In this document: positions 1 through 64,000 of the stretch, piece by piece
Position numbering within the stretch: position 1 is the first letter of the stretch
Layout: each line of letters opens with the position of its first letter
Origin: a virus
Lineage: Duplodnaviria; Caudoviricetes
Reading direction: 5' to 3' (one strand)
IMG/VR virus record: IMGVR_UViG_3300037851_000141
Span: 96,001-160,000 of that record
Length of the DNA stretch: 64,000 nt
Notes under the pieces: generated by a model
What the model was told of the DNA's origin: nothing
The model's database searches: none
What the model saw: the letters and a program-made list of their open reading frames with translations, nothing else
Position numbers and translations under genes: made by a program

Positions 1-1077
1 CCAAGAGTTAAGTTTCTTATCACTTTCGGTGAGTTCAACTTTCTTAGGGGCTTTTTCCGCAGGAACGCCATCAGCGATTACCTTTTTCATTTGGGCATCA
101 ATAGCCTTTTGTTGTACTGGTAATACTTTTGGTTCTTCCTTCTTTGCTTCGGTGATTACGGTCTTTGTTTCAGTTGTTTTTTCAGTGGCTTTTGGAGTTT
201 CCTTAGCTACTGGTTTAACTTCCGATTCAAGGACGATATCTCTGATTTTAGCAAAGTGAGCATCAAGTTCTTCGACATCAACACTTTCGAGAAGTTTGAT
301 TGCCTTGGAACGTTGAGCATCAGTGAGTCCTTCGGTTATGGCACCAATTTTCACTTTCTTTTCAACTTCTCTCTTTTGTTTGGCGATTGCGATGGCTTCT
401 TTCTTAGCAGATTGAAGGTCGCTTTCCAACTTTGAGATGGTGTCACGGGACTCTTTGATTAACGCATAGCTTGTATCGTCCAGCTTGATAAAGTTCTTGG
501 AGAATGATTCCATGATACTATTAACAAGTGGTTGGTACACGCTTAACTTAGATGCGGATTCCATGATTTCAGAAGGAATAGCTGATTGGAGTTTAGCTTC
601 GAGATAGTCGCTAACCCGTTCAATCATTTCTTCCTTGAATTTTTTAACCTCTTCTACAAGGAGGGCATCTTGTTTTGTTTTATATTCCTTAGCCTCGTTA
701 AAGACCAAGGTTTCGATTTCTTTACGGTAAGTAGAAGCTTTATCAGCGAGTTTAGTTTCTACTTCAGTCTTATATTCAGCAGCTTGTTTGAGTACAGTTT
801 CTTCGAGTTGTTTCTTGAAGGTTTCTGCTTGTTCAACGAGTACTTTTTCATTTTCAGCAGTTTCGGCGGCGAGTTTAGCCTTTTCTGCTTCGATTGATTC
901 TTTGAGTTCTTTTTCTTTAGTTGCGAAGGATTCAGCTAGGAGTTTTTCTTTAGCTTGAACTCTGGCTTCAACAGTTTCATTGATAAGTCCAGATATTTTT
1001 TCTTTTTGTTCTTTTGAGAGTAAATCTTTATCGGTTCCCTCAAGAAGAACATCAAGGATATTTTGTTGTTGAGCCAT
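1..1077 (-). CDS. gp22: Prohead core scaffold protein (T4 gp22-like), 3'-truncated by the window edge
   Basis: Absent from the ORF track because it runs off the edge. Manual translation from ATG 1077 gives MAQQQNILDVLLEGTDKDLLSKEQKEKISGLINETVEARV..., a long E/K-rich coiled coil open to position 1. It lies directly downstream of gp21, has many hydrophobic-X-E sites (LINE, LLAE, IMES, AITE, VITE), and has a late promoter at 1109-1116. Confidence 0.85.
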   Translation of the reverse strand, partial: MAQQQNILDVLLEGTDKDLLSKEQKEKISGLINETVEARVQAKEKLLAESFATKEKELKESIEAEKAKLAAETAENEKVLVEQAETFKKQLEETVLKQAAEYKTEVETKLADKASTYRKEIETLVFNEAKEYKTKQDALLVEEVKKFKEEMIERVSDYLEAKLQSAIPSEIMESASKLSVYQPLVNSIMESFSKNFIKLDDTSYALIKESRDTISKLESDLQSAKKEAIAIAKQKREVEKKVKIGAITEGLTDAQRSKAIKLLESVDVEELDAHFAKIRDIVLESEVKPVAKETPKATEKTTETKTVITEAKKEEPKVLPVQQKAIDAQMKKVIADGVPAEKAPKKVELTESDKKLNSW

Positions 1078-1108
1078 GTGTGAATCTCCTATTGATCTAT
1101 TCGTTTAT

Positions 1109-1116
1109 TATTTATA
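1109..1116 (-). promoter_or_regulatory. T4-type late promoter TATAAATA (scaffold gene)
   Basis: Exact match, intergenic, 32 nt upstream of the ATG. Confidence 0.75.
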
Positions 1117-1134
1117 TCTCGACACGCACTTGAT

Positions 1135-1842
1135 TTACAAACTTTTTAAAGATGAGATAAAGTTAGTAAGAGCTTCGGCAAAAAGTTCTTTACGATCTAT
1201 GGAATGTTTAGGTAGAATATTTACTTTTCTTTGTAATTTATTGACACATTCTAAAATAGTTCCATTATCGCCAATTATATATTCTTTATTTTCTAATATA
1301 CCTTCAACGAAACCTTCAGGGGCGCTTGGATCGGCAACAGCATCAACTGCGATCATTTCATAGGATTCGACTTGTTTAGAACCATCTGGATTTTGATTAT
1401 CGCTTAATGAACCAAGACCGCGAGTTGAAACGCCGATACGAAGTTTATCATCAAGGAAGGTTTGGAGCATTTTACCGCAAGGATGGGAGATTAGGACTTT
1501 AGCTTTACCAATACAATCATTACCTTGCCAGTCGAGATTTATGATATAGTGAGAAACCCGATCAAGGTTAATTTCAACACCTTCAGGATGGCCAAGTTCT
1601 CCCATTGAGCGGAGTCCTGTACTTGGGTTCATTCTTTCTTGCTTATATTTCTGTACAACACTTTCCATCAACTGTTTACCATATTTACGACCATTACGAT
1701 TTTTAGCTTCGCATTGGATAAAAGGTCCATTAATATAATAAGATTTTTGATATGAACCGTCGTCTTGCTTGAATTTCTCAATAATAGTTTCTACGGGTTG
1801 AATATCGAAGTTTTTGGCTTCAGTTATGAGAATCATTGACAT
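1135..1842 (-). CDS. gp21: Prohead protease (T4 gp21-like); likely start ATG 1842 (MSMILITEAK) rather than 1920
   Basis: Motifs NRNGRKY, GELGHP (catalytic His), GVSTRGLGS (catalytic Ser) and DAVADPSAPEGFVEGI. Sits between the gp67-like gene and gp22. Confidence 0.95.
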   Translation of the reverse strand: MSMILITEAKNFDIQPVETIIEKFKQDDGSYQKSYYINGPFIQCEAKNRNGRKYGKQLMESVVQKYKQERMNPSTGLRSMGELGHPEGVEINLDRVSHYIINLDWQGNDCIGKAKVLISHPCGKMLQTFLDDKLRIGVSTRGLGSLSDNQNPDGSKQVESYEMIAVDAVADPSAPEGFVEGILENKEYIIGDNGTILECVNKLQRKVNILPKHSIDRKELFAEALTNFISSLKSL

Positions 1843-1864
1843 TTTTACCGTCCCTGGCGAAGCG

Positions 1865-2053
1865 TTATTTATTGACTGATTCTGCTGCGGCTTTATTGGC
1901 AGTAGCATTAATCTCGTCAATGATCTTCGCCTTATTCTTATTTATACAATTATTTAGGGCATCTTTGACGGCATTTGGGAAGTGTTTATCAGCTTCGACG
2001 TAATCTTCTTTAGACATAGCTGATAAGAATTTTTTGAGTGCTTCTTTTGACAT
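1865..2053 (-). CDS. Small prohead core protein, gp67-like
   Basis: 62 aa, between portal and protease. FLSAMSKEDYVEADKHFPNAVKDAL resembles the pattern of T4 gp67 (IEAIKSNDLVAARKLFAEAM). Confidence 0.65.
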   Translation of the reverse strand: MSKEALKKFLSAMSKEDYVEADKHFPNAVKDALNNCINKNKAKIIDEINATANKAAAESVNK

Positions 2054-2065
2054 AGGTTGTTCCTT

Positions 2066-5026
2066 TTATTGTGCAAAGCTTTCTAAGTCTGGTCCAGAGG
2101 TCGATTTTGGTTTAGACTCTCCACCGCCAGTTTCATCTCCACCAAGGTCGGGAGTTTCATCTGGTCCACCGCCGGTATCTTCTCCACCGAGGTCAGGTAA
2201 ATCTTCTAATCCGCCTCCACCACCCCCGCCACCAGATCCATCACCAATTGAAACGGGAGCTTCGGCTTCTTCTTGTTTTAACATTTCAGTATTTTCTTGG
2301 ATTTCACTTGGGGTTAGTTTGAGGCATTTTTTCATTACAAACTTACCAGATAATAGTGGTTTTTTACCTTCTTCATCTGATTGGGCGAACTGCATGAGTT
2401 TTTCCATATTTTCAGTACGCAGACTCATGATATTATTTTGGAAGTATTCTTCGAACAGGTTATTTGATAGTAATGAAACGTCGATATCCCGGTCACTAAT
2501 ACCAAACTCGTCAACATATCCTTTAAGTTGTAAGTGAGACATGAATACTTGCTTGAATACTGTTGAAAATCGTTGAGAGTAGGTTGTACACATTTTATGG
2601 AAGCGGTATTCATCTCTGGTAACATCCGAAGTATCACCGAGCGAGAATCCAGCTTCTTCATTTAGTCTTGAGATAGGAATACGAAGACCGCGATATAACT
2701 TTTTAAGGAAGTAGGTAACGTCATCAATTTCGCTAAGATTTTGTCCACCTGGAAGGGTTTCTACTTTACTTCCTTTACCATCTTGAGATATAAAGAAGAA
2801 ATCTTCGACCATTGCCTGTGGGTCATATATTTCGCCGGCTTCTCCTGATTCTGGATTATAGGTTTTACGTTGGCGATATTTTCTCATTAATTGTTGAACA
2901 TATGCTTCCGCTTTTGGTTTAGGCAATTTACCGACTTCTATAGTAAATACTCTCTTTTCAGTACCTTTACAATTATGAACTGGTATATTATTAACTATAA
3001 AATTATGCTCATCGTGGCACACTTCAATATCATATACAGTTGATGTACCAATTTGATCAACATGGCATACATTCTCATATTCTGGCAATGGTAATTTAGT
3101 AAGAGTAATAGAATATGAATCCGATCTATTTATAATACGTTCACCAAACTTACCTGGACCTCCTTTTGTTTTTTTAATCAATCCAGAACATAACCCCATA
3201 GATGCCCATAATTCTTTGATATCTTCAACAAGTTGTCGGTTTGATAATTTTATTGTTGTAAACCAAGTTCCCTTATATGTGTATCTTTCACTACCATCAG
3301 CATCAGATAAACCTTCAATAAATGCCATTTTAATTTCATCCGATGATGTGAAAACCCATTCTGGTATTCTCTTTTTATCATGTCCATGTATATATCCTAA
3401 ATTCTCAAATACCTTAACTCCAATTATAGATGATGTATAGTATGATGTAAACTTTTTATCTTTATTTGATGAACGTTCACATTTTCCAAAGAATTTTTTA
3501 AGTAGGCCAGAATAATAATCATTTAATTCAGGATATTCGCCTTCAGCAAATACTATATTATGTTTATGTACTGTTCCATCTCCTATTAAAAATCCAAATA
3601 ATTTAGCAAACTCAGCATTTACAATATCTGGCAAATGTATTCTTGATGAATTACATTCCCCTTTGTTTACTATTTCAAGATAACTCTCAGGTATTTCAAG
3701 TCTTTCACAAATCTTTTTGGCAAGTTCCAATGGTAATGATTTATTATCTGTATATAAAAATTGCCAAATACGATTAAATTTATAATCAATATCTTTCGCA
3801 ATATTTTTGATAAACTCAGTTTTACTAACATTAAATTTCTTATTTCTTATAAAAGTTCTATCAGTCAATTTTGCCCATGGTTCTCCAAATAATTTTATAA
3901 TAGGAGTATCTACTTGCTTATTATCATTTTTAACATTTATTAATTGATGAACTTTTGGAATTAAATCTTGAGCCTGAATATAAGATATTATTTTAGTTTT
4001 CTTATTTCTAACTAATATTGGATGATCTGGAGTACATGTTAATTCTGAGTGATGGCTTCTGACTCTTACAACTTCTTTAGTACCATTATTCCATTTATTA
4101 CTAACTTTTGTTTCATATTGTTTACCATCTTTATAAGAATATACAGTATCTCCTATTTCAACATCTTTAATATATTTCCATCCAGTGTTGGTTCTGATTC
4201 GGCTAAATTCATCCAAACATAAACGATAAATAACAACAGCATCTTCCATTTGTTTAAGTTTTCTATAGTCGATTTTAGCACGTTCAAGATAAGATAATAC
4301 AATTTTAGTCCAACGATCTTCCCAAGCATATATACCAGAGTTAGCATAGGCGACAGCTTCGGGTGGTAGAACGAGTATATTTGATTCGTTTTTATGTACG
4401 AATTGATATACTTGTTCTGTGTCAGGTTCCCAAATTGTATGGGTAAATTCTGGACGTAATCTCTTAACTCTTATTAAACCTCGTTCTTTTACTGTCGTTG
4501 GGTCTATAACTTTTTCGAAGAATATTTCACCATCGATCATGTAATCATTAAACCATTCATATACATTTTCTTTAGCATTCATAACGTCATGGAGTACATA
4601 TTTCCATTCTTTTACCAGATTAGCGACTATATTTTCATTTTGTGATAGTCTGTTATTTTTTATATTAAATTGGACGAATTCACCTTGGTCATTGAAGTTA
4701 ACACATTCATCTACAACTTCACCTATAGCAAATCCGATTTCAGGGAAGAATGACATATCACGGTAGACTTTAAGACGATTTAGTTTACCGGGTTCTGAGT
4801 TATATACGAATGAGTTGAAATATCCTGTTTGTTTTTGGAAGTCAATAGCAGATACAGCAGAAACGTCAGCCATATCAGTTGCGCTTGGAATCTGTTGTTT
4901 ACCGTATTTCTCACCTTGTCTGTCAAAAGTATTATAAACACGTTTGAAATGTTGTTGCTGGGCGGCTTTAGACCATCTGTTTCTTCTCACAAATGGTTCA
5001 ACGATCTTTCTAAATAGGTCTGCCAT
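2066..5026 (-). CDS. gp20: Portal vertex protein (T4 gp20-like) with intein; likely start ATG 5026 after a GGGAG RBS
   Basis: gp20 motifs WFNDYMIDG, LKQMEDAVVIYRL, KRVFTIEVGKLPKPKAEAY, MVEDFF, VETLPGGQNL and YRGLRIPISRL. Gly/acidic C-terminal tail. Confidence 0.95.
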   Translation of the reverse strand: MADLFRKIVEPFVRRNRWSKAAQQQHFKRVYNTFDRQGEKYGKQQIPSATDMADVSAVSAIDFQKQTGYFNSFVYNSEPGKLNRLKVYRDMSFFPEIGFAIGEVVDECVNFNDQGEFVQFNIKNNRLSQNENIVANLVKEWKYVLHDVMNAKENVYEWFNDYMIDGEIFFEKVIDPTTVKERGLIRVKRLRPEFTHTIWEPDTEQVYQFVHKNESNILVLPPEAVAYANSGIYAWEDRWTKIVLSYLERAKIDYRKLKQMEDAVVIYRLCLDEFSRIRTNTGWKYIKDVEIGDTVYSYKDGKQYETKVSNKWNNGTKEVVRVRSHHSELTCTPDHPILVRNKKTKIISYIQAQDLIPKVHQLINVKNDNKQVDTPIIKLFGEPWAKLTDRTFIRNKKFNVSKTEFIKNIAKDIDYKFNRIWQFLYTDNKSLPLELAKKICERLEIPESYLEIVNKGECNSSRIHLPDIVNAEFAKLFGFLIGDGTVHKHNIVFAEGEYPELNDYYSGLLKKFFGKCERSSNKDKKFTSYYTSSIIGVKVFENLGYIHGHDKKRIPEWVFTSSDEIKMAFIEGLSDADGSERYTYKGTWFTTIKLSNRQLVEDIKELWASMGLCSGLIKKTKGGPGKFGERIINRSDSYSITLTKLPLPEYENVCHVDQIGTSTVYDIEVCHDEHNFIVNNIPVHNCKGTEKRVFTIEVGKLPKPKAEAYVQQLMRKYRQRKTYNPESGEAGEIYDPQAMVEDFFFISQDGKGSKVETLPGGQNLSEIDDVTYFLKKLYRGLRIPISRLNEEAGFSLGDTSDVTRDEYRFHKMCTTYSQRFSTVFKQVFMSHLQLKGYVDEFGISDRDIDVSLLSNNLFEEYFQNNIMSLRTENMEKLMQFAQSDEEGKKPLLSGKFVMKKCLKLTPSEIQENTEMLKQEEAEAPVSIGDGSGGGGGGGGLEDLPDLGGEDTGGGPDETPDLGGDETGGGESKPKSTSGPDLESFAQ
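2110..2240 (-). repeat. Gly/acidic low-complexity repeat at the portal C-terminus (PDLGGEDTGGG / PDLGGDETGGG, poly-Gly)
   Basis: Visible imperfect duplication in both DNA and protein. Confidence 0.8.
2972..4219 (-). mobile_element. Intein (416 aa) with LAGLIDADG homing endonuclease, in the portal gene
   Basis: N-terminus CLDEFSRIRT, block B TCTPDHPI, LAGLIDADG blocks LFGFLIGDG and FIEGLSDADG, C-terminus HNFIVNNIPVHN followed by +1 Cys. Excision restores IYRL-CKGTEKRVF, which aligns with T4 IYRI-TRAPDRRVW. Confidence 0.93.
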
Positions 5027-5084
5027 GATTACTCCCAATATATCATTATAATATAAGTTTGTAAATTATATTATAAGTCAAACC

Positions 5085-5092
5085 TATTTATA
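5085..5092 (-). promoter_or_regulatory. Late promoter (portal operon)
   Basis: AATA-TATAAATA, intergenic, correct orientation. Confidence 0.75.
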
Positions 5093-5125
5093 TATTTTTT
5101 GTTGGATATATAATAAATAGAATAT

Positions 5126-5569
5126 ATGGGTTTAAAACAAGGCATATTTAATCCACAACACCCAGAAAAATGTAAGGGTAAACTTCGTTCCGTATATAGG
5201 AGTGGTTGGGAATTGACGTTTATGAGATTTTTAGATACGAACTCTGGTGTAGTTGAATGGAGTTCTGAGTCATTGCCTATTAGTTATTTTAATCCAGTCA
5301 AGAATAAGATATGTCGTTATTATCCAGATTTTCTCGTAAAGTATAAGGGTAAAGATGGAGAATATCATATTGAACTTATTGAAATAAAGCCATATCGTGA
5401 GACTCAACCGCCAAAAATACACGGTAATAAGAAACAGAGTACTTTATTAATGGAATGTAGAACTTGGTCAATTAATCAGGCGAAATGGGAAGCTGCCAAA
5501 AAATTCTGTGAGCAGCGAGGAATAACTTTTAGATTGATGACTGAAAAGGAACTTAAAGTTATCCGTTAG
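5126..5569 (+). CDS. gp4: Head completion nuclease (T4 gp4-like, TnsA-N PD-(D/E)xK fold)
   Basis: Motifs GIFNPQHPEK, VYRSGWELTFMRFLD, WSSE, RYYPDF, IEIKPYRETQPP and NQAKWEAAKKFC. Confidence 0.92.
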   Translation: MGLKQGIFNPQHPEKCKGKLRSVYRSGWELTFMRFLDTNSGVVEWSSESLPISYFNPVKNKICRYYPDFLVKYKGKDGEYHIELIEIKPYRETQPPKIHGNKKQSTLLMECRTWSINQAKWEAAKKFCEQRGITFRLMTEKELKVIR

Positions 5570-5781
5570 TTACTTTTTGGTATATATGTCCAGCCAAGAA
5601 AGAATTTAAGCCAGAACCGTTTCCATAGAGAAGGTTTTTTCATAACAGAAAATTTTAATCCAACATCGGTATCAATTTCTCCACAATAGGGAGTGTAATT
5701 ACAACAAATACCGTCAGTCTTCATTCCCATAATCATATTTGTTTGATTATCTCGTATATAAGGATGATTCATATCAGTCAT
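5566..5781 (-). CDS. Hypothetical protein
   Basis: 71-aa ORF, coupled by ATGA overlap to the upstream small ORF. Confidence 0.55.
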   Translation of the reverse strand: MTDMNHPYIRDNQTNMIMGMKTDGICCNYTPYCGEIDTDVGLKFSVMKKPSLWKRFWLKFFLGWTYIPKSN

Positions 5782-5948
5782 TTTTTATCCTGTTCTGGTT
5801 TCTGTTCTGGTTTCTGTGATGGTTTAGTATCTTCTATTAATTTCTTGATTGTATTTAGGGCTTCAATTATTTTTTGATGTTCTACTCTGGTTACTTGGGC
5901 CAATGATGATGCTTGGTCAAGGATTTGTAGGGCTTGTTCTGGAGTCAT
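5778..5948 (-). CDS. Small hypothetical protein (56 aa, MTPEQALQILDQASSLAQ...KPEQKPEQDKK)
   Basis: Below the ORF-track cutoff. ATGA overlaps at both ends (with 5945..6649 and 5566..5781). Contains a 12-nt tandem repeat. Confidence 0.65.
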   Translation of the reverse strand: MTPEQALQILDQASSLAQVTRVEHQKIIEALNTIKKLIEDTKPSQKPEQKPEQDKK

Positions 5949-6649
5949 GGTGTTTCCTTTATTGTACTTTTGAGTTCATCGTAAAGTTGGTAGATTCGTT
6001 TATTCCATTTAGCTTTATAAGTGTCATTTAAGTTATTTCTTATTTCTGGATGTGTCTTGTTTACATTATACCAGAAGAAGTCAATAAATTCTCTGTTTGT
6101 TTTTCCAAAGAAGTTATTAAATTGTTCAATAGTTTTTATTTTAGTTCTTAATAAGTCATAATATTTTGTAGCCATCTGTAGGTAATATGCGTTAAATTCC
6201 TTTGGACTATTATAATATTCTGGATCTGACAATATTGCCGTATTCTTATTTTGTTTTATTCGTTTATTATCGTTTTTATGGATTAATTCATGGATGATAA
6301 TATCTTTGTATTTTATTAAGAAATCTAAAATTTTATCGTTTTTTATATAGTCATCAACTTCTGGGTCTGTTTTTCTATCAAATACAAGTCCAGGACAAGA
6401 AACCTGTTTACCAGTTGAATCTCTGTATGTTATTTTTCCTATTCCAGTTCCACCATCATCATTTGTAAAAGCTAAACAAAATGGTTCATTAAGCATTTTA
6501 TCGAATCTATATATAAAACTATTGACTTTTATAACATCATTAAAGTTGTTTACGATTTTATAATATATTTCTTCAGCATCTCTTATTTGTTGTTCATCAC
6601 CTTCTCGCTCTGAAAATATATCAATTATTTTATTTTTTAAGTATTTCAT
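5945..6649 (-). CDS. HExxH (zincin-like) protein, paralog 1 of a 4-member family
   Basis: IIHELIH ... YYNSPKEFNAYY ... KWNKRIYQLYDELK; the same motifs recur in three other genes in the window. Confidence 0.8.
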   Translation of the reverse strand: MKYLKNKIIDIFSEREGDEQQIRDAEEIYYKIVNNFNDVIKVNSFIYRFDKMLNEPFCLAFTNDDGGTGIGKITYRDSTGKQVSCPGLVFDRKTDPEVDDYIKNDKILDFLIKYKDIIIHELIHKNDNKRIKQNKNTAILSDPEYYNSPKEFNAYYLQMATKYYDLLRTKIKTIEQFNNFFGKTNREFIDFFWYNVNKTHPEIRNNLNDTYKAKWNKRIYQLYDELKSTIKETP

Positions 6650-7499
6650 CGATTGTTCCAGTTTGTATTAATGGCAATTTTTCTTGAGTTACCATAAATA
6701 TTTCCATCGATACTCCATTATAGTTTATGATATGATTTGGCAGTATACGTCTAGTTTCATTGGCTTGTTCTTCCGTTATTTTTTTTCCTACTGTACATTC
6801 ATCGCCCATTAGGTTAGTCCTTTATTTTACTTTTGAGTTCGTCATAAAGTTGATATATACGTTTATTCCATTTTGTTTTATAAGTTTGATTAATGTATTT
6901 CAGAATATTGGGGTGCGTTTGTGAAATATAATTCCAAAATTTTGGTAAAAATTCTCTGTTGTCAGTTCCAAACAATTTATTAAATTGTTCAACGGTTTTA
7001 ATGTTTTTTACTATATCATATAACGTACTTGCGGCAGCCAAAAAATACGCATTATTTTCAAGAGGATGATTGTAATACTTCATTTTATCCGAATTAACAG
7101 AATTTAGTTGTACTGTCATTCTGTTATTGTCATTTTTGTGTATTAATTCGTGTATAATTGATTCTTTATTGTTTTGCCAAAATTTTTTTTATTTGATTAT
7201 TTTCTAAATATGGTATTATTTTATTTGATTCGACTGTGAAATCAAAAATAAGTCCAGGTAATCGATATCTAACATTTTTATCTAAAATATCAACATATCC
7301 AAAACCATGACCTTTACCGCCATTATCAATAAAAGATAAATAAAATTCATAACCAAGTATATCCGAAAAATTAAATATTGTTGAAAGGTTCGGTATAGTT
7401 TTTACTTTATTAAAATTATTTAATATTTTATAGTATATTTCTTCAGCATCTCTTATTTGTTGTTCATCACCTTCACGTTCTGAAAATATATCAATTATT
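6555..7499. repeat. 75-bp direct repeat (6555-6629 and 7425-7499; 72/75 identical, 870 bp apart) encoding the N-termini of paralogs 1 and 2
   Basis: Manual alignment of the two segments. Confidence 0.9.
6630..6809 (-). CDS. Possible small hypothetical protein (59 aa, MGDECTVGKK...)
   Basis: Fills the gap between paralogs 1 and 2. No recognisable motif. Confidence 0.35.
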   Translation of the reverse strand: MGDECTVGKKITEEQANETRRILPNHIINYNGVSMEIFMVTQEKLPLIQTGTIDEILKK

Positions 7500-7513
7500 C
7501 TCTTTTTCATCAT
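6814..7513 (-). pseudogene. HExxH paralog 2, split into ORFs 7166..7516 and 6814..7119 by a 1-nt frameshift in an A8 run (7183-7190)
   Basis: Removing one A gives ...NNQIKKFWQNNKESIIHELIHKNDNNRMTVQ..., continuous with the downstream ORF and of about the same length as paralog 1. Confidence 0.8.
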
Positions 7514-7528
7514 CAACTCCTGACAAAG

Positions 7529-7536
7529 TATTTATA
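7529..7536 (-). promoter_or_regulatory. Late promoter (HExxH paralogs 2 and 1)
   Basis: AATA-TATAAATA about 16-19 nt upstream of the start. Confidence 0.7.
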
Positions 7537-7560
7537 TATTATCAAAGAAGTTGTAATATA

Positions 7561-8535
7561 TCATCCATTCAACACCTTTTTCTGGTTATACGATTCAACT
7601 AAAGTTTTTATAATAGGTTCGTAATTGGATATCTTATCTATGAACTCACGGAACTTATTTTCTGACACATATTGGAATATTTGTTTACCATCAGCCATTA
7701 TATAATCATCCAGAGTTTGATTAAGAGTTTCAACAAGTTTAGCTGGAGTATATTGAAGGTCTATGAGGATTGTATTACGTTTAAATCCGATTTTAGCCTG
7801 TTTACCTATAGTCAGTGGGAAGTTGCAGCCATTTTCAGTAATCATAACTGGTTTATCATTTTCAAGAATTGGTGTTGTATCGTTATATAAGTCTTTAAGT
7901 AATTCTGGGGATTCGACCATTTTTTGGGCAGTTTTTTCGCCAAGTCTCTTTGTAACTGACTCATCTCCCATTTTTCTTCTGATTATATTTGGTACGTTAT
8001 CACCGGAGTCGCCACATATTATTTTTACTTTAAGTTCTTTTTCTGGATCTTCACTCTCTAAATAAACACCTTTAATCGGGTCAAACACAGAGACGTTATT
8101 ATATTTAAGTAATTGTTTGAAGTCGGTATCTGATGTTACTATTATTTTCTTTTCACCTTGATTTTGTTTAGCGATAGCACCAATAACGTCATCAGCCTCC
8201 ATAAAATTGACTTTGATTACATAGAAGGGGAAGTAGCATTTTAGGTCTTTAAACAGTTCATCCATAGTCGAATACAACCCATCCCAATCAATATGAGCTT
8301 GTTCTTCTCTCTTTTCTTTTCTATTGGCTTTATAATCAGGATAAATCTTTCTACGCCAATTTTGTTTAGAATCTGCTGCTATAACAACTTCGGTTGGCTC
8401 AAACTTACGGCAAAGATGAAAAATAGATTGAATCATTAGATGCTTAAAATAATTCCATCCCACATCTTCTATATCTTTACGAGCTACAAAAAAGTTACGA
8501 TAAGATAAGTGATTAAAATCTATAAGTAGCTGCAT
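7561..8535 (-). CDS. rnh: RNase H / 5'-3' exonuclease (T4 rnh, FEN-like); likely start ATG 8535
   Basis: LLIDFNHLSYRNF, DSKQNWRRKIYPDYKANR, EADDVIG, IVTSDTDFKQL, GDSGDNVP. Confidence 0.92.
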   Translation of the reverse strand: MQLLIDFNHLSYRNFFVARKDIEDVGWNYFKHLMIQSIFHLCRKFEPTEVVIAADSKQNWRRKIYPDYKANRKEKREEQAHIDWDGLYSTMDELFKDLKCYFPFYVIKVNFMEADDVIGAIAKQNQGEKKIIVTSDTDFKQLLKYNNVSVFDPIKGVYLESEDPEKELKVKIICGDSGDNVPNIIRRKMGDESVTKRLGEKTAQKMVESPELLKDLYNDTTPILENDKPVMITENGCNFPLTIGKQAKIGFKRNTILIDLQYTPAKLVETLNQTLDDYIMADGKQIFQYVSENKFREFIDKISNYEPIIKTLVESYNQKKVLNG

Positions 8536-8583
8536 TGAAGTTCTCCAAGCAACCATTATAGCTGAATCAAATAAGTAATCAAA

Positions 8584-10185
8584 TCATTTCTTTAGTTTAG
8601 ATAAGTCAATTTTTGGATAGCCGGAATCTTTTAATTTAAGTTCATCAGTTGTAAATATAGATTCTTCCAATTTACGACTTGTTAACTTATCACCTAAACG
8701 ACTTGGAACCGTAGCAATACCTTGAGTTGCGTTGACGGCTTGATTTACAGTACCATCAGCAGCACCAGGGCCAGCAACAGCAGCAGTTCCACACTCGTTC
8801 ATAGCAACATCAAGTATTTTGGCTTCACCAGACTTAAGTAATGATAACAGTTTAATCTGACTAATAAAAGACATTTCGCCATTATCTTTAGTTAATTGGA
8901 TACGACCATTCTTAAATTCTGGATTAACTGAGAAAATATCACCATTTATTTCTATATCTCTGCCTTTTAAGTTTTCAAGTTCAGATAGGTCAGTTGTTTT
9001 AGATAAGAGGGATTGATATGCTTCACGAACTGAGCAGAACATATCACTCTTTTCTTTAGGTTCAACAGTTTCAGCTTCATTCATTTCTGGCTTTGGTTCA
9101 TACATTTCATACCAGTAATTTGTTCCATCATACATAATTGAAACGTTATTATCAACCAAATAAGAATCTTCATCTTCGTCCAATTCATCAACTTGTTCAA
9201 AGCTTGTATCTGTGGCAACATCAAGATTATCATAATGGTTTTCTAAGTCATTATAATTTACATCATCTGATACTTTATCTTCGTCATTATGGATTTGTTC
9301 TGATGCGTAATCTGATATGCTTATTGGACTTAGATCGTTTTTAGCTTCGAGTACTTGGTCAATTTCTTCAAGCATTTTACGGAAGCTGGCTTGAAGACCA
9401 GTTAAGGCAGTTGACATACGTTCATCATTAGTCTTTTTAGTATCTTCGTGTGTTTCTGGGTTTACATCAACATCATTAGCTTTATACTTATCCCATTCTA
9501 TTTCTTCATTTAAGTTTTGTTTTTGTATTTCTTCTTTAGCTGTAGCAGTTGGTAATGGTTTTAACATGCTTATATCAATTTCTTCTGGGTTATTTTTATT
9601 ATCATACCAAATTACAGTAGCTTTTGATCTTCCAGGAACATATTGACGATTGCCGAATTTAGGAATAGCACCGACGCGAATTCTATTTTTTTCTAATGGG
9701 CTATTGGCAAGACGAGCATCAGAATAAGTAACATAATATCCACTTTGAGTTTCATTTTCTGGAGTAGCGATTGGGTCTGTGGTTGGAGCATCTTCTTTTA
9801 CAACTTTTTTAGCAGCAGCGAGTTCGGCTTTAGCAAGAGCAGCCTTTTCAGTTGCTTGTTTCTTATTAAGGTCTGCTATTTCTCCCATTTTTTTAGCTTT
9901 ATCTTGTTCCATTCTTGCTATATTAGTTGTGGTTGTTTCTTCATTTGTAGGAATAATATCTTTTCCTTCAGGCAATTCTTTAGGTAATGGTGCGTCTGGA
10001 ATTGATGATTGTAGTTTATCTTCTGGTTTGGCTTGAGGAAGAACATCAACAACAGGTTCTTCATAAATAACTTCATCATTGAGAACGCGAACACTATATC
10101 CATGTCCTTCAAGAATTGTATATTTTTGGTCTTTAGAAACTACATTAAAGCGTTGACCACGGTATTTAGCCTTCTGTTGTGCCAT
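8584..10185 (-). CDS. Large acidic hypothetical protein, possibly a virion internal protein
   Basis: 533 aa with patchwork composition. Late promoter TATAAATA 25 nt upstream. Many hydrophobic-X-E motifs. Confidence 0.6.
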   Translation of the reverse strand: MAQQKAKYRGQRFNVVSKDQKYTILEGHGYSVRVLNDEVIYEEPVVDVLPQAKPEDKLQSSIPDAPLPKELPEGKDIIPTNEETTTTNIARMEQDKAKKMGEIADLNKKQATEKAALAKAELAAAKKVVKEDAPTTDPIATPENETQSGYYVTYSDARLANSPLEKNRIRVGAIPKFGNRQYVPGRSKATVIWYDNKNNPEEIDISMLKPLPTATAKEEIQKQNLNEEIEWDKYKANDVDVNPETHEDTKKTNDERMSTALTGLQASFRKMLEEIDQVLEAKNDLSPISISDYASEQIHNDEDKVSDDVNYNDLENHYDNLDVATDTSFEQVDELDEDEDSYLVDNNVSIMYDGTNYWYEMYEPKPEMNEAETVEPKEKSDMFCSVREAYQSLLSKTTDLSELENLKGRDIEINGDIFSVNPEFKNGRIQLTKDNGEMSFISQIKLLSLLKSGEAKILDVAMNECGTAAVAGPGAADGTVNQAVNATQGIATVPSRLGDKLTSRKLEESIFTTDELKLKDSGYPKIDLSKLKK

Positions 10186-10714
10186 TTGATTCTTCCTTAT
10201 CGTTATCTTTATTTATACTCTTTTGTCTTAGTAATTCTGTCTTCATTCCATAAACAGCAATACAAACCGCATCAGCAATACCATCTGAGTCAGTTTTACA
10301 CCGCTTTGAAGCTTTCAGTGATATATCTGGGCAATTCTGTTTACAAAAATTTATAGCATCATCTTTATCAGCGGTATTAGCACCCAGAACTTCCTTTTTC
10401 CATTTTTGGGGAGTAACATAATAAAGTGGTATCTCAAGAATATCAAATATTGCGTGAAGTCCTCCAGCAGTCTGACCAAAAGAGAATATAGAAACAACAT
10501 TTTGATTAGGCATAGAACCAACCAATTCAATATACCCAGCATCAACTTTATGATTTTGTATATATTTGTAAACTGCGTTAAAATTAGTTATTATTGATTC
10601 TTTTTTAACTTTTTTTATTCTTTGGATTGGCATGGCAAGAACTTCAACAATTTTGCCACTTTCGCATATAGCAATACCGCCTTTATTCCCTGGGTCGATT
10701 CCTACTATTTTCAT
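10166..10714 (-). CDS. ruvC: RuvC-like Holliday junction resolvase
   Basis: IVGIDPG, YIELV, FSFGQTAG, VTPQKWKK and DGIADAVCIA acidic catalytic pattern. Confidence 0.88.
   Translation of the reverse strand: MKIVGIDPGNKGGIAICESGKIVEVLAMPIQRIKKVKKESIITNFNAVYKYIQNHKVDAGYIELVGSMPNQNVVSIFSFGQTAGGLHAIFDILEIPLYYVTPQKWKKEVLGANTADKDDAINFCKQNCPDISLKASKRCKTDSDGIADAVCIAVYGMKTELLRQKSINKDNDKEESNGTTEG
10210..10217 (-). promoter_or_regulatory. Late promoter (533-aa protein), inside the ruvC 3' end
   Basis: Exact match 25 nt upstream of the ATG. Confidence 0.6.
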
Positions 10715-11127
10715 TTAGCATCTTCTTTGTTGAAAAATTGAGTCAAGAACTTGCTATTACGAACTCCATTTACAAAATCAGCGTATTGAGATGAATCTGG
10801 TTTATGGCCAGTTATTTGAGTAAAGAGGATTCCGATTTCTTCCAATAACGGCTCAGAGGAACAGCATCCACCAACACACTCTTCTTTTATGATTATAGTT
10901 TTTGATTTCTTCCAAGATTCGCCTTCGTTATTACCATTTATTCTTATTTTATGCTGCCATTTATTCATTAGCGTGAAACTTTCAAGTGCGGGAATGAACT
11001 TAATGCCACATTTAGCGCAAGAATATTCATTACACTGAAGATTGCCCGGCTCCATAGTGACTTTTGTTGCGAGTTGGGTTGTTTCGCCGCCGCATTCTGG
11101 ACAGGCTACTTTTGGTTTATTATTCAT
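10711..11127 (-). CDS. Zn-ribbon hypothetical protein
   Basis: CPECGG ... CAKCG at the N-terminus. Confidence 0.65.
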   Translation of the reverse strand: MNNKPKVACPECGGETTQLATKVTMEPGNLQCNEYSCAKCGIKFIPALESFTLMNKWQHKIRINGNNEGESWKKSKTIIIKEECVGGCCSSEPLLEEIGILFTQITGHKPDSSQYADFVNGVRNSKFLTQFFNKEDAK

Positions 11128-11524
11128 TGTTTAATCCTAATTTGGTAAAAAGATTTTGTTCCTTAAATACATTTTTTATATAATTAAGGTTATCTTTTGA
11201 GAAGTAAGGTTTTTTAATCATTTTCTTTTCTTCTGTAAAAAACAATTGATGTCTGGAGTTCATTATAGTAGAACCGTCGATGATATTGTAATACTTTAGT
11301 AATGACTTGACTTCTTTTTCTACAAATAAATAGTTCTCTGCTAATTGGGATTTACATAGATTATAATACGATTCAAGTACAGGCCCAATTTCTTTATCAG
11401 CTTCTTTTAATATAGAGAAAATCAATTTAAGTTCTGGTTCACCTAAGACATGACCATCACGGAGCCTACGAGAATATTCCAATGACTCAAGATGGCGGTC
11501 CAGACGTTTTATAATTTCGGTCAT
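11120..11524 (-). CDS. Hypothetical protein
   Basis: 134-aa ORF, first gene after the late promoter at 11582-11589. Confidence 0.6.
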   Translation of the reverse strand: MTEIIKRLDRHLESLEYSRRLRDGHVLGEPELKLIFSILKEADKEIGPVLESYYNLCKSQLAENYLFVEKEVKSLLKYYNIIDGSTIMNSRHQLFFTEEKKMIKKPYFSKDNLNYIKNVFKEQNLFTKLGLNNE

Positions 11525-11581
11525 AATGATTCTCCAACTGGATATTATAGCAAACTTTGGTATAATATTATCTGGTATATA

Positions 11582-11589
11582 TATTTATA
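11582..11589 (-). promoter_or_regulatory. Late promoter (11524 - ruvC operon)
   Basis: Exact match in the divergent intergenic region. Confidence 0.55.
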
Positions 11590-11603
11590 GAAAAGAGGAC
11601 ACT

Positions 11604-12107
11604 ATGAACGACATCAACTTAGCCAAATACGAAAAACCTGAAAAAGTACAGGAGTATGTTGCCAAAATAAAAGAAGTACAATCAAAAGTAGCAGAAAAGC
11701 TATCATCATATCAAGAATCGGTAACTGGTGATTTAACTGACCTAAAGAAAACAACCTTAGCTGAAGAAACCAAGAGAAACATCGACCTTTATCACAAATA
11801 CAACGTAATATGGTCAAAAGAAAAGATTCAACTAAGTAATCTTAAAGGCAAACTTGATATTATTGAATCAGAATTAACAGACTATTATCGCAACCATTCT
11901 GATATAAGTTCTAAACTCAGATCGGAACAAGCGATAGAGAAATATGTTGTATGTCATGATTGTTATAGAGCTATCAAGAGTCTTTATGATACCCAATATA
12001 TTACAACTCAGTTTATTGAGAATGTTATGATAATGATTAAAGACCGGGCATTCGCAATAAAGAACATGATTGAGTTAATAAAGATTGAAATGGGTATGAT
12101 ATCGTAA
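11604..12107 (+). CDS. uvsY: UvsY-like recombination mediator; likely start ATG 11604 after GAGGA
   Basis: C-terminal FIENVMIMIKDRAFAIKNMIELIK resembles UvsY. Immediately precedes uvsW, as in T4-like phages. Confidence 0.7.
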   Translation: MNDINLAKYEKPEKVQEYVAKIKEVQSKVAEKLSSYQESVTGDLTDLKKTTLAEETKRNIDLYHKYNVIWSKEKIQLSNLKGKLDIIESELTDYYRNHSDISSKLRSEQAIEKYVVCHDCYRAIKSLYDTQYITTQFIENVMIMIKDRAFAIKNMIELIKIEMGMIS

Positions 12108-13543
12108 TGACTATATATTGGGCTAAAATTTATAAAAAAGATAATGTTTGGGCGAGAATATCAAGCAATCACCCAAGCATAGTATCTGATTTATATAACT
12201 ATTTTTCAACATATGCTAAGAATTATAAGTTTATGCCCAAATATAAAGCTGGTATATGGGATGGTAAGATTTATTTTATGAAGAAAGATGGTACATTTCC
12301 TATTGGTTTATTGAAATATGTACTTAAGTTTATAAAGCAAGATGGATTACATGTTCAAGTAGATAAAGCGTTATTACAAACTTATGATGTTTCTGATTTT
12401 ACTGAGGTCACTGAATCTTGGTTATTAGATTGTTGGATACCATTACCACACCAAGTAGAGGGTGCGGTTGCGTGTTTAACTCATAGAAGAGGGACATTAG
12501 AACACGCAACATCAAGCGGCAAATCTTTAACTATTGCTCTTATTATAATGTATGCGCTTAAAAAAGAAATATGTAAAAAAGCACTTATATTAGTTCCAAA
12601 CACGGGCCTTGTTGAACAAATGGCAGCAGATTTATTATCATATGGTGTTCCAGAGAATATGATTGGTAAATTTTGGGGTGGTAAAAAAGATTTTGAGACA
12701 GAAATAACAATATCAACATGGCAATCAATGGCAAGACAACCAGCATTCGTAAAAGCGTTTGATATTGTTATTTGTGACGAAGCTCATGGAGTTAAGGCTA
12801 AAGAGTTTAATAATGTTGCTAAGAATGTTGAAAATGCTATTATGAGATTTGGATGTACTGGAACCATGCCGGAACTAAAATGTGAACGGTGGCCAGTTGA
12901 AGGTATGCTTGGTCAGGTTCTTCATATAGTAACAACGAGAGAACTTATTGATAAAGGATATGCGGCTGATGTTTCAATTAAGATAATATCAATAGTACAT
13001 AACGAAGAAGTAAAAAAGAAATTAAAAGGCGCTCCATATGATGTTGAACGTGATTTTATTGAAGCTTATGATAAAAGAAATAACCTTATTAAATTTATAG
13101 CTGATAAACATATTAAGGTTGGACATAATACTCTTATTCTTGTTGACCATATTGACCAAGCTAAGTTACTGGTTAAGAAAATTGAAGCCATATGTGAAAA
13201 TGTATTCCTTATTATTGGAGATGTTCATCCTAAAAAGAGAGAAGAACTTCGAAACTTTGTCAATGAAAATAAGGGATGTGTAATCGTAGCAACTCCTGGA
13301 GTATTCTCAACTGGTGTTTCAATTAAAAGATTACATGCCATTATTTTCGTTGCTGCTGGTAAATCTAAGTATCGTACAATTCAATCTATAGGAAGAGGTA
13401 TCCGACTTCACAAAGAAAAAAATAAACTTTCGTTGTATGATATTAGTGACGATCTTAAATACGGATCTGACCATTTACAAGAAAGAATTAAAATGTACAC
13501 TAAAGCAGAATTTGACATAGAAGTAAAAGAAGTGAGTTTTTAA
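12107..13543 (+). CDS. uvsW: UvsW SF2 DNA helicase
   Basis: YKFMPKYKAGIWDGKI, ATSSGKS, ITISTWQS, CDEAH, GCTGT, FSTGVSIKRLH, QSIGRGIRL. Confidence 0.95.
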   Translation: MTIYWAKIYKKDNVWARISSNHPSIVSDLYNYFSTYAKNYKFMPKYKAGIWDGKIYFMKKDGTFPIGLLKYVLKFIKQDGLHVQVDKALLQTYDVSDFTEVTESWLLDCWIPLPHQVEGAVACLTHRRGTLEHATSSGKSLTIALIIMYALKKEICKKALILVPNTGLVEQMAADLLSYGVPENMIGKFWGGKKDFETEITISTWQSMARQPAFVKAFDIVICDEAHGVKAKEFNNVAKNVENAIMRFGCTGTMPELKCERWPVEGMLGQVLHIVTTRELIDKGYAADVSIKIISIVHNEEVKKKLKGAPYDVERDFIEAYDKRNNLIKFIADKHIKVGHNTLILVDHIDQAKLLVKKIEAICENVFLIIGDVHPKKREELRNFVNENKGCVIVATPGVFSTGVSIKRLHAIIFVAAGKSKYRTIQSIGRGIRLHKEKNKLSLYDISDDLKYGSDHLQERIKMYTKAEFDIEVKEVSF

Positions 13544-13544
13544 T

Positions 13545-15431
13545 ATGGCAGCCTTTAAGAACATAACCAATATCCCCGTTAAAATAATGTTGAATGGCGA
13601 AAGAAAAACCATTAATCCTGGACAAGTTATTCATGGGCCTGATTCGCTATCCGCTATTCCAGGTCTACAGATGGCGAATAAACAAGCCAGAACAGTTATC
13701 CTTAATCAAAAATCAAATAATACATTAGATACAACCATAAAATTAAACGAACCAATAAAAATACCAGAATCAGAACTTCAAACTGATTATAGTCAGCAAA
13801 TCAATCAAACAATAACTTATCTAAATTATTATAAAAATATAGGACGTTCACCTTCGGTTTCTATAGCAATTTTAACTAAGAACTCATTACATCTTATAAA
13901 AGCATGTTGTGATTCAATTATACAAAAAGTTAAATATCCAAATACAACAATAATGATATGTGATACCGGAAGTGATCAGAAAAATGTATATGATTATTAT
14001 GAAACGGTGAAACAATCTTGTGAACAAAAAGGATTTCAATATAAACTTATTCAATTAAGACATTATCAATATAGTGAGAATTATAATGAGATATCTAAAC
14101 ATGTTGATACAGATTTCTTTTTATTACAAAACAATGATACTGTAGCTCTTAATGATTATATTTCTGAAATGATGGAAATAGCAGTTTTTTCAAACGTAGG
14201 ATCAGTTGGGTGTAGAATGTTATATCCTGATGGTAGAATTCAACATGATGGTCAACATATATTCCAGCCAAACGGTCAACATGTTCCTGGTACTGCTGGA
14301 CATTTACATTTAGGAGCCAGACCCGAACAAATTAATCCAAAAGAACCTAAAATAAAAATAGTTGATGGTAATACTGCTGCCGGTTGTTTAATGAGAACAT
14401 CAGATTATAGAAAATTGAATGGACTTGATGTTAATTATAAAGATATTTTTCAAGATGTTGACATAATGATAAGAATTCCAAATATTCTTAATACGTTCAA
14501 TTACTGTAATAGAAATGCTCTTATTATACATCATGATAACGCAAGTCGAATGGGCACGATGAGAGATCCTAAACGACTTCAACAAATGAGAGATGACACT
14601 TACTATCTTAAACATAAATGTGATTCTAATGGGTGGCAACGAAAAAATCCTAAACAAGTTGATTTTAGTATTATAACACTTGTTCATAATTACGACAGTT
14701 ATAAAGATTTGTTAAACACATTAAGAATTCAACAAGGTAATTTTTCAATAGAACTTATAGCTATACCAAATTTTTATAATCAATTCAATAACATGTATAA
14801 AACACTGAATAACGCTATTGATGTATCTAATGGTCGTTATTTAATGTTTATTCATGATGATGTTCTTGTTTCTAAAGACTTCTTATCTTCAATAGTAAAT
14901 AATATTAGAACCTTTAATAAAAATGGTATCGGGTGGGGGGTTCTTGGCCCTGCTGGTATATTTATGGATGCTGCTGAATCGGCATTTTATTTATTAGATA
15001 AAGATAATAAGATATTGTCAGCATCTAATAATATAGCAAAAAATAAACAATTTCACGAAGTCACATCTTTAGATGAATTGTGCTTAATAATAGATAAACA
15101 AAGTGGTTTAAGATTTTCAAGTAATTTATGTGGATTTCATTTCTATGGGGCTGATATATGTTTGTCTGCTAAAATTCAAGGTTTTAGTAATTTTGCTATT
15201 AACGCATATTGTCATCATAAATCAGACGGAAGTAAAAATTTAAGTGATTCTAAACAGTTTGAGGCATACCGTAATCAAGCATTCGCATTTCATAAACATG
15301 CTAAATTATTAGGACAGAAAAAATGGCGATCAACAACAGCAAGAGGTATAGATAATAACGTGATAATCTTCGCTGTTCCAGAATATCTAAAAAAAGAAAC
15401 TGGTAAAGATGTTCTCATTTACCAACTGTGA
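13545..15431 (+). CDS. Two-domain GT-A (GT2-like) glycosyltransferase with an N-terminal extension
   Basis: Domain 1: SIAILTKN, ICDTGS, LQNNDT, VGCRMLYPDGRIQHDG, FQDVD. Domain 2: FIHDDV, LDELCL, FHFYGADICL. Confidence 0.85.
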   Translation: MAAFKNITNIPVKIMLNGERKTINPGQVIHGPDSLSAIPGLQMANKQARTVILNQKSNNTLDTTIKLNEPIKIPESELQTDYSQQINQTITYLNYYKNIGRSPSVSIAILTKNSLHLIKACCDSIIQKVKYPNTTIMICDTGSDQKNVYDYYETVKQSCEQKGFQYKLIQLRHYQYSENYNEISKHVDTDFFLLQNNDTVALNDYISEMMEIAVFSNVGSVGCRMLYPDGRIQHDGQHIFQPNGQHVPGTAGHLHLGARPEQINPKEPKIKIVDGNTAAGCLMRTSDYRKLNGLDVNYKDIFQDVDIMIRIPNILNTFNYCNRNALIIHHDNASRMGTMRDPKRLQQMRDDTYYLKHKCDSNGWQRKNPKQVDFSIITLVHNYDSYKDLLNTLRIQQGNFSIELIAIPNFYNQFNNMYKTLNNAIDVSNGRYLMFIHDDVLVSKDFLSSIVNNIRTFNKNGIGWGVLGPAGIFMDAAESAFYLLDKDNKILSASNNIAKNKQFHEVTSLDELCLIIDKQSGLRFSSNLCGFHFYGADICLSAKIQGFSNFAINAYCHHKSDGSKNLSDSKQFEAYRNQAFAFHKHAKLLGQKKWRSTTARGIDNNVIIFAVPEYLKKETGKDVLIYQL

Positions 15432-15443
15432 AAAAAAATAATC

Positions 15444-15452
15444 TGATATAAT
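15444..15452 (+). promoter_or_regulatory. Extended -10 sigma70-like promoter TGATATAAT
   Basis: The same 9-mer recurs at 27150-27158 and 46571-46579, each just upstream of a gene. Confidence 0.6.
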
Positions 15453-15478
15453 ATAACAACTCAATAAAGGAAAATAAT

Positions 15479-16006
15479 ATGAATAATGAACAAGACCTCG
15501 TAACAAACTTAATCAAGGAACATATTAATATACACGAACAAGAACGTATAACAGATCAAAAAGAAAAAGATGAAATATTAAAAACTCTCATTATAGACAA
15601 CATTATCGATATAAGTCCTGAAAATGAATCAAATTTCAATCATTTAGAAAAAGTGTGTTGTGAGAAAATTAAACAACTTGATTCTATGCCGAATGTAAAT
15701 CCTTGCGAAATTAGTGAAGAGTTCTGTTCTTTAATGGAAAATATGAGAAATACATCAATGAAACGTTTAAACAGAATTGTTGATCGTTCTATGAAGTTAT
15801 CAATTCCATTAAAACAATATGACCAATTTTTAGATATTCTTGGACATTTAGATCCAGATTTCAAAGAGCAAATTAATAAAATATCTTATTATCCTGATAA
15901 ACAAAAAGAATATATTGACGATTACGTTTCATCAAAATTTTCAATGATTTTCGACAAACTGAACATGTTTGCCAAATTTTTAGACCTGTTGAAAAAAGAT
16001 AGTTGA
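15479..16006 (+). CDS. Hypothetical protein
   Basis: 175-aa ORF with AAGGA RBS and a TGATATAAT promoter upstream. Confidence 0.65.
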   Translation: MNNEQDLVTNLIKEHINIHEQERITDQKEKDEILKTLIIDNIIDISPENESNFNHLEKVCCEKIKQLDSMPNVNPCEISEEFCSLMENMRNTSMKRLNRIVDRSMKLSIPLKQYDQFLDILGHLDPDFKEQINKISYYPDKQKEYIDDYVSSKFSMIFDKLNMFAKFLDLLKKDS

Positions 16007-16084
16007 AATCTAAAAATACTTGAGTAGAATGTAACGTCATCAGTAGGTGGTTATTCCACTGAAGTACATATAAGTATAATCAAG

Positions 16085-16400
16085 TAATATCCGTTGAGGT
16101 TTCAGACTACGGTTCCTGCTAAACTCAGTATACACCGTTATGGTCAATATACTGTAAAAAAACCGGGGAAGAGGTCATTGTTAGGTGAGTAATAGCCTCT
16201 AACAATGGCGGGATGAGCGGATACATCTGAGCAATCGTACCTATTACCGACTGAAACATAAGACACCAACAGTCGAAAAATAAATTGGATTCTGCGCGGA
16301 TGGTCACATATTTTCTGATGTAGGAACTTATTTTTTATGTAATAAGTTCTGGTGGGAATATATGTACCAACTCCAATTTTCGGCTAACTTCGCCCCAAGA
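16085..16400 (+). ncRNA. Candidate structured non-coding RNA (strand uncertain)
   Basis: Only long ORF-free gap in the window (16007-16626). Contains at least six stems, some nested. TATAAT at 16075-16080. No known family recognised. Confidence 0.45.
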
Positions 16401-16505
16401 GAAACTTTTAAATTCAAGGCTTCTATGTAGGAATATATAAAAGAGAAACCTTGGTAATAAACTTCAATCTTATAAAATTGTTAAATGAGATTTTAGATAA
16501 GAATA

Positions 16506-16556
16506 AAAAAAGATTTCGACAAAAAAGATAAAATTGATTAAGAAAAAAGATTTCGA
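16506..16556. repeat. Direct repeat AAAAAAGATTTCGA x2 (16506-16519, 16543-16556) in a very A-rich tract
   Basis: Read directly; a partial third copy lies at 16521-16530. Confidence 0.8.
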
Positions 16557-16626
16557 AAAAAATTAAAGAAAAATGAAGGGTCAAATTCTAAACTAATATA
16601 AACAAAGATAGGATATAATAATAAAA

Positions 16627-17355
16627 ATGAAGAAGATTATAAAAGAAGTTAAGTTGTTATTAGAATATAATGAGAGTTTATTTATTGAGAGAGAAAATGA
16701 CCATAAACAAAGATATTTAGCATATCAGATATTAATACAAATAAAAAAGTATATTGAACTAAAAAAATATAAAGAAATAACACTTAAATCTAAATACGAT
16801 AATGTTGTTATTTCTTTAAACGAATTACATATGAATTTAGATATTGTTTTTTCTATTCGCCCACCAGATGAATGTTATGCTGCCTATGGTGATAATGAAG
16901 TTACGAAAAATAAAATGATTCTTATAAATGTAGGTGTCAACGATAGGATTCTTGAACTATATTACAAAAAAGAATACCATAAAATAATAAATGAAAATGA
17001 ACTATCTTTGATTCATGAAATTATACATTATTTAGATGATTTAAGAACAGAAGGTAAATATAGATTATCAAACAATTATAAGTTAAACAGTTATCCAAAC
17101 TATCCTTCGGAATGGAATGCGTATTATCAAGAAGTAGCAAGTCATTACGATACTATAATTAAACAAATACAACAGATATCAGATAAGAATAATAGAATCC
17201 AAGAATTTTATAAACAAATAGGTAGAAGTCCTTTAGATTTGATTAAAAGAATAGTTAAAGATAATGATATAAAGAAAAATTATAAAGAACAATATTATTT
17301 CAAGTTTGTTAAAAGAATCTATCAGTTATATTATGAATTATTTGATTTATTATAA
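16627..17355 (+). CDS. HExxH protein, paralog 3
   Basis: LIHEIIHYLD, YPNYPSEWNAYYQEVA, KRIYQLYYEL. Confidence 0.8.
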   Translation: MKKIIKEVKLLLEYNESLFIERENDHKQRYLAYQILIQIKKYIELKKYKEITLKSKYDNVVISLNELHMNLDIVFSIRPPDECYAAYGDNEVTKNKMILINVGVNDRILELYYKKEYHKIINENELSLIHEIIHYLDDLRTEGKYRLSNNYKLNSYPNYPSEWNAYYQEVASHYDTIIKQIQQISDKNNRIQEFYKQIGRSPLDLIKRIVKDNDIKKNYKEQYYFKFVKRIYQLYYELFDLL

Positions 17356-18495
17356 TCCCAATTCTTTTAACATTTGTATAGTATGTTTAGCTGATGTATG
17401 AAGGATACCTGTTCCACCAGCTTGAATCCATTTGTTTATTTTTTCTGGAGTATCATCAATAAGAATATCATTTGGTCCACGAACATATCTATACTTATCT
17501 GGATTTAGGATTATTTTAGAAACTCCATCCCAACCATTTTTACATTTAGTTTGTAATCTGTTATTAGCCAATTCTGGAAGATTTTTTTCAATCCATTTCA
17601 TTTTACCAGAAACAGATTTAGGATCTCTTGATGGAGCGGATAATATAGTAGGATTTTGATTTTTTATATAATCCCATAGTTCTTTACCATCAGGCATCCA
17701 AGGCATTTCAGACCAGAATTCTTCACCAAAAGATTCCATTTTCTTCCAAAAAGCGTCTTTACCATATTTTTCTTGATATTCTTTAGGTCCAAGATTCTCA
17801 CCACTTAAATTTCTAAAATGGGATTCCAAATCACATAAACAGCCATCTAAATCTTGAAAAATTTGATATTTAGTTTCATTTTCCAATAAGGTACTAAACA
17901 CTTGTGATAATCTGTTTCCGTTATTTTCTTTCATGACCTTAAATACTTTCTTAGCTGTTGGACCTACGGAAATACCACCCCAGCGTCCATCGTTTACGTG
18001 TCCTAAATTATAACCGGCCAGTGTAGCTTTTTCCCAATTATTCTTTTTCTTTTCTTTAAGTGTATAAGGATTTTGATTGTTCTGATTATAAAATTGTGGT
18101 GGGTCAAATACTTTAGTTTGTTTGAACCAATTTTTTATAATTTTCATAGCATCATTAGAAACTCGTCCTTCAGATCCCAATATAAGTTTATGATTGCCGG
18201 GTTTATTGCCATTTGGTGCTGGTATATTATCTGCGTTGTCTTTAACTTTTATTATTCCTGCTATACGTAGATTCTTATTTGTTGGATCTGAATCTGGTGC
18301 GACTATGAAATCCCATCCCATATTATCTGCTGGATTTATATATTCTGGAATTTCGCCATAGTCAAAAGGTATAGGTTCTTCGACCCCCCATTTTTGTTTA
18401 GTGTTTCTTTTTTCTTCTACTCTTATTCTTGGTAATGATTTTTGGAGAATGTCAACTATTTGTTCCAATGAGACAACTTGTTTGATTCCGGTCAT
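17350..18495 (-). CDS. Fusion of an inorganic-pyrophosphatase-like domain and a HAD 5'(3')-deoxyribonucleotidase (NT5C-like)
   Basis: N-terminal PIPFDYGEIPEYINPADNMGWD. C-terminal DLDGCLCD, ILSAP, GKMKWI, ILIDD, KWIQAGGTGILH. Confidence 0.75.
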   Translation of the reverse strand: MTGIKQVVSLEQIVDILQKSLPRIRVEEKRNTKQKWGVEEPIPFDYGEIPEYINPADNMGWDFIVAPDSDPTNKNLRIAGIIKVKDNADNIPAPNGNKPGNHKLILGSEGRVSNDAMKIIKNWFKQTKVFDPPQFYNQNNQNPYTLKEKKKNNWEKATLAGYNLGHVNDGRWGGISVGPTAKKVFKVMKENNGNRLSQVFSTLLENETKYQIFQDLDGCLCDLESHFRNLSGENLGPKEYQEKYGKDAFWKKMESFGEEFWSEMPWMPDGKELWDYIKNQNPTILSAPSRDPKSVSGKMKWIEKNLPELANNRLQTKCKNGWDGVSKIILNPDKYRYVRGPNDILIDDTPEKINKWIQAGGTGILHTSAKHTIQMLKELGL

Positions 18496-18497
18496 AA

Positions 18498-18530
18498 TAT
18501 AAATACCTTTAGTTGTATAATGTATTTATA
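18498..18530. promoter_or_regulatory. Two opposing late promoters (+ 18498-18505; - 18523-18530)
   Basis: Both exact TATAAATA; each lies upstream of one of the divergent genes. Confidence 0.7.
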
Positions 18531-18551
18531 AGTTTACTGAAGGAATAAATA

Positions 18552-19277
18552 ATGTCAATAAATAAGCAGATAAAAATCATATTAAGTAGAAACGAAACTA
18601 TATTAAACGAGAGAACCGGCGATAAACAACAGAGAGTAGAAGCTGAAAAATTGTTGAGTTTGATAAAAAAATATCTTAATCAAAAATCATATAAAGTACA
18701 AAAATATAACAATAAGAATTCTACAGTTAAGATTCCGCTTAATGATATTGGTTTGAATCTTGATTTAGCTTTTTCTTATAAACCAAACAATCCAGAATAT
18801 GCTGCTTTTGGAATAAGTGATACAACAGGAAATAAGGTTATAGAAATAAATGTTGGATGTGTTGATAATCCTGGTCTAAAAAAGTTATTTGATTTAGGTT
18901 TATACGAAGATATTGTTATTGATGGTTCTTTATCATTAACACACGAACTTATACATTATTTAGACTCAATAAGAACCGCAGATGGATATAGACTTGGTAA
19001 AAAGACTGATTACTACAATAGTCCATCTGAATTTAATGCGTTTTATCAGGAAGTTGCCAGCAAGTATGACGGGATAATAGAAAATATAAAGAAATCGGAA
19101 CAAACTAAAGAAAAAAGGATTCATAGATTTTATAAAGATGTTGCTGAGTCTCCGAATGAGTTGATACGAAAAATATTTGACGATAATCCTTTTTACAATA
19201 ACTATAATAAAGAATATAAGTTTAAGTTGATAAAAAGAATCTATCAGTTGTTCTATGAACTTATATCTGAACTATAG
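18552..19277 (+). CDS. HExxH protein, paralog 4
   Basis: LTHELIHYLD, DYYNSPSEFNAFYQEVA, KRIYQLFYEL. Confidence 0.8.
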   Translation: MSINKQIKIILSRNETILNERTGDKQQRVEAEKLLSLIKKYLNQKSYKVQKYNNKNSTVKIPLNDIGLNLDLAFSYKPNNPEYAAFGISDTTGNKVIEINVGCVDNPGLKKLFDLGLYEDIVIDGSLSLTHELIHYLDSIRTADGYRLGKKTDYYNSPSEFNAFYQEVASKYDGIIENIKKSEQTKEKRIHRFYKDVAESPNELIRKIFDDNPFYNNYNKEYKFKLIKRIYQLFYELISEL

Positions 19278-19430
19278 TATTTATATATTTTATTCCGCAA
19301 GAAGAAAATGCTTGAACTTGATGTTGTATGTTGTATAATTGAAGCATCTTACAACACAATAAGAAATCATTAAGAAAAAGTTTAGGTTGGTAGAATAAAT
19401 ATACCTCACCAATAGAAAAAGGAAGTCAGT

Positions 19431-21674
19431 ATGTCAATTAAAGCTTTACAAGAATATACTCGTTATGCTAAGTATGCCAAATATCTCCCAGAAAAAAAGA
19501 GAAGAGAAACTTGGGAAGAACAGATTAATAGAGTATTTGACATGCACGAACAACATCTTGGAAAAAAAATAAATGAGATTCGTGATGATTTTAACTTCGC
19601 AAAAGAAATGGTATTAAAACGAAGAGTATTAGGTTCTCAAAGAGCATTACAATTTGGTGGTAAAGCTATATTGGATAAGAATGCCAGACTTTACAACTGT
19701 TCATCATCTTATATTGATAGACCTCGCGCATTTCAAGAATCATTATATCTGTTGCTATGTGGTGTTGGTGTTGGATTTAGTGTCCAATATCACCACGTAA
19801 ATAAACTCCCAAATATAAAAAAGAGAACAACTAAAGAAAAAACATTTATAATACCAGATACTATTGAGGGTTGGGCTGATGCTTTAGGTATATTAGTATC
19901 AAGTTATTTTGAGACTTGTGATTTATTTACAGAATACAATGGTAAAAAAGTTATATTTGATTATTCATCAATTAGACCGAAGGGAGCTAAGTTAAGTTGG
20001 GGTGGTAAGGCTCCAGGTCCATTAGGGTTAAAAACTTCATTAGAAAAGATTGAGCAGTTATTTGATCGTTGCTTAACTGAATCAAAAAATAAACTTGAAA
20101 CTATAGATGTATATGATATTCTCATGCACGCCTCCGATGCGGTGTTATCTGGCGGTGTTCGTAGATCAGCAACTATTTGTATTTTCTCTCCTAATGATGA
20201 AAAAATGGCTAAAGCTAAAATAGGGGATTGGTTCAAAACAAACCCTCAACGTGGAAGATCAAATAACTCTGCTTTACTGATAAGAAACGAAACAACCAAA
20301 GAACAATTTTCTGAAATAATGAAAAGTGTAAAGGATTTTGGAGAGCCTGGATTTGTTTGGGCAGATGATAAGGAAATTCTATTCAACCCATGTGTAGAAG
20401 TGGGTATGTATGCTAAAGACGAAAATGGCAATAGTGGTTGGGAATTCTGTAATCTTTGCGAGATAAATGTTAAGAAATGTAAAGATGAGAATGATTTTTA
20501 TGATGCTTGTCGTGCTGCTTCTATTTTAGGTACAATTCAAGCATCTTATTCATCATTCCCTTATCTTGGTGAAATAACCGAAAGAATAGTCAAAAAAGAG
20601 GCATTACTTGGTGTATCTATGACTGGCGTTATGGATAAACCAGAAATAGCATTAAATGAAAAGATACAAAAAAATGGAGCAAATACAGTAAGGAAGATAA
20701 ATAAAGAAATAGCAAACAAGATTGGTATTAATCAAGCCGCAAGAACTACCTGTTTGAAGCCAGCCGGTTCAACTTCATGCTTATTGGGAACATCGTCCGG
20801 TATTCACCCTGGCCATGCGAAGAGATACTTACGTAGAGTTCAAGCAAATAAGATTGAATATCCAGTTAATTATTTTAAGATGTTTAATCCATTAGCTGTA
20901 GAAGAATCAGTCTGGTCAACCAATAAGACAGATTTGGTTATTACGTTTGTTTGCGAAGTTCCAGACGGCGCTATTGTTAAGAATATGGTTAGTGCTATTG
21001 ATTTATTGAAAAACGTAAAATTGACTCAGCAAAATTGGGTTGAATATGGAACAAATGAAAGTTTAAGTTCTTTACCATCACTTCGTCATAATGTTTCTAA
21101 TACAATAACTGTTAAACCTGATGAATGGGAAGAAGTAACAGAGTTTATATACGCGAACAGGTCATCATTTGCCGGAATTTCATTATTACCATCATCTGGA
21201 GATTTAGATTATCCTCAAGCTCCATTTACAACCATTCATACTCCAGCCGAAATTGTTAAAATGTATGGAGATGGTTCACTTATGGCATCTGGACTTATTG
21301 TTGATGGATTAAGAGTGTTTGATAATAACTTATGGTTAGCTTGTGATACCGTTCTTGGAATTGGAGATGTGTTGGAATTGACAGATGAACAGAAAAAACT
21401 AAAAAATGGACAATTAAAGAAGATTGTTGACATGCTGGAACAAAAAGATGATTGGGTTCGTCGTGCTAAACAGTTTGCTACTCGTTATTTTGAAGGTGAT
21501 ATTAAAAAAATGACACATTGTCTTAAAGAAGTTCATAATTGGAAATACTTCTGTGATCTAAAGCGGGAATACATGGATGTGGATTGGTCCTTGGCAGTAG
21601 AAGATGAATATAATATAGATACCACTAAACTTGCTGGTGAAGCTTGTTCCGGTGGCCAATGTGAAATGAAATAG
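19431..21674 (+). CDS. nrdJ: Class II (adenosylcobalamin-dependent) monomeric ribonucleotide reductase
   Basis: LYNCS, SGGVRRSA, NPCVE, CNLCEIN, TCLKPAGSTS, HNVSNTI; C-terminal CSGGQC. No small subunit gene adjacent. Confidence 0.9.
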   Translation: MSIKALQEYTRYAKYAKYLPEKKRRETWEEQINRVFDMHEQHLGKKINEIRDDFNFAKEMVLKRRVLGSQRALQFGGKAILDKNARLYNCSSSYIDRPRAFQESLYLLLCGVGVGFSVQYHHVNKLPNIKKRTTKEKTFIIPDTIEGWADALGILVSSYFETCDLFTEYNGKKVIFDYSSIRPKGAKLSWGGKAPGPLGLKTSLEKIEQLFDRCLTESKNKLETIDVYDILMHASDAVLSGGVRRSATICIFSPNDEKMAKAKIGDWFKTNPQRGRSNNSALLIRNETTKEQFSEIMKSVKDFGEPGFVWADDKEILFNPCVEVGMYAKDENGNSGWEFCNLCEINVKKCKDENDFYDACRAASILGTIQASYSSFPYLGEITERIVKKEALLGVSMTGVMDKPEIALNEKIQKNGANTVRKINKEIANKIGINQAARTTCLKPAGSTSCLLGTSSGIHPGHAKRYLRRVQANKIEYPVNYFKMFNPLAVEESVWSTNKTDLVITFVCEVPDGAIVKNMVSAIDLLKNVKLTQQNWVEYGTNESLSSLPSLRHNVSNTITVKPDEWEEVTEFIYANRSSFAGISLLPSSGDLDYPQAPFTTIHTPAEIVKMYGDGSLMASGLIVDGLRVFDNNLWLACDTVLGIGDVLELTDEQKKLKNGQLKKIVDMLEQKDDWVRRAKQFATRYFEGDIKKMTHCLKEVHNWKYFCDLKREYMDVDWSLAVEDEYNIDTTKLAGEACSGGQCEMK

Positions 21675-21675
21675 A

Positions 21676-21683
21676 TATAAATA
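21676..21683 (+). promoter_or_regulatory. Late promoter (patatin)
   Basis: Exact match 20 nt upstream of the ATG. Confidence 0.7.
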
Positions 21684-21702
21684 GAATAAAAAGGAATAAC
21701 AT

Positions 21703-22569
21703 ATGAAAATACTCGCTCTCTCTGGTGGTGGTACTTCTGGTTATAGAACCGCCCAATTTCTCCATTTATTAGAACAATATACTAATACACCATGTTGGAC
21801 GATGTTTGATATGGTTGTTGGTTTATCTGCCGGATCTATAAATGCTGGAATGATAGCCAAAAAAACACCAGCAAAATATGTAGCAGACCAGTTTAGAATT
21901 TTCTGTCCTAAAATGTTTGGGAATCCGAGAAATATATTTAGTAGATTATTTTGGAAATCACAGTTTGATAATGCCGAGTTAATACGACTAACGCGAGAAA
22001 ATATGGACTTTGATGTTTCTGAAAGTGCTGTTAAGACTATGATTTATGCTCTGGCGATTTCTGGTACTGATACTATTAAGCCTAAACACTGGAAGTCTTG
22101 GACTGATTCAGGTGTAAAAATGTATGATATTGTAATGGCAAGTTCGTCAGCCCCATCTATGTTTCCTCCATATGATATAACCATAAATAATCAAACTATA
22201 ACATATACAGATGGTGGTTTAATCAGCAATAATCCATCAATGGCGGCATTAACAGAGGCAATAAAACTAAAGACTGATATAAAGGATATACATATAATAA
22301 ATGTTGGTAATGGTAGTATGCCTTCAATTCAACATGGTAAATTTACTTCTTTGTTTGATGTTGCTACTAAATTAGGTAATGTATGTATTCCAGCAGCAGA
22401 AGCATCAACTGAATATCAATGTAATCAAATAATAGGTAATAACTTGCTTGTAGTTCGTCCACCAAAGTATATTCCATCAACTAAATTAGCGTTTGATGAA
22501 ATGGATGAACAAGCCAAGATGATGTGGGATCTTTATAAGCCTGCTGTTATGGATGTTTTAGCCAAATAA
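21703..22569 (+). CDS. Patatin-like phospholipase
   Basis: LSGGGTSG, GLSAG (GxSxG), SSSAP and DGGLISNNP. Confidence 0.9.
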   Translation: MKILALSGGGTSGYRTAQFLHLLEQYTNTPCWTMFDMVVGLSAGSINAGMIAKKTPAKYVADQFRIFCPKMFGNPRNIFSRLFWKSQFDNAELIRLTRENMDFDVSESAVKTMIYALAISGTDTIKPKHWKSWTDSGVKMYDIVMASSSAPSMFPPYDITINNQTITYTDGGLISNNPSMAALTEAIKLKTDIKDIHIINVGNGSMPSIQHGKFTSLFDVATKLGNVCIPAAEASTEYQCNQIIGNNLLVVRPPKYIPSTKLAFDEMDEQAKMMWDLYKPAVMDVLAK

Positions 22570-23274
22570 TTACATTTCGTAGAGTTTAACGTTATCTGCT
22601 TGCTGGGTAAACTTTTTAATAAGTTGCCCAGCAATTGCGTTAGCAGAGTCTTCAATTTCTCCACCAATGTTCTGTACTGGCCCTTTTATTTGATTTGTTA
22701 TATTTTGATTATGGTGTACAAGTTCATGTGCCAACGATCTACAAATATCAGCTAAAGCTCTGTTTTTACCATATACTGTTACTTTTTTGGTTTCAGGACT
22801 ATATGAAGCTGTTGTCATATTGCCATTTCGTACTGATGTTATATGTATTTCAGGTATATCATTCCATTCAAAATGTTGAGCTATAAAAGATAAGAAGTTT
22901 CTGAACATATCTTTTTTATCATCATCAAAGTTAAGGTCAGAATCAATCTTTACTGCGGTATTCATCATTTCTTCTTGAATTACTCTTTCAGGTCGATTCA
23001 TAGTAATCCAACCGAGAGTGTCTTCTTTTATTAATCTTTTTTCTAATTTATTGCCAGTAAATACGTCAATCCATATATGTTTATTTTTTATGATTAAACT
23101 GTTCGCGTCTTTTAGGCAGTTTGATTCACACAAATATTCCCCAAGTGTTTTATTACCCAATGTTCTTATTTGATATTTTACTTGTGTTTTTTCTGGAATC
23201 TCTGAATTTTGTATTTCTTCTGATAAGAATTGAGCGAATCTCTTTTTATAATCTATTTGTTCTGGAATTTTCAT
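22570..23274 (-). CDS. HExxH metallopeptidase-like protein, unrelated to the 4-paralog family; possible head internal protein
   Basis: RSLAHELVHHNQ ... EIEDSANAIAG. N-terminal KRFAQFLSEE motif. Under the late promoter at 23545. Confidence 0.7.
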   Translation of the reverse strand: MKIPEQIDYKKRFAQFLSEEIQNSEIPEKTQVKYQIRTLGNKTLGEYLCESNCLKDANSLIIKNKHIWIDVFTGNKLEKRLIKEDTLGWITMNRPERVIQEEMMNTAVKIDSDLNFDDDKKDMFRNFLSFIAQHFEWNDIPEIHITSVRNGNMTTASYSPETKKVTVYGKNRALADICRSLAHELVHHNQNITNQIKGPVQNIGGEIEDSANAIAGQLIKKFTQQADNVKLYEM

Positions 23275-23528
23275 TCTCCACCACCTTCTCCAGCAGCACC
23301 ATCAGCAGAATCATTGCCGGCATCACTAAACATTTGTCCGAATAAATATCCACCCCAACCTCTTTTTGTTTTATGTATTTTCTTTTTCTTTTTACCTTCT
23401 TCTAATTCTTGTTCCGTAAAGTCTGGTTTATGTAAGTCTTGTGCCTGTTTGACTTTAGAATCATGTATTTCGTCTTCTGATTGAAATATTTCTTTGATTT
23501 TTAGTTTCAGCTTATCGTTGGGTTTCAT
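23271..23528 (-). CDS. Small hypothetical protein
   Basis: 85 aa with a basic KKKKK patch and a Gly/acidic tail. Late promoter 17 nt upstream. Confidence 0.65.
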   Translation of the reverse strand: MKPNDKLKLKIKEIFQSEDEIHDSKVKQAQDLHKPDFTEQELEEGKKKKKIHKTKRGWGGYLFGQMFSDAGNDSADGAAGEGGGE

Positions 23529-23544
23529 AGATTTACCTCATCGT

Positions 23545-23552
23545 TATTTATA
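23545..23552 (-). promoter_or_regulatory. Late promoter (23528 and 23274 genes)
   Basis: Exact match 17 nt upstream of the ATG. Confidence 0.7.
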
Positions 23553-23559
23553 CGTTTTA

Positions 23560-25335
23560 TTAATCTATTATTTTGGTAAATCCATTTTCTTTTTTGACTT
23601 TAACTATTTTATCAAAGTCATCGTAGCTTATTTCGGATTTATGAGTAATTATATAGGTACACATATTAGGATATTCTCGTTTGAAGTCTATTTTTAGGTA
23701 TTCCATAAGATGATTGATTCCATTAGCGCACATAGAAGAGTCAAGAACTTCATCAAGAATAAGAACATTACAATCAACTGAATTTCTCATGCGTGATATA
23801 TCCAGAATAGTAAATAACCAAGCAACATCTATTCTCTTTTGTTCGCCAGCAGAGAAGTTTTCATATACCATTTCATCTCTGTGTTTTGATTTAAGTGTTT
23901 CATTCAGTTCGCCATCAAATTTAATAGTATAAGTTGCTCTCATCGTAGCCAAGTGTTTATTCATTTTTTGATTTAGGTGAGGTAATATCTTTTTAATCGT
24001 AAAGTTTTTAATACCTTTATCACCTAATATATCTCTCATAGTTTCGCACATGATAAACTTTTTACGAGCGACGTTGTATGATTCTTTACGAAGTTCTATA
24101 TTGGCTTTATCTTTTAGTAATGATTCTTTTGATATTACGTTATTTGCTGAGAATGTTGATTGTTCGGTTTCTTTTAGGCTTTGTTGGAGGTTATGTATTT
24201 CAGTTTCTTTTCGGTGTATATTATTGTTTAAGGTGTTTATTAAGGATTCTGATGATTCTATTTTCTGTAATTTCTGAGTTATTTCTGACAGTTTGGTATT
24301 ACATTCAACGAGTTTAGCTTCGTATTTATTGATAGAATCTTGGAGTGTTGATATTTCGGTTTTTATTTCTGATATATGTGATTGTACGTGTTCGCTTGTA
24401 GTAGGTGTTCCGCATTCTTTACAGATAGGATTGCGTTCTATATTTGTTATTTTTCTTTCTTTTTGTTGAACGTCGGATTTAGCTGATGAAATTTTGGATC
24501 TTATGTTGGATTGTATTTCTAAGAGTTTATATTTAGCTTCGGTTATTTTAGTTTTAGTTTCTTTATTTATTTCTGGAGGAAGTTTAGATGATAAATCTGA
24601 GAGTTCAGTTTCTTTGGATTGTATTTTTATTTTTAAGTCTTCGATTTTTTGTTGTTTAGTTTGTTCAAAGGTCTTTTGTAGTTCTTGTATTTTTTTATAA
24701 GTTTCTATTTTATCTTTATATGCTTTTATGGATGTTTGTATTTCAGTCTCAAAGTTTCTTATTTCGGATTTTAATTCGTTGTATTCTTTTTTCGTCTTCT
24801 CATACATTCTACCGTAAATAGAGAGATTCATGATTTGTTCAAGGAATTCTCTTTTTTCTGCCTTCTCCATTCTAAAAAAAGGTTTGGAGTAGTTGATATT
24901 AAGTGTTATGAGATTGATGAAACTTTTATAACTTAATCCTAAAAGATTGTTGATATCGTCTTGAGTTGATTTTTTAGATGCTTTTTCTTTTTCTTTATCT
25001 TCGCTCTCGTTTATAAGATGTAGATAATCAGGTTTAATGCCTCTTTCTATTCTATAAACGGTATCTTTGATGCGAAAACGAACAGTTACTTGACATTCTC
25101 GTTCATTTATGGCATTGATAATTTGGTCTTTATTTAGTTTTCTTATTGTCTTGCCATATAAAGCGAAACAAAGAACTTCTGCTCCTATTGATGATTTACC
25201 GCTTCCATTACTGGTACTATGCCCTATAACTTGACCAGTGATTGCGTTAAGTCCGCGAGAGTATTCTAATTTAACAGCCTGAGAACCTATTGATAGAAAA
25301 TTCTTAGCTGAAACGTCAATAAATTCAAGTTTCAT
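23560..25335 (-). CDS. gp46: Recombination endonuclease ATPase subunit (gp46 / Rad50 / SbcC)
   Basis: KNFLSIG, NGSGKSS, zinc hook CKEC, FSAGEQKRID, LILDEVLDSS. Confidence 0.95.
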   Translation of the reverse strand: MKLEFIDVSAKNFLSIGSQAVKLEYSRGLNAITGQVIGHSTSNGSGKSSIGAEVLCFALYGKTIRKLNKDQIINAINERECQVTVRFRIKDTVYRIERGIKPDYLHLINESEDKEKEKASKKSTQDDINNLLGLSYKSFINLITLNINYSKPFFRMEKAEKREFLEQIMNLSIYGRMYEKTKKEYNELKSEIRNFETEIQTSIKAYKDKIETYKKIQELQKTFEQTKQQKIEDLKIKIQSKETELSDLSSKLPPEINKETKTKITEAKYKLLEIQSNIRSKISSAKSDVQQKERKITNIERNPICKECGTPTTSEHVQSHISEIKTEISTLQDSINKYEAKLVECNTKLSEITQKLQKIESSESLINTLNNNIHRKETEIHNLQQSLKETEQSTFSANNVISKESLLKDKANIELRKESYNVARKKFIMCETMRDILGDKGIKNFTIKKILPHLNQKMNKHLATMRATYTIKFDGELNETLKSKHRDEMVYENFSAGEQKRIDVAWLFTILDISRMRNSVDCNVLILDEVLDSSMCANGINHLMEYLKIDFKREYPNMCTYIITHKSEISYDDFDKIVKVKKENGFTKIID

Positions 25336-26399
25336 TCTTCAGTCTCCTTCAAGCATTCTTCATATAAACTGTTCGCGTAAAGTTTCAATTCATCTTTAGA
25401 TACTTTTAGGTCTGGTTGTTGATCTACATACTCACACATAATAGACAGTTCGTTGCCTTCAAATTCGCTAAGTTCTATATTCTCATTATCAAGTTCTACA
25501 CCTTCGACTTCATCTATTGTTGAATATTCTAATGGTTTTTGAGATTCTATTAATGTTAGTAAATCAAGTCGTTTATTATCATCAATTGGTGTATCTATGA
25601 ATAACTTAATCCAATTATTATGTATATTTTTTATGAGTTCTTTATCTTTTGTCAATTCCGATAGTTTAAGTTTTATATGTTTTGGACTCCAGGTATTTTC
25701 TATAAACTTAACAGAGTCATCGGAAGAATCAAAAATATAAACACCTTTTTTATCTCCACATTCTCCCCAAGTCAACTCATAAGGGCTTCCGCAATATTGG
25801 ACGTTTTCTTTTCTCTGACCGTTATGAAAATGCCCAGAGAATACCTTTTTATAATTCTTGAAACTATCTATCTTAAGTCCGAAATCGCACGTAACACCTT
25901 CAATCACATCAAACGTGTTAACTTCAAAATGTCCTAAACATAAATCATAAATTTTTATTCCCTCGGCTATCTCATTAAATCTCTTAAGTTCATCACTTTC
26001 AGGACATAACCAAGGGAAGGCTATAACAGATTTATTCCCTATTTTATATTCTGATACAGTTTTGATTATTTCAATTCTCTCATTATAATCAATAAACATA
26101 TTTAATGATGAAATTTGTAAACTATTTTTATAGAATATGTCATGGTTGCCCGCTATTATCTTTATTTGTAGATTTGGTACACTCAGCAATATATCTAAAA
26201 TGTTATAAGCTTTTTGTTTGCCGTATATATGTAAGTGTTGTCTATCATCAAACAAATCACCAAGAATCCATAGTACATCGATATTTTCAGATATACATAT
26301 GTTTTTTATTTCCTGGAAGAACTTGAGAATGATATCGTAGAAAAGTTGGGATTCTTTTCTTGCTCCAATATGTATGTCGCCAGTGAGTAGATATTTCAT
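25332..26399 (-). CDS. gp47: Recombination endonuclease nuclease subunit (gp47 / Mre11 / SbcD)
   Basis: GDIHIG, LGDLFD, AGNHD, GHFE, SGHFH, YCGSPY. Confidence 0.95.
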   Translation of the reverse strand: MKYLLTGDIHIGARKESQLFYDIILKFFQEIKNICISENIDVLWILGDLFDDRQHLHIYGKQKAYNILDILLSVPNLQIKIIAGNHDIFYKNSLQISSLNMFIDYNERIEIIKTVSEYKIGNKSVIAFPWLCPESDELKRFNEIAEGIKIYDLCLGHFEVNTFDVIEGVTCDFGLKIDSFKNYKKVFSGHFHNGQRKENVQYCGSPYELTWGECGDKKGVYIFDSSDDSVKFIENTWSPKHIKLKLSELTKDKELIKNIHNNWIKLFIDTPIDDNKRLDLLTLIESQKPLEYSTIDEVEGVELDNENIELSEFEGNELSIMCEYVDQQPDLKVSKDELKLYANSLYEECLKETEE

Positions 26400-26438
26400 C
26401 CATCCATTATAGCTATTTACATATCAAAATCAAGAAAA

Positions 26439-27083
26439 TTAGCCCAATAAACGATCATCTTTTTTATGATAATCTAAATTTTTTAAGTAATCTTCGACAT
26501 ATTGTTTTTTAGCTTCGCTCTTTTTCTTTTCTTTTTTGATAACTTGAATAAATGCGTTTTTAACAATTTCTGTACAATAAGCGAATGCGTTATTACTTTT
26601 TTCTGGATTAAATGACCGACTATATTTAAGTAAAAAGAACGTAGCTCTGGACTTCATTTCTTCAAGATAGGTGTATCCAGAATAGCATGGTTTGGTTGCG
26701 TAGTTTTCAATAAGGTCAAGGAACATTTCACCAAGTCGTTCCGTTGCTCTGCCATTACAAGGTCGTTTAAACACATTATCATATTCAGCTTTTTTATCTT
26801 TTAGTTTATTTTTTAAGTCAGTTAATGTATTTTCTCTTGGTCGTTTTAGTTGTTGATATTCTTCAAGTTCATTCTTAAGAGAAACGATTTCTTCTTTTAT
26901 TTTTTTAAGTTCTTCTTTCTTTTGTTCTTTTTCAACTTCAACGGTAGCTTTGAATGCTTGAAGTTCTTTTATTAGTTCGGCATTGTTTACGTGCTGTCTC
27001 TTTATTATCTTTATTTTACCTTTACCACGTTTACGATTTTTTAGTTCTTTATTATTCTGAAAAAGAGACTTGTCTGTAAACAT
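26439..27083 (-). CDS. gp55: Late-transcription sigma factor (gp55) with a coiled-coil insertion
   Basis: HVNNAELIKEL, RLGEMFLDLIENYATKPCYSGYTY, FNPEKSNNAFAYCTEIVKNAFIQVIKKEKK. Adjacent to gp47/46. Confidence 0.9.
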   Translation of the reverse strand: MFTDKSLFQNNKELKNRKRGKGKIKIIKRQHVNNAELIKELQAFKATVEVEKEQKKEELKKIKEEIVSLKNELEEYQQLKRPRENTLTDLKNKLKDKKAEYDNVFKRPCNGRATERLGEMFLDLIENYATKPCYSGYTYLEEMKSRATFFLLKYSRSFNPEKSNNAFAYCTEIVKNAFIQVIKKEKKKSEAKKQYVEDYLKNLDYHKKDDRLLG

Positions 27084-27106
27084 TTATTGCTCCTTTGGAT
27101 GTGCCT

Positions 27107-27124
27107 TATTTATATATTTTATCA
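27107..27124 (-). promoter_or_regulatory. Tandem extended -10 (TGATAAAAT, 27116-27124) and late TATAAATA (27107-27114) upstream of gp55
   Basis: Read directly on the minus strand: ...CATGATAAAATATATAAATAAG... Confidence 0.55.
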
Positions 27125-27149
27125 TGGGATAGTATTTTTTATTCTCATA

Positions 27150-27158
27150 TGATATAAT
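27150..27158 (+). promoter_or_regulatory. Extended -10 promoter TGATATAAT (GT4 gene)
   Basis: Intergenic, upstream of 27187. Confidence 0.6.
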
Positions 27159-27186
27159 AAACGTCTACAACTAAAGGATTTGTACT

Positions 27187-28230
27187 ATGTCAATTCAGCC
27201 AATGATAAATATGACTTGTTTCCCATCAGATAAGAATGGATGTGGATTCTATCGTACTCTTATTCCTCTTGGTTATTGTTCTACCGAATATAACTGGAAT
27301 GTATCTTATTTGTATCAATTCGTTTTTGACTTAAACCTTATTCGCAGTTGTAATTATGTTCGGTTTCAACGTCAATGTACCGAAAATCAAAAAAGATGTG
27401 TAATTGAATATAAGAGATGTATTGAAGGAACAAAATCAAATACTAAAATTGTTTATGAATTAGATGATATTGTCCATGGAATAGAACCACATAATATAGC
27501 AGCATATCAATTTTATACACCAGTACGTCGTCAAAATGTTCTGGATTTGATGAGAATGTCAAATGCGGTTACTTTTAGTACTAAATTTCTTAAACATTTT
27601 TATGAGCGCGAATTTAATATAAAAAATTCTGTTGTTATTCCAAATTATTTACCTAAGTTCTTGTGGAATCCAGATCAAACTGTAGATAAGCGACCACATA
27701 AAGCCAAGCCTGTAATCATGTGGGCAGGTTCAGCATCACACGTAGGTCCAGGTGGTGATCTTGAATTCCTTATTCCTATGATTGAATCAACTGTAGATGA
27801 ATTTGAGTGGCTTTTCGTAGGATGCTTACCGCCATGTCTCAATCATTATCGGGATCGTGGTAAAGTATCATTTATTGATTGGGTTGGTTTTTGGAAGTAT
27901 CCAGCCCTCATGCAGTCCATAAGAGCCGATATTGCTATTGCTCCAATTCGGGATTCACTATTCAATTATGCTAAATCTGATCTTAAATATATAGAATACT
28001 CAGCTATGGGAATTCCTTCTATATGCTCAAGTATTGGTAATAAAATAGGACCATACGACCAGACAAACGCCAATCTTACCGAAAATGACCCCGATTCCTG
28101 GTATCAAGCTATAAAAGACCTACTCAATAATGAAGATAAATATTATGAAACGATTAATAAACAATATGATTTCGTAAATAAACGCTGGCTTGAGGATAAT
28201 ACTGGAGATTACAAGAGAGTTTTCGCTTGA
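27187..28230 (+). CDS. GT-B (GT4-like) glycosyltransferase
   Basis: GCGFYRTLIP, VYELDD, WAGSASH, DIAIAPIRDSLFNYAKSDLKYIEYSAMGIP. Confidence 0.82.
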   Translation: MSIQPMINMTCFPSDKNGCGFYRTLIPLGYCSTEYNWNVSYLYQFVFDLNLIRSCNYVRFQRQCTENQKRCVIEYKRCIEGTKSNTKIVYELDDIVHGIEPHNIAAYQFYTPVRRQNVLDLMRMSNAVTFSTKFLKHFYEREFNIKNSVVIPNYLPKFLWNPDQTVDKRPHKAKPVIMWAGSASHVGPGGDLEFLIPMIESTVDEFEWLFVGCLPPCLNHYRDRGKVSFIDWVGFWKYPALMQSIRADIAIAPIRDSLFNYAKSDLKYIEYSAMGIPSICSSIGNKIGPYDQTNANLTENDPDSWYQAIKDLLNNEDKYYETINKQYDFVNKRWLEDNTGDYKRVFA

Positions 28231-28280
28231 TTTAATTTTATTCTAAATTATAATTGATACAAGGAATAAATAAATGAAAT

Positions 28281-28592
28281 ATGGAACTTATACTCCACCC
28301 GGCGATTGCGTTTTTTCAGTTGAGTTTGTCCTTTATTTTACTTGGGATTTCTAAAATAAAAACTCATATTGATTGGGTTGCGATGGTGAGTGGAGTTGCT
28401 GGTTCATTTTTAGTAGCAACATCATCTGAAAAAATAAGGCTACTTGGTTTTATTTTATTCTTAACTGGTAATATTCTCTGGATGATTTTTAGTTTCAGAG
28501 ATAAGAAGTTAAGAGCTATATTTGTATTAAATGCTTTTTATTTTTTGAGTTCTGCTTTAGGAATTTACTCAAATATTTTTTGGATTTTTTAG
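28281..28592 (+). CDS. Small membrane protein
   Basis: Three or four hydrophobic segments. Confidence 0.65.
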   Translation: MELILHPAIAFFQLSLSFILLGISKIKTHIDWVAMVSGVAGSFLVATSSEKIRLLGFILFLTGNILWMIFSFRDKKLRAIFVLNAFYFLSSALGIYSNIFWIF

Positions 28593-28632
28593 CTTGATGT
28601 CGGTCTAAATACTCTTGTTATGGGGGTTGAAT

Positions 28633-28914
28633 ATGAGTTATTTCAAGTTGCCTAAAGGCTGGACCGAACATGATTGTAATAAGGCTATAGATAATTTACT
28701 CAATAGCGGAATGAAACAACTTGGTTATGAAGATTATGAAAAATCATCCAAGTCATTTCTAAAAATTGCTCAGATAATTCGTTCTCTTCCAGAATTGCGT
28801 AGAAGAAAAATATTAGAAGAAAAAAGAATACACGATGAACAAAGACTGATGAAACAACGAGGAATAACCAGAGAAGAGTACTTAAAAGAAATGCTTGAAA
28901 AAAAGACTGCCTGA
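28633..28914 (+). CDS. Hypothetical protein; likely start ATG 28633
   Basis: Sub-ORF of 28615..28914. Confidence 0.55.
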   Translation: MSYFKLPKGWTEHDCNKAIDNLLNSGMKQLGYEDYEKSSKSFLKIAQIIRSLPELRRRKILEEKRIHDEQRLMKQRGITREEYLKEMLEKKTA

Positions 28915-28927
28915 TATATAATAGTAC

Positions 28928-29581
28928 ATGGTAGTTGAGATTCAAGATAATAAAAGAGAAAATGAACTCATAAATCTGTTCAATCTCACCAAGACAAATT
29001 ATAATCGTATTGGTATAGATGCTAAACTTAAAGTAGGCAAGAAAAATTTTGATTTTGAGATTAAGTCTACGACAACTGGTATAGTTTCTACTGCTTCTCC
29101 ATTAACGCTCGAACATGTAAAAAAATGGAGAACTCGTCATTGGATAATCGGCATCTATAATAAACAAGCAGAAATCCAACATTGCTATTACGGTTCTCCT
29201 GATAAGATGACAGAATGGTTGGATTATTGGGAAAATGATATTGGGCGCGGCATAACAATATCAGATATGCTTGTTGAACGAATTGATTATGAGATGTTAT
29301 TTAGAATCTTCGGAGAAAAATCAATATATACGTTAAACGATGCTAAACCTGTATTCCGAGCATTATATACCTCAGAAAAATATAAGAGTTTGATGGATAG
29401 AAAAAATGGTTATTCCGCACAAAGAATGCTTCAGATGTTCAAAGACCATAATAAAACGTATCTTTATCGTGGTTCTGGCGTAAATAATCCTAAAATAAGA
29501 AAACCAGTATATGAAAATTGGATTAAAATAACTTCCAACTATTCAGCTACCTTAAGAAAAATATTGCGTAATCAAAAATAG
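28928..29581 (+). CDS. Restriction-endonuclease-like PD-(D/E)xK nuclease
   Basis: GIDAKL ... FEIKSTT catalytic pattern; HVKKWRTRHWIIG. Confidence 0.6.
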   Translation: MVVEIQDNKRENELINLFNLTKTNYNRIGIDAKLKVGKKNFDFEIKSTTTGIVSTASPLTLEHVKKWRTRHWIIGIYNKQAEIQHCYYGSPDKMTEWLDYWENDIGRGITISDMLVERIDYEMLFRIFGEKSIYTLNDAKPVFRALYTSEKYKSLMDRKNGYSAQRMLQMFKDHNKTYLYRGSGVNNPKIRKPVYENWIKITSNYSATLRKILRNQK

Positions 29582-29619
29582 TCGCTATAATTGTTCCACC
29601 TAAACAAAAGGAGACTCAC

Positions 29620-30015
29620 ATGGGTAAAGACAATCAAGAAGAGAAAGAGGACAAGCCGAAGAAGGCATTCTCAATTAAGGGTATAGTTTGGGACGATGGT
29701 GGAGTAGACCTAATTATACAAGAATATCGTAAACTTGGAACTGGTCGTGGCGCTCCAACTCTTTGCGGCCCACTCAGCCCTTCAGAATTTGGTAAAGCCC
29801 TTCGTGATATGGGACTTAATGCTCAAGGTGTCTTACAATCAATCTCATTTGATGTAGGTATCACTAAGGATCTTCAATCAGTCAAGAATGCTGATGTAAT
29901 TGAAAAGATTGAAGCTGACTTGGCCGAACCTCCAGCCGAAGTCAAGAAAACCAAAAAGCCAGTTGTAGATTCAGACGATGTAAACGATATACCAGATTCA
30001 CTTGATGAGGAATGA
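29620..30015 (+). CDS. Hypothetical protein
   Basis: 131 aa, strong AGGAG RBS. Confidence 0.65.
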   Translation: MGKDNQEEKEDKPKKAFSIKGIVWDDGGVDLIIQEYRKLGTGRGAPTLCGPLSPSEFGKALRDMGLNAQGVLQSISFDVGITKDLQSVKNADVIEKIEADLAEPPAEVKKTKKPVVDSDDVNDIPDSLDEE

Positions 30016-30016
30016 T

Positions 30017-30493
30017 ATGGAAGACAATTTCTTATATACATTTCAATGCTGGCTGAATAAACGAGAATATCCAGATGCTAAACTTCCAGTAAAGAAATAC
30101 TCAACCGATGCTGGATTTGACATTTCATCTGCTGAATCATGTCAGATAAACCCCGGCGAAACCAGAGTAGTCCATACCGGGGTCCATTTTAATATCGTGC
30201 CTGGATGGGAGATACAAATACGCTCAAGAAGTGGGTTAGCTGCTAAAAACAACATATTTGTATTAAATTCTCCAGCTACTATTGATGCTGGGTATACCGG
30301 AGAGATAATGGTTATTTTACATAATGCGTCTGAAAAAAAATCTCTTGAAATAAAGTCTGGAGATAGAATTGCTCAACTTGTATTTCAACGAGTTCCAGAA
30401 ATACAATTAGTTGAAATAGAACAACCAACTATATCTAAACTGGTTGAAGATAAAATACGTGGAACAAACGGATTCGGTTCATCAGGAGTATAA
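30017..30493 (+). CDS. dut: Trimeric dUTPase; likely start ATG 30017
   Basis: AGFDI, RSRSG, IDAGYTGEI, GDRIAQL, RGTNGFGSSG. Confidence 0.95.
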   Translation: MEDNFLYTFQCWLNKREYPDAKLPVKKYSTDAGFDISSAESCQINPGETRVVHTGVHFNIVPGWEIQIRSRSGLAAKNNIFVLNSPATIDAGYTGEIMVILHNASEKKSLEIKSGDRIAQLVFQRVPEIQLVEIEQPTISKLVEDKIRGTNGFGSSGV

Positions 30494-30494
30494 A

Positions 30495-33400
30495 TTGTAT
30501 AGTTCATTATATTTTTCTCGTAGATCAAGCGTACTTCATGTGTGGGAATATAATAAAGAGGGGAAAAAAGTTCATAAAAAAGTGGACCCCCCTCTTTATT
30601 TCTTTGTCACCACACCAGACGAAACCGAATATAAAAGTATCTATGGTGATAATGTTAAGAAGTTATCATTTACTACGTATTCTAAGTTTCGTGATGCTAA
30701 AGAAATGTATAAATCAGCCAATCGTAAAGTCTTTGAGTCTGATGTTGACGTAGAAACAAAATATATAATTGAGAATTGGGCTGGTAAAGAGTTTGAACAG
30801 CCAGTACATGATATAAATTACGTGGATATTGAGGTCCATTCCGAAACTGGATTCCCTCATCCTGACCAAGCTGACCATCCAATTACTATCATTACTGTAT
30901 ATTCAACTAAAAATAAAAAGTTTACTATATTTGCTCAAAAAGACTTTAACCGAGATTTCACTAATGCTAAAGGTGAAAAGGTATTACAAGAAACTGATGA
31001 TGTTTATATTATTGAAGATGAAGCTGAGATGCTATCTGCTTTTATCTCGTTTATTGGTGATGGACATGTTGATATTTTAAGTGGATGGAACTCTGAATTT
31101 TATGATATTCCTTATATTATAAACCGAGCAAATAAAATACTTGGCGAAGATGAAGCAAAAAAGATTTCTCCATTAGAACATATAGAAACCAGAACACAGA
31201 CATTTAAGGATGGTAAAGAACGCACAACATATGAAATTGCCGGCCTAAATTGTATTGACTATTTACCTCTTTATAAAAAATATAATCCAAAACAACAATC
31301 AAGTTTCAAGTTGGATTATATAGCTAAATCGGAACTTGGTGAATCTAAACTTGAATACGAAGGTACGCTAAAAGATTTGTATAGAAAAGATTGGCAGAAA
31401 TATGTAGAATACAATATCCAAGACGTTGCCCTTCTTCATAAACTTGATAATAAACTTGGTTTCATGAAATTGATGATTGATATATGTTATAGTTGCTGTG
31501 TTCCCTTCAGTCAATATGAAAAGACCACTAAAGTTTTGGATGGTGCGTTTATATCAACTCTTAAACTTGAGAATGTTGTTGTTCCAGACGCAAATGTTGT
31601 AGAAGGTAATCAATACGAGGGCGCGTTTGTTCGTGATCCTGAAGTTGGTTGTTGGGATTGGATTGTTTCATATGACGCAACATCTCTGTATCCTTCTATA
31701 ATGATTCAACATAATATCAGTCCAGAAACTAAAATATATAAATGTAATGAAAAAGCAACTAAAATAATAATGGGTTGTCTTGAAGGTAAAGAGTCAGAAT
31801 TTGAACCTTGGGAATTAAACCTTCAAGCGTGTGATCAAGAAATTAGTTGTAAAGAAATGATCGCTCAAATAAAAGAAAAGAAATATTCAATATCAACAAA
31901 TGGTGTCATATACTCTCATGAAAAAATCGGAGTTATCCCAAGATTCTTAGTTGATTGGTTTAGCAAGAGACAATTCCATAAGAAAAAACAGTTTGAGTGT
32001 GAAAAGCTAAAAGATCATAATGGCGAAAAATTACATAAAGGTCGTCAAACAATATTTAAGATTTTATTGAATTCCTGTTACGGATATTTGGGTAGTATAT
32101 ATTCCAGATTCTATGAAAAAGATAATGCCCTAGCGGTTACTGCCACTGGTCAAGAAATTATTAAATGTGCTATGGATTCAATCAATACCTATTTCCAAAA
32201 CTGGCATAATACAGAACTTGGTAAAAAACTAAAAGCTGTAAGTATAGAAAACACAGTGACTTACGGGGACACAGATTCGGTTGTTTCTAATATGGAGTTG
32301 AGATTAGATAACGGAGAAATTATTACAATATCTGATCTTTTCAATACTATGATGCGAGATGAACCAGACTCATATAAGATACATTATACTGGTGAGAGAG
32401 AGTTTATTTTTCCTAAGAAGTTGAAATTACCATATTATGATAACCATGAAATAAAATACGGTAGAGTTCAATATATCGAACGACATCATGTGTCTAAACC
32501 AATATTTAGGATAAAATCTAAGAGTGGCAAATATATTGATGTTACTGCTGATCATTCATGTATGGTATTAGAAAATGGGCAACTTAAAGAAAAGAAGGCT
32601 ATTGATATTAGGCCAGGGGACAAAATTATAACAATTAATATTCCATTTGATTGTCAGATAGAAGAAGTTGAATCAGTTGAATATCTTAATTCTGACCCTC
32701 AATATGTGTTTGATGTTGGAATGGAAGACACTCCACATACATTTTTTGCTAATGATATTCTCGTACATAACTCTTTATATATTAATGCTGGTCGGGTCTT
32801 GGATGCTATTGGATATAAAGATAAAGATAATATAGAAAAGACATCCAAGTTTATTGACGAAAAAATATGTAAAATATTCGTTCAAGTAATTAATAAAAAT
32901 GAAGAACATGTTGCTAAAGTCAGAATGAATTGTCCAGAATGTAAGATTTCGTTTAAGCGTGAAATGATTTGTCGTAGAGCAATATTCCTATCAAAGAAAC
33001 ATTATGCTGCTTGGATTATAATTGGTGAAAATGGTCCGGTAGCTGATGGTGATCCTCATGAGATAGAAGTTAAAGGTTTGGAATCAGTAAAATCTTCTAC
33101 TCCACAGATTATCAGAAAATATCTCAAACAATTTTACAAGTCTATTCTTAAGGTACACGACGAAATTGAAGTTAATAAAATAGTAAAGAAAATGTATACT
33201 GACTTAACTAATATGAAACCCGAAGAGTTTGCCAAGATAAGCAGCGCAAACAATATTGAAAAATACACTCTTCCAACTGGCGATTCTGCTACTGGAACAC
33301 CATTTCATATTAAAGGATGTATAGGGTTTAATAATCTTATTCGTAGATCAAATATGTCAGATTCTATTGAAAAAATATTTGAGGGCGATAAAGTAAAATG

Positions 33401-33611
33401 TGTTTATATTAAAGGTTGTACTAAATTCAGCGATTATCCTTATCAAGTTGTGTCATTCAAAGATAAGCTTCCCTCAGAATTTGGCTTTATTGTTGATTAT
33501 GAAACAAATATCAATAAAGTATTCGTAGAACCAATCAAACAATTCTATGAAGTACTAAAATGGAATCTACCGTCATTTACCACCGAAGATATCACCGAAT
33601 TCTTCTCATAA
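30495..33611 (+). CDS. gp43: Family B DNA polymerase (gp43) with mini-intein; likely TTG start 30495 after GGAG (track start 30444)
   Basis: Exonuclease motifs DIEV, GWNSEFYDIPY, YNIQD. Polymerase motifs YDATSLYPS, KILLNSCYG, YGDTD-S. Confidence 0.95.
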   Translation: MYSSLYFSRRSSVLHVWEYNKEGKKVHKKVDPPLYFFVTTPDETEYKSIYGDNVKKLSFTTYSKFRDAKEMYKSANRKVFESDVDVETKYIIENWAGKEFEQPVHDINYVDIEVHSETGFPHPDQADHPITIITVYSTKNKKFTIFAQKDFNRDFTNAKGEKVLQETDDVYIIEDEAEMLSAFISFIGDGHVDILSGWNSEFYDIPYIINRANKILGEDEAKKISPLEHIETRTQTFKDGKERTTYEIAGLNCIDYLPLYKKYNPKQQSSFKLDYIAKSELGESKLEYEGTLKDLYRKDWQKYVEYNIQDVALLHKLDNKLGFMKLMIDICYSCCVPFSQYEKTTKVLDGAFISTLKLENVVVPDANVVEGNQYEGAFVRDPEVGCWDWIVSYDATSLYPSIMIQHNISPETKIYKCNEKATKIIMGCLEGKESEFEPWELNLQACDQEISCKEMIAQIKEKKYSISTNGVIYSHEKIGVIPRFLVDWFSKRQFHKKKQFECEKLKDHNGEKLHKGRQTIFKILLNSCYGYLGSIYSRFYEKDNALAVTATGQEIIKCAMDSINTYFQNWHNTELGKKLKAVSIENTVTYGDTDSVVSNMELRLDNGEIITISDLFNTMMRDEPDSYKIHYTGEREFIFPKKLKLPYYDNHEIKYGRVQYIERHHVSKPIFRIKSKSGKYIDVTADHSCMVLENGQLKEKKAIDIRPGDKIITINIPFDCQIEEVESVEYLNSDPQYVFDVGMEDTPHTFFANDILVHNSLYINAGRVLDAIGYKDKDNIEKTSKFIDEKICKIFVQVINKNEEHVAKVRMNCPECKISFKREMICRRAIFLSKKHYAAWIIIGENGPVADGDPHEIEVKGLESVKSSTPQIIRKYLKQFYKSILKVHDEIEVNKIVKKMYTDLTNMKPEEFAKISSANNIEKYTLPTGDSATGTPFHIKGCIGFNNLIRRSNMSDSIEKIFEGDKVKCVYIKGCTKFSDYPYQVVSFKDKLPSEFGFIVDYETNINKVFVEPIKQFYEVLKWNLPSFTTEDITEFFS
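32277..32771 (+). other. Mini-intein (165 aa, no endonuclease) in PolB motif C
   Basis: YGDTD|SVVSN ... block B DVTADHS ... HTFFANDILVHN|SLY. Excision restores YGDTDSLY. Confidence 0.92.
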
Positions 33612-33623
33612 AAAAGGAACCCC

Positions 33624-33785
33624 ATGAGTATTAACATCGAAAATATGCCAGATGTCCTTGCTATCATACAGGTTAGGGACGGTAAGATTGTTTTGGATAT
33701 TGATGATAAAAAGATTGAAAAGGACGAATTAATGGTTATAATATCTCAACTACTTACAACCTATCTACAACAAAAAGGAGAATAA
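33624..33785 (+). CDS. Small hypothetical protein (53 aa, MSINIENMPDVLAIIQV...)
   Basis: Below the track cutoff. AAGGA RBS; exactly fills the gap between gp43 and uvsX. Confidence 0.65.
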   Translation: MSINIENMPDVLAIIQVRDGKIVLDIDDKKIEKDELMVIISQLLTTYLQQKGE

Positions 33786-33786
33786 G

Positions 33787-34917
33787 ATGGCTAAGAGTGA
33801 ATCTGATAAACAGAAAAAGAACGCACTTGATTTTATTAAGAACTTCCAAAAGACAAATGGACTTGCTTCTGTATTGAGCGAATCTAAATTAAGCAACATT
33901 CGTGACTATATTAGTACCGGATCATATATACTTAATCGTGTTATAAGTGGTTCATATTTCAAGGGTTGGCCCAATAATAGAATCATGGTAATCGCTGGTG
34001 CAAACTCAACAGGTAAGACTTACGTATGCCTTAGTACTGCCAGAGAAGCGCAGAAAAAGGGTTGGCAAGTTGTTTATTTTGACTCAGAAAACGCAGTTGA
34101 TGCTGATTTCGCACGTAATATTGGTGTTGATCCAGAAACTATGCTTCATATTCCAGTAAAAACAATTTCTCAATTCCGAAATGAAGCAGTTAAGTTGATG
34201 CGTGAATGGCGAGCAAATGAAGCAACTAAAGATATACCAATGATAATGTTCTGCGACTCTATTGGTAACTTATCTGGTACTAAAGAAATGAATGACGTTG
34301 AAGCAAGTAAAGATGCCTCTGATATGGGCCAACGAGCAAAAGAGTTAAGAGCCTGTGCGCGTATTTTAACCATGGAATGTGCCGAAAACGAAGTTCCTCT
34401 TATTGCTACTAACCACACATATGAACAGCAAAATATGATGGGCGCTCCTACTATTAAAATGGGTGGTGGTGAAGGATTTGCTTACGCTACCTCTGGAATT
34501 CTTATTCTCCAGAAGAAAGTTGTTAATGATGACACTGGAGAGAAAGATTCTGAAGGTCGCAAGATCGTAAATAAGAGTGGCACCATTGTTATTGCTACAT
34601 CAGAAAAGAATAGATTAGTACCATTCGGAAGTCGTGGTTATGCTTATATTGACTTCCGTAAAGGATTAGTACCTCTTTATGGGTTATTGGATGATGCCTT
34701 AAAGTATGGATTAATTGAACAATCTGGTGCTTGGTACACTGTAAAAGGTGTCGAAAAGAAATTCAGAGAAAAAGAGTTATATACAAAAGAGGTCTGGCAG
34801 CCAATTATCAAAGAACTTAATGAAAAGGTTATGGCCGATAATAAGTTCTCTCAATATGATGATTCTGCTATTCCAGACTTTGTACTTGACGAGGAAGAAC
34901 AAAAAGAAGTCGAATGA
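33787..34917 (+). CDS. uvsX: UvsX RecA-like recombinase
   Basis: YISTGSYILN, AGANSTGKT, YFDSENA, DSIGNL, DMGQRAK, NHTY, MGGG. Confidence 0.95.
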   Translation: MAKSESDKQKKNALDFIKNFQKTNGLASVLSESKLSNIRDYISTGSYILNRVISGSYFKGWPNNRIMVIAGANSTGKTYVCLSTAREAQKKGWQVVYFDSENAVDADFARNIGVDPETMLHIPVKTISQFRNEAVKLMREWRANEATKDIPMIMFCDSIGNLSGTKEMNDVEASKDASDMGQRAKELRACARILTMECAENEVPLIATNHTYEQQNMMGAPTIKMGGGEGFAYATSGILILQKKVVNDDTGEKDSEGRKIVNKSGTIVIATSEKNRLVPFGSRGYAYIDFRKGLVPLYGLLDDALKYGLIEQSGAWYTVKGVEKKFREKELYTKEVWQPIIKELNEKVMADNKFSQYDDSAIPDFVLDEEEQKEVE

Positions 34918-34936
34918 TGTAAATAAAATACAAAAT

Positions 34937-34970
34937 AGGGGCAGCCTCTTAGATGCGGTTGCCCTTTTTT
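34937..34970 (+). terminator. Intrinsic terminator after uvsX
   Basis: AGGGGCAGCC ... GGTTGCCCT stem (with G-U pairs) followed by a T6 tract. Confidence 0.8.
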
Positions 34971-34987
34971 GTATCCTCAAATAGTTG

Positions 34988-35016
34988 TTGCTTTTAGGAC
35001 TAAACCACATTATAAT
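34988..35016 (+). promoter_or_regulatory. Sigma70-like promoter TTGCTT-17-TATAAT (gp41 operon)
   Basis: Consensus spacing, immediately after the uvsX terminator. Confidence 0.65.
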
Positions 35017-35033
35017 ATAGGTCGAGGAATTAA

Positions 35034-36467
35034 ATGGACTTTCAAGGATTTGATACAGATAAGATAGAAAATTACATTGTTAAGAATCTGTTAATAGATG
35101 ACCAATATTCAAGATATTTTGTCTCGAAATTATCATCAAAGATTTTCTCAGCAAAATACCAATCAATACTAAAAGGTTATCTTTGGTACTATAAGAAATA
35201 TAATAAGATTCCTCCAGTAAATATATTAGTGGATAAAATAATTCCAGCAGTTTGTAAGAGCAATGAAGCTGAAAGTGATAAATGTAAAGATGTAATAACT
35301 GGCTTAGAACGAATTGAATTTGATAATAAATCGGCCCATGAGTGGATATATGATGAAACCAAGAAATTTATAAAGACAAGAACTATCATCAATGCCATGG
35401 TCCAGTGTTTTGATCATATTGAGAAACAAGATCATGAATCTGTTGTTACTATTATGGAAGATGCGTTTAAGCTTGATTTTGATGATTCATTTGGTCATGA
35501 TTATTTTGATGACATGGAGATTCGCCAGTCTAAAGAAACTGATAATAGAACGATTTCGACTGGTATTCCAACTCTTGATCGGTTATTGGGTGGCGGATAT
35601 CGTAAAAAGACATTCTTCGTGTGGGCTGGTCCAAGTGGAAGTGGAAAAACCGCATTCTTAAATGATGGTGCCGTATCTGTAGCATTAGAAGGTTACAATG
35701 TTTTATATTTATCATTAGAATTATCAGAAGATTACATTGCTGCCCGTGCTGATGCTAATTTTGCTGAAGTTTCTATGGACCAAATAAATGTAAATAATAA
35801 GATTGCTATTGAGAAGGCTATTAAGAAAAGAGATTCCTATAAGAAAAATGGTAAAAAGCTTGGCAAGTTGATTTATAAAGAATATCCACCAAATGCTATA
35901 TGTGCGATGGATATAGAAGCATTAATAAAATCATTTGAGACTAAACGAGGACTTAAGTTTGATTTTGTTGTTGTTGACTATCTAAAACTTGTTAAACCTA
36001 ATGGTCGTGCCTTTGCTGATAATACATATGGAAGAATTGGTACTGTCTGCGAAGAATTGCGTGGAATAGCAAGTAAATATAACATTTGTTTATTAACTGC
36101 TGCTCAAACTGGCAGACAATCATATAATTCAGCTTCCATTGGTGTTGAAGATGTATCAGATTCACTTGGGATTGTTCAAGCTGCTGATGCTATAGTTACT
36201 ATTCAACAAACTAAAGATATGAAGGAAGACGGTCTGGTGCTATTGAATATTGGCAAATCTCGCTTTACAAAGAGTGAATCAACGTTAATGGTCAAGTTTG
36301 ATTCTAATTATATGCGTATCATAGATGTGTCGGAGGGGTCTGAACACATCAATCACATAAACCAAGTTAAATCCACAAGTGAAACGAAAGGTAAGCAACA
36401 TGGGGCTAAATCCATAGAGGACATAGAAAATGAGGCGACCGAAGATATCCAAGAACTTGACATTTGA
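35034..36467 (+). CDS. gp41: Replicative DnaB-like helicase (gp41)
   Basis: ISTGIPTLD, AGPSGSGKT, LSLELSE, KEYPP, VVDYLKL, EELRG, TAAQTGR, SDSLG. Confidence 0.93.
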   Translation: MDFQGFDTDKIENYIVKNLLIDDQYSRYFVSKLSSKIFSAKYQSILKGYLWYYKKYNKIPPVNILVDKIIPAVCKSNEAESDKCKDVITGLERIEFDNKSAHEWIYDETKKFIKTRTIINAMVQCFDHIEKQDHESVVTIMEDAFKLDFDDSFGHDYFDDMEIRQSKETDNRTISTGIPTLDRLLGGGYRKKTFFVWAGPSGSGKTAFLNDGAVSVALEGYNVLYLSLELSEDYIAARADANFAEVSMDQINVNNKIAIEKAIKKRDSYKKNGKKLGKLIYKEYPPNAICAMDIEALIKSFETKRGLKFDFVVVDYLKLVKPNGRAFADNTYGRIGTVCEELRGIASKYNICLLTAAQTGRQSYNSASIGVEDVSDSLGIVQAADAIVTIQQTKDMKEDGLVLLNIGKSRFTKSESTLMVKFDSNYMRIIDVSEGSEHINHINQVKSTSETKGKQHGAKSIEDIENEATEDIQELDI

Positions 36468-36765
36468 AGAAATAGGTCAAGAATTAGACATATCACCACA
36501 ACAAGTTCATAAAATTGAAAAGGAAGCGTTTAACAAAGTGTTTCAGGGTTTATTGACTCTTGAAAAATATAATCCAGTTGAAATAGTTTCTTTTATATGT
36601 AATTATTTTGGCATTCAACCAGATCAATTTATGAAGAAACTTGATAAGAAAAATAAAGAAAAATTATTAACCTATATTAGTTCAGAATACGAGAAATACG
36701 TTCCAGGAATTACTGAAGCTATTCGTGATCGTTCTTATGATTGTATTGAGGAACTTATTCGATGA
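36430..36765 (+). CDS. Sigma70 region-4-like HTH protein at the gp33 position
   Basis: LTFEEIGQELDISPQQVHKIEKEAFNKV matches the sigma4 HTH pattern. The C-terminal half weakly resembles gp33. It precedes gp59 and gp32. Confidence 0.65.
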   Translation: MRRPKISKNLTFEEIGQELDISPQQVHKIEKEAFNKVFQGLLTLEKYNPVEIVSFICNYFGIQPDQFMKKLDKKNKEKLLTYISSEYEKYVPGITEAIRDRSYDCIEELIR

Positions 36766-37364
36766 CTGGATATGAGATTTATTGTTATTGTAGGGCTTTG
36801 ATTCGTCGTAATAGGCCATCAGAGGACTCCTATAATCAATCTCATGTTTCAAGTTATTATAATATGTTAAGTGAATATCTGACTAATAAACTTAAATTGT
36901 CTGATAAAGAATCCAAAGATTTTATACGATGTAATTATGCTAAAGATGAGGATAACTTCAATCCATTTTCTTTAATAAATGAGGACTGTTTGGATATATA
37001 TAATAGGTGGAAGGTAAAGGCAACAAATAAGTTTCTTTACTACGAAGATGTCCTTAATGGGATACGATTCATTGAAAATTTTTGTATAGGTAGGAACATA
37101 AGTTTTGATGAGTATGTCCAAAAATTTTCAGCAAAGCATATAAGAGAAAATAAGTTTGATTGGGCTATTGCTGTATATTGTAATATGGTAGATGTCGAAG
37201 GTTTGAAGAAGGTCGAAAAAATTCTCTTGAAAAAATTTTTATCTCAGTATAATATTATCAAGCAACGTCTGAATAACGGAGAGTTGGTTAATATAATAAA
37301 TGAAAGAATTCTCCAAATGAAACATTTACTGAGCCAATACAAAGTAAACCAAGTAATCAAGTAA
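36762..37364 (+). CDS. gp59: Helicase loader, gp59-like
   Basis: N-terminal MTGYEIYCY pattern; position directly before gp32. Confidence 0.55.
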   Translation: MTGYEIYCYCRALIRRNRPSEDSYNQSHVSSYYNMLSEYLTNKLKLSDKESKDFIRCNYAKDEDNFNPFSLINEDCLDIYNRWKVKATNKFLYYEDVLNGIRFIENFCIGRNISFDEYVQKFSAKHIRENKFDWAIAVYCNMVDVEGLKKVEKILLKKFLSQYNIIKQRLNNGELVNIINERILQMKHLLSQYKVNQVIK

Positions 37365-37408
37365 CTAAGTATGAACTCAAGTAATCAAGTAAGCCTAGTA
37401 CTCAAGTA
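37341..37408 (+). repeat. Eight imperfect (C)AAGTA units with ~8-nt period, upstream of the gene 32 RBS
   Basis: Units start at 37341, 37350, 37358, 37366, 37378, 37386, 37395 (CTAGTA) and 37403, followed by AAGGAG. Confidence 0.9.
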
Positions 37409-37423
37409 AGAAAGGAGAACATC

Positions 37424-38425
37424 ATGGCTTTTCAGTCAATCAAATCCCAATTCGCTAAGGTAAAAGAATCCTTGGCAAACGAAGAGAAAAAAGGTTCCAA
37501 AGAAGGAGGCTTTTCAAACTCTTGGGAATTTAAACCAAAGATCATAAATGGCAAAGACGCCGAATTTAAGATCAGATTCCTACCAATCGAAACCCCAACT
37601 GGTCGTCCATGGGTTGAAATTCGTTATCACATGTTTGAGCGTTCCGGTGATAACAAATATATCAAGTGTATAGATCCTCGTACTTTTGATACTAAAGCCC
37701 CAAATCCAATTGCTGATAAAGGTTGGCAGTTATACAAGAGCGATAATCCCTTGGATAAAGACATGGCATCAAAATTCATGTCCAAACGTCGTTATTTCAC
37801 CCTTGTCTATGTAAAATCCGCTCCAGAAGATCAAAAGCAATTCGAAGGTAAAGTTCTTGTATATGAGGCTGGTACTCAGGTTTATAACAAGATGAAGGTT
37901 GCTATGGAGAAGTTCAACCTGTGTTTCTACGATCCATTTGAAGGCACAGATTTTATCCTCTCAATCAAGGAAACTGGAACCAAGGCTCGTAAATATCCTT
38001 CATACTTAGAGAGTGATTTCATCAGAGAAAATGGTCCAATTGCTGATACTGATGAAGAAATGGAGCGTATAGAGGCTGAGATTAAGAAGATTGATATCAA
38101 GAGTCTCATTATCGGAAAAGATAAAATTCCTAGTGAGAAACAACTTCTGGAATATCTTGATGGTGGGTTAAAATCAATTACTACCGACATTGATAATTCA
38201 GAAGAAATTGTTGTCTCTGATGATAACATGGTTGAAGTGGATACCGTTGAGGAAGCACCAAAGAAACCGACTCCTGCTCCTCAAGCTAAAGCCACCCCAA
38301 CTAAACCCCAACCTCAAAAGCCCGTAGCCGCGCAACCAAAACCTGCTGCTGCTCCAGTCCAAGAGGAAGAGGCTAAAGTTGACGATATTGATATTAACTT
38401 CGATGATATCAATATAGACGAATGA
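37424..38425 (+). CDS. gp32: Single-stranded DNA-binding protein (gp32)
   Basis: KIRFLP, PWVEIRYH, KRRYFTLVYV, EGKVLVY, FYDPFEG, YPSY; acidic C-terminal tail. Confidence 0.9.
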   Translation: MAFQSIKSQFAKVKESLANEEKKGSKEGGFSNSWEFKPKIINGKDAEFKIRFLPIETPTGRPWVEIRYHMFERSGDNKYIKCIDPRTFDTKAPNPIADKGWQLYKSDNPLDKDMASKFMSKRRYFTLVYVKSAPEDQKQFEGKVLVYEAGTQVYNKMKVAMEKFNLCFYDPFEGTDFILSIKETGTKARKYPSYLESDFIRENGPIADTDEEMERIEAEIKKIDIKSLIIGKDKIPSEKQLLEYLDGGLKSITTDIDNSEEIVVSDDNMVEVDTVEEAPKKPTPAPQAKATPTKPQPQKPVAAQPKPAAAPVQEEEAKVDDIDINFDDINIDE

Positions 38426-38436
38426 TAAAAAATAAG

Positions 38437-38465
38437 TTGTAAATCTGAGTAAACCCCGGTATAAT
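38437..38465 (+). promoter_or_regulatory. Sigma70-like promoter TTGTAA-17-TATAAT upstream of rmlB
   Basis: Consensus spacing, read directly. Confidence 0.65.
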
Positions 38466-38490
38466 AGTGTATCGGGGTTTACTTGTTTTA
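38449..38490 (+). terminator. Intrinsic terminator after gene 32, overlapping a sigma70-like promoter
   Basis: Perfect 10-bp inverted repeat GTAAACCCCG / CGGGGTTTAC followed by TTGTTTT. Confidence 0.75.
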
Positions 38491-38501
38491 TAAGGAATTT
38501 T

Positions 38502-39497
38502 ATGTCTGAAACTCTTATATTAACTGGATGTGCTGGATTCATTGGGTTAAATTTTCTCAATACATTAACATATGATGGATTAAGAGAAAAATTTAGTAGA
38601 ATCATAACCATTGATAAACTTGGTTACGCCACCCAATATAACAGAGAACAATACTCAAAATGCTGCTTCGTTCTTGATTTAGAAAGATTTGACCTTAGTA
38701 TAAAAGATGTTTACCAAAATAAACTTCTAAAATTTGATTCAACTGAGAAAATAACTGTACTATCATTCGCATCAGAAAGTCACGTAGATCGTTCAATCAA
38801 TACACCATCAGAAATATATATTGAAAATGTCGAAATTCCAGCTTATCTATTACAATCGATTCCATTATCACAAATATCCACATATTACCACATAAGTACT
38901 GATGAGGTCTATGGTAGTATTCCTCTTGATAAAATAACTGATAAAAATAACTGGTTCACCACATCAACGCAATATAACCCAGGAAACCCATATGCTGCTT
39001 CTAAACTCGCTCAAGATGCGTATTTATTATCCATGTCACATACTTTCGGTTTACCTCTTAGAATTCTGCGCCTTGCTAATCAATTTGGCTGCTATCAACA
39101 TTTAGAAAAAATGATTCCAGCATCCATTACCAGAGTCTTGAATGGCACTTCAATAAAAGTATATGGTGCTGGTACAAATATGAGACAATGGACTTGGGTT
39201 GAAACCACAGCAGAAATAATAAAACAAATAATATTCAACGGAACTTCAAATCTTATTACACACATTGCCGATGAACGATTCCTATTTGATAATAATTATG
39301 TTGCTAAAATGATGTTAAGAATACTTGGAGCAAAAGGTATATATGGTAAAATTGAATATATACCAGATAGATTGGGACATGATTCGGCGTATGCTCTTGT
39401 TGTAAATAATGAAGTCTTGGGTAAATATATTGACTCGTTTGAACTTATGTTAAATAAAACAATTGATTATTATATAGCTCAAAATAAAAAGGAATAA
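38502..39497 (+). CDS. rmlB: dTDP-glucose 4,6-dehydratase
   Basis: TGCAGFIG, DKLGYA, FASESHVDRSI, HISTDEVYGS, NPYAASK, HLEKMIP, DRLGHDSAY. Confidence 0.93.
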   Translation: MSETLILTGCAGFIGLNFLNTLTYDGLREKFSRIITIDKLGYATQYNREQYSKCCFVLDLERFDLSIKDVYQNKLLKFDSTEKITVLSFASESHVDRSINTPSEIYIENVEIPAYLLQSIPLSQISTYYHISTDEVYGSIPLDKITDKNNWFTTSTQYNPGNPYAASKLAQDAYLLSMSHTFGLPLRILRLANQFGCYQHLEKMIPASITRVLNGTSIKVYGAGTNMRQWTWVETTAEIIKQIIFNGTSNLITHIADERFLFDNNYVAKMMLRILGAKGIYGKIEYIPDRLGHDSAYALVVNNEVLGKYIDSFELMLNKTIDYYIAQNKKE

Positions 39498-39498
39498 T

Positions 39499-40788
39499 AT
39501 GGATACCGTAGCTTTTACCAGAGTAGAATCCTTTTTTGATAATGCTGTTCAAATTGATGAAATAAAAGAATATGGTGATGATCGTGGGTTTGTATCAGAA
39601 GTTTGGCGCTTAGATGATGATCAATATAACCAAGCAACTCCAAAAATGTGCTATTATTCTCATACTCAACCGTTTATTATGAGAGGTCCACATGAACATA
39701 CCACCCAAGTAGATTTCTTCATTACTATAAAATCCCAAATGTTATATATGTTTGTAAAAGGTGATAAAGCCAATTTCTTCATAACAAATCCAAATAAAAT
39801 ATATCGTGTAAAAGTTGGAAATGGTATAATCCACTCATATAGAAATATCTCAACCGCACAAACTGCCGTAACTGCCAACTTCCCTTCATCATTGTTCAAA
39901 GGACCAAACAAATCCGAACCAATTGATGAAAAACGATATGAACCAGAGATAGAAAAGAATAAAAATATATATGTTCTTGGTGCTGGTGGTAGATTAGGTA
40001 ATGCTGTATTTACTTCTCTATTACAAGACATGGGATTTCATAAATATAACGTCATTCCTGTCTTTGATAAGTTTGATGATAAATCCATTGAAAAATTGCT
40101 TGACCTTATATCACATAATAAGTTTAGAACAGAAAATGACGTAATTATAAACTGTATCGGTAAAACAAATGTTCAAGAGTCTGGTTCTGATTTTATGTTG
40201 GGCAATTTCATCATTCCAAGAATACTAACTAACTTTGCTATTACAGAGAAAATACATTTAGTTCACTTCTCAACAGATTACGTATATCAAACTGGCAATA
40301 TAAGCGAATATACTAAATCTAAAAAATCATATGAGTCTTGGATTGAAACTCTTTACGAATCTCAATTTCAATACTATCCCGAATTACAAAAATATTTACA
40401 TGTAATTCGTGTCGCCAACCTATTCTCCCAAGCAAAAACTGATGTACATAATGCCGTAAATAAAATAATTTCAGCTTATCAAAAAGGCCCACTCAATATA
40501 GTAGAAAACTCGTCAATAATGTTAACCGACGTTGCTCATATAGCTGATTTCATTAGTAAAAAATATATACACTCAATCACAGATTACCCTCAATTTATAA
40601 ACATATCAGGTAAATGCTATACTATTGAACATGTTATAAAAGAATTGTTTGGAGTAACTGATGCTAAATTCAACTATATTACCGAACCAAAAGTAATCAA
40701 TAACCCTCACTTGTTCCTAAATCGGTCAAATTATTATCAGTTGGATTGTGATTCTGCTATAAAAGAAAAGGCTAAAAATGCCAGATGA
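39499..40788 (+). CDS. rmlCD: Fused dTDP-4-dehydrorhamnose 3,5-epimerase (RmlC) and reductase (RmlD)
   Basis: N-terminal GDDRGFVSE, MRGPHEH, HSY (cupin). C-terminal GAGGRLG, INCIG, FSTDYVY, YTKSK. Confidence 0.85.
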   Translation: MDTVAFTRVESFFDNAVQIDEIKEYGDDRGFVSEVWRLDDDQYNQATPKMCYYSHTQPFIMRGPHEHTTQVDFFITIKSQMLYMFVKGDKANFFITNPNKIYRVKVGNGIIHSYRNISTAQTAVTANFPSSLFKGPNKSEPIDEKRYEPEIEKNKNIYVLGAGGRLGNAVFTSLLQDMGFHKYNVIPVFDKFDDKSIEKLLDLISHNKFRTENDVIINCIGKTNVQESGSDFMLGNFIIPRILTNFAITEKIHLVHFSTDYVYQTGNISEYTKSKKSYESWIETLYESQFQYYPELQKYLHVIRVANLFSQAKTDVHNAVNKIISAYQKGPLNIVENSSIMLTDVAHIADFISKKYIHSITDYPQFINISGKCYTIEHVIKELFGVTDAKFNYITEPKVINNPHLFLNRSNYYQLDCDSAIKEKAKNAR

Positions 40789-41507
40789 CCGCAGATTATC
40801 AGAAATTTGAGATTATATTCGATGCTGATGGGGTTCCAGTTACTCTTTTTGAGATTGAAAACTGGTGGGCAAACGCTAATGTCAATCAGAGGCGAGGATT
40901 ACTAAGTCCAGATTTGGGTGATGATGCTCGTATAAAAATTGCTCAACGAATAGTACAAGAGTTGCGACAAAGATTTAGTAAAGAACAACTCGAAATAATC
41001 CGAAGCTTTGAACGACAAAAAATAAAAGTAAAACATAATTGGGAAGCATATAAACCAAATTCAAGGATTGGTTATGATAGCGATCTTGAAAGTATAAAGA
41101 AAAAAGATTTTGAGTTTTACAGTGGAGAGACATATGAACATAATCAACCTCAATATACTCCACCAGTTCCACCACGACCGCCTGATCTAAATCCAATTCC
41201 AGATGGCGATATCTTTACTGCCGCAATGAGAAAAGCCAATGAAAAACTAAGAAGAGAACAGGAACAAATAAGGGCAAGAGAACGTTATCAACAATGGCAA
41301 AGGCAACAAGCTGAACTTAATAAGCCAAAAGAACCAAAACGGACTTGGCAGGATGTTCTTGGTCTTCCTGGTAAAGTATCCATAGAACAGCTAAATAAAG
41401 CCTTCCGTGATCTGGCTAAGAAAAATCACCCTGACGTTGGTGGTTCTGAAGAAAAGATGAAAGAACTTATTGATGCCAGAAATCAGGCGTTAAAAGAAAT
41501 TGGTTGA
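40785..41507 (+). CDS. J-domain (DnaJ-like) protein with the J domain at the C-terminus
   Basis: WQDVLGL ... KAFRDLAKKNHPDVGGSEEKMKEL (HPD motif). Confidence 0.85.
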   Translation: MTADYQKFEIIFDADGVPVTLFEIENWWANANVNQRRGLLSPDLGDDARIKIAQRIVQELRQRFSKEQLEIIRSFERQKIKVKHNWEAYKPNSRIGYDSDLESIKKKDFEFYSGETYEHNQPQYTPPVPPRPPDLNPIPDGDIFTAAMRKANEKLRREQEQIRARERYQQWQRQQAELNKPKEPKRTWQDVLGLPGKVSIEQLNKAFRDLAKKNHPDVGGSEEKMKELIDARNQALKEIG

Positions 41508-41555
41508 ATAGTTAAATCCATTGGTTATAATTTTAGGCTAAATAAGGGATTCATA

Positions 41556-43466
41556 ATGACACTTAAATCAGAAGATATTAAGATTTTATCAGATCGGGAC
41601 CATTGCCTTAAGCGTCCCGAGATATGGATTGGTTCAACTCGTATAGAAAAGCGAGAATTTTGGTTTATAGAAAATGGTCAATTGAATAAAGAAGAACTTG
41701 ACTATATTCCAGGTCAGTATAAGCTTTTTTGTGAGATTCTTGATAACGCTATTGATGAACATATAAGAGGTCATGGCGATAAGATAAAAGTCCATTATGA
41801 TATGACCACTGGATTCATTACGATAAAAGATAATGCTCGCGGAATCCCTATTGATGTACATAAAGAGGCTAAGGTACATACGCCACAGGTTGTTTTCGCT
41901 CAATTACGGTCTGGAAGCAATTTCAACGATCAAGATGGAAGAACGACAGTAGGTATGAATGGTGTTGGTGCGTCTCTTTGTACTATATTCTCTGAAAAAC
42001 TGATTATTGAAATCCATCGTGATAATAAGGTATATAAGCAAGTATTTTCAGATAACATGGATAAGATAGGCAAACCATCAATTACAGACGGAAAATCAAA
42101 GTCAACGGGAACCGCAGTATCATTTAAGTTGGATGATAAGATTTTCAAGATTCCATTATCACCTAAACTAATACGGAAGCGTTGTCAAGAACTATCATAC
42201 GCCTTCCCTAAACTTGAAATCCACTTTATATTGATTGAAGATTTGGGTCAGGAAGCAAAAGAAATATATAAAGGGAATGATTTTGAGTCATTGGCTAAAA
42301 TGGTTTCTGATGAATATAGAATAGTTGACGAAAAGAAGTTTAAGATGGCTATTTGTTTCAACACAAAGACTGAGAATTTTGAGCATATAAGCAATGTAAA
42401 TGGTGCTGATACTTGGCGTGGCGGAACACACGTTGATTATTTCAGGGAGTTATTTTGCTCTGATATTCAAGAAAAGATAAGAAAAGAGAATAAAATTGAA
42501 GTCTCTCCATCAGATGTTGCTAAGAATCTTTTTATAATCTTATTTACAACTTGGAATGCGCCTACCTTTGAAGGTCAGACTAAAGAGAAGTTGGTTAATG
42601 ATAAAAAAGAGATTTCTACGTTCTATGATGAATTCTTTTCAAGTCGTAAAGTAACATCAATAACATCAGATTTACCGAAAATAAAACAACAAACAGTGGA
42701 TGATGTAACTGCTAAAAACGATAAGAAACTACTCTCTGAACTAAAGAAAACTCAGAAAGCCCTTGATCGTAAACGCATACCTAAACTTATTGAATGTTCA
42801 TCTCGTCAACGTCAGGAATGTAGCATTTATATAACGGAAGGTGACTCAGCTATATCAAACTTGGCTACTGTCAGAAATGCTAAGACTATGGCTGGACTGC
42901 CTTTACGTGGTAAAATATTAAATGTTCATGAAATTTCTCCAAAGGACGCTCTTGAAAATAAAGAACTTCAAGCAATCATGGCATCTATAGGTCTAAAGTT
43001 TGGCGAAGATTGCTTTAACCGGAATAATAAAGGTATCGTAACCAGCAGCAATTTATCATATGGAAGAATCATTATTGCAACTGACCAAGATATGGATGGT
43101 TATTGTATTCGTAGTTTGATGGTCAATTTCTTCTATAAGTTCTGGCCAGAGTTGTTTACTGAGGGGATTATTCATATTCTCGAATGTCCTTTGTATGAAG
43201 TTATAGAAAAGAAATCATCTGATATACATTATTTCTATGATAAGGTTGAATACGAAGACTTTATGAAAAATAAGAAATCAGCAAGTTATGAAGTTTCTTA
43301 TTTTAAGGGTCTTGGATCTTGCGGTAAAGAGGCTTGGAATTACATGATAAATGAAAAGCCAAACCTTATTAAACTTACACTGAATGATGTTCAAGCCGCT
43401 AAAAATATTCTTCAGATGGCATTTGGTGATGATCCTGATGCCCGTAAAAAATGGATTGCTAATTGA
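41556..43466 (+). CDS. gp39: Type II topoisomerase ATPase/TOPRIM subunit (gp39+60 / GyrB-like)
   Basis: EILDNAIDE, DNARGIP, GMNGVGAS, ITEGDSA, PLRGKILN, IATDQDMDG, YFKGLG. Confidence 0.95.
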   Translation: MTLKSEDIKILSDRDHCLKRPEIWIGSTRIEKREFWFIENGQLNKEELDYIPGQYKLFCEILDNAIDEHIRGHGDKIKVHYDMTTGFITIKDNARGIPIDVHKEAKVHTPQVVFAQLRSGSNFNDQDGRTTVGMNGVGASLCTIFSEKLIIEIHRDNKVYKQVFSDNMDKIGKPSITDGKSKSTGTAVSFKLDDKIFKIPLSPKLIRKRCQELSYAFPKLEIHFILIEDLGQEAKEIYKGNDFESLAKMVSDEYRIVDEKKFKMAICFNTKTENFEHISNVNGADTWRGGTHVDYFRELFCSDIQEKIRKENKIEVSPSDVAKNLFIILFTTWNAPTFEGQTKEKLVNDKKEISTFYDEFFSSRKVTSITSDLPKIKQQTVDDVTAKNDKKLLSELKKTQKALDRKRIPKLIECSSRQRQECSIYITEGDSAISNLATVRNAKTMAGLPLRGKILNVHEISPKDALENKELQAIMASIGLKFGEDCFNRNNKGIVTSSNLSYGRIIIATDQDMDGYCIRSLMVNFFYKFWPELFTEGIIHILECPLYEVIEKKSSDIHYFYDKVEYEDFMKNKKSASYEVSYFKGLGSCGKEAWNYMINEKPNLIKLTLNDVQAAKNILQMAFGDDPDARKKWIAN

Positions 43467-43500
43467 AACCCGGTTTGTATAATATTGCCAGGAGAATAAC

Positions 43501-44259
43501 ATGAAGGGTTTATTTAAGGATCAAGCAGCAGTAAAATCATTTATATCACCAATGAAAGATTTTGCTGCTTTGATGGGTGATAGTGGAATCGTTATCAATT
43601 TTGGGACTAAAACATCAGATAATAAAGTTCCAGTATCAATTACGGCTCTGAATCAAGCTGCTGGAGTTGTTATATTAGCGTCATTCAAGGACTTATTTGA
43701 CGATTTCACGTTTGATTCAGATAGCGGGTGTAAGATTGGTGTTGTGAAGGTATCAGAGTTTGTAAATCTTTTTAGTTTATTTTCTGATGCTGAACTTGCT
43801 GTAGACTTTGATGAAACGACTAAGAGTTTATCATTATCTCAAGGTAAATCAAAAGTAACTTATCAGACAGCAGATCCAGACCTTATTAAACAGTTTACCA
43901 AATCATTCAATTCAACAAAATGGATAGCGTCGTTTGTATTAGACGAGTCATTCAAGAAATTCAATAGAGCAATGAGCGTATTAGGTAATGAAGAGTGTAT
44001 ATTAATAGAAGGTAATACTGAAACCGCCAAAGTATCATTAACTATCAAGAATAAAACGGTATCAATAAATAGTTATACACTTGAAGTAGATGCTCAAATA
44101 ACAGAGAACTTCAACATATTTTTCAGAAAAGACGCTATACAAAAAGTGTTCAATTCTGGATTTGATTCCATGAAGATGTCAATTGGTGAGAGAATTTGTG
44201 ATATAGAATGCTCAAACCAACATTGTGTCGCTAATTACTACTTGGCCAAGATGCTATAA
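43501..44259 (+). CDS. gp45: Sliding clamp, gp45-like
   Basis: 252 aa; EFVNLFSLFSDAELAV, Y-x-x-ADP pattern; directly upstream of the clamp loader. Confidence 0.75.
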   Translation: MKGLFKDQAAVKSFISPMKDFAALMGDSGIVINFGTKTSDNKVPVSITALNQAAGVVILASFKDLFDDFTFDSDSGCKIGVVKVSEFVNLFSLFSDAELAVDFDETTKSLSLSQGKSKVTYQTADPDLIKQFTKSFNSTKWIASFVLDESFKKFNRAMSVLGNEECILIEGNTETAKVSLTIKNKTVSINSYTLEVDAQITENFNIFFRKDAIQKVFNSGFDSMKMSIGERICDIECSNQHCVANYYLAKML

Positions 44260-44267
44260 GGAAACAC

Positions 44268-45188
44268 ATGGAAGATATCAATTATCCTTGGGTTGAAGAA
44301 TTTAGACCAACAAAGATTGAAGACGTTATTGGTGCTTCATCTTTGGTTGATAAAATGAATGAGTATATACAGAATAAATCATTACCACATTTATTATTGC
44401 TTGGTACTCCTGGGGTCGGTAAAACCACTATTGCTAAGATTCTCGCTCAAAACATTGCTGGAGACGAATATCTGTATATAAATGCCTCTGATGAACGCGG
44501 CATGGATACTATTAGAACAAAGGTCCAAGATTTCTGTTCAATGGCGTCAATGGCTGAGTTGAAGATAGTAATATTGGATGAAGCTGATGGATTGACTCAA
44601 GATGCTCAAAAAATACTAAGAGCCGTTACAGAACAATATGCTAAATCTTGTCGGTTTATATTGACTGCTAATTATGAGAATCGCATCCTTGATCCAGTAA
44701 AATCAAGATTCCAGATATTTAGATTCCAAAGCGCAGGCAAACAAGATATAGCTAAACGCTGCTGCCAAATACTAATGAAAAAAGGTATCAAGATAACAGA
44801 GCAAATTAAGACCGATATAATAAAATTGGTTAAGACATTCTATCCTGATATAAGGTCAACTATAAATAATTTACAAAAATGTACTAAAGGTCAAGAATTC
44901 TCATTTATTGAGGTTGATGATAGAATTGAAACAAATAAGAAACTAATAGAATATCTCAAGGCCAGGAAGATTCGTCAAATAAGAGAAGAAATACTATCAA
45001 ACGCAACAGATTATGATAGTTTATATAATGCCATTTATCAGAATGTTAAAGAATTGTCTGATGATGCCGATAAGTGCGCTGCTATAATTGTTTATTTGGC
45101 TGGTTATCAATATCAAAATCTTACACATGTCAACAGAGAACTTAATTTTGTTGCTTGTTTACTTGAGATTCAGGATAAGTTGAAATAG
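44268..45188 (+). CDS. gp44: Clamp loader large subunit (gp44)
   Basis: PWVEEFRP, LPHLLLLGTPGVGKTT, INASDERG, ILDEADGLT, FILTANY, SRF, YPDIR. Confidence 0.95.
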   Translation: MEDINYPWVEEFRPTKIEDVIGASSLVDKMNEYIQNKSLPHLLLLGTPGVGKTTIAKILAQNIAGDEYLYINASDERGMDTIRTKVQDFCSMASMAELKIVILDEADGLTQDAQKILRAVTEQYAKSCRFILTANYENRILDPVKSRFQIFRFQSAGKQDIAKRCCQILMKKGIKITEQIKTDIIKLVKTFYPDIRSTINNLQKCTKGQEFSFIEVDDRIETNKKLIEYLKARKIRQIREEILSNATDYDSLYNAIYQNVKELSDDADKCAAIIVYLAGYQYQNLTHVNRELNFVACLLEIQDKLK

Positions 45189-45269
45189 GAAACAAATGTG
45201 GAGTCAAGTTATTATTTTAGAGACTTTGGTATAATAGATAAGATAAAAATACTCATTAGGAGTTTTATA

Positions 45270-46193
45270 ATGAATAAACAAACTTTTTTAGCTGTAATAG
45301 ATACAACTGAAGAACGTAGACCAATTACCGTACCAAAAGGAATCATCAATACATATATCGTAAAAGCTGTTGATGAAAATCACGCTCGCCAGATTATTTT
45401 ACGAACAATGATACCTCAAATTGCTAATCAATTGGTTAACCATGTGTATGTATATCCAATTCAACCTATTCTTGATTCTATTGATTATGCTGATGAATCT
45501 GGTAAAACTCTCCCAATGTATTCATTCATGCCACTAAATGGAACTCGACCACCTAAAGTTCTTTTATTACCAGATATGAGAAAACAAGATCAATCAATAT
45601 CTGAATCAAATCAAAAAGAACCAATTAAAGAAACTCAACAAACGGTAATACATAAAAGCACAGTTATACCTCCCGTTGTCCAGCCAAGAAACGTTAGACA
45701 AGTCCGATCAGTCGATTTTCAGCGCCCAGAGTATGAAAATCCGCCAACTACTTCAAACACTCTTACACCAGAGCAAGCACAAATTATCCATTCTATGGGA
45801 GCTTTACCGCTTGCTAATGGCGCAGATGAAGGAGCTAATCCTCGAATTAACTCGTCTATAGGAAGAAACGCTAATCTTTCAAGACCTCAAGTAACCAAGG
45901 GTCCAACTGATTCTTTAACGCCAGAACAAGCTGCTTTACTTCGTTCAGTTGGAGTAAATGAGACTCAACCAATATTAGTAGAAGAAAAAGTCGTATATTC
46001 TACAGAAGGACAGCTTGTAGAACCAGATCCAGAATTGTCTCAGATTCCAAGAGATTCTGGAGTTGATCTTAATGCTCTCCAAGCTGAATATCGTGAAATG
46101 GTTGAAAAAACAGGAATAGAAGTACCAGACTCAAAGCCTATAACACAAATTGAACCAACTAAACCCACCCGTTCATCAAAGAAAGGTAAATAA
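45270..46193 (+). CDS. Hypothetical protein with an internal LTPEQA duplication; likely start ATG 45270
   Basis: AGGAG RBS. NTLTPEQAQIIHSMG and DSLTPEQAALLRSVG. Confidence 0.65.
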   Translation: MNKQTFLAVIDTTEERRPITVPKGIINTYIVKAVDENHARQIILRTMIPQIANQLVNHVYVYPIQPILDSIDYADESGKTLPMYSFMPLNGTRPPKVLLLPDMRKQDQSISESNQKEPIKETQQTVIHKSTVIPPVVQPRNVRQVRSVDFQRPEYENPPTTSNTLTPEQAQIIHSMGALPLANGADEGANPRINSSIGRNANLSRPQVTKGPTDSLTPEQAALLRSVGVNETQPILVEEKVVYSTEGQLVEPDPELSQIPRDSGVDLNALQAEYREMVEKTGIEVPDSKPITQIEPTKPTRSSKKGK

Positions 46194-46573
46194 TGACTGC
46201 CAGCGCCTTCCGTAAAGCCCCAAAAGAGAAAAATCTAACTAATAAGATGATGCGCCAAAAAATGGAAGAATTGGCGCAACTTATGATAGCACTTGAAACA
46301 ACTCTTATGGAATGGGAAATGTGGTATCGTCTCGTTCCAGATATTAAAGCCGGTATGACTGAATCAGAATATGCTGCTTTCCTTGCCGATGGTCCTATTT
46401 TTAGTGAGATTCCAGAAAAAATCATGATTAGTATTCGCAATCAAATGCCAAAGCGCGAACCAGTTAAACCAGAAGAAAAGAAACCAGTATTGTTTGATGG
46501 TAAAGGAAATGTTGCGAGTGTTGATGATAAGCCCATTCTACAGGATTCTTCTGGCAATATTATAAACAAGTGA
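46193..46573 (+). CDS. Hypothetical protein
   Basis: 126 aa, translationally coupled to the upstream gene. Confidence 0.6.
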   Translation: MTASAFRKAPKEKNLTNKMMRQKMEELAQLMIALETTLMEWEMWYRLVPDIKAGMTESEYAAFLADGPIFSEIPEKIMISIRNQMPKREPVKPEEKKPVLFDGKGNVASVDDKPILQDSSGNIINK

Positions 46574-46579
46574 TATAAT
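46571..46579 (+). promoter_or_regulatory. Extended -10 promoter TGATATAAT (gp62-regA)
   Basis: At the gene boundary, upstream of 46589. Confidence 0.55.
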
Positions 46580-46588
46580 ATACGTATC

Positions 46589-47119
46589 ATGGTTAATAAA
46601 AATAATGAATTGAAACAACTTGATATACTGGCTGCCGCTAAAGGCAAAGATGGGTTTATTGAGTTGGAAGAAGAAATTAAAGAACAAAAAACAAAAATAA
46701 CAATCTTTGATTTTGTCACTGATATTCGTAAAAGTAAAAAAATGGATATGTTGGATAAAGAAGATAATTTACCAATATGGAATTCTTATATGATTTTACA
46801 GGCACTCTCAATGAAAGAGGGTGATGTATTTTTATGTAACCTATTAAATAAATATTCTGGTATGTTATCTAAGCAACAAATGTATCAGGCTTTAACGTAT
46901 ATCATACCAAGGGATCATAATTTTCATCGTTGGATTAAGAAAACCAATGTTGTACCAAATGAAAATTGTGAGTTTGTGTCTCGTTACTTTGAGTGTTCCT
47001 TAAATGAAGCAGAAGAATATATCAAAGTAATGGGAATGGATTGGTCTGAACAAATAAAAAATAAATTTGGTGGTGAAGTCAGCCGCCATATATCTAAGCC
47101 AAGAAAGGGCAAATTATGA
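46589..47119 (+). CDS. gp62: Clamp loader small subunit (gp62)
   Basis: YMILQALSM, QQMYQAL, HRWIKK, VSRYFECSLNEAEEY; precedes regA. Confidence 0.8.
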   Translation: MVNKNNELKQLDILAAAKGKDGFIELEEEIKEQKTKITIFDFVTDIRKSKKMDMLDKEDNLPIWNSYMILQALSMKEGDVFLCNLLNKYSGMLSKQQMYQALTYIIPRDHNFHRWIKKTNVVPNENCEFVSRYFECSLNEAEEYIKVMGMDWSEQIKNKFGGEVSRHISKPRKGKL

Positions 47120-47508
47120 CTATGAATATCGGAATTCCGGTTCGTCTTAAGGTAGATTTCTCCGTTGTGAGAGAAACCCTTGAACGAGTAGGTATAAAAA
47201 ACATCAATAAAAAGGAATTCTACCCTTCTTGTTATTGCGTGGAAACTGCTACCGATGGAATATATAGAATAGTCCACTTTAAAGAGCTATTCCCTCTCTT
47301 TAATCGTGAGTCAACTTATAATTCAGTCGATACTTTGCGCCTAAAAACCATTGTTCAACTTTTGGCCCATTGGAATCTTGTTGAACCCCAAGTTGAAATA
47401 GATGAAATTATGTCTGAAAAGGTGGCAGTCTTAAAACACCAAGAGAAAAAAGACTATAATATCATCCATAAATTTAAGTTCTCAAAGAAAATAGTGCTGG
47501 AATCTTGA
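47116..47508 (+). CDS. regA: Translational repressor RegA
   Basis: DFSVVRETLERVGI, YPSCY, YRIVHFKELF, IVQLLAHWNLV. Confidence 0.92.
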   Translation: MTMNIGIPVRLKVDFSVVRETLERVGIKNINKKEFYPSCYCVETATDGIYRIVHFKELFPLFNRESTYNSVDTLRLKTIVQLLAHWNLVEPQVEIDEIMSEKVAVLKHQEKKDYNIIHKFKFSKKIVLES

Positions 47509-47532
47509 AAACGACATAGTATAATATGGGCT

Positions 47533-48606
47533 ATGAAATTTCCGGCCCACGTTATACATTCGATATTCTTTGAGATAATCGAAAAGGCAGCAACGGTCAG
47601 GAAGGCATCTGGTAAAACAGTCCTTCGTGGCCGTTGTCCTATTTGTGGCGATAGTAAAAATAAATATAAAACCCGATTCTACTGTCTTGAAAATCAAAAT
47701 CATTGGGTTGTTTATTGTCATAATTGCGGATATGAAAAAAGTTTCTTAGGCTTCCTTCAAGAGAATTATCCAGAAAAAGCGGATGGATTATCTTTACAAT
47801 GCTTCGAGATGATAAAATCTGGACAGGCTTTTTCTAAACGTTCATATGATAAAGAAGAAGTAAAAATAAAACCAAATCAAAAAATACATGATTATTTAAC
47901 TAAATTCTTTAATGAGAAATGTATAAAGTTAACGGAACCTCAGATAGAACCAAATAAAGAAAAATTTAGGTTATATGCTCTCAAGAAGATGAAAGATAGA
48001 CATATACCACAATTCTATATAAATCAGTTTTTCTTTTGTTATAAAGGTCTGTATAATTGGCGAGTGATTATCCCTTTTATTGATTCTCAGGGGCTTTATT
48101 ATAACTTTCAAGCCAGAGACATACACCCAAATCCAGATATATATAGAAAAAATAAAAAGTATATATTTGCTTCGTTTAAGGACATTGATTTACCAAGTGA
48201 TAAAATATATAGACAGCATCAAGTTGTAAAATCAAGGCCAGTCTATATTTGTGAAGGTATAATCGACTGCATGCACATTGAAAATGCTATAGCTCTGTGT
48301 AATGCCAATGTAACCGGAGATAAATCAGATTTTATAAGAAAAGAATATCCTCAGAGGGTTTGGATTCTTGATAGTCCTTGGCGTGATCAAACTGGATATG
48401 AAAGAACTCTCAAACTCCTTGAAATGGGAGAACGTTGTTTTATTGTTCCTCAAAAGGTTAATAATAAAGATGTAAAAGACATAAATGATATTGCTATTGC
48501 CACAGATCAGGATATAATATTACACGATTTCATTGAGCAAAATACTATTCAAGGTATGGTCGCTCTTATGAAATTGAAGACCTATAAAATTGGAAAGAAA
48601 GCATGA
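47533..48606 (+). CDS. gp61: DNA primase (gp61)
   Basis: RCPICGDS ... YCHNCG zinc finger, RVIIPF, FQAR, YICEGIID, WILD, KDINDI. Confidence 0.92.
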   Translation: MKFPAHVIHSIFFEIIEKAATVRKASGKTVLRGRCPICGDSKNKYKTRFYCLENQNHWVVYCHNCGYEKSFLGFLQENYPEKADGLSLQCFEMIKSGQAFSKRSYDKEEVKIKPNQKIHDYLTKFFNEKCIKLTEPQIEPNKEKFRLYALKKMKDRHIPQFYINQFFFCYKGLYNWRVIIPFIDSQGLYYNFQARDIHPNPDIYRKNKKYIFASFKDIDLPSDKIYRQHQVVKSRPVYICEGIIDCMHIENAIALCNANVTGDKSDFIRKEYPQRVWILDSPWRDQTGYERTLKLLEMGERCFIVPQKVNNKDVKDINDIAIATDQDIILHDFIEQNTIQGMVALMKLKTYKIGKKA

Positions 48607-49910
48607 GAACTTTAAGTATAGAACAACTGATAAATACGCAATATAAGAAATATTCCTTATATACGGTTGAATCCAGAGCTATTCCTTATATTACAGATGG
48701 TCTAAAGCCGGTTATGCGTCGTTCTTTATGGATTGGAACTAAATTGGCTAAAGATTGGGTTAAAGTCACCAAACTGGCTGGAGCTACCCTGTCCCTGCAT
48801 CCTCATGGTTCAACTTCGGTCGAGGACGCAATTTCAAGTAATGCTCAAAGATTTTCTGGTGCCAATAATGTTTGCTGGTTTAATGGAAAAGGGGCCTTCG
48901 GATCAAAAATTGTAGGTCCAGGCAATGGAATAGGTGCTGCTCGTTATGTTTCAGTAAAGCTATCAGATCACTTTTATAAGATTATGGATGTTGATCATGA
49001 TTTGATAGAACTTCAAGCAAACTATGATGATACTGAACAAGAACCTAAATCATTTTTACCATTAGTTCCAACTGTTTTACTAAATCCAGTTCAAGGTATT
49101 GCTGTTGGTTTCGCGTGTAATATTCTACCTCGTAAATTGGAAGATATAATACATTGTCAAATACAGCATATACAAGGTAAAGACTTCAGAGAACCAAAAG
49201 TATTCTTTGATGGGTTTAAGGGTAAAGTTGAAAAATTAGAACATAATACTTGGAAGGTCACGGGAGTATTTGAGAAAAAGGGCAACCAACTTCATATTAC
49301 AGAATTGCCGATTGGAACCAGCAGAGAACAGTTTATAAAGATATTGGATAACCTTGAAGATAAAGAAATAGTATCATCTTTTATTGATGGATGTACTGAT
49401 GAGTTTGACTTTATTGTAAACCTTAAAGTTGATCTTACAGATGATGAAATATACGAGAAATTTAAGTTATATAATACAATAAATGAAAATATAAATGTAA
49501 TAGATATAAGTGGTAAAATCAGAAATATGACAGTTTCGGAGATAATTAAAGAGTTTACTGATTATAGATTTAAGTTCTATTTGGCGAGATTTAAGAAACA
49601 GTTTCATGCTTTACGCGCCGAATTTGAGTTTGAAAAGGACTTATTAAGAGTTATACAGAAGGGATTATTCAAGAAATTCCCAAATCTTAAAAAGGCAGAA
49701 ATACATCAACTATTATTAGAGAATGAAATCAAAGAAGAAAATATACCAAAAATAATACAAACTCCAATATATAAATTCGGTAAAGATGAGATAGAAAAGA
49801 TAATAAATACATTAAAAGAACTAAAGATAAAATTGGAGAATCTGATAAAATTGTGTAAGAACGAAGATTTAAGAAAAGATGAATATATAAAAGAACTAAA
49901 AGGAATCTAA
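48603..49910 (+). CDS. gp52: Type II topoisomerase breakage-reunion subunit (gp52 / GyrA-like)
   Basis: DGLKPVMRR, HPHGSTS, GAFGS, AARY (catalytic Tyr), EP ... LP, GIAVGF, ITELP. Confidence 0.95.
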   Translation: MRTLSIEQLINTQYKKYSLYTVESRAIPYITDGLKPVMRRSLWIGTKLAKDWVKVTKLAGATLSLHPHGSTSVEDAISSNAQRFSGANNVCWFNGKGAFGSKIVGPGNGIGAARYVSVKLSDHFYKIMDVDHDLIELQANYDDTEQEPKSFLPLVPTVLLNPVQGIAVGFACNILPRKLEDIIHCQIQHIQGKDFREPKVFFDGFKGKVEKLEHNTWKVTGVFEKKGNQLHITELPIGTSREQFIKILDNLEDKEIVSSFIDGCTDEFDFIVNLKVDLTDDEIYEKFKLYNTINENINVIDISGKIRNMTVSEIIKEFTDYRFKFYLARFKKQFHALRAEFEFEKDLLRVIQKGLFKKFPNLKKAEIHQLLLENEIKEENIPKIIQTPIYKFGKDEIEKIINTLKELKIKLENLIKLCKNEDLRKDEYIKELKGI

Positions 49911-50752
49911 TGTCCACTATATTATTTGCCCAACCTGTATTTTTGCCAGATGAAAAAAGATTACAAAGAAATATAGACTCTTTATCATCGTTCTATCAAT
50001 ATATGAAAAATCAACCTGAATCTATTGGACAAAATGGACTTGTTCTGGCTATAGGTGGATGGGCTAAAACTGATGATCTTTGGAGTAGATTTTGTTCTTT
50101 CGTTAAAACAATATTTGATGGCAAACTTAATGTGCTACGCTTTGATAAAAACTATGGAAAAGCTATAGTTGTAAACACTTTGATAAAGAAAATACAAGAA
50201 CAAAATATCAAATTTGATTACATTTTTACTATGGATTCAGATATTATTTTCATTCAAGAGCAACGAAATATGTTTGTTCGGCTATTATATTCGGCTCATA
50301 AACTATCTTCAGTTAAAAAGATGCCATTTGGAATGATATCAATGAATCAGTCCGGTCAGAATTGTCACCTTCCTCATGTTTATGAAAATTCTGTAGACTT
50401 TACTGTTACAATTAATAATATTGTGTATACAGAAAAATTGGTTTGGCCAACTAATCCAAGTGGAATGGCCGGCGGGTGTTTATTCATTAGTAAAGATTAT
50501 TGGTGCAAAGTTGGTGGGTATAAAGTATTTGGGGTTTATGCTGGCGATGATGCTCATTTGTTATTGGATTGTGGGCGAATGGGATTTTCATATCAAATGT
50601 TTCACACATTAAGTATATTACATCCTATGGATAACGATGAAGAATATGCCCGGTGGAAGGTTCAAGCTTGTCAAGGAGATACAAGAACTGGATTAAAACA
50701 AAATATTGATTCTTCTATTAAAAATGCTGATGATTTTTGGGATAAACGATGA
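49910..50752 (+). CDS. GT-A glycosyltransferase
   Basis: FTMDSD (DxD), AGGCLFISK, VGGY, YAGDD. Confidence 0.72.
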   Translation: MSTILFAQPVFLPDEKRLQRNIDSLSSFYQYMKNQPESIGQNGLVLAIGGWAKTDDLWSRFCSFVKTIFDGKLNVLRFDKNYGKAIVVNTLIKKIQEQNIKFDYIFTMDSDIIFIQEQRNMFVRLLYSAHKLSSVKKMPFGMISMNQSGQNCHLPHVYENSVDFTVTINNIVYTEKLVWPTNPSGMAGGCLFISKDYWCKVGGYKVFGVYAGDDAHLLLDCGRMGFSYQMFHTLSILHPMDNDEEYARWKVQACQGDTRTGLKQNIDSSIKNADDFWDKR

Positions 50753-51855
50753 ATGTATTTTGTAATCCTACGGTGATTTTAATATATGGTATGCCCGGTA
50801 ATGGTAAATCATTTTTAGGAAACGAAATACATCAATTATCTAAAAATTCAATATTAATTCACAGTGATCTTTTATTTCATGAAGATGGTGATAGAAGAAT
50901 AATGTGGGATTTTTATAATAGTTTTCCAAATGGTAACATATATGACATAACGCTATCAAAAGAATTTACTAAATATAAGTTTTTAATGATATATAAATTG
51001 GTAAATAAAATAGAAAATATATTAGATGAGAACAAGTTTATTTCGAATATTATTATTGAAGGGTTTTCAGTTAAATATTTGATTGATTACTTAGAACTTT
51101 ATTTTAAGGAAAAAAATATTACTAAAGTATTGAAGTTCGAGATGAAAGCTAAAGAGATATTTAACGGAGATAATACAGTTATTGCTAATACTGATAAAAA
51201 ACTCGACAGTATAAAACGACTTATAACAGATGGCAATATATTAACTAAATCAAATTACCAATCTTTTGATTTTTTAGGTGATTGTAAAAAAGATAGCAGT
51301 TCTTGTGCTAAATATGAGTGTGCTAAATTAGATGATATTTCTCTTGAAAATAAGATAGTATTGGATATTGGTTGTAATGCTGGGTATTTTATTTATCGAT
51401 TACTTAATAAAAATCCCGAGAAAGTTATTGGATTGGATAATAGTGGGCATTATTGTTCAATAGCATATGAAATCAATAAGACTTATTTTGATTCTAATAA
51501 AGTTTTAATAATAAATGATTCTCTATTTAATATAAACGAAAGAGTTCATTTCATTTTATGTACATCAACTTTACATTATTTTGTTGATCAGCAGCAGAAT
51601 TTTTTCGATAAATGTTTTGACCTTCTTTATGATAATGGTCATTTGTTGGTTGAAGTTGAAGAATATGACCATAATGAAATGCCAGAAATTATAAAAAAGA
51701 GTAGAAATAATAGTCTTAGTTTTCTTGACTATCCCAATGAAAAAATGGTTCTTGAAATGATTAAAAATAAGTTTATAATACAAGACAAGTTTAAATCTGT
51801 ATTTCAACCGGGGCAATTTTTTGATAGGTATTTTTATTCATTGAGGCGACTATGA
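50749..51855 (+). CDS. Fusion of a P-loop kinase-like domain and a SAM-dependent methyltransferase
   Basis: YGMPGNGKS; VLDIGCNAGYF; STLHYF. Confidence 0.78.
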   Translation: MNVFCNPTVILIYGMPGNGKSFLGNEIHQLSKNSILIHSDLLFHEDGDRRIMWDFYNSFPNGNIYDITLSKEFTKYKFLMIYKLVNKIENILDENKFISNIIIEGFSVKYLIDYLELYFKEKNITKVLKFEMKAKEIFNGDNTVIANTDKKLDSIKRLITDGNILTKSNYQSFDFLGDCKKDSSSCAKYECAKLDDISLENKIVLDIGCNAGYFIYRLLNKNPEKVIGLDNSGHYCSIAYEINKTYFDSNKVLIINDSLFNINERVHFILCTSTLHYFVDQQQNFFDKCFDLLYDNGHLLVEVEEYDHNEMPEIIKKSRNNSLSFLDYPNEKMVLEMIKNKFIIQDKFKSVFQPGQFFDRYFYSLRRL

Positions 51856-52613
51856 GATTAGACTTAAAAGACTTAACATTTAATATACCAATACGATATG
51901 ACACAGAACATCGTATACAAAATATAAATTTGATTGTAGATTATATTCAATCTCATTTTGACACTAATATAATTGTAATGGAAGAATCATCGACACCAAG
52001 ATTCGATTATCTTAGGAATAAAGTTAATTATATTCATAAACATAGTAATGAACAGCATTTACATAGAACTAAATGTCTAAATGAAATGTCAAAAGTATCA
52101 AAAACTCCATATATTGCTAACTATGATGCTGATGTACTTTTTAGAGTTCAACAATACATTGACGCTATAAACATTTTAAGAAACTCTCAAGCAGATTTAG
52201 TGTTTCCGTATGCTGGCAGATTTATGGAATGTAATCGTGATCGTTTTTTCAATAGGATAAACGAATCAAAATCTGTTGAATGGATAAACGAATCAGACCT
52301 TCATTGTAATCATCCTCAATCAGTTGGTGGGGCTATTTTTTGGAATAAATCAAAATTTGTATCTATTGGAATGGAGAATGAGAATTTTAAGTCTTGGGGT
52401 TGGGAAGATGGAGAAAGATTTGTACGAGCGACAAAACTTGGACTTAGACCAGCAAGAACATTTGGAATTTTATATCATATGGACCATCAAAGATTAGCAG
52501 ATTCAACTCAAAATAATCCACATTACCAGAATAATATAAATGAATTTTCTAAAGTACAACATATGAGTCCTGCCGAATTAAATAATTATATAAAAACATG
52601 GGAGTGGCGATGA
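51852..52613 (+). CDS. GT-A glycosyltransferase, GT2/GT7-C-like
   Basis: YDADV, VGGAIFWNK, MENENFKSWGWED. Confidence 0.82.
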   Translation: MRLDLKDLTFNIPIRYDTEHRIQNINLIVDYIQSHFDTNIIVMEESSTPRFDYLRNKVNYIHKHSNEQHLHRTKCLNEMSKVSKTPYIANYDADVLFRVQQYIDAINILRNSQADLVFPYAGRFMECNRDRFFNRINESKSVEWINESDLHCNHPQSVGGAIFWNKSKFVSIGMENENFKSWGWEDGERFVRATKLGLRPARTFGILYHMDHQRLADSTQNNPHYQNNINEFSKVQHMSPAELNNYIKTWEWR

Positions 52614-54496
52614 ATATAATATTACCAATAGGTGGTCGTGGTGAAAGATTTAAGACTGATGGATATAGATTTCCAAAACCTCTTATAAATGTATTTGGTA
52701 AGCCTCTTATATTATGGGTGTTGGATAATCTTAATGTATCCGATGATGATAAGCTTTTTATTGTATATAATGAAGAACTTGATAACTATAATTTTAGTCA
52801 GATAGTAAAGTTTAGATATAAAAAGGCTAAGAATCTAAATTTTATAAAGATAAATTATTATACAAGAGGAGCAGCAGAGACTTTACTTTGTGGTTTAAAT
52901 CAGATTCCAAAAGAAGATATGGATAATCTGACGGTTTCTCTTGATTGTGACACCTTTTACGTTGATGATATTATAACAAAATGTAAAGAAAATAATAATA
53001 ATCTTATATTTTATTTTAATGATGTTGAAGAGAAACCAATTTATTCATACATTAAAACAAACAATATTGGTCAGGTTGTTGAAATAAAAGAAAAAATAAA
53101 AATATCCGACAACGCGAACACCGGAGCTTATTGTTTTAGAACAGCCAATCTTCTCAAATCATATTGTGAAAAACTTATTAGTACTCAATTAAGTCAAGAT
53201 AAAAAAGAATACTATGTCTCTCTTTTATATGATATGATTATTCGGGATATGGGTATTGTTTATTCAGCTAAAGTTGAAAAATTCCATTGTTTAGGTACAC
53301 CAGAGCAAGTTCAGTCTTTTTGTTTATTGAATCAAGAGAAAACGAAACCAAAGAGATTCTGTTTTGATCTTGACAATACCTTAGTAACATATCCAGTTAT
53401 TGATGGTGATTATACTTCAGTTTTACCTATACAAACTACAATAGATTATGTTAAATCATTAAAGCGTTTAGGTCATACGATAATAATATATACTGCCAGA
53501 AGAATGAAAACTCATAGTGGTAACGTTGGCGCTATAATTGCTGATGTTGGCAAGATAACTATTGATACATTGGCAAAATATGACATACCATACGATGAGC
53601 TTTATTTTGGTAAACCTTATGCTGACTTTTATATAGACGATTTAGGTGTCAATCCTTATTATGATATGCCAAAAGAACTTGGTTTTTATAAAGATACCAT
53701 AGATGCTCGTTCATTTAATAGTATAGAATTTCAAGATAAAACTATTATAAAAAGATCGAAAAATGGTAAATCTCTTGGTGAAATAACTTGGTATAGGCAT
53801 TTAACTCCAAACTCTATTGCTTCAATCTATGTTCCAAAATTGATTTCACATAATTCGGATGAGACTGAAATGACAATTGAACGTGTTGATGGTATTCCAG
53901 TTTCTTTATTATATATTAATGGTTCTATGACAAATGATATACTTAACTCTATATTTCGTGGGCTTTACTATATTCACATTCATCAAACAGAACATATTGA
54001 TATTCCAATAGATAATTGTTTTTACACTAACAAGCTTCGTGAGCGGTATGAATCTTATGATTATTCCTATTTAGGACCAGATATACATAACGAATATCTG
54101 GATTTAATGTCAAAATTAAGTCAATATGAACAAAAAATTTCTCAAAATACTTTTATACACGGAGATTCAGTTTTAACGAATATATTGCTTACTAAAAAAT
54201 CTGATATAATGTTTATTGATATGCGTGGAACCGTATTTGGAGATAAACTGTATGATTATGCTAAATTATATCAGTCAATAATTGGATATGATTTTATTCT
54301 TAATGATAAGCCTATAAATGATGATTATGTTAATAAATGGAAGACGATAATAGAACGTAATGTTACGACTACATTTACCGATAGAACAATAGAAGACCTC
54401 AAGTTGGTTACTCGCAGTTTATTATTTACTCTTATTCCATTACATAATAACGAAAAGTGTCATCAATATTACAAACTTATAAAGGATATTAAATGA
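52610..54496 (+). CDS. Three-domain protein: nucleotidyltransferase, BcbF/EcbF-type HAD phosphatase, APH/choline-kinase-like domain; likely start ATG 52610
   Basis: PIGGRGERF ... PKPLI; FDLDNTL ... YTARRMKTH ... GKPYADFYIDD; HGDSVLTNIL ... FIDMRG ... YDYAKLYQS. Confidence 0.85.
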   Translation: MNIILPIGGRGERFKTDGYRFPKPLINVFGKPLILWVLDNLNVSDDDKLFIVYNEELDNYNFSQIVKFRYKKAKNLNFIKINYYTRGAAETLLCGLNQIPKEDMDNLTVSLDCDTFYVDDIITKCKENNNNLIFYFNDVEEKPIYSYIKTNNIGQVVEIKEKIKISDNANTGAYCFRTANLLKSYCEKLISTQLSQDKKEYYVSLLYDMIIRDMGIVYSAKVEKFHCLGTPEQVQSFCLLNQEKTKPKRFCFDLDNTLVTYPVIDGDYTSVLPIQTTIDYVKSLKRLGHTIIIYTARRMKTHSGNVGAIIADVGKITIDTLAKYDIPYDELYFGKPYADFYIDDLGVNPYYDMPKELGFYKDTIDARSFNSIEFQDKTIIKRSKNGKSLGEITWYRHLTPNSIASIYVPKLISHNSDETEMTIERVDGIPVSLLYINGSMTNDILNSIFRGLYYIHIHQTEHIDIPIDNCFYTNKLRERYESYDYSYLGPDIHNEYLDLMSKLSQYEQKISQNTFIHGDSVLTNILLTKKSDIMFIDMRGTVFGDKLYDYAKLYQSIIGYDFILNDKPINDDYVNKWKTIIERNVTTTFTDRTIEDLKLVTRSLLFTLIPLHNNEKCHQYYKLIKDIK

Positions 54497-55248
54497 GAAC
54501 CGCTCTTTTATTTTATGGTCAGTTTAGATTTGTTGAAGAATGCTTCCAATCAATTAAACAAAATCTTATAGAACCAAATTTCCCTGATATATTCTTTCAT
54601 GGTTGGTATAGTGATGATGAAATAACCCAACCGTATAAGTTTGGCGGTAATGGCGGTTGGCAACATCAGAGAATAAAAAAAGATGCTCATAAAAAAGCCT
54701 TTGAGTTATATTCTCCAGTTAAGACAAAAATTGAACCTTCAAAAAAATTTTTAGATAAGAATATGGATTTCAGTCTTAGTATTCAGAGATATTATCGTGG
54801 CGCTTTAGAACGACCGGACATGAATCCAGACTTTCGTAATAAGATGATAAACAACATTCATAGTATGTGGTATTCAATTCACCAAAGTAATTTATTAAAA
54901 CAAGAATATGAACTTGATCGGGACTTTAAGTACGATTGTGTAATACGAAGTAGGTTTGATAATGTAATAAAAACAAGAATTGAAGTTGCTTCTTTAGATT
55001 TAAGTAAAATACACTATATTGAAATGGGTCAACCCGCACCTATGGTTTCAGATTGGTTGAATATCGGTAATAGTCAAAATATGGATGTTATAAATTCAAT
55101 ATATCCAAACATTAGTAAATATGTAGAACTTACCAAACGGGATACTGGTGGTTCTTTTTGTAGTGAGTTATTGATAAGAAAAGCTGCTGATATGTTTGGT
55201 ATTCCAGTACAACAACAAGGGTGGCATGTAGAATTGCCGAGGTTTTAG
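54493..55248 (+). CDS. Putative glycosyltransferase-related protein
   Basis: MRTALLFYGQFR and YDCVIRSRFD pattern, typical of viral glycan clusters as recalled; not verified by search. Confidence 0.55.
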   Translation: MRTALLFYGQFRFVEECFQSIKQNLIEPNFPDIFFHGWYSDDEITQPYKFGGNGGWQHQRIKKDAHKKAFELYSPVKTKIEPSKKFLDKNMDFSLSIQRYYRGALERPDMNPDFRNKMINNIHSMWYSIHQSNLLKQEYELDRDFKYDCVIRSRFDNVIKTRIEVASLDLSKIHYIEMGQPAPMVSDWLNIGNSQNMDVINSIYPNISKYVELTKRDTGGSFCSELLIRKAADMFGIPVQQQGWHVELPRF

Positions 55249-55251
55249 AAC

Positions 55252-56139
55252 ATGATAAATAACAAAAACGTCATTCTATGGGTTCCTGCGGGTCGTCAAC
55301 GGTATATGGAACTTCTCATACCCCATCTTATAAAGAATATTGAGTATGTTGACGAGATTCATTTGTGGCGGAATACTCGTAATGACTCAGATGCTCGTTA
55401 TCTTGAGTCTCTTGCTAATGTACATCCAAAAATAAAAATAAGAGAACATGGTAGACAGGAATATAAAGGTAAAGTCGAATATTTAAGGTTTGTCTATCCA
55501 GAATATAAAGAATCTAATACAGTCTATATAAAAGTCGATGATGATGTTGTATATATTGAGCCAAACAAGCTAAAATCATTTATAGAATTTCGTATAAACA
55601 ACCCACAATATTTTCTTGTTTACCCAATGACTGTCAATAATCCATTTTGTATGTGGAAAGCTTCTCGTTTAGGTATAATCCCAAATCTACCAAGCACTTA
55701 TGACTCTTGGGAATCTACAATAAAGACAGTTAAACCAAAAATACAACGTCGCTCAGAACCTCGCCTTACTCATTATATGGATGAAAAACAAGTTCTTTGT
55801 CCTGATTTTTGGGGTAATAACGATAATGCCTTAATGTTCCATAGACAACTGATTGAACATGGTCCAAATAAGTTCCATATGCCTAATTGGGAGTTGACTA
55901 ATAACGAAACAGTTTCAATCAATTTTATATCATGGTTGGGCGAGTCATTTCAAGAGTTTAATGGACAAGTTGATTCGTTTGAGGATGAAACTTGGCTTGC
56001 GACATTCTATCCAATATACTCCAATAAAATAAACTGTGTATATGGGGATTTTGTTGTTTCTCATTTCTCGTATTACCCTCAAATGAAATTTCTTGATTCA
56101 ACTGATTTATTGATGAGTTATGGTAAAATAAATGACTAA
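55252..56139 (+). CDS. Putative GT-A glycosyltransferase
   Basis: PAGRQRYME, YIKVDDDVVY, INFISW, SHFSY. Confidence 0.6.
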   Translation: MINNKNVILWVPAGRQRYMELLIPHLIKNIEYVDEIHLWRNTRNDSDARYLESLANVHPKIKIREHGRQEYKGKVEYLRFVYPEYKESNTVYIKVDDDVVYIEPNKLKSFIEFRINNPQYFLVYPMTVNNPFCMWKASRLGIIPNLPSTYDSWESTIKTVKPKIQRRSEPRLTHYMDEKQVLCPDFWGNNDNALMFHRQLIEHGPNKFHMPNWELTNNETVSINFISWLGESFQEFNGQVDSFEDETWLATFYPIYSNKINCVYGDFVVSHFSYYPQMKFLDSTDLLMSYGKIND

Positions 56140-56150
56140 AGGGATATGAA

Positions 56151-57110
56151 ATGAAAATTATTATATGGGGATACCCCCTTCATTCACATACACATTCTTA
56201 TATTCATGATGCTTTTTATCGAACGTTTAAGCACATGGGATATGAGACATATTGGTTTCATGATGGTGGATATCCAAAAGACTTTAATTGGGATGATTGT
56301 ATTTTTTGGACTGAGGGGTTTGCTGACAAGAATATTCCACTAAATAAAACATCAACTTATTTTGTTCACGTTTGTCCAAATCCTCGCAAATATATAGGAC
56401 AGGTAAAGAGATTCATTGATGTTCGGTATAATCACCTATGGCACAATGATCACTGTTATTCATACACAATCAATAAATCAGAGTTAAAAAAGGTCGGACC
56501 TTGTTGTTATCTCCAAGAAAAAGAGAATAAACAAATCAGAGTCAAGAATAACTATCAAGACTATATGATTGAAGATTATGATAAACTGTATTTCACATGG
56601 GCGGCCAATTTCTTCCCAGAACAGTTCAATTTAGATGATGTAAACTATCCAAGAAAAAATGTTATAAACTTCTGCGGTAATCTGACTTCTAATGGTCGGT
56701 GTGAAAATTTGTCAACATTTAGACCATTTATAGATGAATGTAATAAGCATCATATTCCATTTATCCACAATTGTCCATTCTCTAATCCATTAAGTGATGA
56801 TGAAGTAATCAAACGAACAAAAGAATCATTACTTGGTGTTGATATTCGTGGACCAGAACATATTAGAAATGGATATGTACCATGTCGAGTCTTCAAATCA
56901 ATAAGTTATGGCCATCTTGGTATGACGAATTCCAGAGAAGTATTCAATGAAATGGAAGGACATTGTATCTTTAACGAGAATACGGATCAATTGTTTCACG
57001 ATGCTATGGCTAAGAAAGACGATAAGGAATATATAAGAACTTCGATGTTATACGTTCGTGATAACCACACTTATATAAATAGAATAAACACCATATTAGG
57101 AATAATCTAA
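56151..57110 (+). CDS. Putative GT-B-like protein (CgeB/YkvP-type C-terminus)
   Basis: C-terminal GYVPCRVFKSISYG ... HTYINRI. Confidence 0.55.
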   Translation: MKIIIWGYPLHSHTHSYIHDAFYRTFKHMGYETYWFHDGGYPKDFNWDDCIFWTEGFADKNIPLNKTSTYFVHVCPNPRKYIGQVKRFIDVRYNHLWHNDHCYSYTINKSELKKVGPCCYLQEKENKQIRVKNNYQDYMIEDYDKLYFTWAANFFPEQFNLDDVNYPRKNVINFCGNLTSNGRCENLSTFRPFIDECNKHHIPFIHNCPFSNPLSDDEVIKRTKESLLGVDIRGPEHIRNGYVPCRVFKSISYGHLGMTNSREVFNEMEGHCIFNENTDQLFHDAMAKKDDKEYIRTSMLYVRDNHTYINRINTILGII

Positions 57111-57736
57111 TGAAAACAATCACAGAAATAGCAAAAAAATATTTTACCGATAAAGGTATTGAACTTATTCACGAAGGCAGAAATATTGCTCATGGATATT
57201 CTGTTCTATATGATCGCTATTTTGGTCATATGAGAAATGATACGTTGAATATTCTTGAGATTGGGTTAGGTGATGCTGCCGGAAGTGCGTTCTTATGGGC
57301 AGAAGTTTTTCCTAATGCTCAAATATATATGGCTGATTATGATCACAATAAAATAAATCGGTTCATGCCACAGGTTCCAAAAAATGTTCATATGATTTAT
57401 GCCGATCAATCAAACCGAAACTCGCTGAACAATTTGTCTAGCCAGATTCCTAATAATATGGATATAATAATAGATGATGGTAGCCATAAGAATGATCACA
57501 TTATATTATCGTTTGATGTTCTGTTTCCTAAATTGAAAGATGGTGGAGTTTATATAATTGAAGACACATATCAATCCTATACGGAATCGGGTGAAACCCC
57601 AATTATGTTCTTTAAGGATATCATTGACCGTATAAATGATTATTTGTCTGATAAAAAAGATATATATGGAATAAACTCAATACATTTTTATCGCAACCTT
57701 ATTCTCGTTTTTAAGGGTGAAAAAATAACAAAATGA
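57110..57736 (+). CDS. SAM-dependent O-methyltransferase, sugar O-MTase-like
   Basis: ILEIGL, DIIIDDGSH, LFPKLKDGGVYIIED. Confidence 0.85.
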   Translation: MKTITEIAKKYFTDKGIELIHEGRNIAHGYSVLYDRYFGHMRNDTLNILEIGLGDAAGSAFLWAEVFPNAQIYMADYDHNKINRFMPQVPKNVHMIYADQSNRNSLNNLSSQIPNNMDIIIDDGSHKNDHIILSFDVLFPKLKDGGVYIIEDTYQSYTESGETPIMFFKDIIDRINDYLSDKKDIYGINSIHFYRNLILVFKGEKITK

Positions 57737-58419
57737 CCATTGGCGCATATTTACAGGTATATAAAAATAATAATAAAGTTGATTTTGTTTTAAGCAAGTT
57801 TCGTGAAATATACCCTGATGCTCCAATATATCTTGTATCTGATGCGGGCGACGATTTTACAGAGTTATCAAAAAAATATAATTGTTTTTATGAACATGCT
57901 ACATTGAATACTGGAGTTAGTCATATCGGGTTTAATAAAGAACAGACCCTAACTTGGCTTCTCCGATTCTATAATGCTTGTAAATATGTAAATACGGACC
58001 ACATTATATATCTTGAGGATGATGTTTTAGTAAGACGCCCAATACAAATAAACCCAGAATGGAATATTGCTGGAGTACTCATAAATGAGATACCAGCATG
58101 TATAGTCGAGTATCTTAGAACTAAACATAATGCCGTTTTTAATACTACTTTATATGGTGCTTGCGGTGGAACAATATATAAATGTAGCGAACTAATAAAA
58201 ATCTACGATAATATGGTTTCGTTTATTAACTCTGATTTTGACGTTTTTTATCGTGATCTTGGTGTACATTTTGGATTTCTTGATATGTTCATGCCTATAT
58301 TTTTTATGATGAATGGATATAGATATGAACAGAATACAGAATTGATAGAAAGTCATCGGAATTCAAGTTGGAGACATTCACATCATTCAATAGTACATGG
58401 TAAGGAAATCTATGGCTGA
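57733..58419 (+). CDS. Putative GT-A glycosyltransferase
   Basis: LVSDAGDD, IIYLEDDVL, YGACGG. Confidence 0.55.
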   Translation: MTIGAYLQVYKNNNKVDFVLSKFREIYPDAPIYLVSDAGDDFTELSKKYNCFYEHATLNTGVSHIGFNKEQTLTWLLRFYNACKYVNTDHIIYLEDDVLVRRPIQINPEWNIAGVLINEIPACIVEYLRTKHNAVFNTTLYGACGGTIYKCSELIKIYDNMVSFINSDFDVFYRDLGVHFGFLDMFMPIFFMMNGYRYEQNTELIESHRNSSWRHSHHSIVHGKEIYG

Positions 58420-59356
58420 AGGAAAATCATACACAAGTAATGTATCTAAACTACTTAAACATCTTGACAAATTACAAGGATTACAGAATGGTGTTGTTTC
58501 GCCAATTATGGTTCATCTTGCTCTTACTAATATATGTAATCTTCGCTGTTCTTTTTGTTGCTTTGCTAATCGTAAGCGGAGCGAAGTTCTATCGTTAGAT
58601 GATGTAAAATCTGTTCTGAATCAATTTCGTCAGTTAGGTACAAGTGCTGTTGAATTTACTGGCGGCGGTGAACCTCTTTTACACCCTAATATAAATGACA
58701 TTGCTCAATATGCTTATGATTCTGGTTATAGTCTTGGAGTTTGTACTAATGGAACATGTGTAAACCGAATAAAGAATTGGGATTTATTCAAGTGGGTACG
58801 TTTAGGTCTTTATTTTGTAGATAACGATTATAATATTGATATTGAATACCTTAAGCAATTCAAGCAAGTAGATATTAGTGGTGCTTATGTGTGGGACAAT
58901 CCAAATCCAGACTTATTCTATAAAATGATAAACTTCGCAGAAACCCATAAAATTCCAACTCGTATTGCCGTAAATGCTATCAAACCAACTGATCAAATCC
59001 TGAGAGACATGGATATTGTGAGCGAACAGTTAAGTAAGGTTGATCGGAAGTATGTATTCTTGTCTGACTTTAATCTCAAAACAGAACGTCGAAATAATAA
59101 GTGCTTTGTACATATGATAAAACCATTTGTATTCCCTGATAGAAACGTATATGCTTGTCCATCAGCAGAACTCGCAGTAGAAAATGGAATAAATGTAAAC
59201 GATGAATTTAAGTTATGTAGCATTGATAAAATATTAGAATTCTATCAAAAAGGTGTATCAGTTCGTAATCATAACTGTTCATTCTGTAAATACGCTCAAC
59301 AAAATGAATTGATTGAAGACCTATTAGTGAGGACAACCCACAATGAATTCGCCTAA
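58412..59356 (+). CDS. Radical SAM enzyme with a SPASM/twitch-like C-terminus; likely start ATG 58412
   Basis: CNLRCSFC (CX3CX2C), FTGGGEPLLH; C-terminal C ... YACP ... CSFC. Confidence 0.9.
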   Translation: MAEGKSYTSNVSKLLKHLDKLQGLQNGVVSPIMVHLALTNICNLRCSFCCFANRKRSEVLSLDDVKSVLNQFRQLGTSAVEFTGGGEPLLHPNINDIAQYAYDSGYSLGVCTNGTCVNRIKNWDLFKWVRLGLYFVDNDYNIDIEYLKQFKQVDISGAYVWDNPNPDLFYKMINFAETHKIPTRIAVNAIKPTDQILRDMDIVSEQLSKVDRKYVFLSDFNLKTERRNNKCFVHMIKPFVFPDRNVYACPSAELAVENGINVNDEFKLCSIDKILEFYQKGVSVRNHNCSFCKYAQQNELIEDLLVRTTHNEFA

Positions 59357-59966
59357 ATACGATGAAGATTATTATGAGAATGGTATAAAATGTGGAATAA
59401 GTGGATACGAAAATTATCACTATATGCCAACCAGAAGTTATAGCGAAGCAATTTCAATACATAAAAACATAGAATTTACTGATTGTATAGATTATGGTTG
59501 CGCTAAAGGGTTTCTGGTACACGCACTAAATCAATTAGGACATTATACTATTGGCTTGGATATTAGTGAGTATGCTATTCAACATTGTTTGCCGACAGTA
59601 CAAGATAAGGTATATTTACTTAATGATACAATTACAAATATGGGATTTCAGACTGACCTTCTCATAGCTAAAGACGTACTTGAACATATAGCAGAACAAG
59701 ACATTACAACGGTATTATCTGACTTCAAGAATGTGTGTAATAAAGCTCTTTTAGTAATACCCCTTGGCGACAACGATTTATTCCGAATACGAGAATATGA
59801 AATAGATAAAACTCATATAACTAAAAAGAATGAAGATTTTTGGATTGATAAGATAAGGGAAGTTGGATTTAAGTTGACATCATTTGATTATTGTTTAGGA
59901 GACGTTAAAAAGAAGTGGGTTGACCAGTATCCCCATGGCAATGGCTTTTTCATTATTGAGAGCTAA
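59343..59966 (+). CDS. SAM-dependent methyltransferase
   Basis: IDYGCAKGF, GLDISEYAI, DVLEHI. Confidence 0.88.
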   Translation: MNSPKYDEDYYENGIKCGISGYENYHYMPTRSYSEAISIHKNIEFTDCIDYGCAKGFLVHALNQLGHYTIGLDISEYAIQHCLPTVQDKVYLLNDTITNMGFQTDLLIAKDVLEHIAEQDITTVLSDFKNVCNKALLVIPLGDNDLFRIREYEIDKTHITKKNEDFWIDKIREVGFKLTSFDYCLGDVKKKWVDQYPHGNGFFIIES

Positions 59967-59968
59967 CC

Positions 59969-60805
59969 ATGGATAAGACCTTTTTTTATATAGTTGGTGG
60001 TCAGCAAGTCCATTATGATAATATTATGCGGAGTATTAGAAGTCTTCGCCAATTTGATAAAAAATCCAAAATAATGATATTTGAGGTTGGTGATAAGTTA
60101 AAGACAACAGCAGATTATATTGTTATCAATCAACCAAATATTATTGATTTAAACCATAAAGGTAAGATCGGGTTCAAGTTTTGGAAGCAGAAATACGTTG
60201 CCGCCCTTTACGTTAATACAGAATACGGCATATATATGGACAGCGATACAGTTGTTGTTAATGATAATTTTGACGAACTGTTGACAAAAATAGGTGATAA
60301 AGTTGGTTCGGCTCAACATTTTTGGGTTCCTACAATTGGGGAATTTCATAATAAGGCTGTTCCACCGCAGAATAGGCAATCGTTTAATTCTGTGATATCT
60401 CGGCTCGGTTGTTCAAATGACACTCCATTGTTTGCTGGCGGAATCTTTATGTTTAAGAATACTCCAATAATAAAAAATATAATGAATGATACCTTATATG
60501 TTTATGATGATGTTTATTCTGTTGATTCATCTTATATAACTGGATTAACGGATGAGATATTCTTTTCAGGCATATTAAACAAGTACAATTCCTCATATAG
60601 ATTAAATGGAGCATTAAATCATTGTTGTATGGGTGATGCTTTGATGCCAGTAAAATATGAAAATGGATTGTTATATGGACGGAACACATGGGAGTCTGAA
60701 TGGGAGAAAATAACCTTATTCCATTGCGATCCTACGAGAAGAAATCCCGCCAAAGATTATAATGGTATAGTACAGCAACAAATACAGAAAGCGTGGTCAG
60801 TATGA
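59969..60805 (+). CDS. GT-A glycosyltransferase, GT8-like
   Basis: YMDSDTVV (DxD), FAGGIF, DEIFF, LNHCC. Confidence 0.65.
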   Translation: MDKTFFYIVGGQQVHYDNIMRSIRSLRQFDKKSKIMIFEVGDKLKTTADYIVINQPNIIDLNHKGKIGFKFWKQKYVAALYVNTEYGIYMDSDTVVVNDNFDELLTKIGDKVGSAQHFWVPTIGEFHNKAVPPQNRQSFNSVISRLGCSNDTPLFAGGIFMFKNTPIIKNIMNDTLYVYDDVYSVDSSYITGLTDEIFFSGILNKYNSSYRLNGALNHCCMGDALMPVKYENGLLYGRNTWESEWEKITLFHCDPTRRNPAKDYNGIVQQQIQKAWSV

Positions 60806-61764
60806 GATTTTGTATAGTTGGTCCAGGAATAATGCCAATACCACCTACCGGCTGGGGTGCTGTTGAAATTCTTATTTGGGATTATGCTCAAACTTTACAA
60901 AATCTTGGCCATGAAGTCCGAATCGTAAATACACCTAATCATCAAGATATAATCCGTCAATGTAATGAGTTTAATGCCGATATTACCCATATACAATACG
61001 ATGATTTTTGGCATGTTGTTCCTCATATCAATAGCAGAATCAAAGCTATTACGAGCCATTACGGTTATATTACCCAAGTCGGTCAACGTCCAATAACACA
61101 GGGATACATACCAATCGTAAATGGCTTTAAGCAAATATCAGATAAAGCATATATATTTTGTTTATCACCCGAAATAAAACAATCATATATAAGGTTAGGT
61201 ATTCCAGAAAATAAATTGGTCGTAACTCCTAATGGTGCCAGAACCGATTTATTTAGATATTCTCCAACATGTGAGTTAGCCGACCAATCAATCTTCTTGG
61301 CTAAAGTTGATTACAGAAAACGTCAACGGCTCGCTCAAGTTGGCGCTAATGTTTACTTTGTTGGTAATATTGATAGAAACAACTCTGGTGGGTTTATCCA
61401 AGACAGATTTTATCATGGTGAATGGACAAAACAACAAATATACCAAGACTTAACCAGATACGCCAACTTAGTATTATTGTCTGACGGTGAAGCAGATCCG
61501 TTAGTGACAAAAGAAGCAATGATGTCCGGTTTGGGATTGGTTATATCAGAATATTCAACCGCTAATCTTGATTTATCTAAGCCCTTTATTGATGTGATAC
61601 CAGAATCCCGTATAAATGATGCTGGCTATGTAAAATCAGTTATAGAATCAAATCGTATCAAATCAGCATCAATGAGATCAGAGATTCGTCAATATGCTGA
61701 ACAAAATTTTAGTTGGTCTGCCTTGATAGAGAAATATGTTCAGATGATTGGGGGTTTAGTATGA
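60802..61764 (+). CDS. GT4 (GT-B) glycosyltransferase; likely start ATG 60802
   Basis: PGIMPIPPTGWGAVE, VTPNGA, EADPLVTKEAMMSG (EX7E). Confidence 0.85.
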   Translation: MRFCIVGPGIMPIPPTGWGAVEILIWDYAQTLQNLGHEVRIVNTPNHQDIIRQCNEFNADITHIQYDDFWHVVPHINSRIKAITSHYGYITQVGQRPITQGYIPIVNGFKQISDKAYIFCLSPEIKQSYIRLGIPENKLVVTPNGARTDLFRYSPTCELADQSIFLAKVDYRKRQRLAQVGANVYFVGNIDRNNSGGFIQDRFYHGEWTKQQIYQDLTRYANLVLLSDGEADPLVTKEAMMSGLGLVISEYSTANLDLSKPFIDVIPESRINDAGYVKSVIESNRIKSASMRSEIRQYAEQNFSWSALIEKYVQMIGGLV

Positions 61765-62435
61765 ATGTTGGAATAATCATAATAGCAACGCACAAATATA
61801 TCAGATTTGTTCCTCAATTATATCAATCAATAAAAGATAATTTCTTGAAGAATCATAATGTATCTGTATTTGTTCTTACTGATCAACCTGAAGTGCCAAA
61901 TGGCTGTATAAAGGTTCCATTTCCACACAGACCTTGGCCATATTCAACTCTTATGCGATTCCATGGATTTACAGACAATCAACAGTACTTTAATGGTCAG
62001 GATTACTTATATTATATTGATGCTGATACAAGAGTCATTAATGTTGGTGATGAAGTGTTAGGCGATTTGGTTGGAACGGTTCATCCTGGTTGGTACAATC
62101 GTAGACCAGTAGATTTGTGTTATGACCGAAATCCTGTGAGTAAAGCATATGTCAAACCGGGTGATGGAAGACATTATTATTTTGGAACGTTCTTTGGTGG
62201 TAAAGCCTCTGAGTTTATGAAAATGTCGCATACGCTAAGAAATAATGTTGAAGAAGATTTATCAAAGAATACAATAGCACTCTGGCATGACGAGTCTCAT
62301 ATGAATAGATATTTCATTGATAATCCACCAACAATCTCATTACATCCTGGTTATGGTTATCCCGAAAGTTGGAGATTGCCATTTGATAAGCACATTTTGG
62401 CTTTAGATAAAAATCACGAAGAAATTAGAACTTAG
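61761..62435 (+). CDS. GT6-family (ABO-like) glycosyltransferase; likely start ATG 61761
   Basis: IIATHKYIRF, VFVLTDQP, YYIDAD, LVGTVHPG, FFGG, ALWHDESHMNRYF, ALDKNH. Confidence 0.88.
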   Translation: MNVGIIIIATHKYIRFVPQLYQSIKDNFLKNHNVSVFVLTDQPEVPNGCIKVPFPHRPWPYSTLMRFHGFTDNQQYFNGQDYLYYIDADTRVINVGDEVLGDLVGTVHPGWYNRRPVDLCYDRNPVSKAYVKPGDGRHYYFGTFFGGKASEFMKMSHTLRNNVEEDLSKNTIALWHDESHMNRYFIDNPPTISLHPGYGYPESWRLPFDKHILALDKNHEEIRT

Positions 62436-63229
62436 ATAAACTTAAATGGTATTTCGTAATGAGGACTATTTGGATTTAGACCATATATATTTTCGGTAGA
62501 TATTACTTTACCACCTAAAAATATCTGATTCAATATGTCGTTCCCAAAGTAATGATTTAGTCCAGCATGATTAAGATTTTCATTTTGTACACGGTTTACT
62601 GGAATATTCATGATTTTAGATTCGTTGAAACATAACATAAGAGTCTTTGACATAGTTCCGCTTTGAGAATCAAGATATCCTTCTAAGGTGTTTGGCGCTC
62701 GGTAATTGCCGTTGAAGAACATATGCTTAATGTCAGAAAATCTAAATATATGACCATCTAAAGATAAAGGATACTCCCAATCAGAAGGGAACGGAGTCTG
62801 TCTCTTCCAATTCCATGTCCTATCTTGGTTGAATGGCGGAAGTGAACATGATTTCTTCTGAGTATAGCAATAGTTTATATGTGGAGATAGACGTAGACTT
62901 AATGTTAATATATCTGGTCGGTTGAAAAATGTCTTAACTTCTGTTTCGTTTAATGAAAAGTTGCGAATAAAAACAATATCATCAACGAGAAACATTTTAT
63001 ACTCGTCATCATTTAGATTAGATAATAAATCATTTCTAAAGTTAGATTCTTTTACGTAACTAAATTCAGGATGTATCTGTCTTACTTTATTATATCCAGC
63101 ATCAAAATCTGGAGTTGTTGCCCGATAAATTACTTTAATATCGGCAAATCCAATCCATTTGTCTTTTATAGAACGCAAAAGAAGTTCAAGTTGGGCGGTT
63201 CTGTCTTTACTGAATATTAGGGTCTGCAT
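62432..63229 (-). CDS. Putative glycosyltransferase-like protein
   Basis: IFSKDRTAQLELLLRS, FLVDDIVF, YPLSLDGHIF. Confidence 0.55.
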   Translation of the reverse strand: MQTLIFSKDRTAQLELLLRSIKDKWIGFADIKVIYRATTPDFDAGYNKVRQIHPEFSYVKESNFRNDLLSNLNDDEYKMFLVDDIVFIRNFSLNETEVKTFFNRPDILTLSLRLSPHINYCYTQKKSCSLPPFNQDRTWNWKRQTPFPSDWEYPLSLDGHIFRFSDIKHMFFNGNYRAPNTLEGYLDSQSGTMSKTLMLCFNESKIMNIPVNRVQNENLNHAGLNHYFGNDILNQIFLGGKVISTENIYGLNPNSPHYEIPFKFI

Positions 63230-63258
63230 GACAACTATTATATTATCTTTCTAAAAAA

Positions 63259-63266
63259 TATAAATA
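63259..63266 (+). promoter_or_regulatory. Late promoter (Clp-like ATPase)
   Basis: Exact match 19 nt upstream of the ATG. Confidence 0.65.
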
Positions 63267-63284
63267 CGATAGTGAGGGCCGCTT

Positions 63285-64000
63285 ATGACTGATACCTCCA
63301 ACACCGAACAATTCAAAAAAGATGTTGAAGCATATCCGAAAAAAAGACAAACCCTAAACCCAAATAAGACATGTAAATTCATAGACGACATATCTCAAAA
63401 ATTACAAAATAACGTTATTGGACAAGATGATCCAATAAAAGCAATAGTTGATGGCCTTTCAAGAGTTGTTTCAGGTGTAAAGAATCCAGAAAAACCTATA
63501 TTGACGATGTTATTATTAGGTTCAACTGGTGTAGGTAAAACAGAAACAGTTAAGGTAATGGCCGAAGCTTTTTTTGGAAGTCGTTCATCATTTACAAGAA
63601 TTAACTGCGAAGAACTATCAGAGAGCCATACAATTTCTAAATTACTCGGTTCTCCTCCAGGTTATATCGGTGGAGAAATACAACCATTGTTAGCTCAAAA
63701 CTTTATAGATGATCCTTGTCAAGAAGCTTGGGATGAAAAGAAAGGTATCTTCTCCGGTGATCTATCCATACCACTTAAGTTCATAAACCCAGCTAAAGAT
63801 GAACACCTATCAATTATACTTTTTGATGAAATTGAAAAAGCACATCAAAAAGTGTGGACATCATTACTCGCAATTTTAGATGATGGACACTTAACTTTAT
63901 CAAATACCAACGAAGTCAATCTTAGACACTCCATTATAATCATGACTACCAATGTTGGCTCTCGGGAACTGGATCAAACAATAAGTAAGGCATCGCTGGG
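63285..64000 (+). CDS. ClpA/ClpB-D2-like AAA+ ATPase, 3'-truncated by the window edge
   Basis: Absent from the track. Manual translation gives VIGQDDPI ... LLGSTGVGKTE ... SKLLGSPPGYIG ... LFDEIEKAH ... ILDDG ... IIIMTTNVG. Confidence 0.9.
   Translation, partial: MTDTSNTEQFKKDVEAYPKKRQTLNPNKTCKFIDDISQKLQNNVIGQDDPIKAIVDGLSRVVSGVKNPEKPILTMLLLGSTGVGKTETVKVMAEAFFGSRSSFTRINCEELSESHTISKLLGSPPGYIGGEIQPLLAQNFIDDPCQEAWDEKKGIFSGDLSIPLKFINPAKDEHLSIILFDEIEKAHQKVWTSLLAILDDGHLTLSNTNEVNLRHSIIIMTTNVGSRELDQTISKASL

Follow-up and report, generated by a model that had tools for sequence, protein, structure and literature searches.

We found that a T4-type freshwater jumbo phage with a genome of 331,849 bp carries a multi-copy, phage-restricted and uncurated family of zincin-like proteins which, at a probability that we put at roughly 60%, are made late, bear a propeptide like the T4 capsid targeting sequence (CTS), are packaged in the head and are injected into the host. 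The window analysed here is a stretch of 64,000 nucleotides of this genome (genome positions 96001-160000), and its relevant features, in window coordinates and with a slash at each putative junction, are as follows.

1135..1920 (-): prohead protease, homolog of T4 gp21 (phrog_207 at E 4.7e-50)
5945..6649 (-): paralog A1, 234 aa, with leader MKYLKNKIIDIFSE/REGD, HELIH, E..NAY and KRIYQLY
6630..6809 (-): 59-aa ORF between A2 and A1, no family match
6814..7516 (-): paralog A2, divided between two frames by a one-base frameshift; N-part ORF 7166-7516 with leader MMMKKRIIDIFSE/REGD
6814-7188 (-): open frame of the A2 C-part, containing HELIH, E.NAY and KRIYQLY
7169..7188 (-): frame-shift interval in A2, with A/T homopolymer runs, read from the sequence
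7529..7536 (-): exact TATAAATA, late-promoter box of T4 type, beginning 23 nt before the ATG at 7513 and 26 nt before the TTG at 7516
16627..17355 (+): paralog B1, 242 aa, with leader MKKIIKEVKLLLE-YNESLFIE/REND, which has two hydrophobic-x-E sites
18498..18505 (+): exact TATAAATA, its first base 54 nt ahead of the B2 start
18523-18530 (-): divergent partner of the box at 18498-18505 (+), serving the gene 17350-18495
18552..19277 (+): paralog B2, 241 aa, with leader MSINKQIKIILSRNETILNE/RTGD; the protein used for the structure model
26439..27083 (-): weak gp55-like late sigma candidate (tblastn with T4 gp55, E 1e-3, genome 122442-122750)

The sequence-only reading of the window had described a four-member family. 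This number was wrong, as six paralogs were counted genome-wide, one of them broken, and two further copies (C and D) lie outside the window at genome 185554-186297 (+), with the junction TIVE/REGD, and 242414-243124 (+), with the junction IIVE/REND. The ORFs at 5945-6649 (-), 16627-17355 (+) and 18552-19277 (+) and the region 6814-7516 (-) were confirmed as paralogs, and the motifs HE[LI]IH, Y-x-N-x-P-x-E-x-NA[YF] and KRIYQL[YF]xEL were indeed common to the four window copies, whose leaders terminate, as had been read, in IFSE/R, IFSE/R, LFIE/R and ILNE/R followed by x-[GN]-D. All six copies are stand-alone proteins.

The copy at 6814-7516 is a paralog but not the single open gene for which it had been taken, with its N-part and its HELIH part in different frames. 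The N-part frame (7166-7516) ends at a stop at 7168-7166, and HELIH and the remainder are read in the following frame, whose open stretch starts only at 7188, so that one extra base must fall within 7169-7188; DNA alignment of A2 with A1, which are 52-54% identical in each half, also showed one extra base in A2. Either the copy is a pseudogene, or the shift is programmed or stems from an assembly error. Paralog A1, located downstream of A2 and the 59-aa ORF, has no promoter of its own, and no terminator-like site was found between A2, the 59-aa ORF and A1. The 59-aa ORF is probably co-transcribed with A2 and A1, and the exact TATAAATA upstream of A2 probably serves A1 as well.

All four window copies had been called late-expressed, and the exact TATAAATA boxes cited for this were confirmed at 7529-7536 (-) and 18498-18505 (+). 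The number of TATAAATA occurrences in the window (16 vs 15.5 expected) showed no excess over chance; their position was striking, with 62 of the 80 genome occurrences lying no more than 80 nt upstream of a same-strand gene, and the genes with an upstream TATAAATA include scaffold, protease and portal. A one-mismatch TATAAACA at 16597, all that the region upstream of B1 contains, had also been taken for a promoter. As with other variants, TATAAACA was placed upstream of a gene in only 6 of 45 cases, and the site at 16597 is thus unsupported. Judged by placement, the exact TATAAATA is the only credible late promoter, the one-mismatch TATAAACA not being so. Promoter support for late expression therefore stood for the unit from 7516 to 5945 and for the gene at 18552 and fell away for B1, C and D, upstream of which no exact TATAAATA was found.

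The leaders of the six paralogs are 13-29 aa long and end in FSE, FIE, LNE or IVE. The T4 rule (L/I)-x-E, which had been applied to the junctions, fits ILNE, TIVE and IIVE but not IFSE and LFIE, where Phe occupies P3. Across the family [LIVFMYC]-x-[ED] ends 3-7 residues before D24 in 101 of 107 members vs a background of 27%, and the leader length of stand-alone members has its mode at 7-13 aa, with examples such as MKLDQLFE/A, MKFKEFLTE/R and MKLKNILTE/A. In T4 the capsid targeting sequence is found on IPI, IPII, IPIII and Alt (PMC8442874, PMC3012670, PMC5694885), and the T4 leaders are MKTYQEFIAE/A for IpII and IpIII, MAKINELLRE/S for gp24 and MELITE/L for Alt (AF158101; PMC8442874, PMC5694885). 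Compared in this way, the family leaders appear to resemble the T4 capsid targeting sequence family-wide. In the B2 model the leader forms a separate helix of lower confidence (residues 3-18, pLDDT about 75), with a break at 19-23 that falls exactly on the leader junction. The leader of paralog D, MSFKNYFNKHLLFE, was found again on an unrelated 149-aa protein with an exact late promoter (E 1.3e-5).

The leader motif is low in information, and a matrix made from the family leaders placed T4 Alt, IpII and IpIII no higher than 10th to 14th among 223 T4 ORFs. Moreover, the near-invariant D24 (107 of 109 sequences) begins or caps the first core helix four residues after the junction Glu, and conservation is high at R28 and A31 too. 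The junction thus adjoins a structural element, and its conservation is partly structural. Internal domain copies in polyvalent proteins keep the hydrophobic-x-Glu (SITE/G, ILTE/K) 4-6 residues ahead of the near-invariant Asp, and the motif may therefore be a fold element rather than a cleavage site. An unspecific matrix, a motif kept within fusion proteins, three of six paralogs without a recognisable late promoter and ImmA/IrrE as the closest named folds would all suit a cytoplasmic enzyme which is not packaged and which cleaves host or phage regulators as ImmA/IrrE zincins do, the hydrophobic-x-Glu...Asp then being the N-terminus of a structured domain. We consider this explanation improbable, given that distant homologs are recorded in purified virions of phage PA5oct, that stand-alone N-termini are narrow in length and of T4-CTS-like composition, that one leader is shared with an unrelated late protein, that the leader of B2 is modelled as a lower-confidence helix of its own, and that the family co-occurs with gp21-type proteases.

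The gp21 homolog of this phage, which is presumed to be the enzyme that removes the leaders, is 35% identical to T4 gp21 (E 2e-25) and keeps the GELxHP and GVSxRG blocks. A gp23-type capsid homolog is also encoded and reads VLNE/SGTASE/AG where T4 has FLTE/AE. When family-carrying genomes at least 26% complete were tested, phrog_207 was present in 8/8, this genome included, and the sole family-carrying record without it was an 18%-complete fragment. Two proteins of Pseudomonas phage PA5oct, EST35_0380 and EST35_0381, matched the family profile (E 2.9e-14 and 5.1e-10) in an alignment spanning HELRH/HELQH, E-INA and KR-Y-LY, and both are annotated "structural protein, ESI-MS/MS" (PMC7318152), a label which shows presence in purified virions, not head location or ejection. 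Together with their small neighbour 0382 they have a common leader x-[RK]-[LI]-x-E-[IF]-x-L-x-E. Packaging through a gp21-cleaved leader is thus supported indirectly, by the gp21 and gp23 homologs, the shared leader and the PA5oct virion annotation.

Relatives of the family also occur as repeated domains inside giant proteins. One of 2207 aa (P0075) contains ART-PolyVal, DUF5662 and two copies of the family domain, and five others (P0013, P0042, P0046, P0047, P0079) contain 2-3 copies each. The ART-PolyVal polyvalent class is predicted to be injected with the DNA, and for the zincin domains of polyvalent proteins autoproteolytic processing is favoured (Iyer et al. 2017, PMC5512222). Such processing, with the family domains lying between other domains, would agree with proteins that are packaged but work inside the head, trimming other cargo or polyvalent proteins or serving as inner-body material, with no attack on host proteins after injection, and the "structural" label of the PA5oct homologs would fit equally. 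It is a decidedly unlikely account of the present phage, in which the six copies all stand alone, neither ART-PolyVal nor MPTase-PolyVal is matched in the genome, and a gp21-type protease already explains head processing. Variation in copy number and a cleft region that has diverged to 17-18% identity, vs 43-55% in the catalytic and C-terminal helices, also fit an arms race better than housekeeping; no part of the protein varies more than the beta-sheet rim of the cleft.

The family had not been recognised in the earlier reading, and there is no Pfam or PHROG family for these zincin-like proteins. Profile searches returned 848 cluster representatives at E<=1e-3 (clusters at 50% identity; a lower bound) and 176 at E<=1e-10, nearly all in phages, with only 1 match among 185,579 prokaryotic species genomes. 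HExxH was present in 131 of 132 domain matches. Among 109 aligned sequences H131, E132, H135 and E160 were invariant and D24, N162, A163 and R229 were at least 90% conserved. E160 stands 25 residues past HExxH at the start of helix 158-182 and, from its position, would be the third zinc ligand. An AF2 model of B2 built with the 109-sequence alignment (pLDDT 93.1, pTM 0.87) opens with an N-terminal helix and continues with a sheet of five strands, followed by helix 126-141, which carries HExxH, and helix 158-182, which carries the Glu. For the zincin fold that had been anticipated, the order of secondary structure thus fits while the matches to known zincins are weak: the nearest was an ImmA/IrrE AFDB cluster (Foldseek probability 0.98, E 1.3e-2), a structure atlas gave TM 0.41-0.52 to M78 and M48 clusters, PprI aligned over 98 residues (Z 5.6, rmsd 3.8), VIA Z was <8, and Foldseek against the PDB gave no match at E<=1e-3. 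These results support indirectly the prediction of a zincin-like (HExxH + Glu) family of metallopeptidase type.

Named families were also considered. PF18818 (MPTase-PolyVal) had no match genome-wide at E<=10 and was absent from the Pfam matches of the 109 members. Membership of ImmA/IrrE PF06114 was rejected, with 1 of 109 members matching below the cut-off (E 0.009). A SprT-like domain has been cited for group 2.2 jumbo phages (PMC7824862); SprT-like PF10263 matched the genome at E<=10 at 183573-183704 and 63392-63454, neither at a paralog. A non-peptidase or non-catalytic role, such as metal-dependent binding or other chemistry on a zincin-like scaffold, would agree with one weak structural match to the HExxH domain of the oxygenase ChlB (8s5f) and with the failure to find a close peptidase relative, but is very improbable given that neither the HExxH general-base Glu nor the third-ligand Glu varies in the 109 sequences and that the sub-threshold Pfam matches of members were exclusively to peptidase families (M90, M76, Tox-MPTase2/3, M78, M43).

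For the preferred reading, that of packaged and injected enzymes, we infer the targeting role of the leader, cleavage at the junction, the ejection of the proteins, their activity as peptidases and the kind of substrate as follows. The N-terminal tag is like the head-loading tag of T4, and the proteins are therefore probably cargo delivered with the DNA. The leader would dock the protein into the prohead scaffolding core, and the gp21-type protease would cut after the Glu of hydrophobic-x-Glu, a few residues ahead of the helix with which the catalytic core begins. The mature enzyme, of about 220 aa, would remain in the head with the DNA, enter the host at infection and there most likely cleave host proteins, the six diverged paralogs presumably covering different substrates since the rim of the cleft is what varies most. 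Phage proteins injected with the DNA act before any phage gene expression, which makes them prime candidates for counter-defence. A wider proposal, which we hold tentatively and with some doubt, is that the family is standard head cargo of T4-type large phages, tagged by a propeptide, activated by the prohead protease and injected, and that within the first seconds of infection it cuts regulatory or defence proteins of the host; the expansion into several paralogs would then reflect an arms race over substrates, and the near-invariant Asp could be a latency switch until the leader is cut.

The T4 internal proteins considered here comprise small inhibitors, basic proteins and one ADP-ribosyltransferase (PMC8442874, PMC3012670, PMC5694885). 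If the preferred reading is true, a widespread and enzymatically intact zinc-peptidase family with the T4-like head-targeting tag would add proteolysis to the injected toolkit. The signature of leader + HExxH...E..NA...KRxYQLY would annotate hundreds of hypothetical proteins in large phages, and gp380 and gp381 of the cultured phage PA5oct are a testable case.

Among the closest known systems are the T4 internal proteins, reportedly described with their capsid targeting sequence by Mullaney and Black in 1996. As in T4, there is an N-terminal leader ending in hydrophobic-x-Glu (about 10 aa in T4), the genome also encodes a gp21-type protease and has late promoters, and the putative cargo is diverse and fast-evolving with only the tag in common, the leader being portable between unrelated proteins. 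Unlike in T4, this putative cargo belongs to the zincin superfamily of enzymes, whereas IpII, IpIII, the restriction inhibitor IPI* and the ADP-ribosyltransferase Alt are not described as peptidases, and the putative leaders are longer (13-29 aa) and sometimes have two tandem sites. EST35_0380 and EST35_0381 of PA5oct (QCG76260.1, QCG76261.1) share HExxHxxD, E-x-NA, the C-helix KR-x-Y-x-LY, a leader like the CTS and a gp21-type protease with the present phage, but they are distant homologs that tblastn at 1e-3 misses, they read EINAR in place of EFNAY, and there are two copies instead of six.

The polyvalent zincin-like MPTase domains (Iyer et al. 2017, PMC5512222) have HExxH with a Glu on the next helix as here, one phage clade among them has Asp three residues past HExxH (D138 in 96 of our 109 sequences), and they resemble the family in that its relatives occur, sometimes multi-copy, in giant proteins with ART-PolyVal and that delivery with the DNA is predicted. 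The present proteins differ from the polyvalent MPTase (PF18818) in being mostly stand-alone, about 235 aa long and provided with a T4-type leader, and in having no conserved His ending strand 2. In the ImmA/IrrE (M78) and M48 minimal gluzincins the sheet is likewise followed by the HExxH helix and then by the Glu helix, but structural similarity to these is weak, sequence similarity is not significant, and the phage family carries in addition a bundle of helices at the C-terminus that includes an invariant K-x-x-KR-x-YQLY helix.

The virus record is 331,849 bp long and 92% complete, the window being its bases 96001-160000, and a T4-type head module was found at the left end of the window.

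Head module, the six paralogs and one leader-sharing protein (window coordinates unless genome is stated)
Left end of window: scaffold protein (phrog_237)
1135-1920: head maturation protease (phrog_207)
2066-5038 (-): portal protein with a large insert, 990 aa, PHROG portal match
Left end of window, in the head module: head closure protein
5945-6649 (-): paralog A1
6814-7516 (-): paralog A2, frameshifted
16627-17355 (+): paralog B1
18552-19277 (+): paralog B2
Genome 185554-186297: paralog C
Genome 242414-243124: paralog D
Genome 171210-171659 (+): 149-aa protein (L042) with MSFKSFLNEQLLFE leader, exact TATAAATA upstream

The PHROG match of the portal protein is split around an insert of ~400 residues which matches intein or homing-endonuclease-bearing families and is probably an intein. 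The four genes of the sequence-only reading (5945, 6814-7516, 16627 and 18552) were present and mutually paralogous. Copy A2 is no continuous gene; its N-terminal 116 codons (7166-7516) run into a stop, HELIH and all downstream sequence lie in the next frame, open only from 7188, and alignment with the DNA of the neighbouring copy revealed a single additional base where the sequence is A/T-rich. The family is also larger than the four members proposed, two more copies (C and D) being found elsewhere in the genome with junctions TIVE/REGD and IIVE/REND respectively (putative cleavage junction marked by a slash). Residues invariant across the six copies included H131, E132, H135, N156, E160, N162, A163, K228, R229, Y231, Q232 and L233 (numbering of B2).

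Searches of Pfam and PHROGs with five ORF products of the paralog regions gave no significant match. When 50,697 phage records were searched by megablast with 15 kb and by tblastn with two paralogs, Salicola phage SCTP-2 was the sole match; one uncultured huge phage was gained when two distant members served as tblastn queries, a word-indexed protein search found a single relative, and the family profile had no credible match among PDB sequences. A six-paralog profile searched against 1.84 billion proteins gave 848 cluster representatives at E<=1e-3, with HExxH retained in 131 of 132 domain matches. In a 109-member alignment H131, E132, H135 and E160 were invariant, D24, N162, A163 and R229 were at least 90% conserved, and D138 (HExxHxxD) was present in 96 members. 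The family is essentially viral: a single match was found in 185,579 prokaryotic species genomes, and seventeen family loci were found in IMG/VR, on contigs of up to 214 kb, in a search run with the six-paralog alignment. Phage members included gp462 of SCTP-2 and, in Pseudomonas phage PA5oct, two genes. In SCTP-2 (MF360958) gp462 matched the profile at E 1.8e-41, and two weaker profile matches (41047-41700 and 243686-244039) together with several SCTP-2 proteins among the structural neighbours in BFVD suggest a paralog expansion in that phage too.

In some relatives the family domain is embedded in a giant protein. One of these, P0075 (2207 aa), carries DUF5662, ART-PolyVal and two copies of the family domain, and other giant relatives have two or three domain copies or weak PARP-like matches. 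Proteins of 811-914 aa in IMG/VR phages (L013, L015, L017-L022; about 5614-8355) start MNSTHIKE/ANVEQD and have the family domain first, followed by another HExxH domain (THELGHRFW ... EEAFAEAF) that weakly matches Reprolysin_3 and DUF6782. The paralogs themselves were not matched by the ART-PolyVal model, nor by the polyvalent-protein zincin model PF18818 (MPTase-PolyVal) or the Pfam SprT-like model, and all three assignments were rejected. T4 modB (AF158101 12888-13091; E 0.0023) was also discarded as a relative, the match covering only the C-terminal helix of the profile and probably being spurious.

The exact T4-type late-promoter box TATAAATA was not more frequent than chance; its placement was non-random, 62 of 80 genome occurrences lying <=80 nt upstream of a same-strand gene, the scaffold, protease and portal genes included. 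Single-mismatch variants were so placed in about 0-29% of cases. We conclude that T4-type late promoters are in use in this phage. Of the promoters claimed for the paralogs, the exact box stood for the unit running from 7516 to 5945 and for gene 18552; the site at 16597 is unsupported, its one-mismatch form TATAAACA being so placed in 6 of 45 cases. No late promoter was found upstream of paralogs C and D, and scans for sigma-70 promoters and for terminators gave no more sites than expected by chance. Two exact boxes on opposite strands at 18498-18530, within a 56-nt intergenic region, serve B2 and a 381-aa protein (17350-18495), which in its C-terminal part matches a 5'-3' deoxyribonucleotidase PHROG. 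A late-promoter box also accompanies a 214-aa ORF (26439-27083, minus strand) that weakly resembles T4 gp55 (tblastn E 1e-3) and is a candidate late sigma factor.

The phage protease is 35% identical to the T4 prohead protease gp21 (E 2e-25) with the catalytic His and Ser blocks kept, and the major capsid protein, encoded at genome 94566-95924, shares 33% identity with gp23. The capsid junction VLNE/SGTASE/AGLG lies at the position of the T4 cut FLTE/AEIGG (Glu65), and its P3-P1 residues L-N-E are those of paralog B2 (ILNE/R). Among family-carrying genomes that are >=26% complete, phrog_207 was present in all eight tested, our own included; the sole family-carrying record without it was an 18%-complete fragment. 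An unannotated 533-aa protein (8584-10185, minus strand; exact late promoter at 10210-10217) ends in ...AMNE/CGTAAVAGPGAADGTVNQAVNATQG, resembling the capsid propeptide junction ...VLNE/SGTASEAGLGCTDGTVNQAINGQQG, and may be one more substrate of gp21 or else a core protein that interacts with the capsid.

The leader junction noted from the sequence proved to be family-wide: 101 of 107 members carry [LIVFMYC]-x-[ED] with its last residue 3-7 positions ahead of D24, against a background of 27% at other positions. In stand-alone members the N-terminal stretch is mostly 7-13 residues long (for example MKLDQLFE/ASEWRD, MRLNELFE/A, MKFKEFLTE/RESKD, MKLKNILTE/A and MKTLKEILVE/K), and three paralogs have tandem sites (LLLE-YNESLFIE, LLFE-HGIIVE and IVLE-NRTIVE). 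These leaders resemble those of T4 (AF158101) IpII and IpIII (MKTYQEFIAE/A), gp24 (MAKINELLRE/S) and Alt (MELITE/LFDE); MKTYQEFIAE is the capsid targeting sequence (CTS) of T4 (PMC8442874, PMC5694885). With a matrix built from 46 stand-alone leaders, T4 Alt, IpII and IpIII fell no higher than ranks 10 to 14 of 223 T4 ORFs; since known gp21 substrates were not singled out, the matrix was rejected as a detector and we take the likeness as a resemblance rather than a statistic. The 149-aa protein, otherwise dissimilar to the family and a candidate for further head cargo, has the leader MSFKSFLNEQLLFE, which repeats the 14 N-terminal residues of paralog D (MSFKNYFNKHLLFE), and in PA5oct x-[RK]-[LI]-x-E-[IF]-x-L-x-E is shared by both homologs with a 64-aa neighbour unrelated to them. 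Such sharing favours a leader that would act as a portable tag. Eight other proteins of our genome with CTS-like N-termini belonged to no Pfam or PHROG family; late proteins with such starts, also of no such family, lie at genome 194013, 203511, 226764 and 36243.

We favour, with a probability of roughly 0.6, that these proteins are head-targeted, gp21-processed zincin cargo entering the host with the DNA. The leader motif itself holds little information, conservation is strongest at D24, R28 and A31 at the start of the first core helix and not at the Glu, and the automatic alignment shows the junction Glu in about half of its sequences. Internal domain copies in the fusion proteins also retain I/L-x-E, a feature that either a structural role or processing between domains could explain. 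We regard a cytoplasmic enzyme with a structural N-terminal motif as an unlikely alternative.

Virion evidence, by homology, came from PA5oct, for which 93 virion-associated proteins were identified by ESI-MS/MS (PMC7318152). The family profile matched two adjacent genes (E 2.9e-14 and 5.1e-10 per genome) over HELRH/HELQH-x-x-D, E-I-N-A and KR-x-Y-x-LY, and both, EST35_0380 and EST35_0381, are labelled 'structural protein, ESI-MS/MS' in GenBank. A packaged protein working inside the head we consider somewhat less probable still than a cytoplasmic enzyme.

The model from the six-sequence alignment was moderate (pLDDT 77.6) and that from 109 sequences confident (pLDDT 93.1, pTM 0.87).

Elements of the B2 model
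Residues 3-18: leader helix, pLDDT about 75
Residues 19-23: break
Residues 24-43: first core helix
After helix 24-43: sheet of five strands
Residues 126-141: HExxH helix, then loop
Residues 158-182: Glu helix
C-terminal: helical bundle, its last helix the conserved K-x-x-KR-x-YQLY

Motif and architecture fit the zincin fold expected from the sequence, and agreement in the structural searches was weak: an ImmA/IrrE cluster (probability 0.98, E 1.3e-2), many M48 entries, M78 and M48 clusters at TM 0.37-0.52, HtpX (E about 2e-2), PprI (Z 5.6) and, at Z 3.6-4.9, M3 peptidases along with the HExxH domain of ChlB. Foldseek of both models against PDB gave nothing at E<=1e-3; in VIA structure searches the C-terminal helical bundle dominated the matches with Z below 8. 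The top matches overall were unannotated phage proteins, and no close characterised relative was found in the structural searches. Below-threshold Pfam matches of single members were to peptidase families throughout (M90, M76, Tox-MPTase2/3, M78 and M43). On motif and modelled architecture the zincin-like superfamily assignment appears sound, and a non-peptidase role is very improbable. Divergence among the paralogs was greatest in the sheet region lining the cleft (17-18% identity, where the catalytic helices and those at the C-terminus have 43-55%), which would fit diversified substrates.

No published description of the family was found, and this zincin-like family is unnamed and uncurated. 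The targeting system was known before, and the literature already contains predictions of packaged zincins. The order of elements in the family model is the same as in the zincin-like peptidases of Iyer et al. (PMC5512222), who argued that polyvalent proteins are packaged and injected, with their zincin domains acting in polyprotein processing or as effectors.

Follow-up and report, generated by a model that had tools for sequence, protein, structure and literature searches.

Comparative evidence for a conserved structured RNA next to uvsY and uvsW in uncultured T4-like jumbo phages

Results

Genomic setting of the element

The window analysed here is a stretch of 64,000 nt (positions 96001-160000) from a phage record of 331,849 bp with an estimated completeness of 92%. 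Its gene set includes UvsY, UvsW, a two-domain GT2 glycosyltransferase and ribonucleotide reductase, which therefore marks the phage as a T4-like jumbo phage. Between the GT2 gene and the gene that starts at 16627 (+ strand) are a 175-aa ORF (15479-16006) and, as an earlier note on this DNA had pointed out, a long ORF-free gap: the 620 nt from 16007 to 16626 contain no ORF above 60 aa. The gap holds an element (Table 1) with a G+C content of 0.38-0.43, compared to ~0.25 in its neighbours, which is approximately 1 SD above the genome mean (0.349). The element lies at ~112 kb in the genome and occurs once in its own 332-kb genome.

The product of the 175-aa ORF had no Pfam match, and relatives of the 175-aa and 242-aa flanking proteins were not found in IMG/VR. 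This ORF is missing from the homologous loci, where the RNA directly follows GT2, and its 3' end is changed at 23 of 56 positions in strain X2, whose RNA stays nearly identical. The genome carries 22 tRNA genes clustered at 175,815-265,715, more than 60 kb from the RNA, and lacks tmRNA.

Table 1 Features of the element and its immediate flanks, in window coordinates
Feature	Position	Strand	Remarks
Promoter-like site TTGAAA-16-TAGAAT	16003-16030	+	Best sigma-70-type match, 10/12
TATAAT	16075-16080	+	16 nt 5' of P1; poor -35
P1 hairpin, AGG/CCT	16097-16117	+	Hand-picked stems in relatives
L1, conserved loop, UUUCAGACUACGGUU	16100-16114	+	Family pattern UUUARRACUA..GUU; 13-16 nt
P2 hairpin, CAGTATA/TATACTG	16126-16154	+	Variable insert; missing or different in several members
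J1/3, A-run, then purine-rich conserved linker AAAAAAACCGGGGAAGAG	16155-16173	+	Model consensus AAAAAAaCuCAGuAAGaG
P3 long hairpin, GTCATTGTTAGG/CCTCTAACAATGGC	16174-16209	+	Strands at 16174/16196, with G-U pairs; conserved base (G/A)UCAU...AUGG(C/U); compensatory changes in 9/11 pairs
P4 hairpin, GATG/CATC	16212-16227	+	Compensatory changes in 4/4 pairs
P5 hairpin, CGACTG/CAGTCG	16248-16275	+	96-97% paired; 4-5/6 pairs compensatory
L5, conserved loop, AAACAUAAGACACCAA	16254-16269	+	Invariant core AWAAGRC
Candidate H-type pseudoknot, CCAA (16266-16269, 3' part of L5) / TTGG (16285-16288; UUGG in RNA)	16266-16288	+	Spans A-rich J5/6
3' domain closed by P6, AATTGGA (16283-16289) / TCCAATT (16372-16378)	16283-16378	+	P6 weakly supported; p = 0.04 / 0.19
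P6-region stem, AAATTGGA/TCCAATTT	16282/16372	+	Present as described in the earlier note
P7 mini-hairpin, TCT-GCGC-GGA	16291-16300	+	100% paired; 4/4 pairs compensatory
P8, TGGT-c-ACATAT (16301-16311) / ATATGT-ACCA (16360-16369)	16301-16369	+	85% paired; double changes absent
P9 hairpin, GAACTTATT/AATAAGTTC	16324-16349	+	7/8 pairs compensatory
3' tail, conserved U-run and CMAGARGRRAAYC motif, CUUUU at end	16379-16409	+	X3 similarity stops at 16409
Partial short copy of the 3' part of the RNA, GTAGGAATATAT and AAGAGAAACCTT	16425-16452	+	15 nt past the RNA end

Homologs in a conserved syntenic slot

We gathered relatives through UvsW and GT2 protein searches and found related sequence on the same strand in 11 uncultured phage contigs (L002, L003, L008, L013, L081-L085, L089 and L090), which together with the window make up the family. 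Gene order in the relatives is uvsY-uvsW-GT2 followed by a gene-free gap of ~500 nt, and their GT2 proteins are 39-57% identical to that of the window. The GT2 search listed at least 40 further homologs of 43-50% identity, outside the set analysed here. Shared anchors are a hairpin with the loop A(A/U)AAGRC, a GUCA(C/U)A(U/G)A box 30-36 nt past that hairpin, a (G/A)UCAU...AUGG(C/U) hairpin base, an A-run linker, and a U-run with the CMAGARGRRAAYC tail. As judged from these sequences, no fewer than 12 lineages of uncultured phages keep the RNA in the same syntenic position, immediately 3' of uvsY-uvsW-GT2. A DNA search of the GenBank phage collection returned neither the element nor a close GT2 homolog, and exact scans of IMG/VR with two core patterns gave only contigs that were already known and chance matches.

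Unlike sequence fills the same slot in other phages of the clade (L086-L088, L006, L015 and L018). In L086:4870-5225, L087:4900-5260 and L088:4880-5240, with GT2 proteins 45-48% identical, the slot is occupied by a different conserved non-coding sequence containing CCCCTTAAATGGGG and GGATACGGGTTTCATC..CTCGTCAAAAGAAAATAGTATCA..GTGCTACG, which went undetected by the covariance models R1, R2 and R3 described below. By eye, an A-run can be seen in the 5' half of the L086 sequence, together with two hairpins, a long one that ends in ATGG and one whose loop contains AUAAGA. More distant relatives (L006:6900-7500, L011:6990-7200, L015:1650-2000 and L018:4860-5300) show a sigma-70-like promoter after GT2 and then non-coding sequence unlike the RNA, with ~9 tandem copies of a 20-nt unit in L006 (7238-7395) and ~4 copies of a 48-nt unit in L011.

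Covariation and folding energy

Since plain MAFFT misaligned P3, P4 and P9, alignments were made by Infernal realignment. Three covariance models were used, one of the 3' module with five close members as seeds (R1), one of the 5' module with six seed members (R2), and one rebuilt from ten members (R3). R1 found the non-seed members L085 (43 bits), L089 (37), L090 (32) and L013 (31) at the expected place (E = 4e-8 to 3e-5), and no other match above noise over 235 kb. R2 recovered L013, L008, L082 and L085 (E = 1e-5 to 0.02), while R3 added L089 (E = 0.003) and L084 (E = 0.07).

In the 3' module, 86.3% of helix cells were paired (70.1 ± 2.0 in shuffles), 16 of 25 pairs had changes on both sides, and the covariation score was 0.449, compared to 0.166 when shuffled; slid controls were 31-44% paired with scores of 0.06-0.11. 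Corresponding values for the 5' module were 88.0% paired (64.2 ± 2.3 shuffled), 18 of 21 pairs and a score of 0.563 against 0.191, with slid controls at 32-55% and 0.08-0.14. Compensatory double changes were present in 34 of the 46 pairs of both modules, and 0 of 500 shuffles reached the observed values in either module, although these shuffle statistics overstate significance because the members are related and their alignments had been fitted to the model structure. We nevertheless argue that the covariation signal is real, because the slid controls were low and non-seed members were recovered. P4, P5, P7 and P9 covaried best, and P8 was uninformative because its sequence is conserved. These alignments indicate that the helices of the element are preserved by matching mutations across 12 lineages.

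All of the stems listed in the earlier note are present in the window at the coordinates given there, and comparison with the homologs backs P3, P4, P5, P7, P8 and P9, and P6 more weakly. Two of its pairings fared differently. The CCGT/ACGG stem (16091/16109) recurs in L013 alone, and the conserved helix at that place is instead P1, with AGG/CCT in the window and GGGG/CCCC, CAGAG/CUCUG, UAGUG/CACUA or GUGG/CCAC as equivalents in relatives, all stems that were picked by eye. The long-range pair GTTCCT/AGGAAC (16112/16322) likewise exists in the window but is without counterpart in the relatives.

On the + strand, 16020-16420 folded in RNAfold at -98.4 kcal/mol (z = -1.63), a value matched by 7 of 100 dinucleotide shuffles; the - strand gave z = -0.90. 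The comparison to shuffles that the earlier note had suggested is thus borderline, and its proposal of a new structured phage RNA draws its support from covariation among homologs, not from folding energy. The fold of the single sequence is no better than chance, and non-randomness emerges only from the comparison with the 11 homologs.

A z-score of just -1.6 and a G+C content within ~1 SD of the genome mean would be expected if the element were a non-functional, G+C-richer leftover with chance stems, or a small protein gene, for which a 60-aa ORF on the - strand (16125-16307) could be a candidate. Both are refuted. Compensatory conservation extends across 12 lineages with flanking proteins only 39-57% identical, and in close strains the element, compared to its flanks, is strongly constrained by purifying selection, while the longest ORFs in the members (28-60 aa) are conserved neither in length nor in position.

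A candidate pseudoknot and conserved loops

In members of the family, a segment located 8-12 nt 3' of P5 is complementary to the 3' part of the P5 loop. Besides the window, the strands are AUCCAA/UUGGGU in L003, UCCUA/UAGGG in L083, 9 bp on each side in L085, CUUGAU/AUCAAG in L089, CUCC/GGAG in L090 and GUCAG/CUGAU in L013. Pairing with the member's own partner averaged 5.08 bp, compared to 4.18 bp with the partners of other members (permutation p = 0.002 by length and 0.006 by duplex energy). This pattern suggests a candidate H-type pseudoknot, in which the conserved CAUAAGRC would be loop 1 and the A-rich linker loop 3. P6, which is strong in the window (7-8 bp) and weakly supported family-wide, uses the strand 3' of P5 that the pseudoknot also needs. 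Because the two pairings exclude each other, a conformational switch between them is possible.

Other pairings of the conserved segments were also assessed. A pairing of L1 with the bases before the GUCACAUA box (GACUA/UAGUC) was rejected, being identical in 4-5 members with covariation absent (p = 0.25 / 0.04). L1 with J1/3 gave p = 0.026 / 0.003, with a partner position that was inconsistent among members. We also rejected co-variation of the purine-rich, same-sense motifs of J1/3 and the 3' tail, which had seemed convincing by eye, since own and other members' partners matched equally; the two are simply similar motifs that are conserved. The GUCACAUA box forms the 5' strand of P8; within this helix lie P9 and the conserved, UAGRGG-like J9/8 (16350-16359).

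L1 (UUCAGACUACGG) is similar to the R element, and L5 (AUAAGAC...AGUC) to the S element and J8/7, of the group I intron consensus. T4-like phages carry group I introns, and descent from a group I intron or ribozyme, as a relic or a derivative, could account for both loops. However, neither the window nor eight homologs matched the group I model RF00028 even at E<10, and members such as L002, L003 and L085 lack the would-be P7 pairing between L1 and the segment 3' of L5. That segment covaries instead with the one 5' of L5, with which it forms the local P5, and the element is intergenic, not inside a gene, with its own predicted promoter. A group I origin is largely refuted by these observations, and we consider it very improbable.

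Strand, transcription unit and selection

Helix cells contained 33 G-U and 9 A-C combinations, an excess that places the RNA on the + strand and extends to the whole family the argument from G-U pairs made in the earlier note. Promoter-like sites of at least 10/12 were found 7-85 nt from P1 in 7 of the 12 members (for example TTGAAA-16-TATAAT and TTGATA-17-TATAAT), and most members have a strong sigma-70-type promoter-like site between GT2 and the RNA. The TATAAT at 16075 had been noticed before, and its spacing to P1 matches that of the -10 boxes of L002, L081 and L003 (15-20 nt); the likely promoter set also takes in the upstream TTGAAA-16-TAGAAT. Because these sites are host-type (sigma-70-like), transcription would occur early in infection.

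The gene after the RNA is convergent in at least 9 of the 12 members (L002, L003, L081-L085, L089 and L090). Together with the predicted promoter, this suggests that the element is a stand-alone RNA gene and not a leader. A cis-regulatory role was also considered, in which the element would be a 3' UTR or stabiliser of the GT2 mRNA, a leader or riboswitch of the downstream gene, or an insulator between convergent units. GT2 always precedes the element, but a strong promoter-like site separates the two in most members, as does the 175-aa ORF in the window. Co-transcription with the next gene is possible in principle in the window, where that gene is on the + strand, but not in the members with a convergent neighbour, and no riboswitch family matched the window or eight homologs in Rfam; a riboswitch or 5' leader was rejected on these two grounds. 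We regard a cis-regulatory element as decidedly unlikely.

Similarity to the close relative X3 covers exactly 15992-16409, bracketing the promoter-like site and the CUUUU end. The element placed at 16085-16400 in the earlier note is real, but runs to ~16409 and not to 16400. A counterpart of the partial copy at 16425-16452 also lies 3' of the element in X3. Searches of the window did not find a canonical terminator. Strong hairpins flanked by A-runs and T-runs, similar to bidirectional terminators, occur at L081:2822-2860, L003:9775-9812 and L089:5307-5335, 60-250 nt 3' of the conserved tail and just before the convergent gene, and may be where the primary transcript really ends.

Two near-identical strains keep the element almost unchanged between heavily substituted flanks. 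One of them, X2, differed from the window by 23 substitutions in the 56 nt 5' of the element and by at least 6 in the 32 nt 3' of it, compared to two substitutions within 16071-16464 among the differences listed (at least 38 of 44); the X2 element also shows 1-nt indels in runs and loops. The two substitutions are C>T at 16133, which lengthens P2, and A>G at 16341, by which an A-U pair of P9 becomes G-U; both leave the + strand structure intact. Relative to its flanks, the element is under strong purifying selection in these close strains.

The AT-rich flank and a possible origin of replication

An AT-rich tract with an A- and purine-skewed + strand always lies 3' of the RNA and often contains short direct repeats. 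In the window, 16400-16700 has a GC content of 0.18-0.21, an AT skew of 0.27-0.40 and a GC skew of 0.3-0.67. AAAAAAGATTTCGAMAAAAA occurs twice, 37 nt apart, at 16506-16562 within the tract; it is probably dispersed in the phage genome, because several other contigs of the X2 run match that stretch alone. The cumulative GC skew of the genome has its maximum at position 204,736 and its minimum ~5 kb from the RNA, at window ~11,050 (genome 107,052), the divergent junction just 5' of uvsY.

The main rival to a trans-acting RNA is that the transcript would be the pre-primer of an origin of replication, forming a persistent RNA-DNA hybrid in the AT-rich tract 3' of it, on the model of ColE1 RNA II and of T4 R-loop origins. 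The element is near uvsY and uvsW in every member; in T4, as established by the Kreuzer laboratory, oriF is located at uvsY and origin R-loops are unwound by UvsW. The skew minimum would fit an origin, but it coincides with the switch in gene orientation at uvsY and needs no origin to explain it; in T4-like phages, moreover, skew marks origins only weakly. The purine-skewed tract and its short direct repeats would suit hybrid formation, yet the repeats differ between members, as is ordinary for AT-rich intergenic DNA. Turnover of the RNA sequence within a conserved slot resembles the divergence of primer-RNA regions in plasmids, whereas R-loop priming needs neither invariant loops nor a pseudoknot. 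An antisense promoter of the RNA I type was not found within the element, the interval 16031-16489 being free of promoter-like sites on the - strand, and the same-sense co-variation of J1/3 and tail motifs was unsupported. As each supporting point has a simpler explanation, we consider an origin pre-primer unlikely.

Searches against known RNA families

Rfam 15 (4227 models) gave no match at the gathering threshold in the whole window, in line with the earlier note, which had recognised no family. At E<10, only chance matches of 12-14 bits were present in 15900-16700, and in eight homolog loci nothing matched inside the RNA except a 20.7-bit chance match to a snoRNA. ARAGORN found neither tRNA nor tmRNA in the window. 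An RNA of the T4 rnaC/rnaD type was rejected, as the element is outside the tRNA cluster (112 kb, with the nearest tRNA gene at 175.8 kb). We also rejected a protein sponge of the CsrB/RsmZ type: AAGRC occurred 20 times in the 12 sequences, compared to 8.4 expected, but 12 of these are the single L5 copy and there was no further excess. A search for antisense targets in the phage genome returned only chance matches of 11-15 nt, most of them AT-rich.

Discussion

The comparisons establish that the element is conserved in sequence, helices, strand and synteny, does not code for protein and belongs to no known family. We favour, as the probable explanation, that a stand-alone gene on the + strand at 16081-16409 (possibly from ~16037) encodes a structured non-coding RNA of ~330 nt, which is outside described families and would act in trans through its fold. 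Host-type promoter-like sites would drive an early, stand-alone transcript of the + strand. The fold consists of P1 with a conserved loop, the variable P2 insert, the A-rich and purine-rich linker, the long P3, P4, P5, with a loop that would be pseudoknotted to the A-rich linker that follows, and a 3' domain of P7, P8 with the GUCACAUA box, and P9, closed by P6. Action in trans is suggested because the invariant L1, L5, GUCACAUA box and J9/8 sit on helices that vary freely, and the RNA would most likely be a component of a ribonucleoprotein or a ligand of a host or phage protein. The unlike sequence in the same slot of L086-L088, L006, L015 and L018 fits a cis, locus-bound role at least as well as one in trans. 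A more specific proposal, which we hold only tentatively and think rather doubtful, is a new class of large pseudoknotted early RNA in freshwater T4-like jumbo phages that would be a ribozyme or an essential ribonucleoprotein subunit, with J5/6 possibly switching between the pseudoknot and P6.

Conserved multi-helix, pseudoknotted RNAs of several hundred nucleotides are rare, and those that have been solved are usually ribozymes or the cores of ribonucleoproteins. The RNA described here adds a new example of a large structured RNA, found in a clade of uncultured giant phages, with a clear gene structure, an address fixed near recombination, replication and nucleotide-metabolism genes and with 12 diverse sequences in hand for structure work. 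It also poses a concrete question for phages of the T4 type, namely the role of a non-coding structured RNA, with predicted early expression, beside uvsY and uvsW. If the RNA is instead an origin pre-primer, it would likewise be new, as a structured primer RNA of the ColE1 kind in a T4-like phage. The RNA is of solid interest to specialists in RNA and in phages.

A survey of IMG/VR reported 8,495 structured-RNA candidates (the DNAVirus_X set), with motifs of 29-151 nt (PMC10690425). Those candidates share with our RNA the data source and the covariation in phage intergenic regions, while the text of that paper, which was compared here, does not mention uvsW or a T4-like or jumbo-phage motif. 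As judged by Rfam and by that text, the RNA is a new family.

In overall design, the RNA is similar to GOLLD, ROOL, HEARO, OLE and raiA, which also span several hundred nucleotides, are multi-helix and pseudoknotted, and carry invariant loops and junctions on covarying helices; some of these occur in phages, and comparative genomics revealed all of them before any function was known. In contrast to them, it has no match to their Rfam models, differs in size and helix plan, and is so far confined to one clade of T4-like jumbo phages and one fixed slot. GOLLD and ROOL often adjoin tRNA genes, whereas this RNA is not beside any.

T4 species 1 and 2 stable RNAs (rnaC and rnaD) are, similarly, products of stand-alone genes for small stable RNAs of the T4 type with host-type promoters, which for our RNA are predicted. 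They are ~120-140 nt long and lie in or beside the tRNA/tmRNA cluster, while the RNA described here is ~330 nt long and more than 60 kb from tRNA genes. ColE1 RNA II and the T4 oriF and oriG transcripts resemble it in being promoter-driven, non-coding and 5' of an AT-rich region, RNA II also in being highly structured and oriF in its uvsY/uvsW neighbourhood. Unlike ColE1 RNA II, our RNA is without a promoter for an antisense regulator, and its conserved pseudoknot and loops are without counterpart in RNA II, oriF or oriG. T4 origins use MotA-type middle promoters, whereas the sites beside this RNA look like plain sigma-70 promoters.

Follow-up and report, generated by a model that had tools for sequence, protein, structure and literature searches.

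What does a phage build with a dense cluster of sugar-handling genes, and onto which acceptor? The question is raised by a locus of an uncultured freshwater T4-like phage, an IMG/VR virus of 331,849 bp with T4-type replication and head genes, in which we analyzed a window of 64,000 nucleotides; all positions refer to this window.

A compact island of glycan genes behind gene 52

An ORF check resolved the island (49910-63229) into 15 tightly packed genes, located after the topoisomerase gene 52 and inside the early/middle replication block. Fourteen of them form a translationally coupled block on the + strand, from 49910 to 62435; when the junction of gene 52 with g01 is included, 11 of the 14 gene junctions overlap by 1-23 nt and the other three are gapped by 2-11 nt. 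The true starts of g13 and g14 are the ATG codons at 60802 and 61761, with an ATGA overlap at both. A preliminary description of this DNA gave ORF positions that our check matched exactly, and its count of 14 contiguous coupled genes holds for the + strand, while a further gene on the - strand (62432-63229) brings the total to 15. We counted ten glycosyltransferase-like genes where about nine had been described, and agreed with the earlier assignment of three SAM methyltransferases (g02, g08 and g11), one radical SAM enzyme (g10) and one fused nucleotidyltransferase/HAD phosphatase/kinase (g04). No paralogue pairs were found among the 15 proteins. The transferase-like genes are as follows:

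49910..50752, + strand: g01, glycosyltransferase of the GT2 fold (GT-A), DSD motif (weak Pfam GT2 match, AF2 model)
51852..52613, + strand: g03, GT-A glycosyltransferase, Glyco_transf_7C-like, DAD motif (Pfam E 1e-5)
54493..55248, + strand: g05, divergent GT-A-like protein of the DUF7796 family (PHROG 13607 E 7.7e-41; Atlas)
55252..56139, + strand: g06, glycosyltransferase-like protein, DDD motif (PHROG 4447 'glycosyltransferase' E 2e-19, residues 5-136)
56151..57110, + strand: g07, probable GT-B-type transferase (weak Glyco_trans_1_2 match, E 0.004)
57733..58419, + strand: g09, GT8-like GT-A protein, EDD motif (weak Pfam GT8 match)
59969..60805, + strand: g12, GT8-like GT-A protein, DSD motif (Atlas)
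60802..61764, + strand: g13, GT4 (GT-B) glycosyltransferase (Glyco_transf_4 E 1.2e-8; PHROG 33732 E 5e-105)
61761..62435, + strand: g14, GT6 retaining alpha-1,3-glycosyltransferase, DAD motif intact (Pfam E 1.9e-37)
62432..63229, - strand: g15, GT-A glycosyltransferase of a mostly viral family (Atlas model, pTM 0.92)

The g01 family comprises 365 cluster representatives in which D109 and D111 are invariant, and the AF2 model of g01 (pLDDT 96) matched WrtF, GlfT2, TarP and RmlT in Foldseek at TM 0.5-0.57; that of g05 (pLDDT 87) matched GT-A folds of the GT6/GT8 type. g03 also matched PHROG 15655 (E 2.4e-48), and no Pfam family was found for g06. Pfam and PHROG searches with g12 gave no match; in the Atlas it fell among phage 'nucleotide-diphospho-sugar transferase' clusters, with structural similarity to GT8 LPS transferases at TM ~0.7. 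For g14, further matches were the NCBIfam 'family 6 glucosyltransferase' (E 4.7e-58) and, in the PDB, BoGT6a (E 6e-44) and the human ABO transferases (~3e-32). g15 is convergent with g14 and has its own upstream region, with a sigma-70-like site at 63264-63237; its nearest Atlas clusters carry the name 'glycosyltransferase', and at TM 0.88 its model aligned with Bacillota proteins that carry a GT-D fusion, over their GT-A part.

The methyltransferases and the radical SAM enzyme lie among these genes:

50749..51855, + strand: g02, N-terminal P-loop (GMPGNGKS) domain and class I SAM methyltransferase (Methyltransf_9/31/12/25 and CmoB-like matches)
57110..57736, + strand: g08, SAM methyltransferase of the Methyltransf_24/TylF type (Pfam E 9.8e-6; PHROG 21658 E 8e-19)
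58397..59356, + strand: g10, radical SAM enzyme with C-terminal cysteines (Pfam E 7.6e-14)
59343..59966, + strand: g11, class I SAM methyltransferase (Methyltransf_11/25; PHROG 27380 E 3.7e-29)

The type to which g08 belongs is a class of sugar O-methyltransferases. g10 carries a CxxxCxxC motif at residue 47, and its best PDB matches (BlsE, viperin-like enzymes and DesII) cover the N-terminal core only; the substrate that it modifies is probably a sugar.

Further sugar genes are present elsewhere in the window. The rmlB and rmlC/D genes mentioned in the preliminary description were recovered, and of the two further glycosyltransferase genes that it placed outside the island just one could be located:

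13545..15431, + strand: two-domain GT2 protein of 628 aa (Glycos_transf_2 E 5e-15; Glyco_tranf_2_5 E 9e-14)
38502..39497, + strand: rmlB-like NDP-sugar 4,6-dehydratase/epimerase (Pfam Epimerase E 8e-35, GDP_Man_Dehyd E 3e-30)
39499..40788, + strand: fusion of an RmlC-like cupin and an RmlD-like reductase (RmlD_sub_bind E 6.5e-10, residues 156-354; an N-terminal RmlC-like DDRGFVSE motif was seen by eye)

None of the 15 island proteins has a hydrophobic segment at a cut-off of 1.6 in the Kyte-Doolittle mean over 19 residues (highest value 1.33), and all are predicted to be soluble. A genome-wide ORF scan found no protein with more than four weak hydrophobic segments and no Bac_transf match, indicating that the phage encodes no flippase, polymerase, ligase, oligosaccharyltransferase or priming transferase.

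A triple-fusion enzyme with a predicted role in sugar activation

A candidate for the supply of activated sugars is g04:

52598..54496, + strand: g04, triple fusion of a sugar-1-phosphate nucleotidyltransferase, a HAD phosphatase and an APH-fold kinase (Pfam, NCBIfam)

Its PDB profile matches were 4evw (nucleotidyltransferase) and 1xpj (HAD), and 19 homologues all keep its catalytic motifs GxGxR, FDxDxT and HGDxxxxN unchanged. From its domains, g04 is predicted to convert a sugar-omega-phosphate to the 1,omega-bisphosphate and then to an NDP-sugar. The UDP-arabinose route of phages with arabinosylated 5-hydroxycytosine (RB69, DLP3 and HY126), which has been studied experimentally, likewise employs a C1 kinase, a HAD phosphatase and a nucleotidyltransferase (the AfhE/AfhF pathway; PMC13326640), whereas g04 holds all three activities in one polypeptide. 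The HAD and kinase parts of g04 matched AfhF/AfhE-type genes of phage KARL-1 by tblastn, and AfhF homologues, like the HAD part of g04, match PDB 1xpj. Unlike those phages, this one yielded no arabinose-5-phosphate isomerase (SIS_2 model), no D169N thymidylate synthase (TS) homologue and no homologue of the DNA transferase.

Across 80 viral loci, the commonest neighbours of g04 homologues were GT1/GT4 transferases (22), NDP-sugar dehydratases/epimerases (21), the g05 family (19), GT2 (16), GT61 (13) and DegT (12), the g05 family directly adjoining g04 homologues in many of them. The dehydratases, of the same family as the rmlB-like protein, are thus the second commonest neighbour, and as usual neighbours they point to an NDP-hexose rather than arabinose. 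Roughly 32 of these loci lie on putative giant-virus contigs, labelled as such bins (GVMAG) by IMG/VR. The genes that these contigs have in common with the phage are g04 and, in some, g05, and nothing else; multi-domain relatives of g01 also occur on contigs so labelled.

A hypervariable site with a constant first gene

In all four relatives recovered, a g01 homologue directly after gene 52 opens the island, and the genes behind it differ from one relative to the next; the island is a hypervariable site. Relative L016 has counterparts of g03 (73% identical) and g05 (84%) but no g02 homologue at the corresponding position, which in L098 is occupied by one that is 30% identical; the rmlC/D-like fusion has a 50% identical counterpart in L099. 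Variation behind a constant g01 fits a fixed acceptor carrying a diversifying glycan.

Glycan gene clusters of this type have already been published several times, as 'LPS/capsule-like' clusters of cyanophages and pelagimyophages including P-SSM2, S-SCSM1, S-SCSM2R (13 glycosyltransferases) and SynMITS9220M01 (PMC7824862, PMC7029224, PMC12801897); Iyer et al. 2021 call them 'capsular polysaccharide modification systems' (PMC7824862). The preliminary description was right to compare the locus with islands of T4-like cyanophages, since six island genes (g05, g07, g09, g10, g11 and g13) have 31-55% identical homologues in SynMITS9220M01: g07 46%, g09 31%, g10 44% and g11 55%, with g13 44-45% identical to two genes and the order g09-g10-g11 syntenic. 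In both settings a T4-like aquatic myovirus carries many distinct soluble transferases and sugar-nucleotide enzymes whose content varies between relatives. The present lineage differs in its freshwater source, its DNA polymerase (at most 31.5% identical to that of any cultured phage) and the absence of psbA; its island follows gene 52, whereas theirs lie in the tail-fibre 'host recognition cluster', and it would activate sugar with a triple fusion instead of a PfkB kinase and a HIGH nucleotidyltransferase.

The island would best be explained as a complete cytoplasmic pathway that assembles a sugar chain and needs no phage lipid carrier. g04 would draw a phosphosugar from central metabolism, phosphorylate C1, strip the distal phosphate and add a nucleotide, so that neither a host mutase nor RmlA would be needed to obtain an NDP-sugar, as its domain logic and the AfhE/AfhF precedent suggest. 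The rmlB and rmlC/D products, encoded 9 kb upstream, would convert NDP-glucose to NDP-L-rhamnose; g10 may modify a different sugar. The ten soluble transferases, to go by fold and family, would attach the sugars sequentially: g01 is the likely initiator because it is the sole gene kept at the island start in every relative recovered, the variable genes would extend the chain, and the GT6 enzyme would place a terminal alpha-1,3 sugar. The three methyltransferases may O-methylate sugars. With this many distinct transferases, three methyltransferases and the sugar-nucleotide genes, the complex methylated oligosaccharide proposed earlier is reasonable, and every annotation obtained fits it; branching goes beyond what these annotations show.

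Candidate acceptors

The transferases could act on the phage DNA, glycosylating a hydroxylated pyrimidine as in T4, RB69/DLP3, RL38J1 and the TET-dependent clusters. The g04 parts homologous to UDP-arabinose genes of DNA-arabosylating phages (PMC13326640) would suit this, as would the position in the replication block, like that of gene 42 and beta-gt of T4, and a second, divergent TS homologue that shares with hydroxymethylases an Asp at E. coli position 143. DNA-linked glycans with as many as three sugars, made by LPS-type transferases, are also documented (bioRxiv 10.1101/2023.12.21.572611). However, 6-bp palindromes in the genome have a median O/E of 0.46, with 19 of 63 absent and a TGCA O/E of 0.12, compared to palindrome values of 0.90, 0.91 and 0.85 in the hypermodified T4, KARL-1 and Klebsiella phage May; such extreme site avoidance implies bases accessible to restriction enzymes. 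No TET/JBP enzyme or C5 methylase was found in the whole genome, and the island transferases resembled neither T4 beta-GT nor the KARL-1 transferases. The TS-like protein shares 62-71% identity with a family from Bacteroidota chromosomes, where a normal ThyA is encoded as well; members of this family have transferases as neighbours neither on those chromosomes nor in another phage. The phage itself has a normal ThyA and DHFR, and SynMITS9220M01, with its six shared island genes, has no TS-family gene. Because of the site avoidance, the missing enzymes and the lack of resemblance to DNA transferases, DNA, which the preliminary description had kept as an acceptor beside the virion and the host surface, now appears unlikely, and we consider it highly improbable.

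A second candidate is the host envelope. Soluble phage transferases at the inner membrane face would act on undecaprenyl-linked or lipid A-core intermediates of the host, whose flippase, ligase and export would display an altered O-antigen or capsule; such a surface would prevent superinfection or stop progeny from adhering to debris. The GT2, GT4, GT8-like and GT6 families and the rhamnose genes are typical of LPS/capsule clusters, most island genes are co-directional with the early/middle replication genes, the sigma-70-like site precedes g15, and the absence of phage export genes is compatible if the host provides them. Serotype-converting phage systems are known to carry membrane proteins, for example GtrA/B/C, unlike the island, in which no membrane-anchored component was found. 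Furthermore, the product of ten transferases would be an almost complete unit of a new kind, for which acceptance by the flippase and ligase of the host would still be required, and the g04-g05 module is also found on contigs labelled as giant viruses, which infect hosts lacking LPS. For the homologous islands of cyanophages and pelagiphages, remodelling of the host surface is the prevailing proposal, and none of those reports supports it experimentally (PMC7824862, PMC7029224, PMC12801897). We rank this acceptor second in probability, well below an even chance.

Other cytoplasmic acceptors, namely host proteins, phage proteins outside the virion, an unattached methylated polysaccharide or a glycosylated small molecule, are unlikely. 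The enzymes are all soluble with nothing linking them to a particular acceptor, and BlsE and DesII, among the best solved relatives of g10, have nucleoside-sugar or NDP-sugar small molecules as substrates, but no phage precedent is known, and hypervariability behind a fixed g01 is expected of an exposed, selected surface structure, not of an internal metabolite.

We tentatively favour Ser/Thr loops in the virion proteins that the phage itself encodes, glycosylated in the cytoplasm before assembly, and rate this possibility somewhat short of an even chance. Particle proteins of chloroviruses, mimiviruses and some mycobacteriophages are glycosylated in the cytoplasm. Giant viruses do so with their own enzymes, as in chlorovirus PBCV-1 (A064R and others) and the fibril glycan clusters of Mimivirus/Megavirinae (PMC9614988, PMC10117803). 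Like these, the island offers virus-encoded, cytoplasmic, soluble transferases of several families with sugar methyltransferases and rhamnose synthesis; those viruses, in contrast, have eukaryotic hosts and experimentally known glycans and acceptors, and the homology is limited to single modules. In mycobacteriophages, as reportedly described by Freeman et al. in 2023, soluble transferases encoded by the phage act in the cytoplasm to O-glycosylate proteins of capsid and tail. There, one to few transferases lie beside structural genes and modify C-terminal acceptor tails, whereas here ten are encoded far from the structural genes, with internal loops as candidate sites. Streptococcal serine-rich repeat adhesins receive a branched glycan by sequential, lipid-free cytoplasmic O-glycosylation (GtfA/B, GT8 enzymes, dGT1). 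The phage has no GtfA/B pair, accessory Sec system or long serine-rich repeats. The likeness, in soluble GT4, GT8 and GT2-type enzymes and in the g15 model, would be one of function only.

Glycosylation of virion proteins is consistent with 15 distinct glycan enzymes in a single coupled block, none membrane-bound by prediction, with the intact motifs of g04 and with the g04(-g05) module on giant-virus-labelled contigs. A motif search added a late-promoter signal:

57074..57081, + strand: TATAAATA, T4-type late promoter motif, 28 nt before the g08 start

This is the modal distance, since 58 of 80 such motifs genome-wide fall 0-60 nt ahead of a start codon, with a mode of 15-29 nt. Against this reading, no late-promoter motif was seen in the islands of L016 and L098, the early/middle replication block is not where mycobacteriophages keep such genes, the modelled g01 and g05 are no closer to protein-specific than to polysaccharide transferases, and the published view of the cyanophage/pelagiphage islands is different (PMC7824862, PMC7029224).

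Candidate sites are given by the pattern [ST]G[ST][ST]G[ST]. These S/T-G loops could be plain flexible linkers, and the pattern is absent from SynMITS9220M01, which shares the six island genes. It is absent from four control phages. In the present genome it occurs in eight copies against 0.26 expected, mostly with differing codons and confined to five ORFs of the virion module, one of which encodes a gp13-like neck protein.

Layout of the island and its phage

The record IMGVR_UViG_3300037851_000141 is 331,849 bp long, with an estimated completeness of 92%, and it encodes a T4-type myovirus backbone that includes a portal protein, DNA polymerase B, a gp41-type replicative helicase, topoisomerase II and ribonucleotide reductase, together with a gp46/47-like (SbcC-like) nuclease, RegA, gp32, UvsY and a gp13-like neck protein. 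No cultured phage encodes a DNA polymerase that exceeds 31.5% identity to the one in this record, and sequence comparison therefore places the phage as a distant T4-like jumbo phage. The phage is uncultured and our finding is descriptive. At the start of the contig a tandem repeat is indicated, the first 100 bases recurring at position 129 (positions 1-260 of the record).

The preliminary description had reported an island of 14 contiguous genes at 49910-63229. The positions of the open reading frames (ORFs) bore out both this layout and the existence of the island, but the gene count had to be corrected to 15. The borders of the island are defined by the following genes:

48603-49910, topoisomerase gene 52, the upstream flank of the island (Pfam DNA_topoisoIV, 1.4e-73)
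62432-63229, minus strand, g15, the fifteenth gene of the island
63285 (start), plus strand, a ClpX-type AAA gene, the next gene after g15

The 14 plus-strand genes, g01 to g14, span from the stop of gene 52 to 62435 and overlap at 11 of 14 junctions. The island proteins are all distinct, with no paralogues among them, and none of the 15 has a hydrophobic segment. A short divergent control region occupies 63230-63284, between g15 and the ClpX-like gene; on its plus strand the ClpX-like gene is preceded, at 18 nt, by the late motif TATAAATA, and on its minus strand a sigma-70-like site is directed towards g15.

Gene products of the island

Gene identities were based on Pfam, NCBIfam and PHROG scans, Atlas look-ups, PDB searches, and AlphaFold models of two proteins (g01 and g05) with fold searches. 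Ten of the products are transferase-like (g01, g03, g05, g06, g07, g09, g12, g13 of family GT4, g14 of family GT6, and g15), three are SAM methyltransferases (g02, which is fused to a P-loop domain, the TylF-type g08, and g11), and the remaining two are a radical SAM enzyme (g10) and a three-domain enzyme (g04). Support for these identities is strong for g13, g14, g04, g10, g11, g01 and g03, and weak or at the level of the fold for g05, g06, g07, g09, g12 and g15. Several glycosyltransferase (GT) families are thus clustered with sugar-nucleotide enzymes, namely g04 and the rmlB-like and rmlC/D-like genes that lie elsewhere in the window. The general reading proposed in the preliminary description, that many enzymes of the island act together to make a complex, methylated glycan, is well supported.

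The product of g14 matches the GT6 catalytic domain as a full-length member (Pfam E 1.9e-37, profile positions 73-312) and BoGT6a across residues 1-220 (E 6e-44), its DAD at residues 87-89 aligning with the NAN of BoGT6a; by domain match and motif, we assign g14 to CAZy family GT6. A g01 profile found nothing significant among PDB sequences, and in the fold searches the AlphaFold models of g01 and g05 resembled GT-A proteins in general, without discriminating among protein, polysaccharide and nucleic-acid acceptors.

Two observations concern genes outside the island. A second radical SAM gene, at 276792-277763 of the record and far from the island, is distant kin of g10 (phmmer E 1.2e-8). In addition, the first ~75 residues of a 628-aa, two-domain GT2 protein (window 13545-15431) resemble the N-terminus of a helix-rich 203-aa ORF at 210306-210917 of the record, a similarity score reached by 0 of 2000 shuffles, whereas the similarity of the same GT2 N-terminus to a 173-aa post-capsid protein was not significant (112 of 2000 shuffles).

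Proposed sugar supply by g04 and the rhamnose genes

The nucleotidyltransferase (NTase) domain of g04, of the sugar-1-phosphate type, matches PDB 4evw (E 2.6e-23), its small HAD phosphatase domain matches PDB 1xpj (E 3.7e-23) and the NCBIfam 'capsule biosynthesis phosphatase', and its third domain is an APH-fold kinase. The catalytic motifs of all three domains are invariant across 19 homologues, and the domains are of the AfhE/AfhF type. Counterparts of the HAD and kinase parts are found in T4-like phages, KARL-1 among them, in genes that a 2026 paper assigns to a three-step synthesis of UDP-arabinose, in which a C1 kinase acts on arabinose 5-phosphate, the 5-phosphate is removed and uridylylation follows (PMC13326640). 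Because of these matches, g04 most likely converts a sugar-omega-phosphate to an NDP-sugar within one protein.

As to which sugar enters this route, arabinose 5-phosphate could be provided by the host KdsD; a search of the genome with the SIS_2 isomerase model gave no match. The neighbours of g04 homologues point to a different product: in 80 viral loci with such a homologue, NDP-sugar 4,6-dehydratases/epimerases rank second among the neighbours (21 loci), with a DegT aminotransferase nearby in 12, and therefore an NDP-hexose is favoured. RmlB-like and RmlD-like domains are present in the window, the RmlC part being a motif read by eye, and no separate rmlA gene was found there. Since the window has rmlB and an rmlC/D fusion without rmlA, we infer that the NTase domain of g04 may replace RmlA, in which case g04 would supply NDP-glucose for rhamnose synthesis.

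DNA as a candidate acceptor

Glycosylation of the phage DNA by the island transferases was weighed on account of the link of g04 to AfhE/AfhF genes and of the position of the island in a replication block, comparable to that of T4 gene 42 and beta-gt. A further reason was a second, divergent thymidylate synthase (TS) homologue, 8.3 kb past the end of the window:

168324-169220 of the record (1243-2139 of the fetched locus L005), TS-like gene, between the ThyA and DHFR genes

The TS-like protein retains the catalytic Cys and, unlike D169N 5hoC synthases, Asp169; its residue at E. coli position 143 is Asp, one of the position criteria for TS-family hydroxymethylases (PMC13326640); whether its position 177 is Asn hinges on one alignment gap. 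Its best phage matches are from Ackermannviridae and SPO1-like phages. The family comprises more than 4000 proteins, at 62-71% identity, in Bacteroidota/Kryptoniota chromosomes and phages, with the invariant motifs YDP(P/A)CLQS and RSNDAWGAxFMN, and in Bacteroidota chromosomes a normal ThyA is found alongside; transferase neighbours were seen neither there nor in another phage. Because its family is large, occurs in bacterial chromosomes beside ThyA and lacks transferase neighbours, the gene, which had at first resembled a dUMP hydroxymethylase, was dropped as support for modified DNA. The identity of the TS-like gene to Bacteroidota proteins, together with a GC content of 35%, would make a Bacteroidota host no more than a guess.

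Other evidence stands against DNA. The genome has no TET/JBP enzyme or C5 methylase, the cultured cyanophage SynMITS9220M01, which has a glycan island, lacks any TS-family gene, and tblastn at E 0.01 found no island match to the T4 beta-GT or KARL-1 arabinosyltransferase genes. Furthermore, short palindromes are strongly avoided. Against a maximal-order Markov expectation, the median observed/expected ratio (O/E) of 6-bp palindromes in the genome is 0.46, with 51% of them below 0.5, and 19 of the 63 with enough expectation are missing from the 332 kb; ACCGGT, expected 38 times on each strand, and CAGCTG, expected 29 times, do not occur, while among 4-bp palindromes TGCA and CTAG have O/E values of 0.12 and 0.24. 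The corresponding medians are 0.90 in T4 (glucosyl-hmC), 0.91 in KARL-1 (5hoC signature), 0.85 in Klebsiella phage May and 0.87 in SynMITS9220M01, with no palindromes missing in T4 and KARL-1, one in May and six in SynMITS9220M01. Avoidance is therefore far stronger here than in any of these four phages, which is not the pattern of shielded DNA. Palindrome avoidance of this kind is characteristic of genomes under selection from type II restriction enzymes, and it argues against a global masking of C or T because it would not persist under such masking. Although indirect, this is the strongest argument against DNA as the acceptor; a sparse or sequence-specific modification would be compatible with it. 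On balance, we consider DNA a highly improbable acceptor. The same sequence-only test, combining restriction-site avoidance with hypermodified controls, is applicable to other glycan islands.

Virion, host envelope and other acceptors

We rank virion proteins first among the candidate acceptors, ahead of the host envelope, another cytoplasmic acceptor and DNA, in that order, and our preference for virion proteins is a tentative one. In a crude hydropathy scan, the number of weak hydrophobic segments exceeded four in no ORF of the genome, and a search with the Bac_transf model gave no match. By these two tests, no Wzx/Wzy- or ABC-type machinery (primer, flippase, exporter, polymerase, ligase) was found. 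The absence of phage membrane machinery fits direct glycosylation in the cytoplasm. It also fits modification of the host envelope through hijacked host lipid-linked intermediates and host export, a possibility that we rate below virion proteins; an acceptor of another kind in the cytoplasm appears unlikely. The island is a clean case, in a new T4-like lineage without detected phage membrane machinery.

Several observations lean, each weakly, towards virion proteins. The motif [ST]G[ST][ST]G[ST] occurs eight times in the whole genome, against 0.26 expected from shuffles, and all copies lie within five ORFs of the structural block, one of which encodes the gp13-like neck protein, while a 250-aa product has three of the copies (record coordinates, all before the window):

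5338-7173, minus strand, motif-bearing ORF
15048-16760, minus strand, motif-bearing ORF
16771-20853, minus strand, motif-bearing ORF
35488-36240, minus strand, motif-bearing ORF
63858-65042, minus strand, motif-bearing ORF

The copies are mostly written in different codons, only one pair having a 17-nt string in common, and four control phages lack the motif. These S/T-G loops slightly favour a virion acceptor but may be linkers, and the absence of the motif from SynMITS9220M01 weakens the argument. Similarly, the g15 model finds a structural counterpart in the Atlas in the GT-A part of GT-D-fused Bacillota proteins, and the GT-D fold was first defined in dGT1, a cytoplasmic adhesin-glycosylation enzyme; this likeness would lean weakly the same way. 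The occurrence of g04-g05 in contigs labelled as giant viruses may, by analogy, add a little, since virus-encoded cytoplasmic enzymes are known to glycosylate the particles of giant viruses (PMC9614988, PMC10117803). Conversely, the generic predicted folds of g01 and g05 weaken the case for virion proteins.

A late-promoter motif leans the same way. A copy of TATAAATA lies 28 nt before g08, and across the genome 58 of 80 copies stand no more than 60 nt from a start codon, most of them at a distance of 15-29 nt, so that the spacing statistics support a late promoter at this site. Because the motif is missing from the islands of two relatives, we give it little weight for a virion acceptor.

Relatives and variability of the island

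No hit came from a megablast search of 50,697 phage records with the island sequence or from a pattern scan of IMG/VR for gene 52, and the true relatives of the phage were recovered solely by protein look-ups of g04 and g01 homologues. In each recovered relative, the order clamp loader, RegA, primase-like gene and gene 52 is kept and leads into the g01 homologue. In the closer relative L016, core genes are ~80% identical, and the island genes g01, g03, g04 and g05 are 67%, 73%, 62% and 84% identical, respectively; its island has an additional TylF methyltransferase and lacks g02. In L098, where core genes are ~60% identical, g01 is followed by a g02-like gene, a GT17, an FkbM methyltransferase and a GT1, and a UDP-GlcNAc 2-epimerase, rmlB, rmlC and rmlD are also present. 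Another relative contig has a GT29 gene. L016, L098/L099 and two further contigs therefore share the flanks and g01 with different genes behind, as was found when island content was compared among relatives along the lines suggested in the preliminary description. Since g01 follows gene 52 in each relative and the subsequent genes differ, the comparison identifies the site as hypervariable behind a constant first gene. It is likely that g01 is the initiating transferase, and the genes behind it would act as diversifying extensions.

Six of the products (g05, g07, g09, g10, g11 and g13) are 31-55% identical to glycan-island genes 194-212 of SynMITS9220M01, in which g09-g10-g11 are syntenic with those of this phage. 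Large aquatic phages often have numerous GT genes, which since 2005 have been interpreted, without experimental tests, as a means of altering the host surface. The island shares all four features of the glycan islands of large T4-like aquatic phages, namely the backbone, the mix of GT families, direct homology and variable content, and on these grounds we regard it as a further case of this repeatedly described class. Published descriptions of such islands likewise offer host-surface explanations without experiments (PMC7824862, PMC7029224, PMC12801897).

Distribution of g04 and g05 in viruses

Triple-fusion proteins like g04 number 3476 in the database at E <= 1e-10, the best 120 of which are full-length matches at 44-63% identity, and in IMG/VR the fusion was found in 283 stretches. 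A DUF7796-family gene like g05 directly adjoins the g04 homologue in many of the 80 loci fetched, and for this reason we call g04-g05 a conserved pair by gene neighbourhood. A fused enzyme predicted to turn a phosphosugar into an NDP-sugar, with a partner transferase, thus recurs in hundreds of viral contigs, some of them binned as giant viruses. About 32 of the 80 loci lie on contigs named GVMAG (giant-virus bins) by IMG/VR. These contigs have no gene in common with this phage besides g04 and, in some, g05; a check for hallmark genes turned up only GlmS, an intein-bearing RNR and helicase, and very large multi-GT proteins, so that the giant-virus label is a putative one.

The boldest reading of these data is a possible but doubtful one, in which a complex, methylated, rhamnose-containing oligosaccharide would be built wholly in the cytoplasm and attached to short (S/T)G(S/T)(S/T)G(S/T) loops of neck, baseplate and fibre proteins by a toolkit (g04-g05 and transferases of multiple families) common with eukaryotic giant viruses. 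If so, large aquatic viruses would commonly have glycan-coated virions, whichever domain their hosts belong to, and if virion proteins are indeed the acceptor, the sugars on the particles would influence how abundant environmental phages adsorb, are grazed, aggregate and are recognised by antibodies or lectins.

In the 80 fetched loci (L018-L097), the triple fusion is 39-53% identical to g04, and the contigs reach 1.15 Mb in length; the DUF7796 gene is often adjacent, and GlmS lies nearby in five of the loci.
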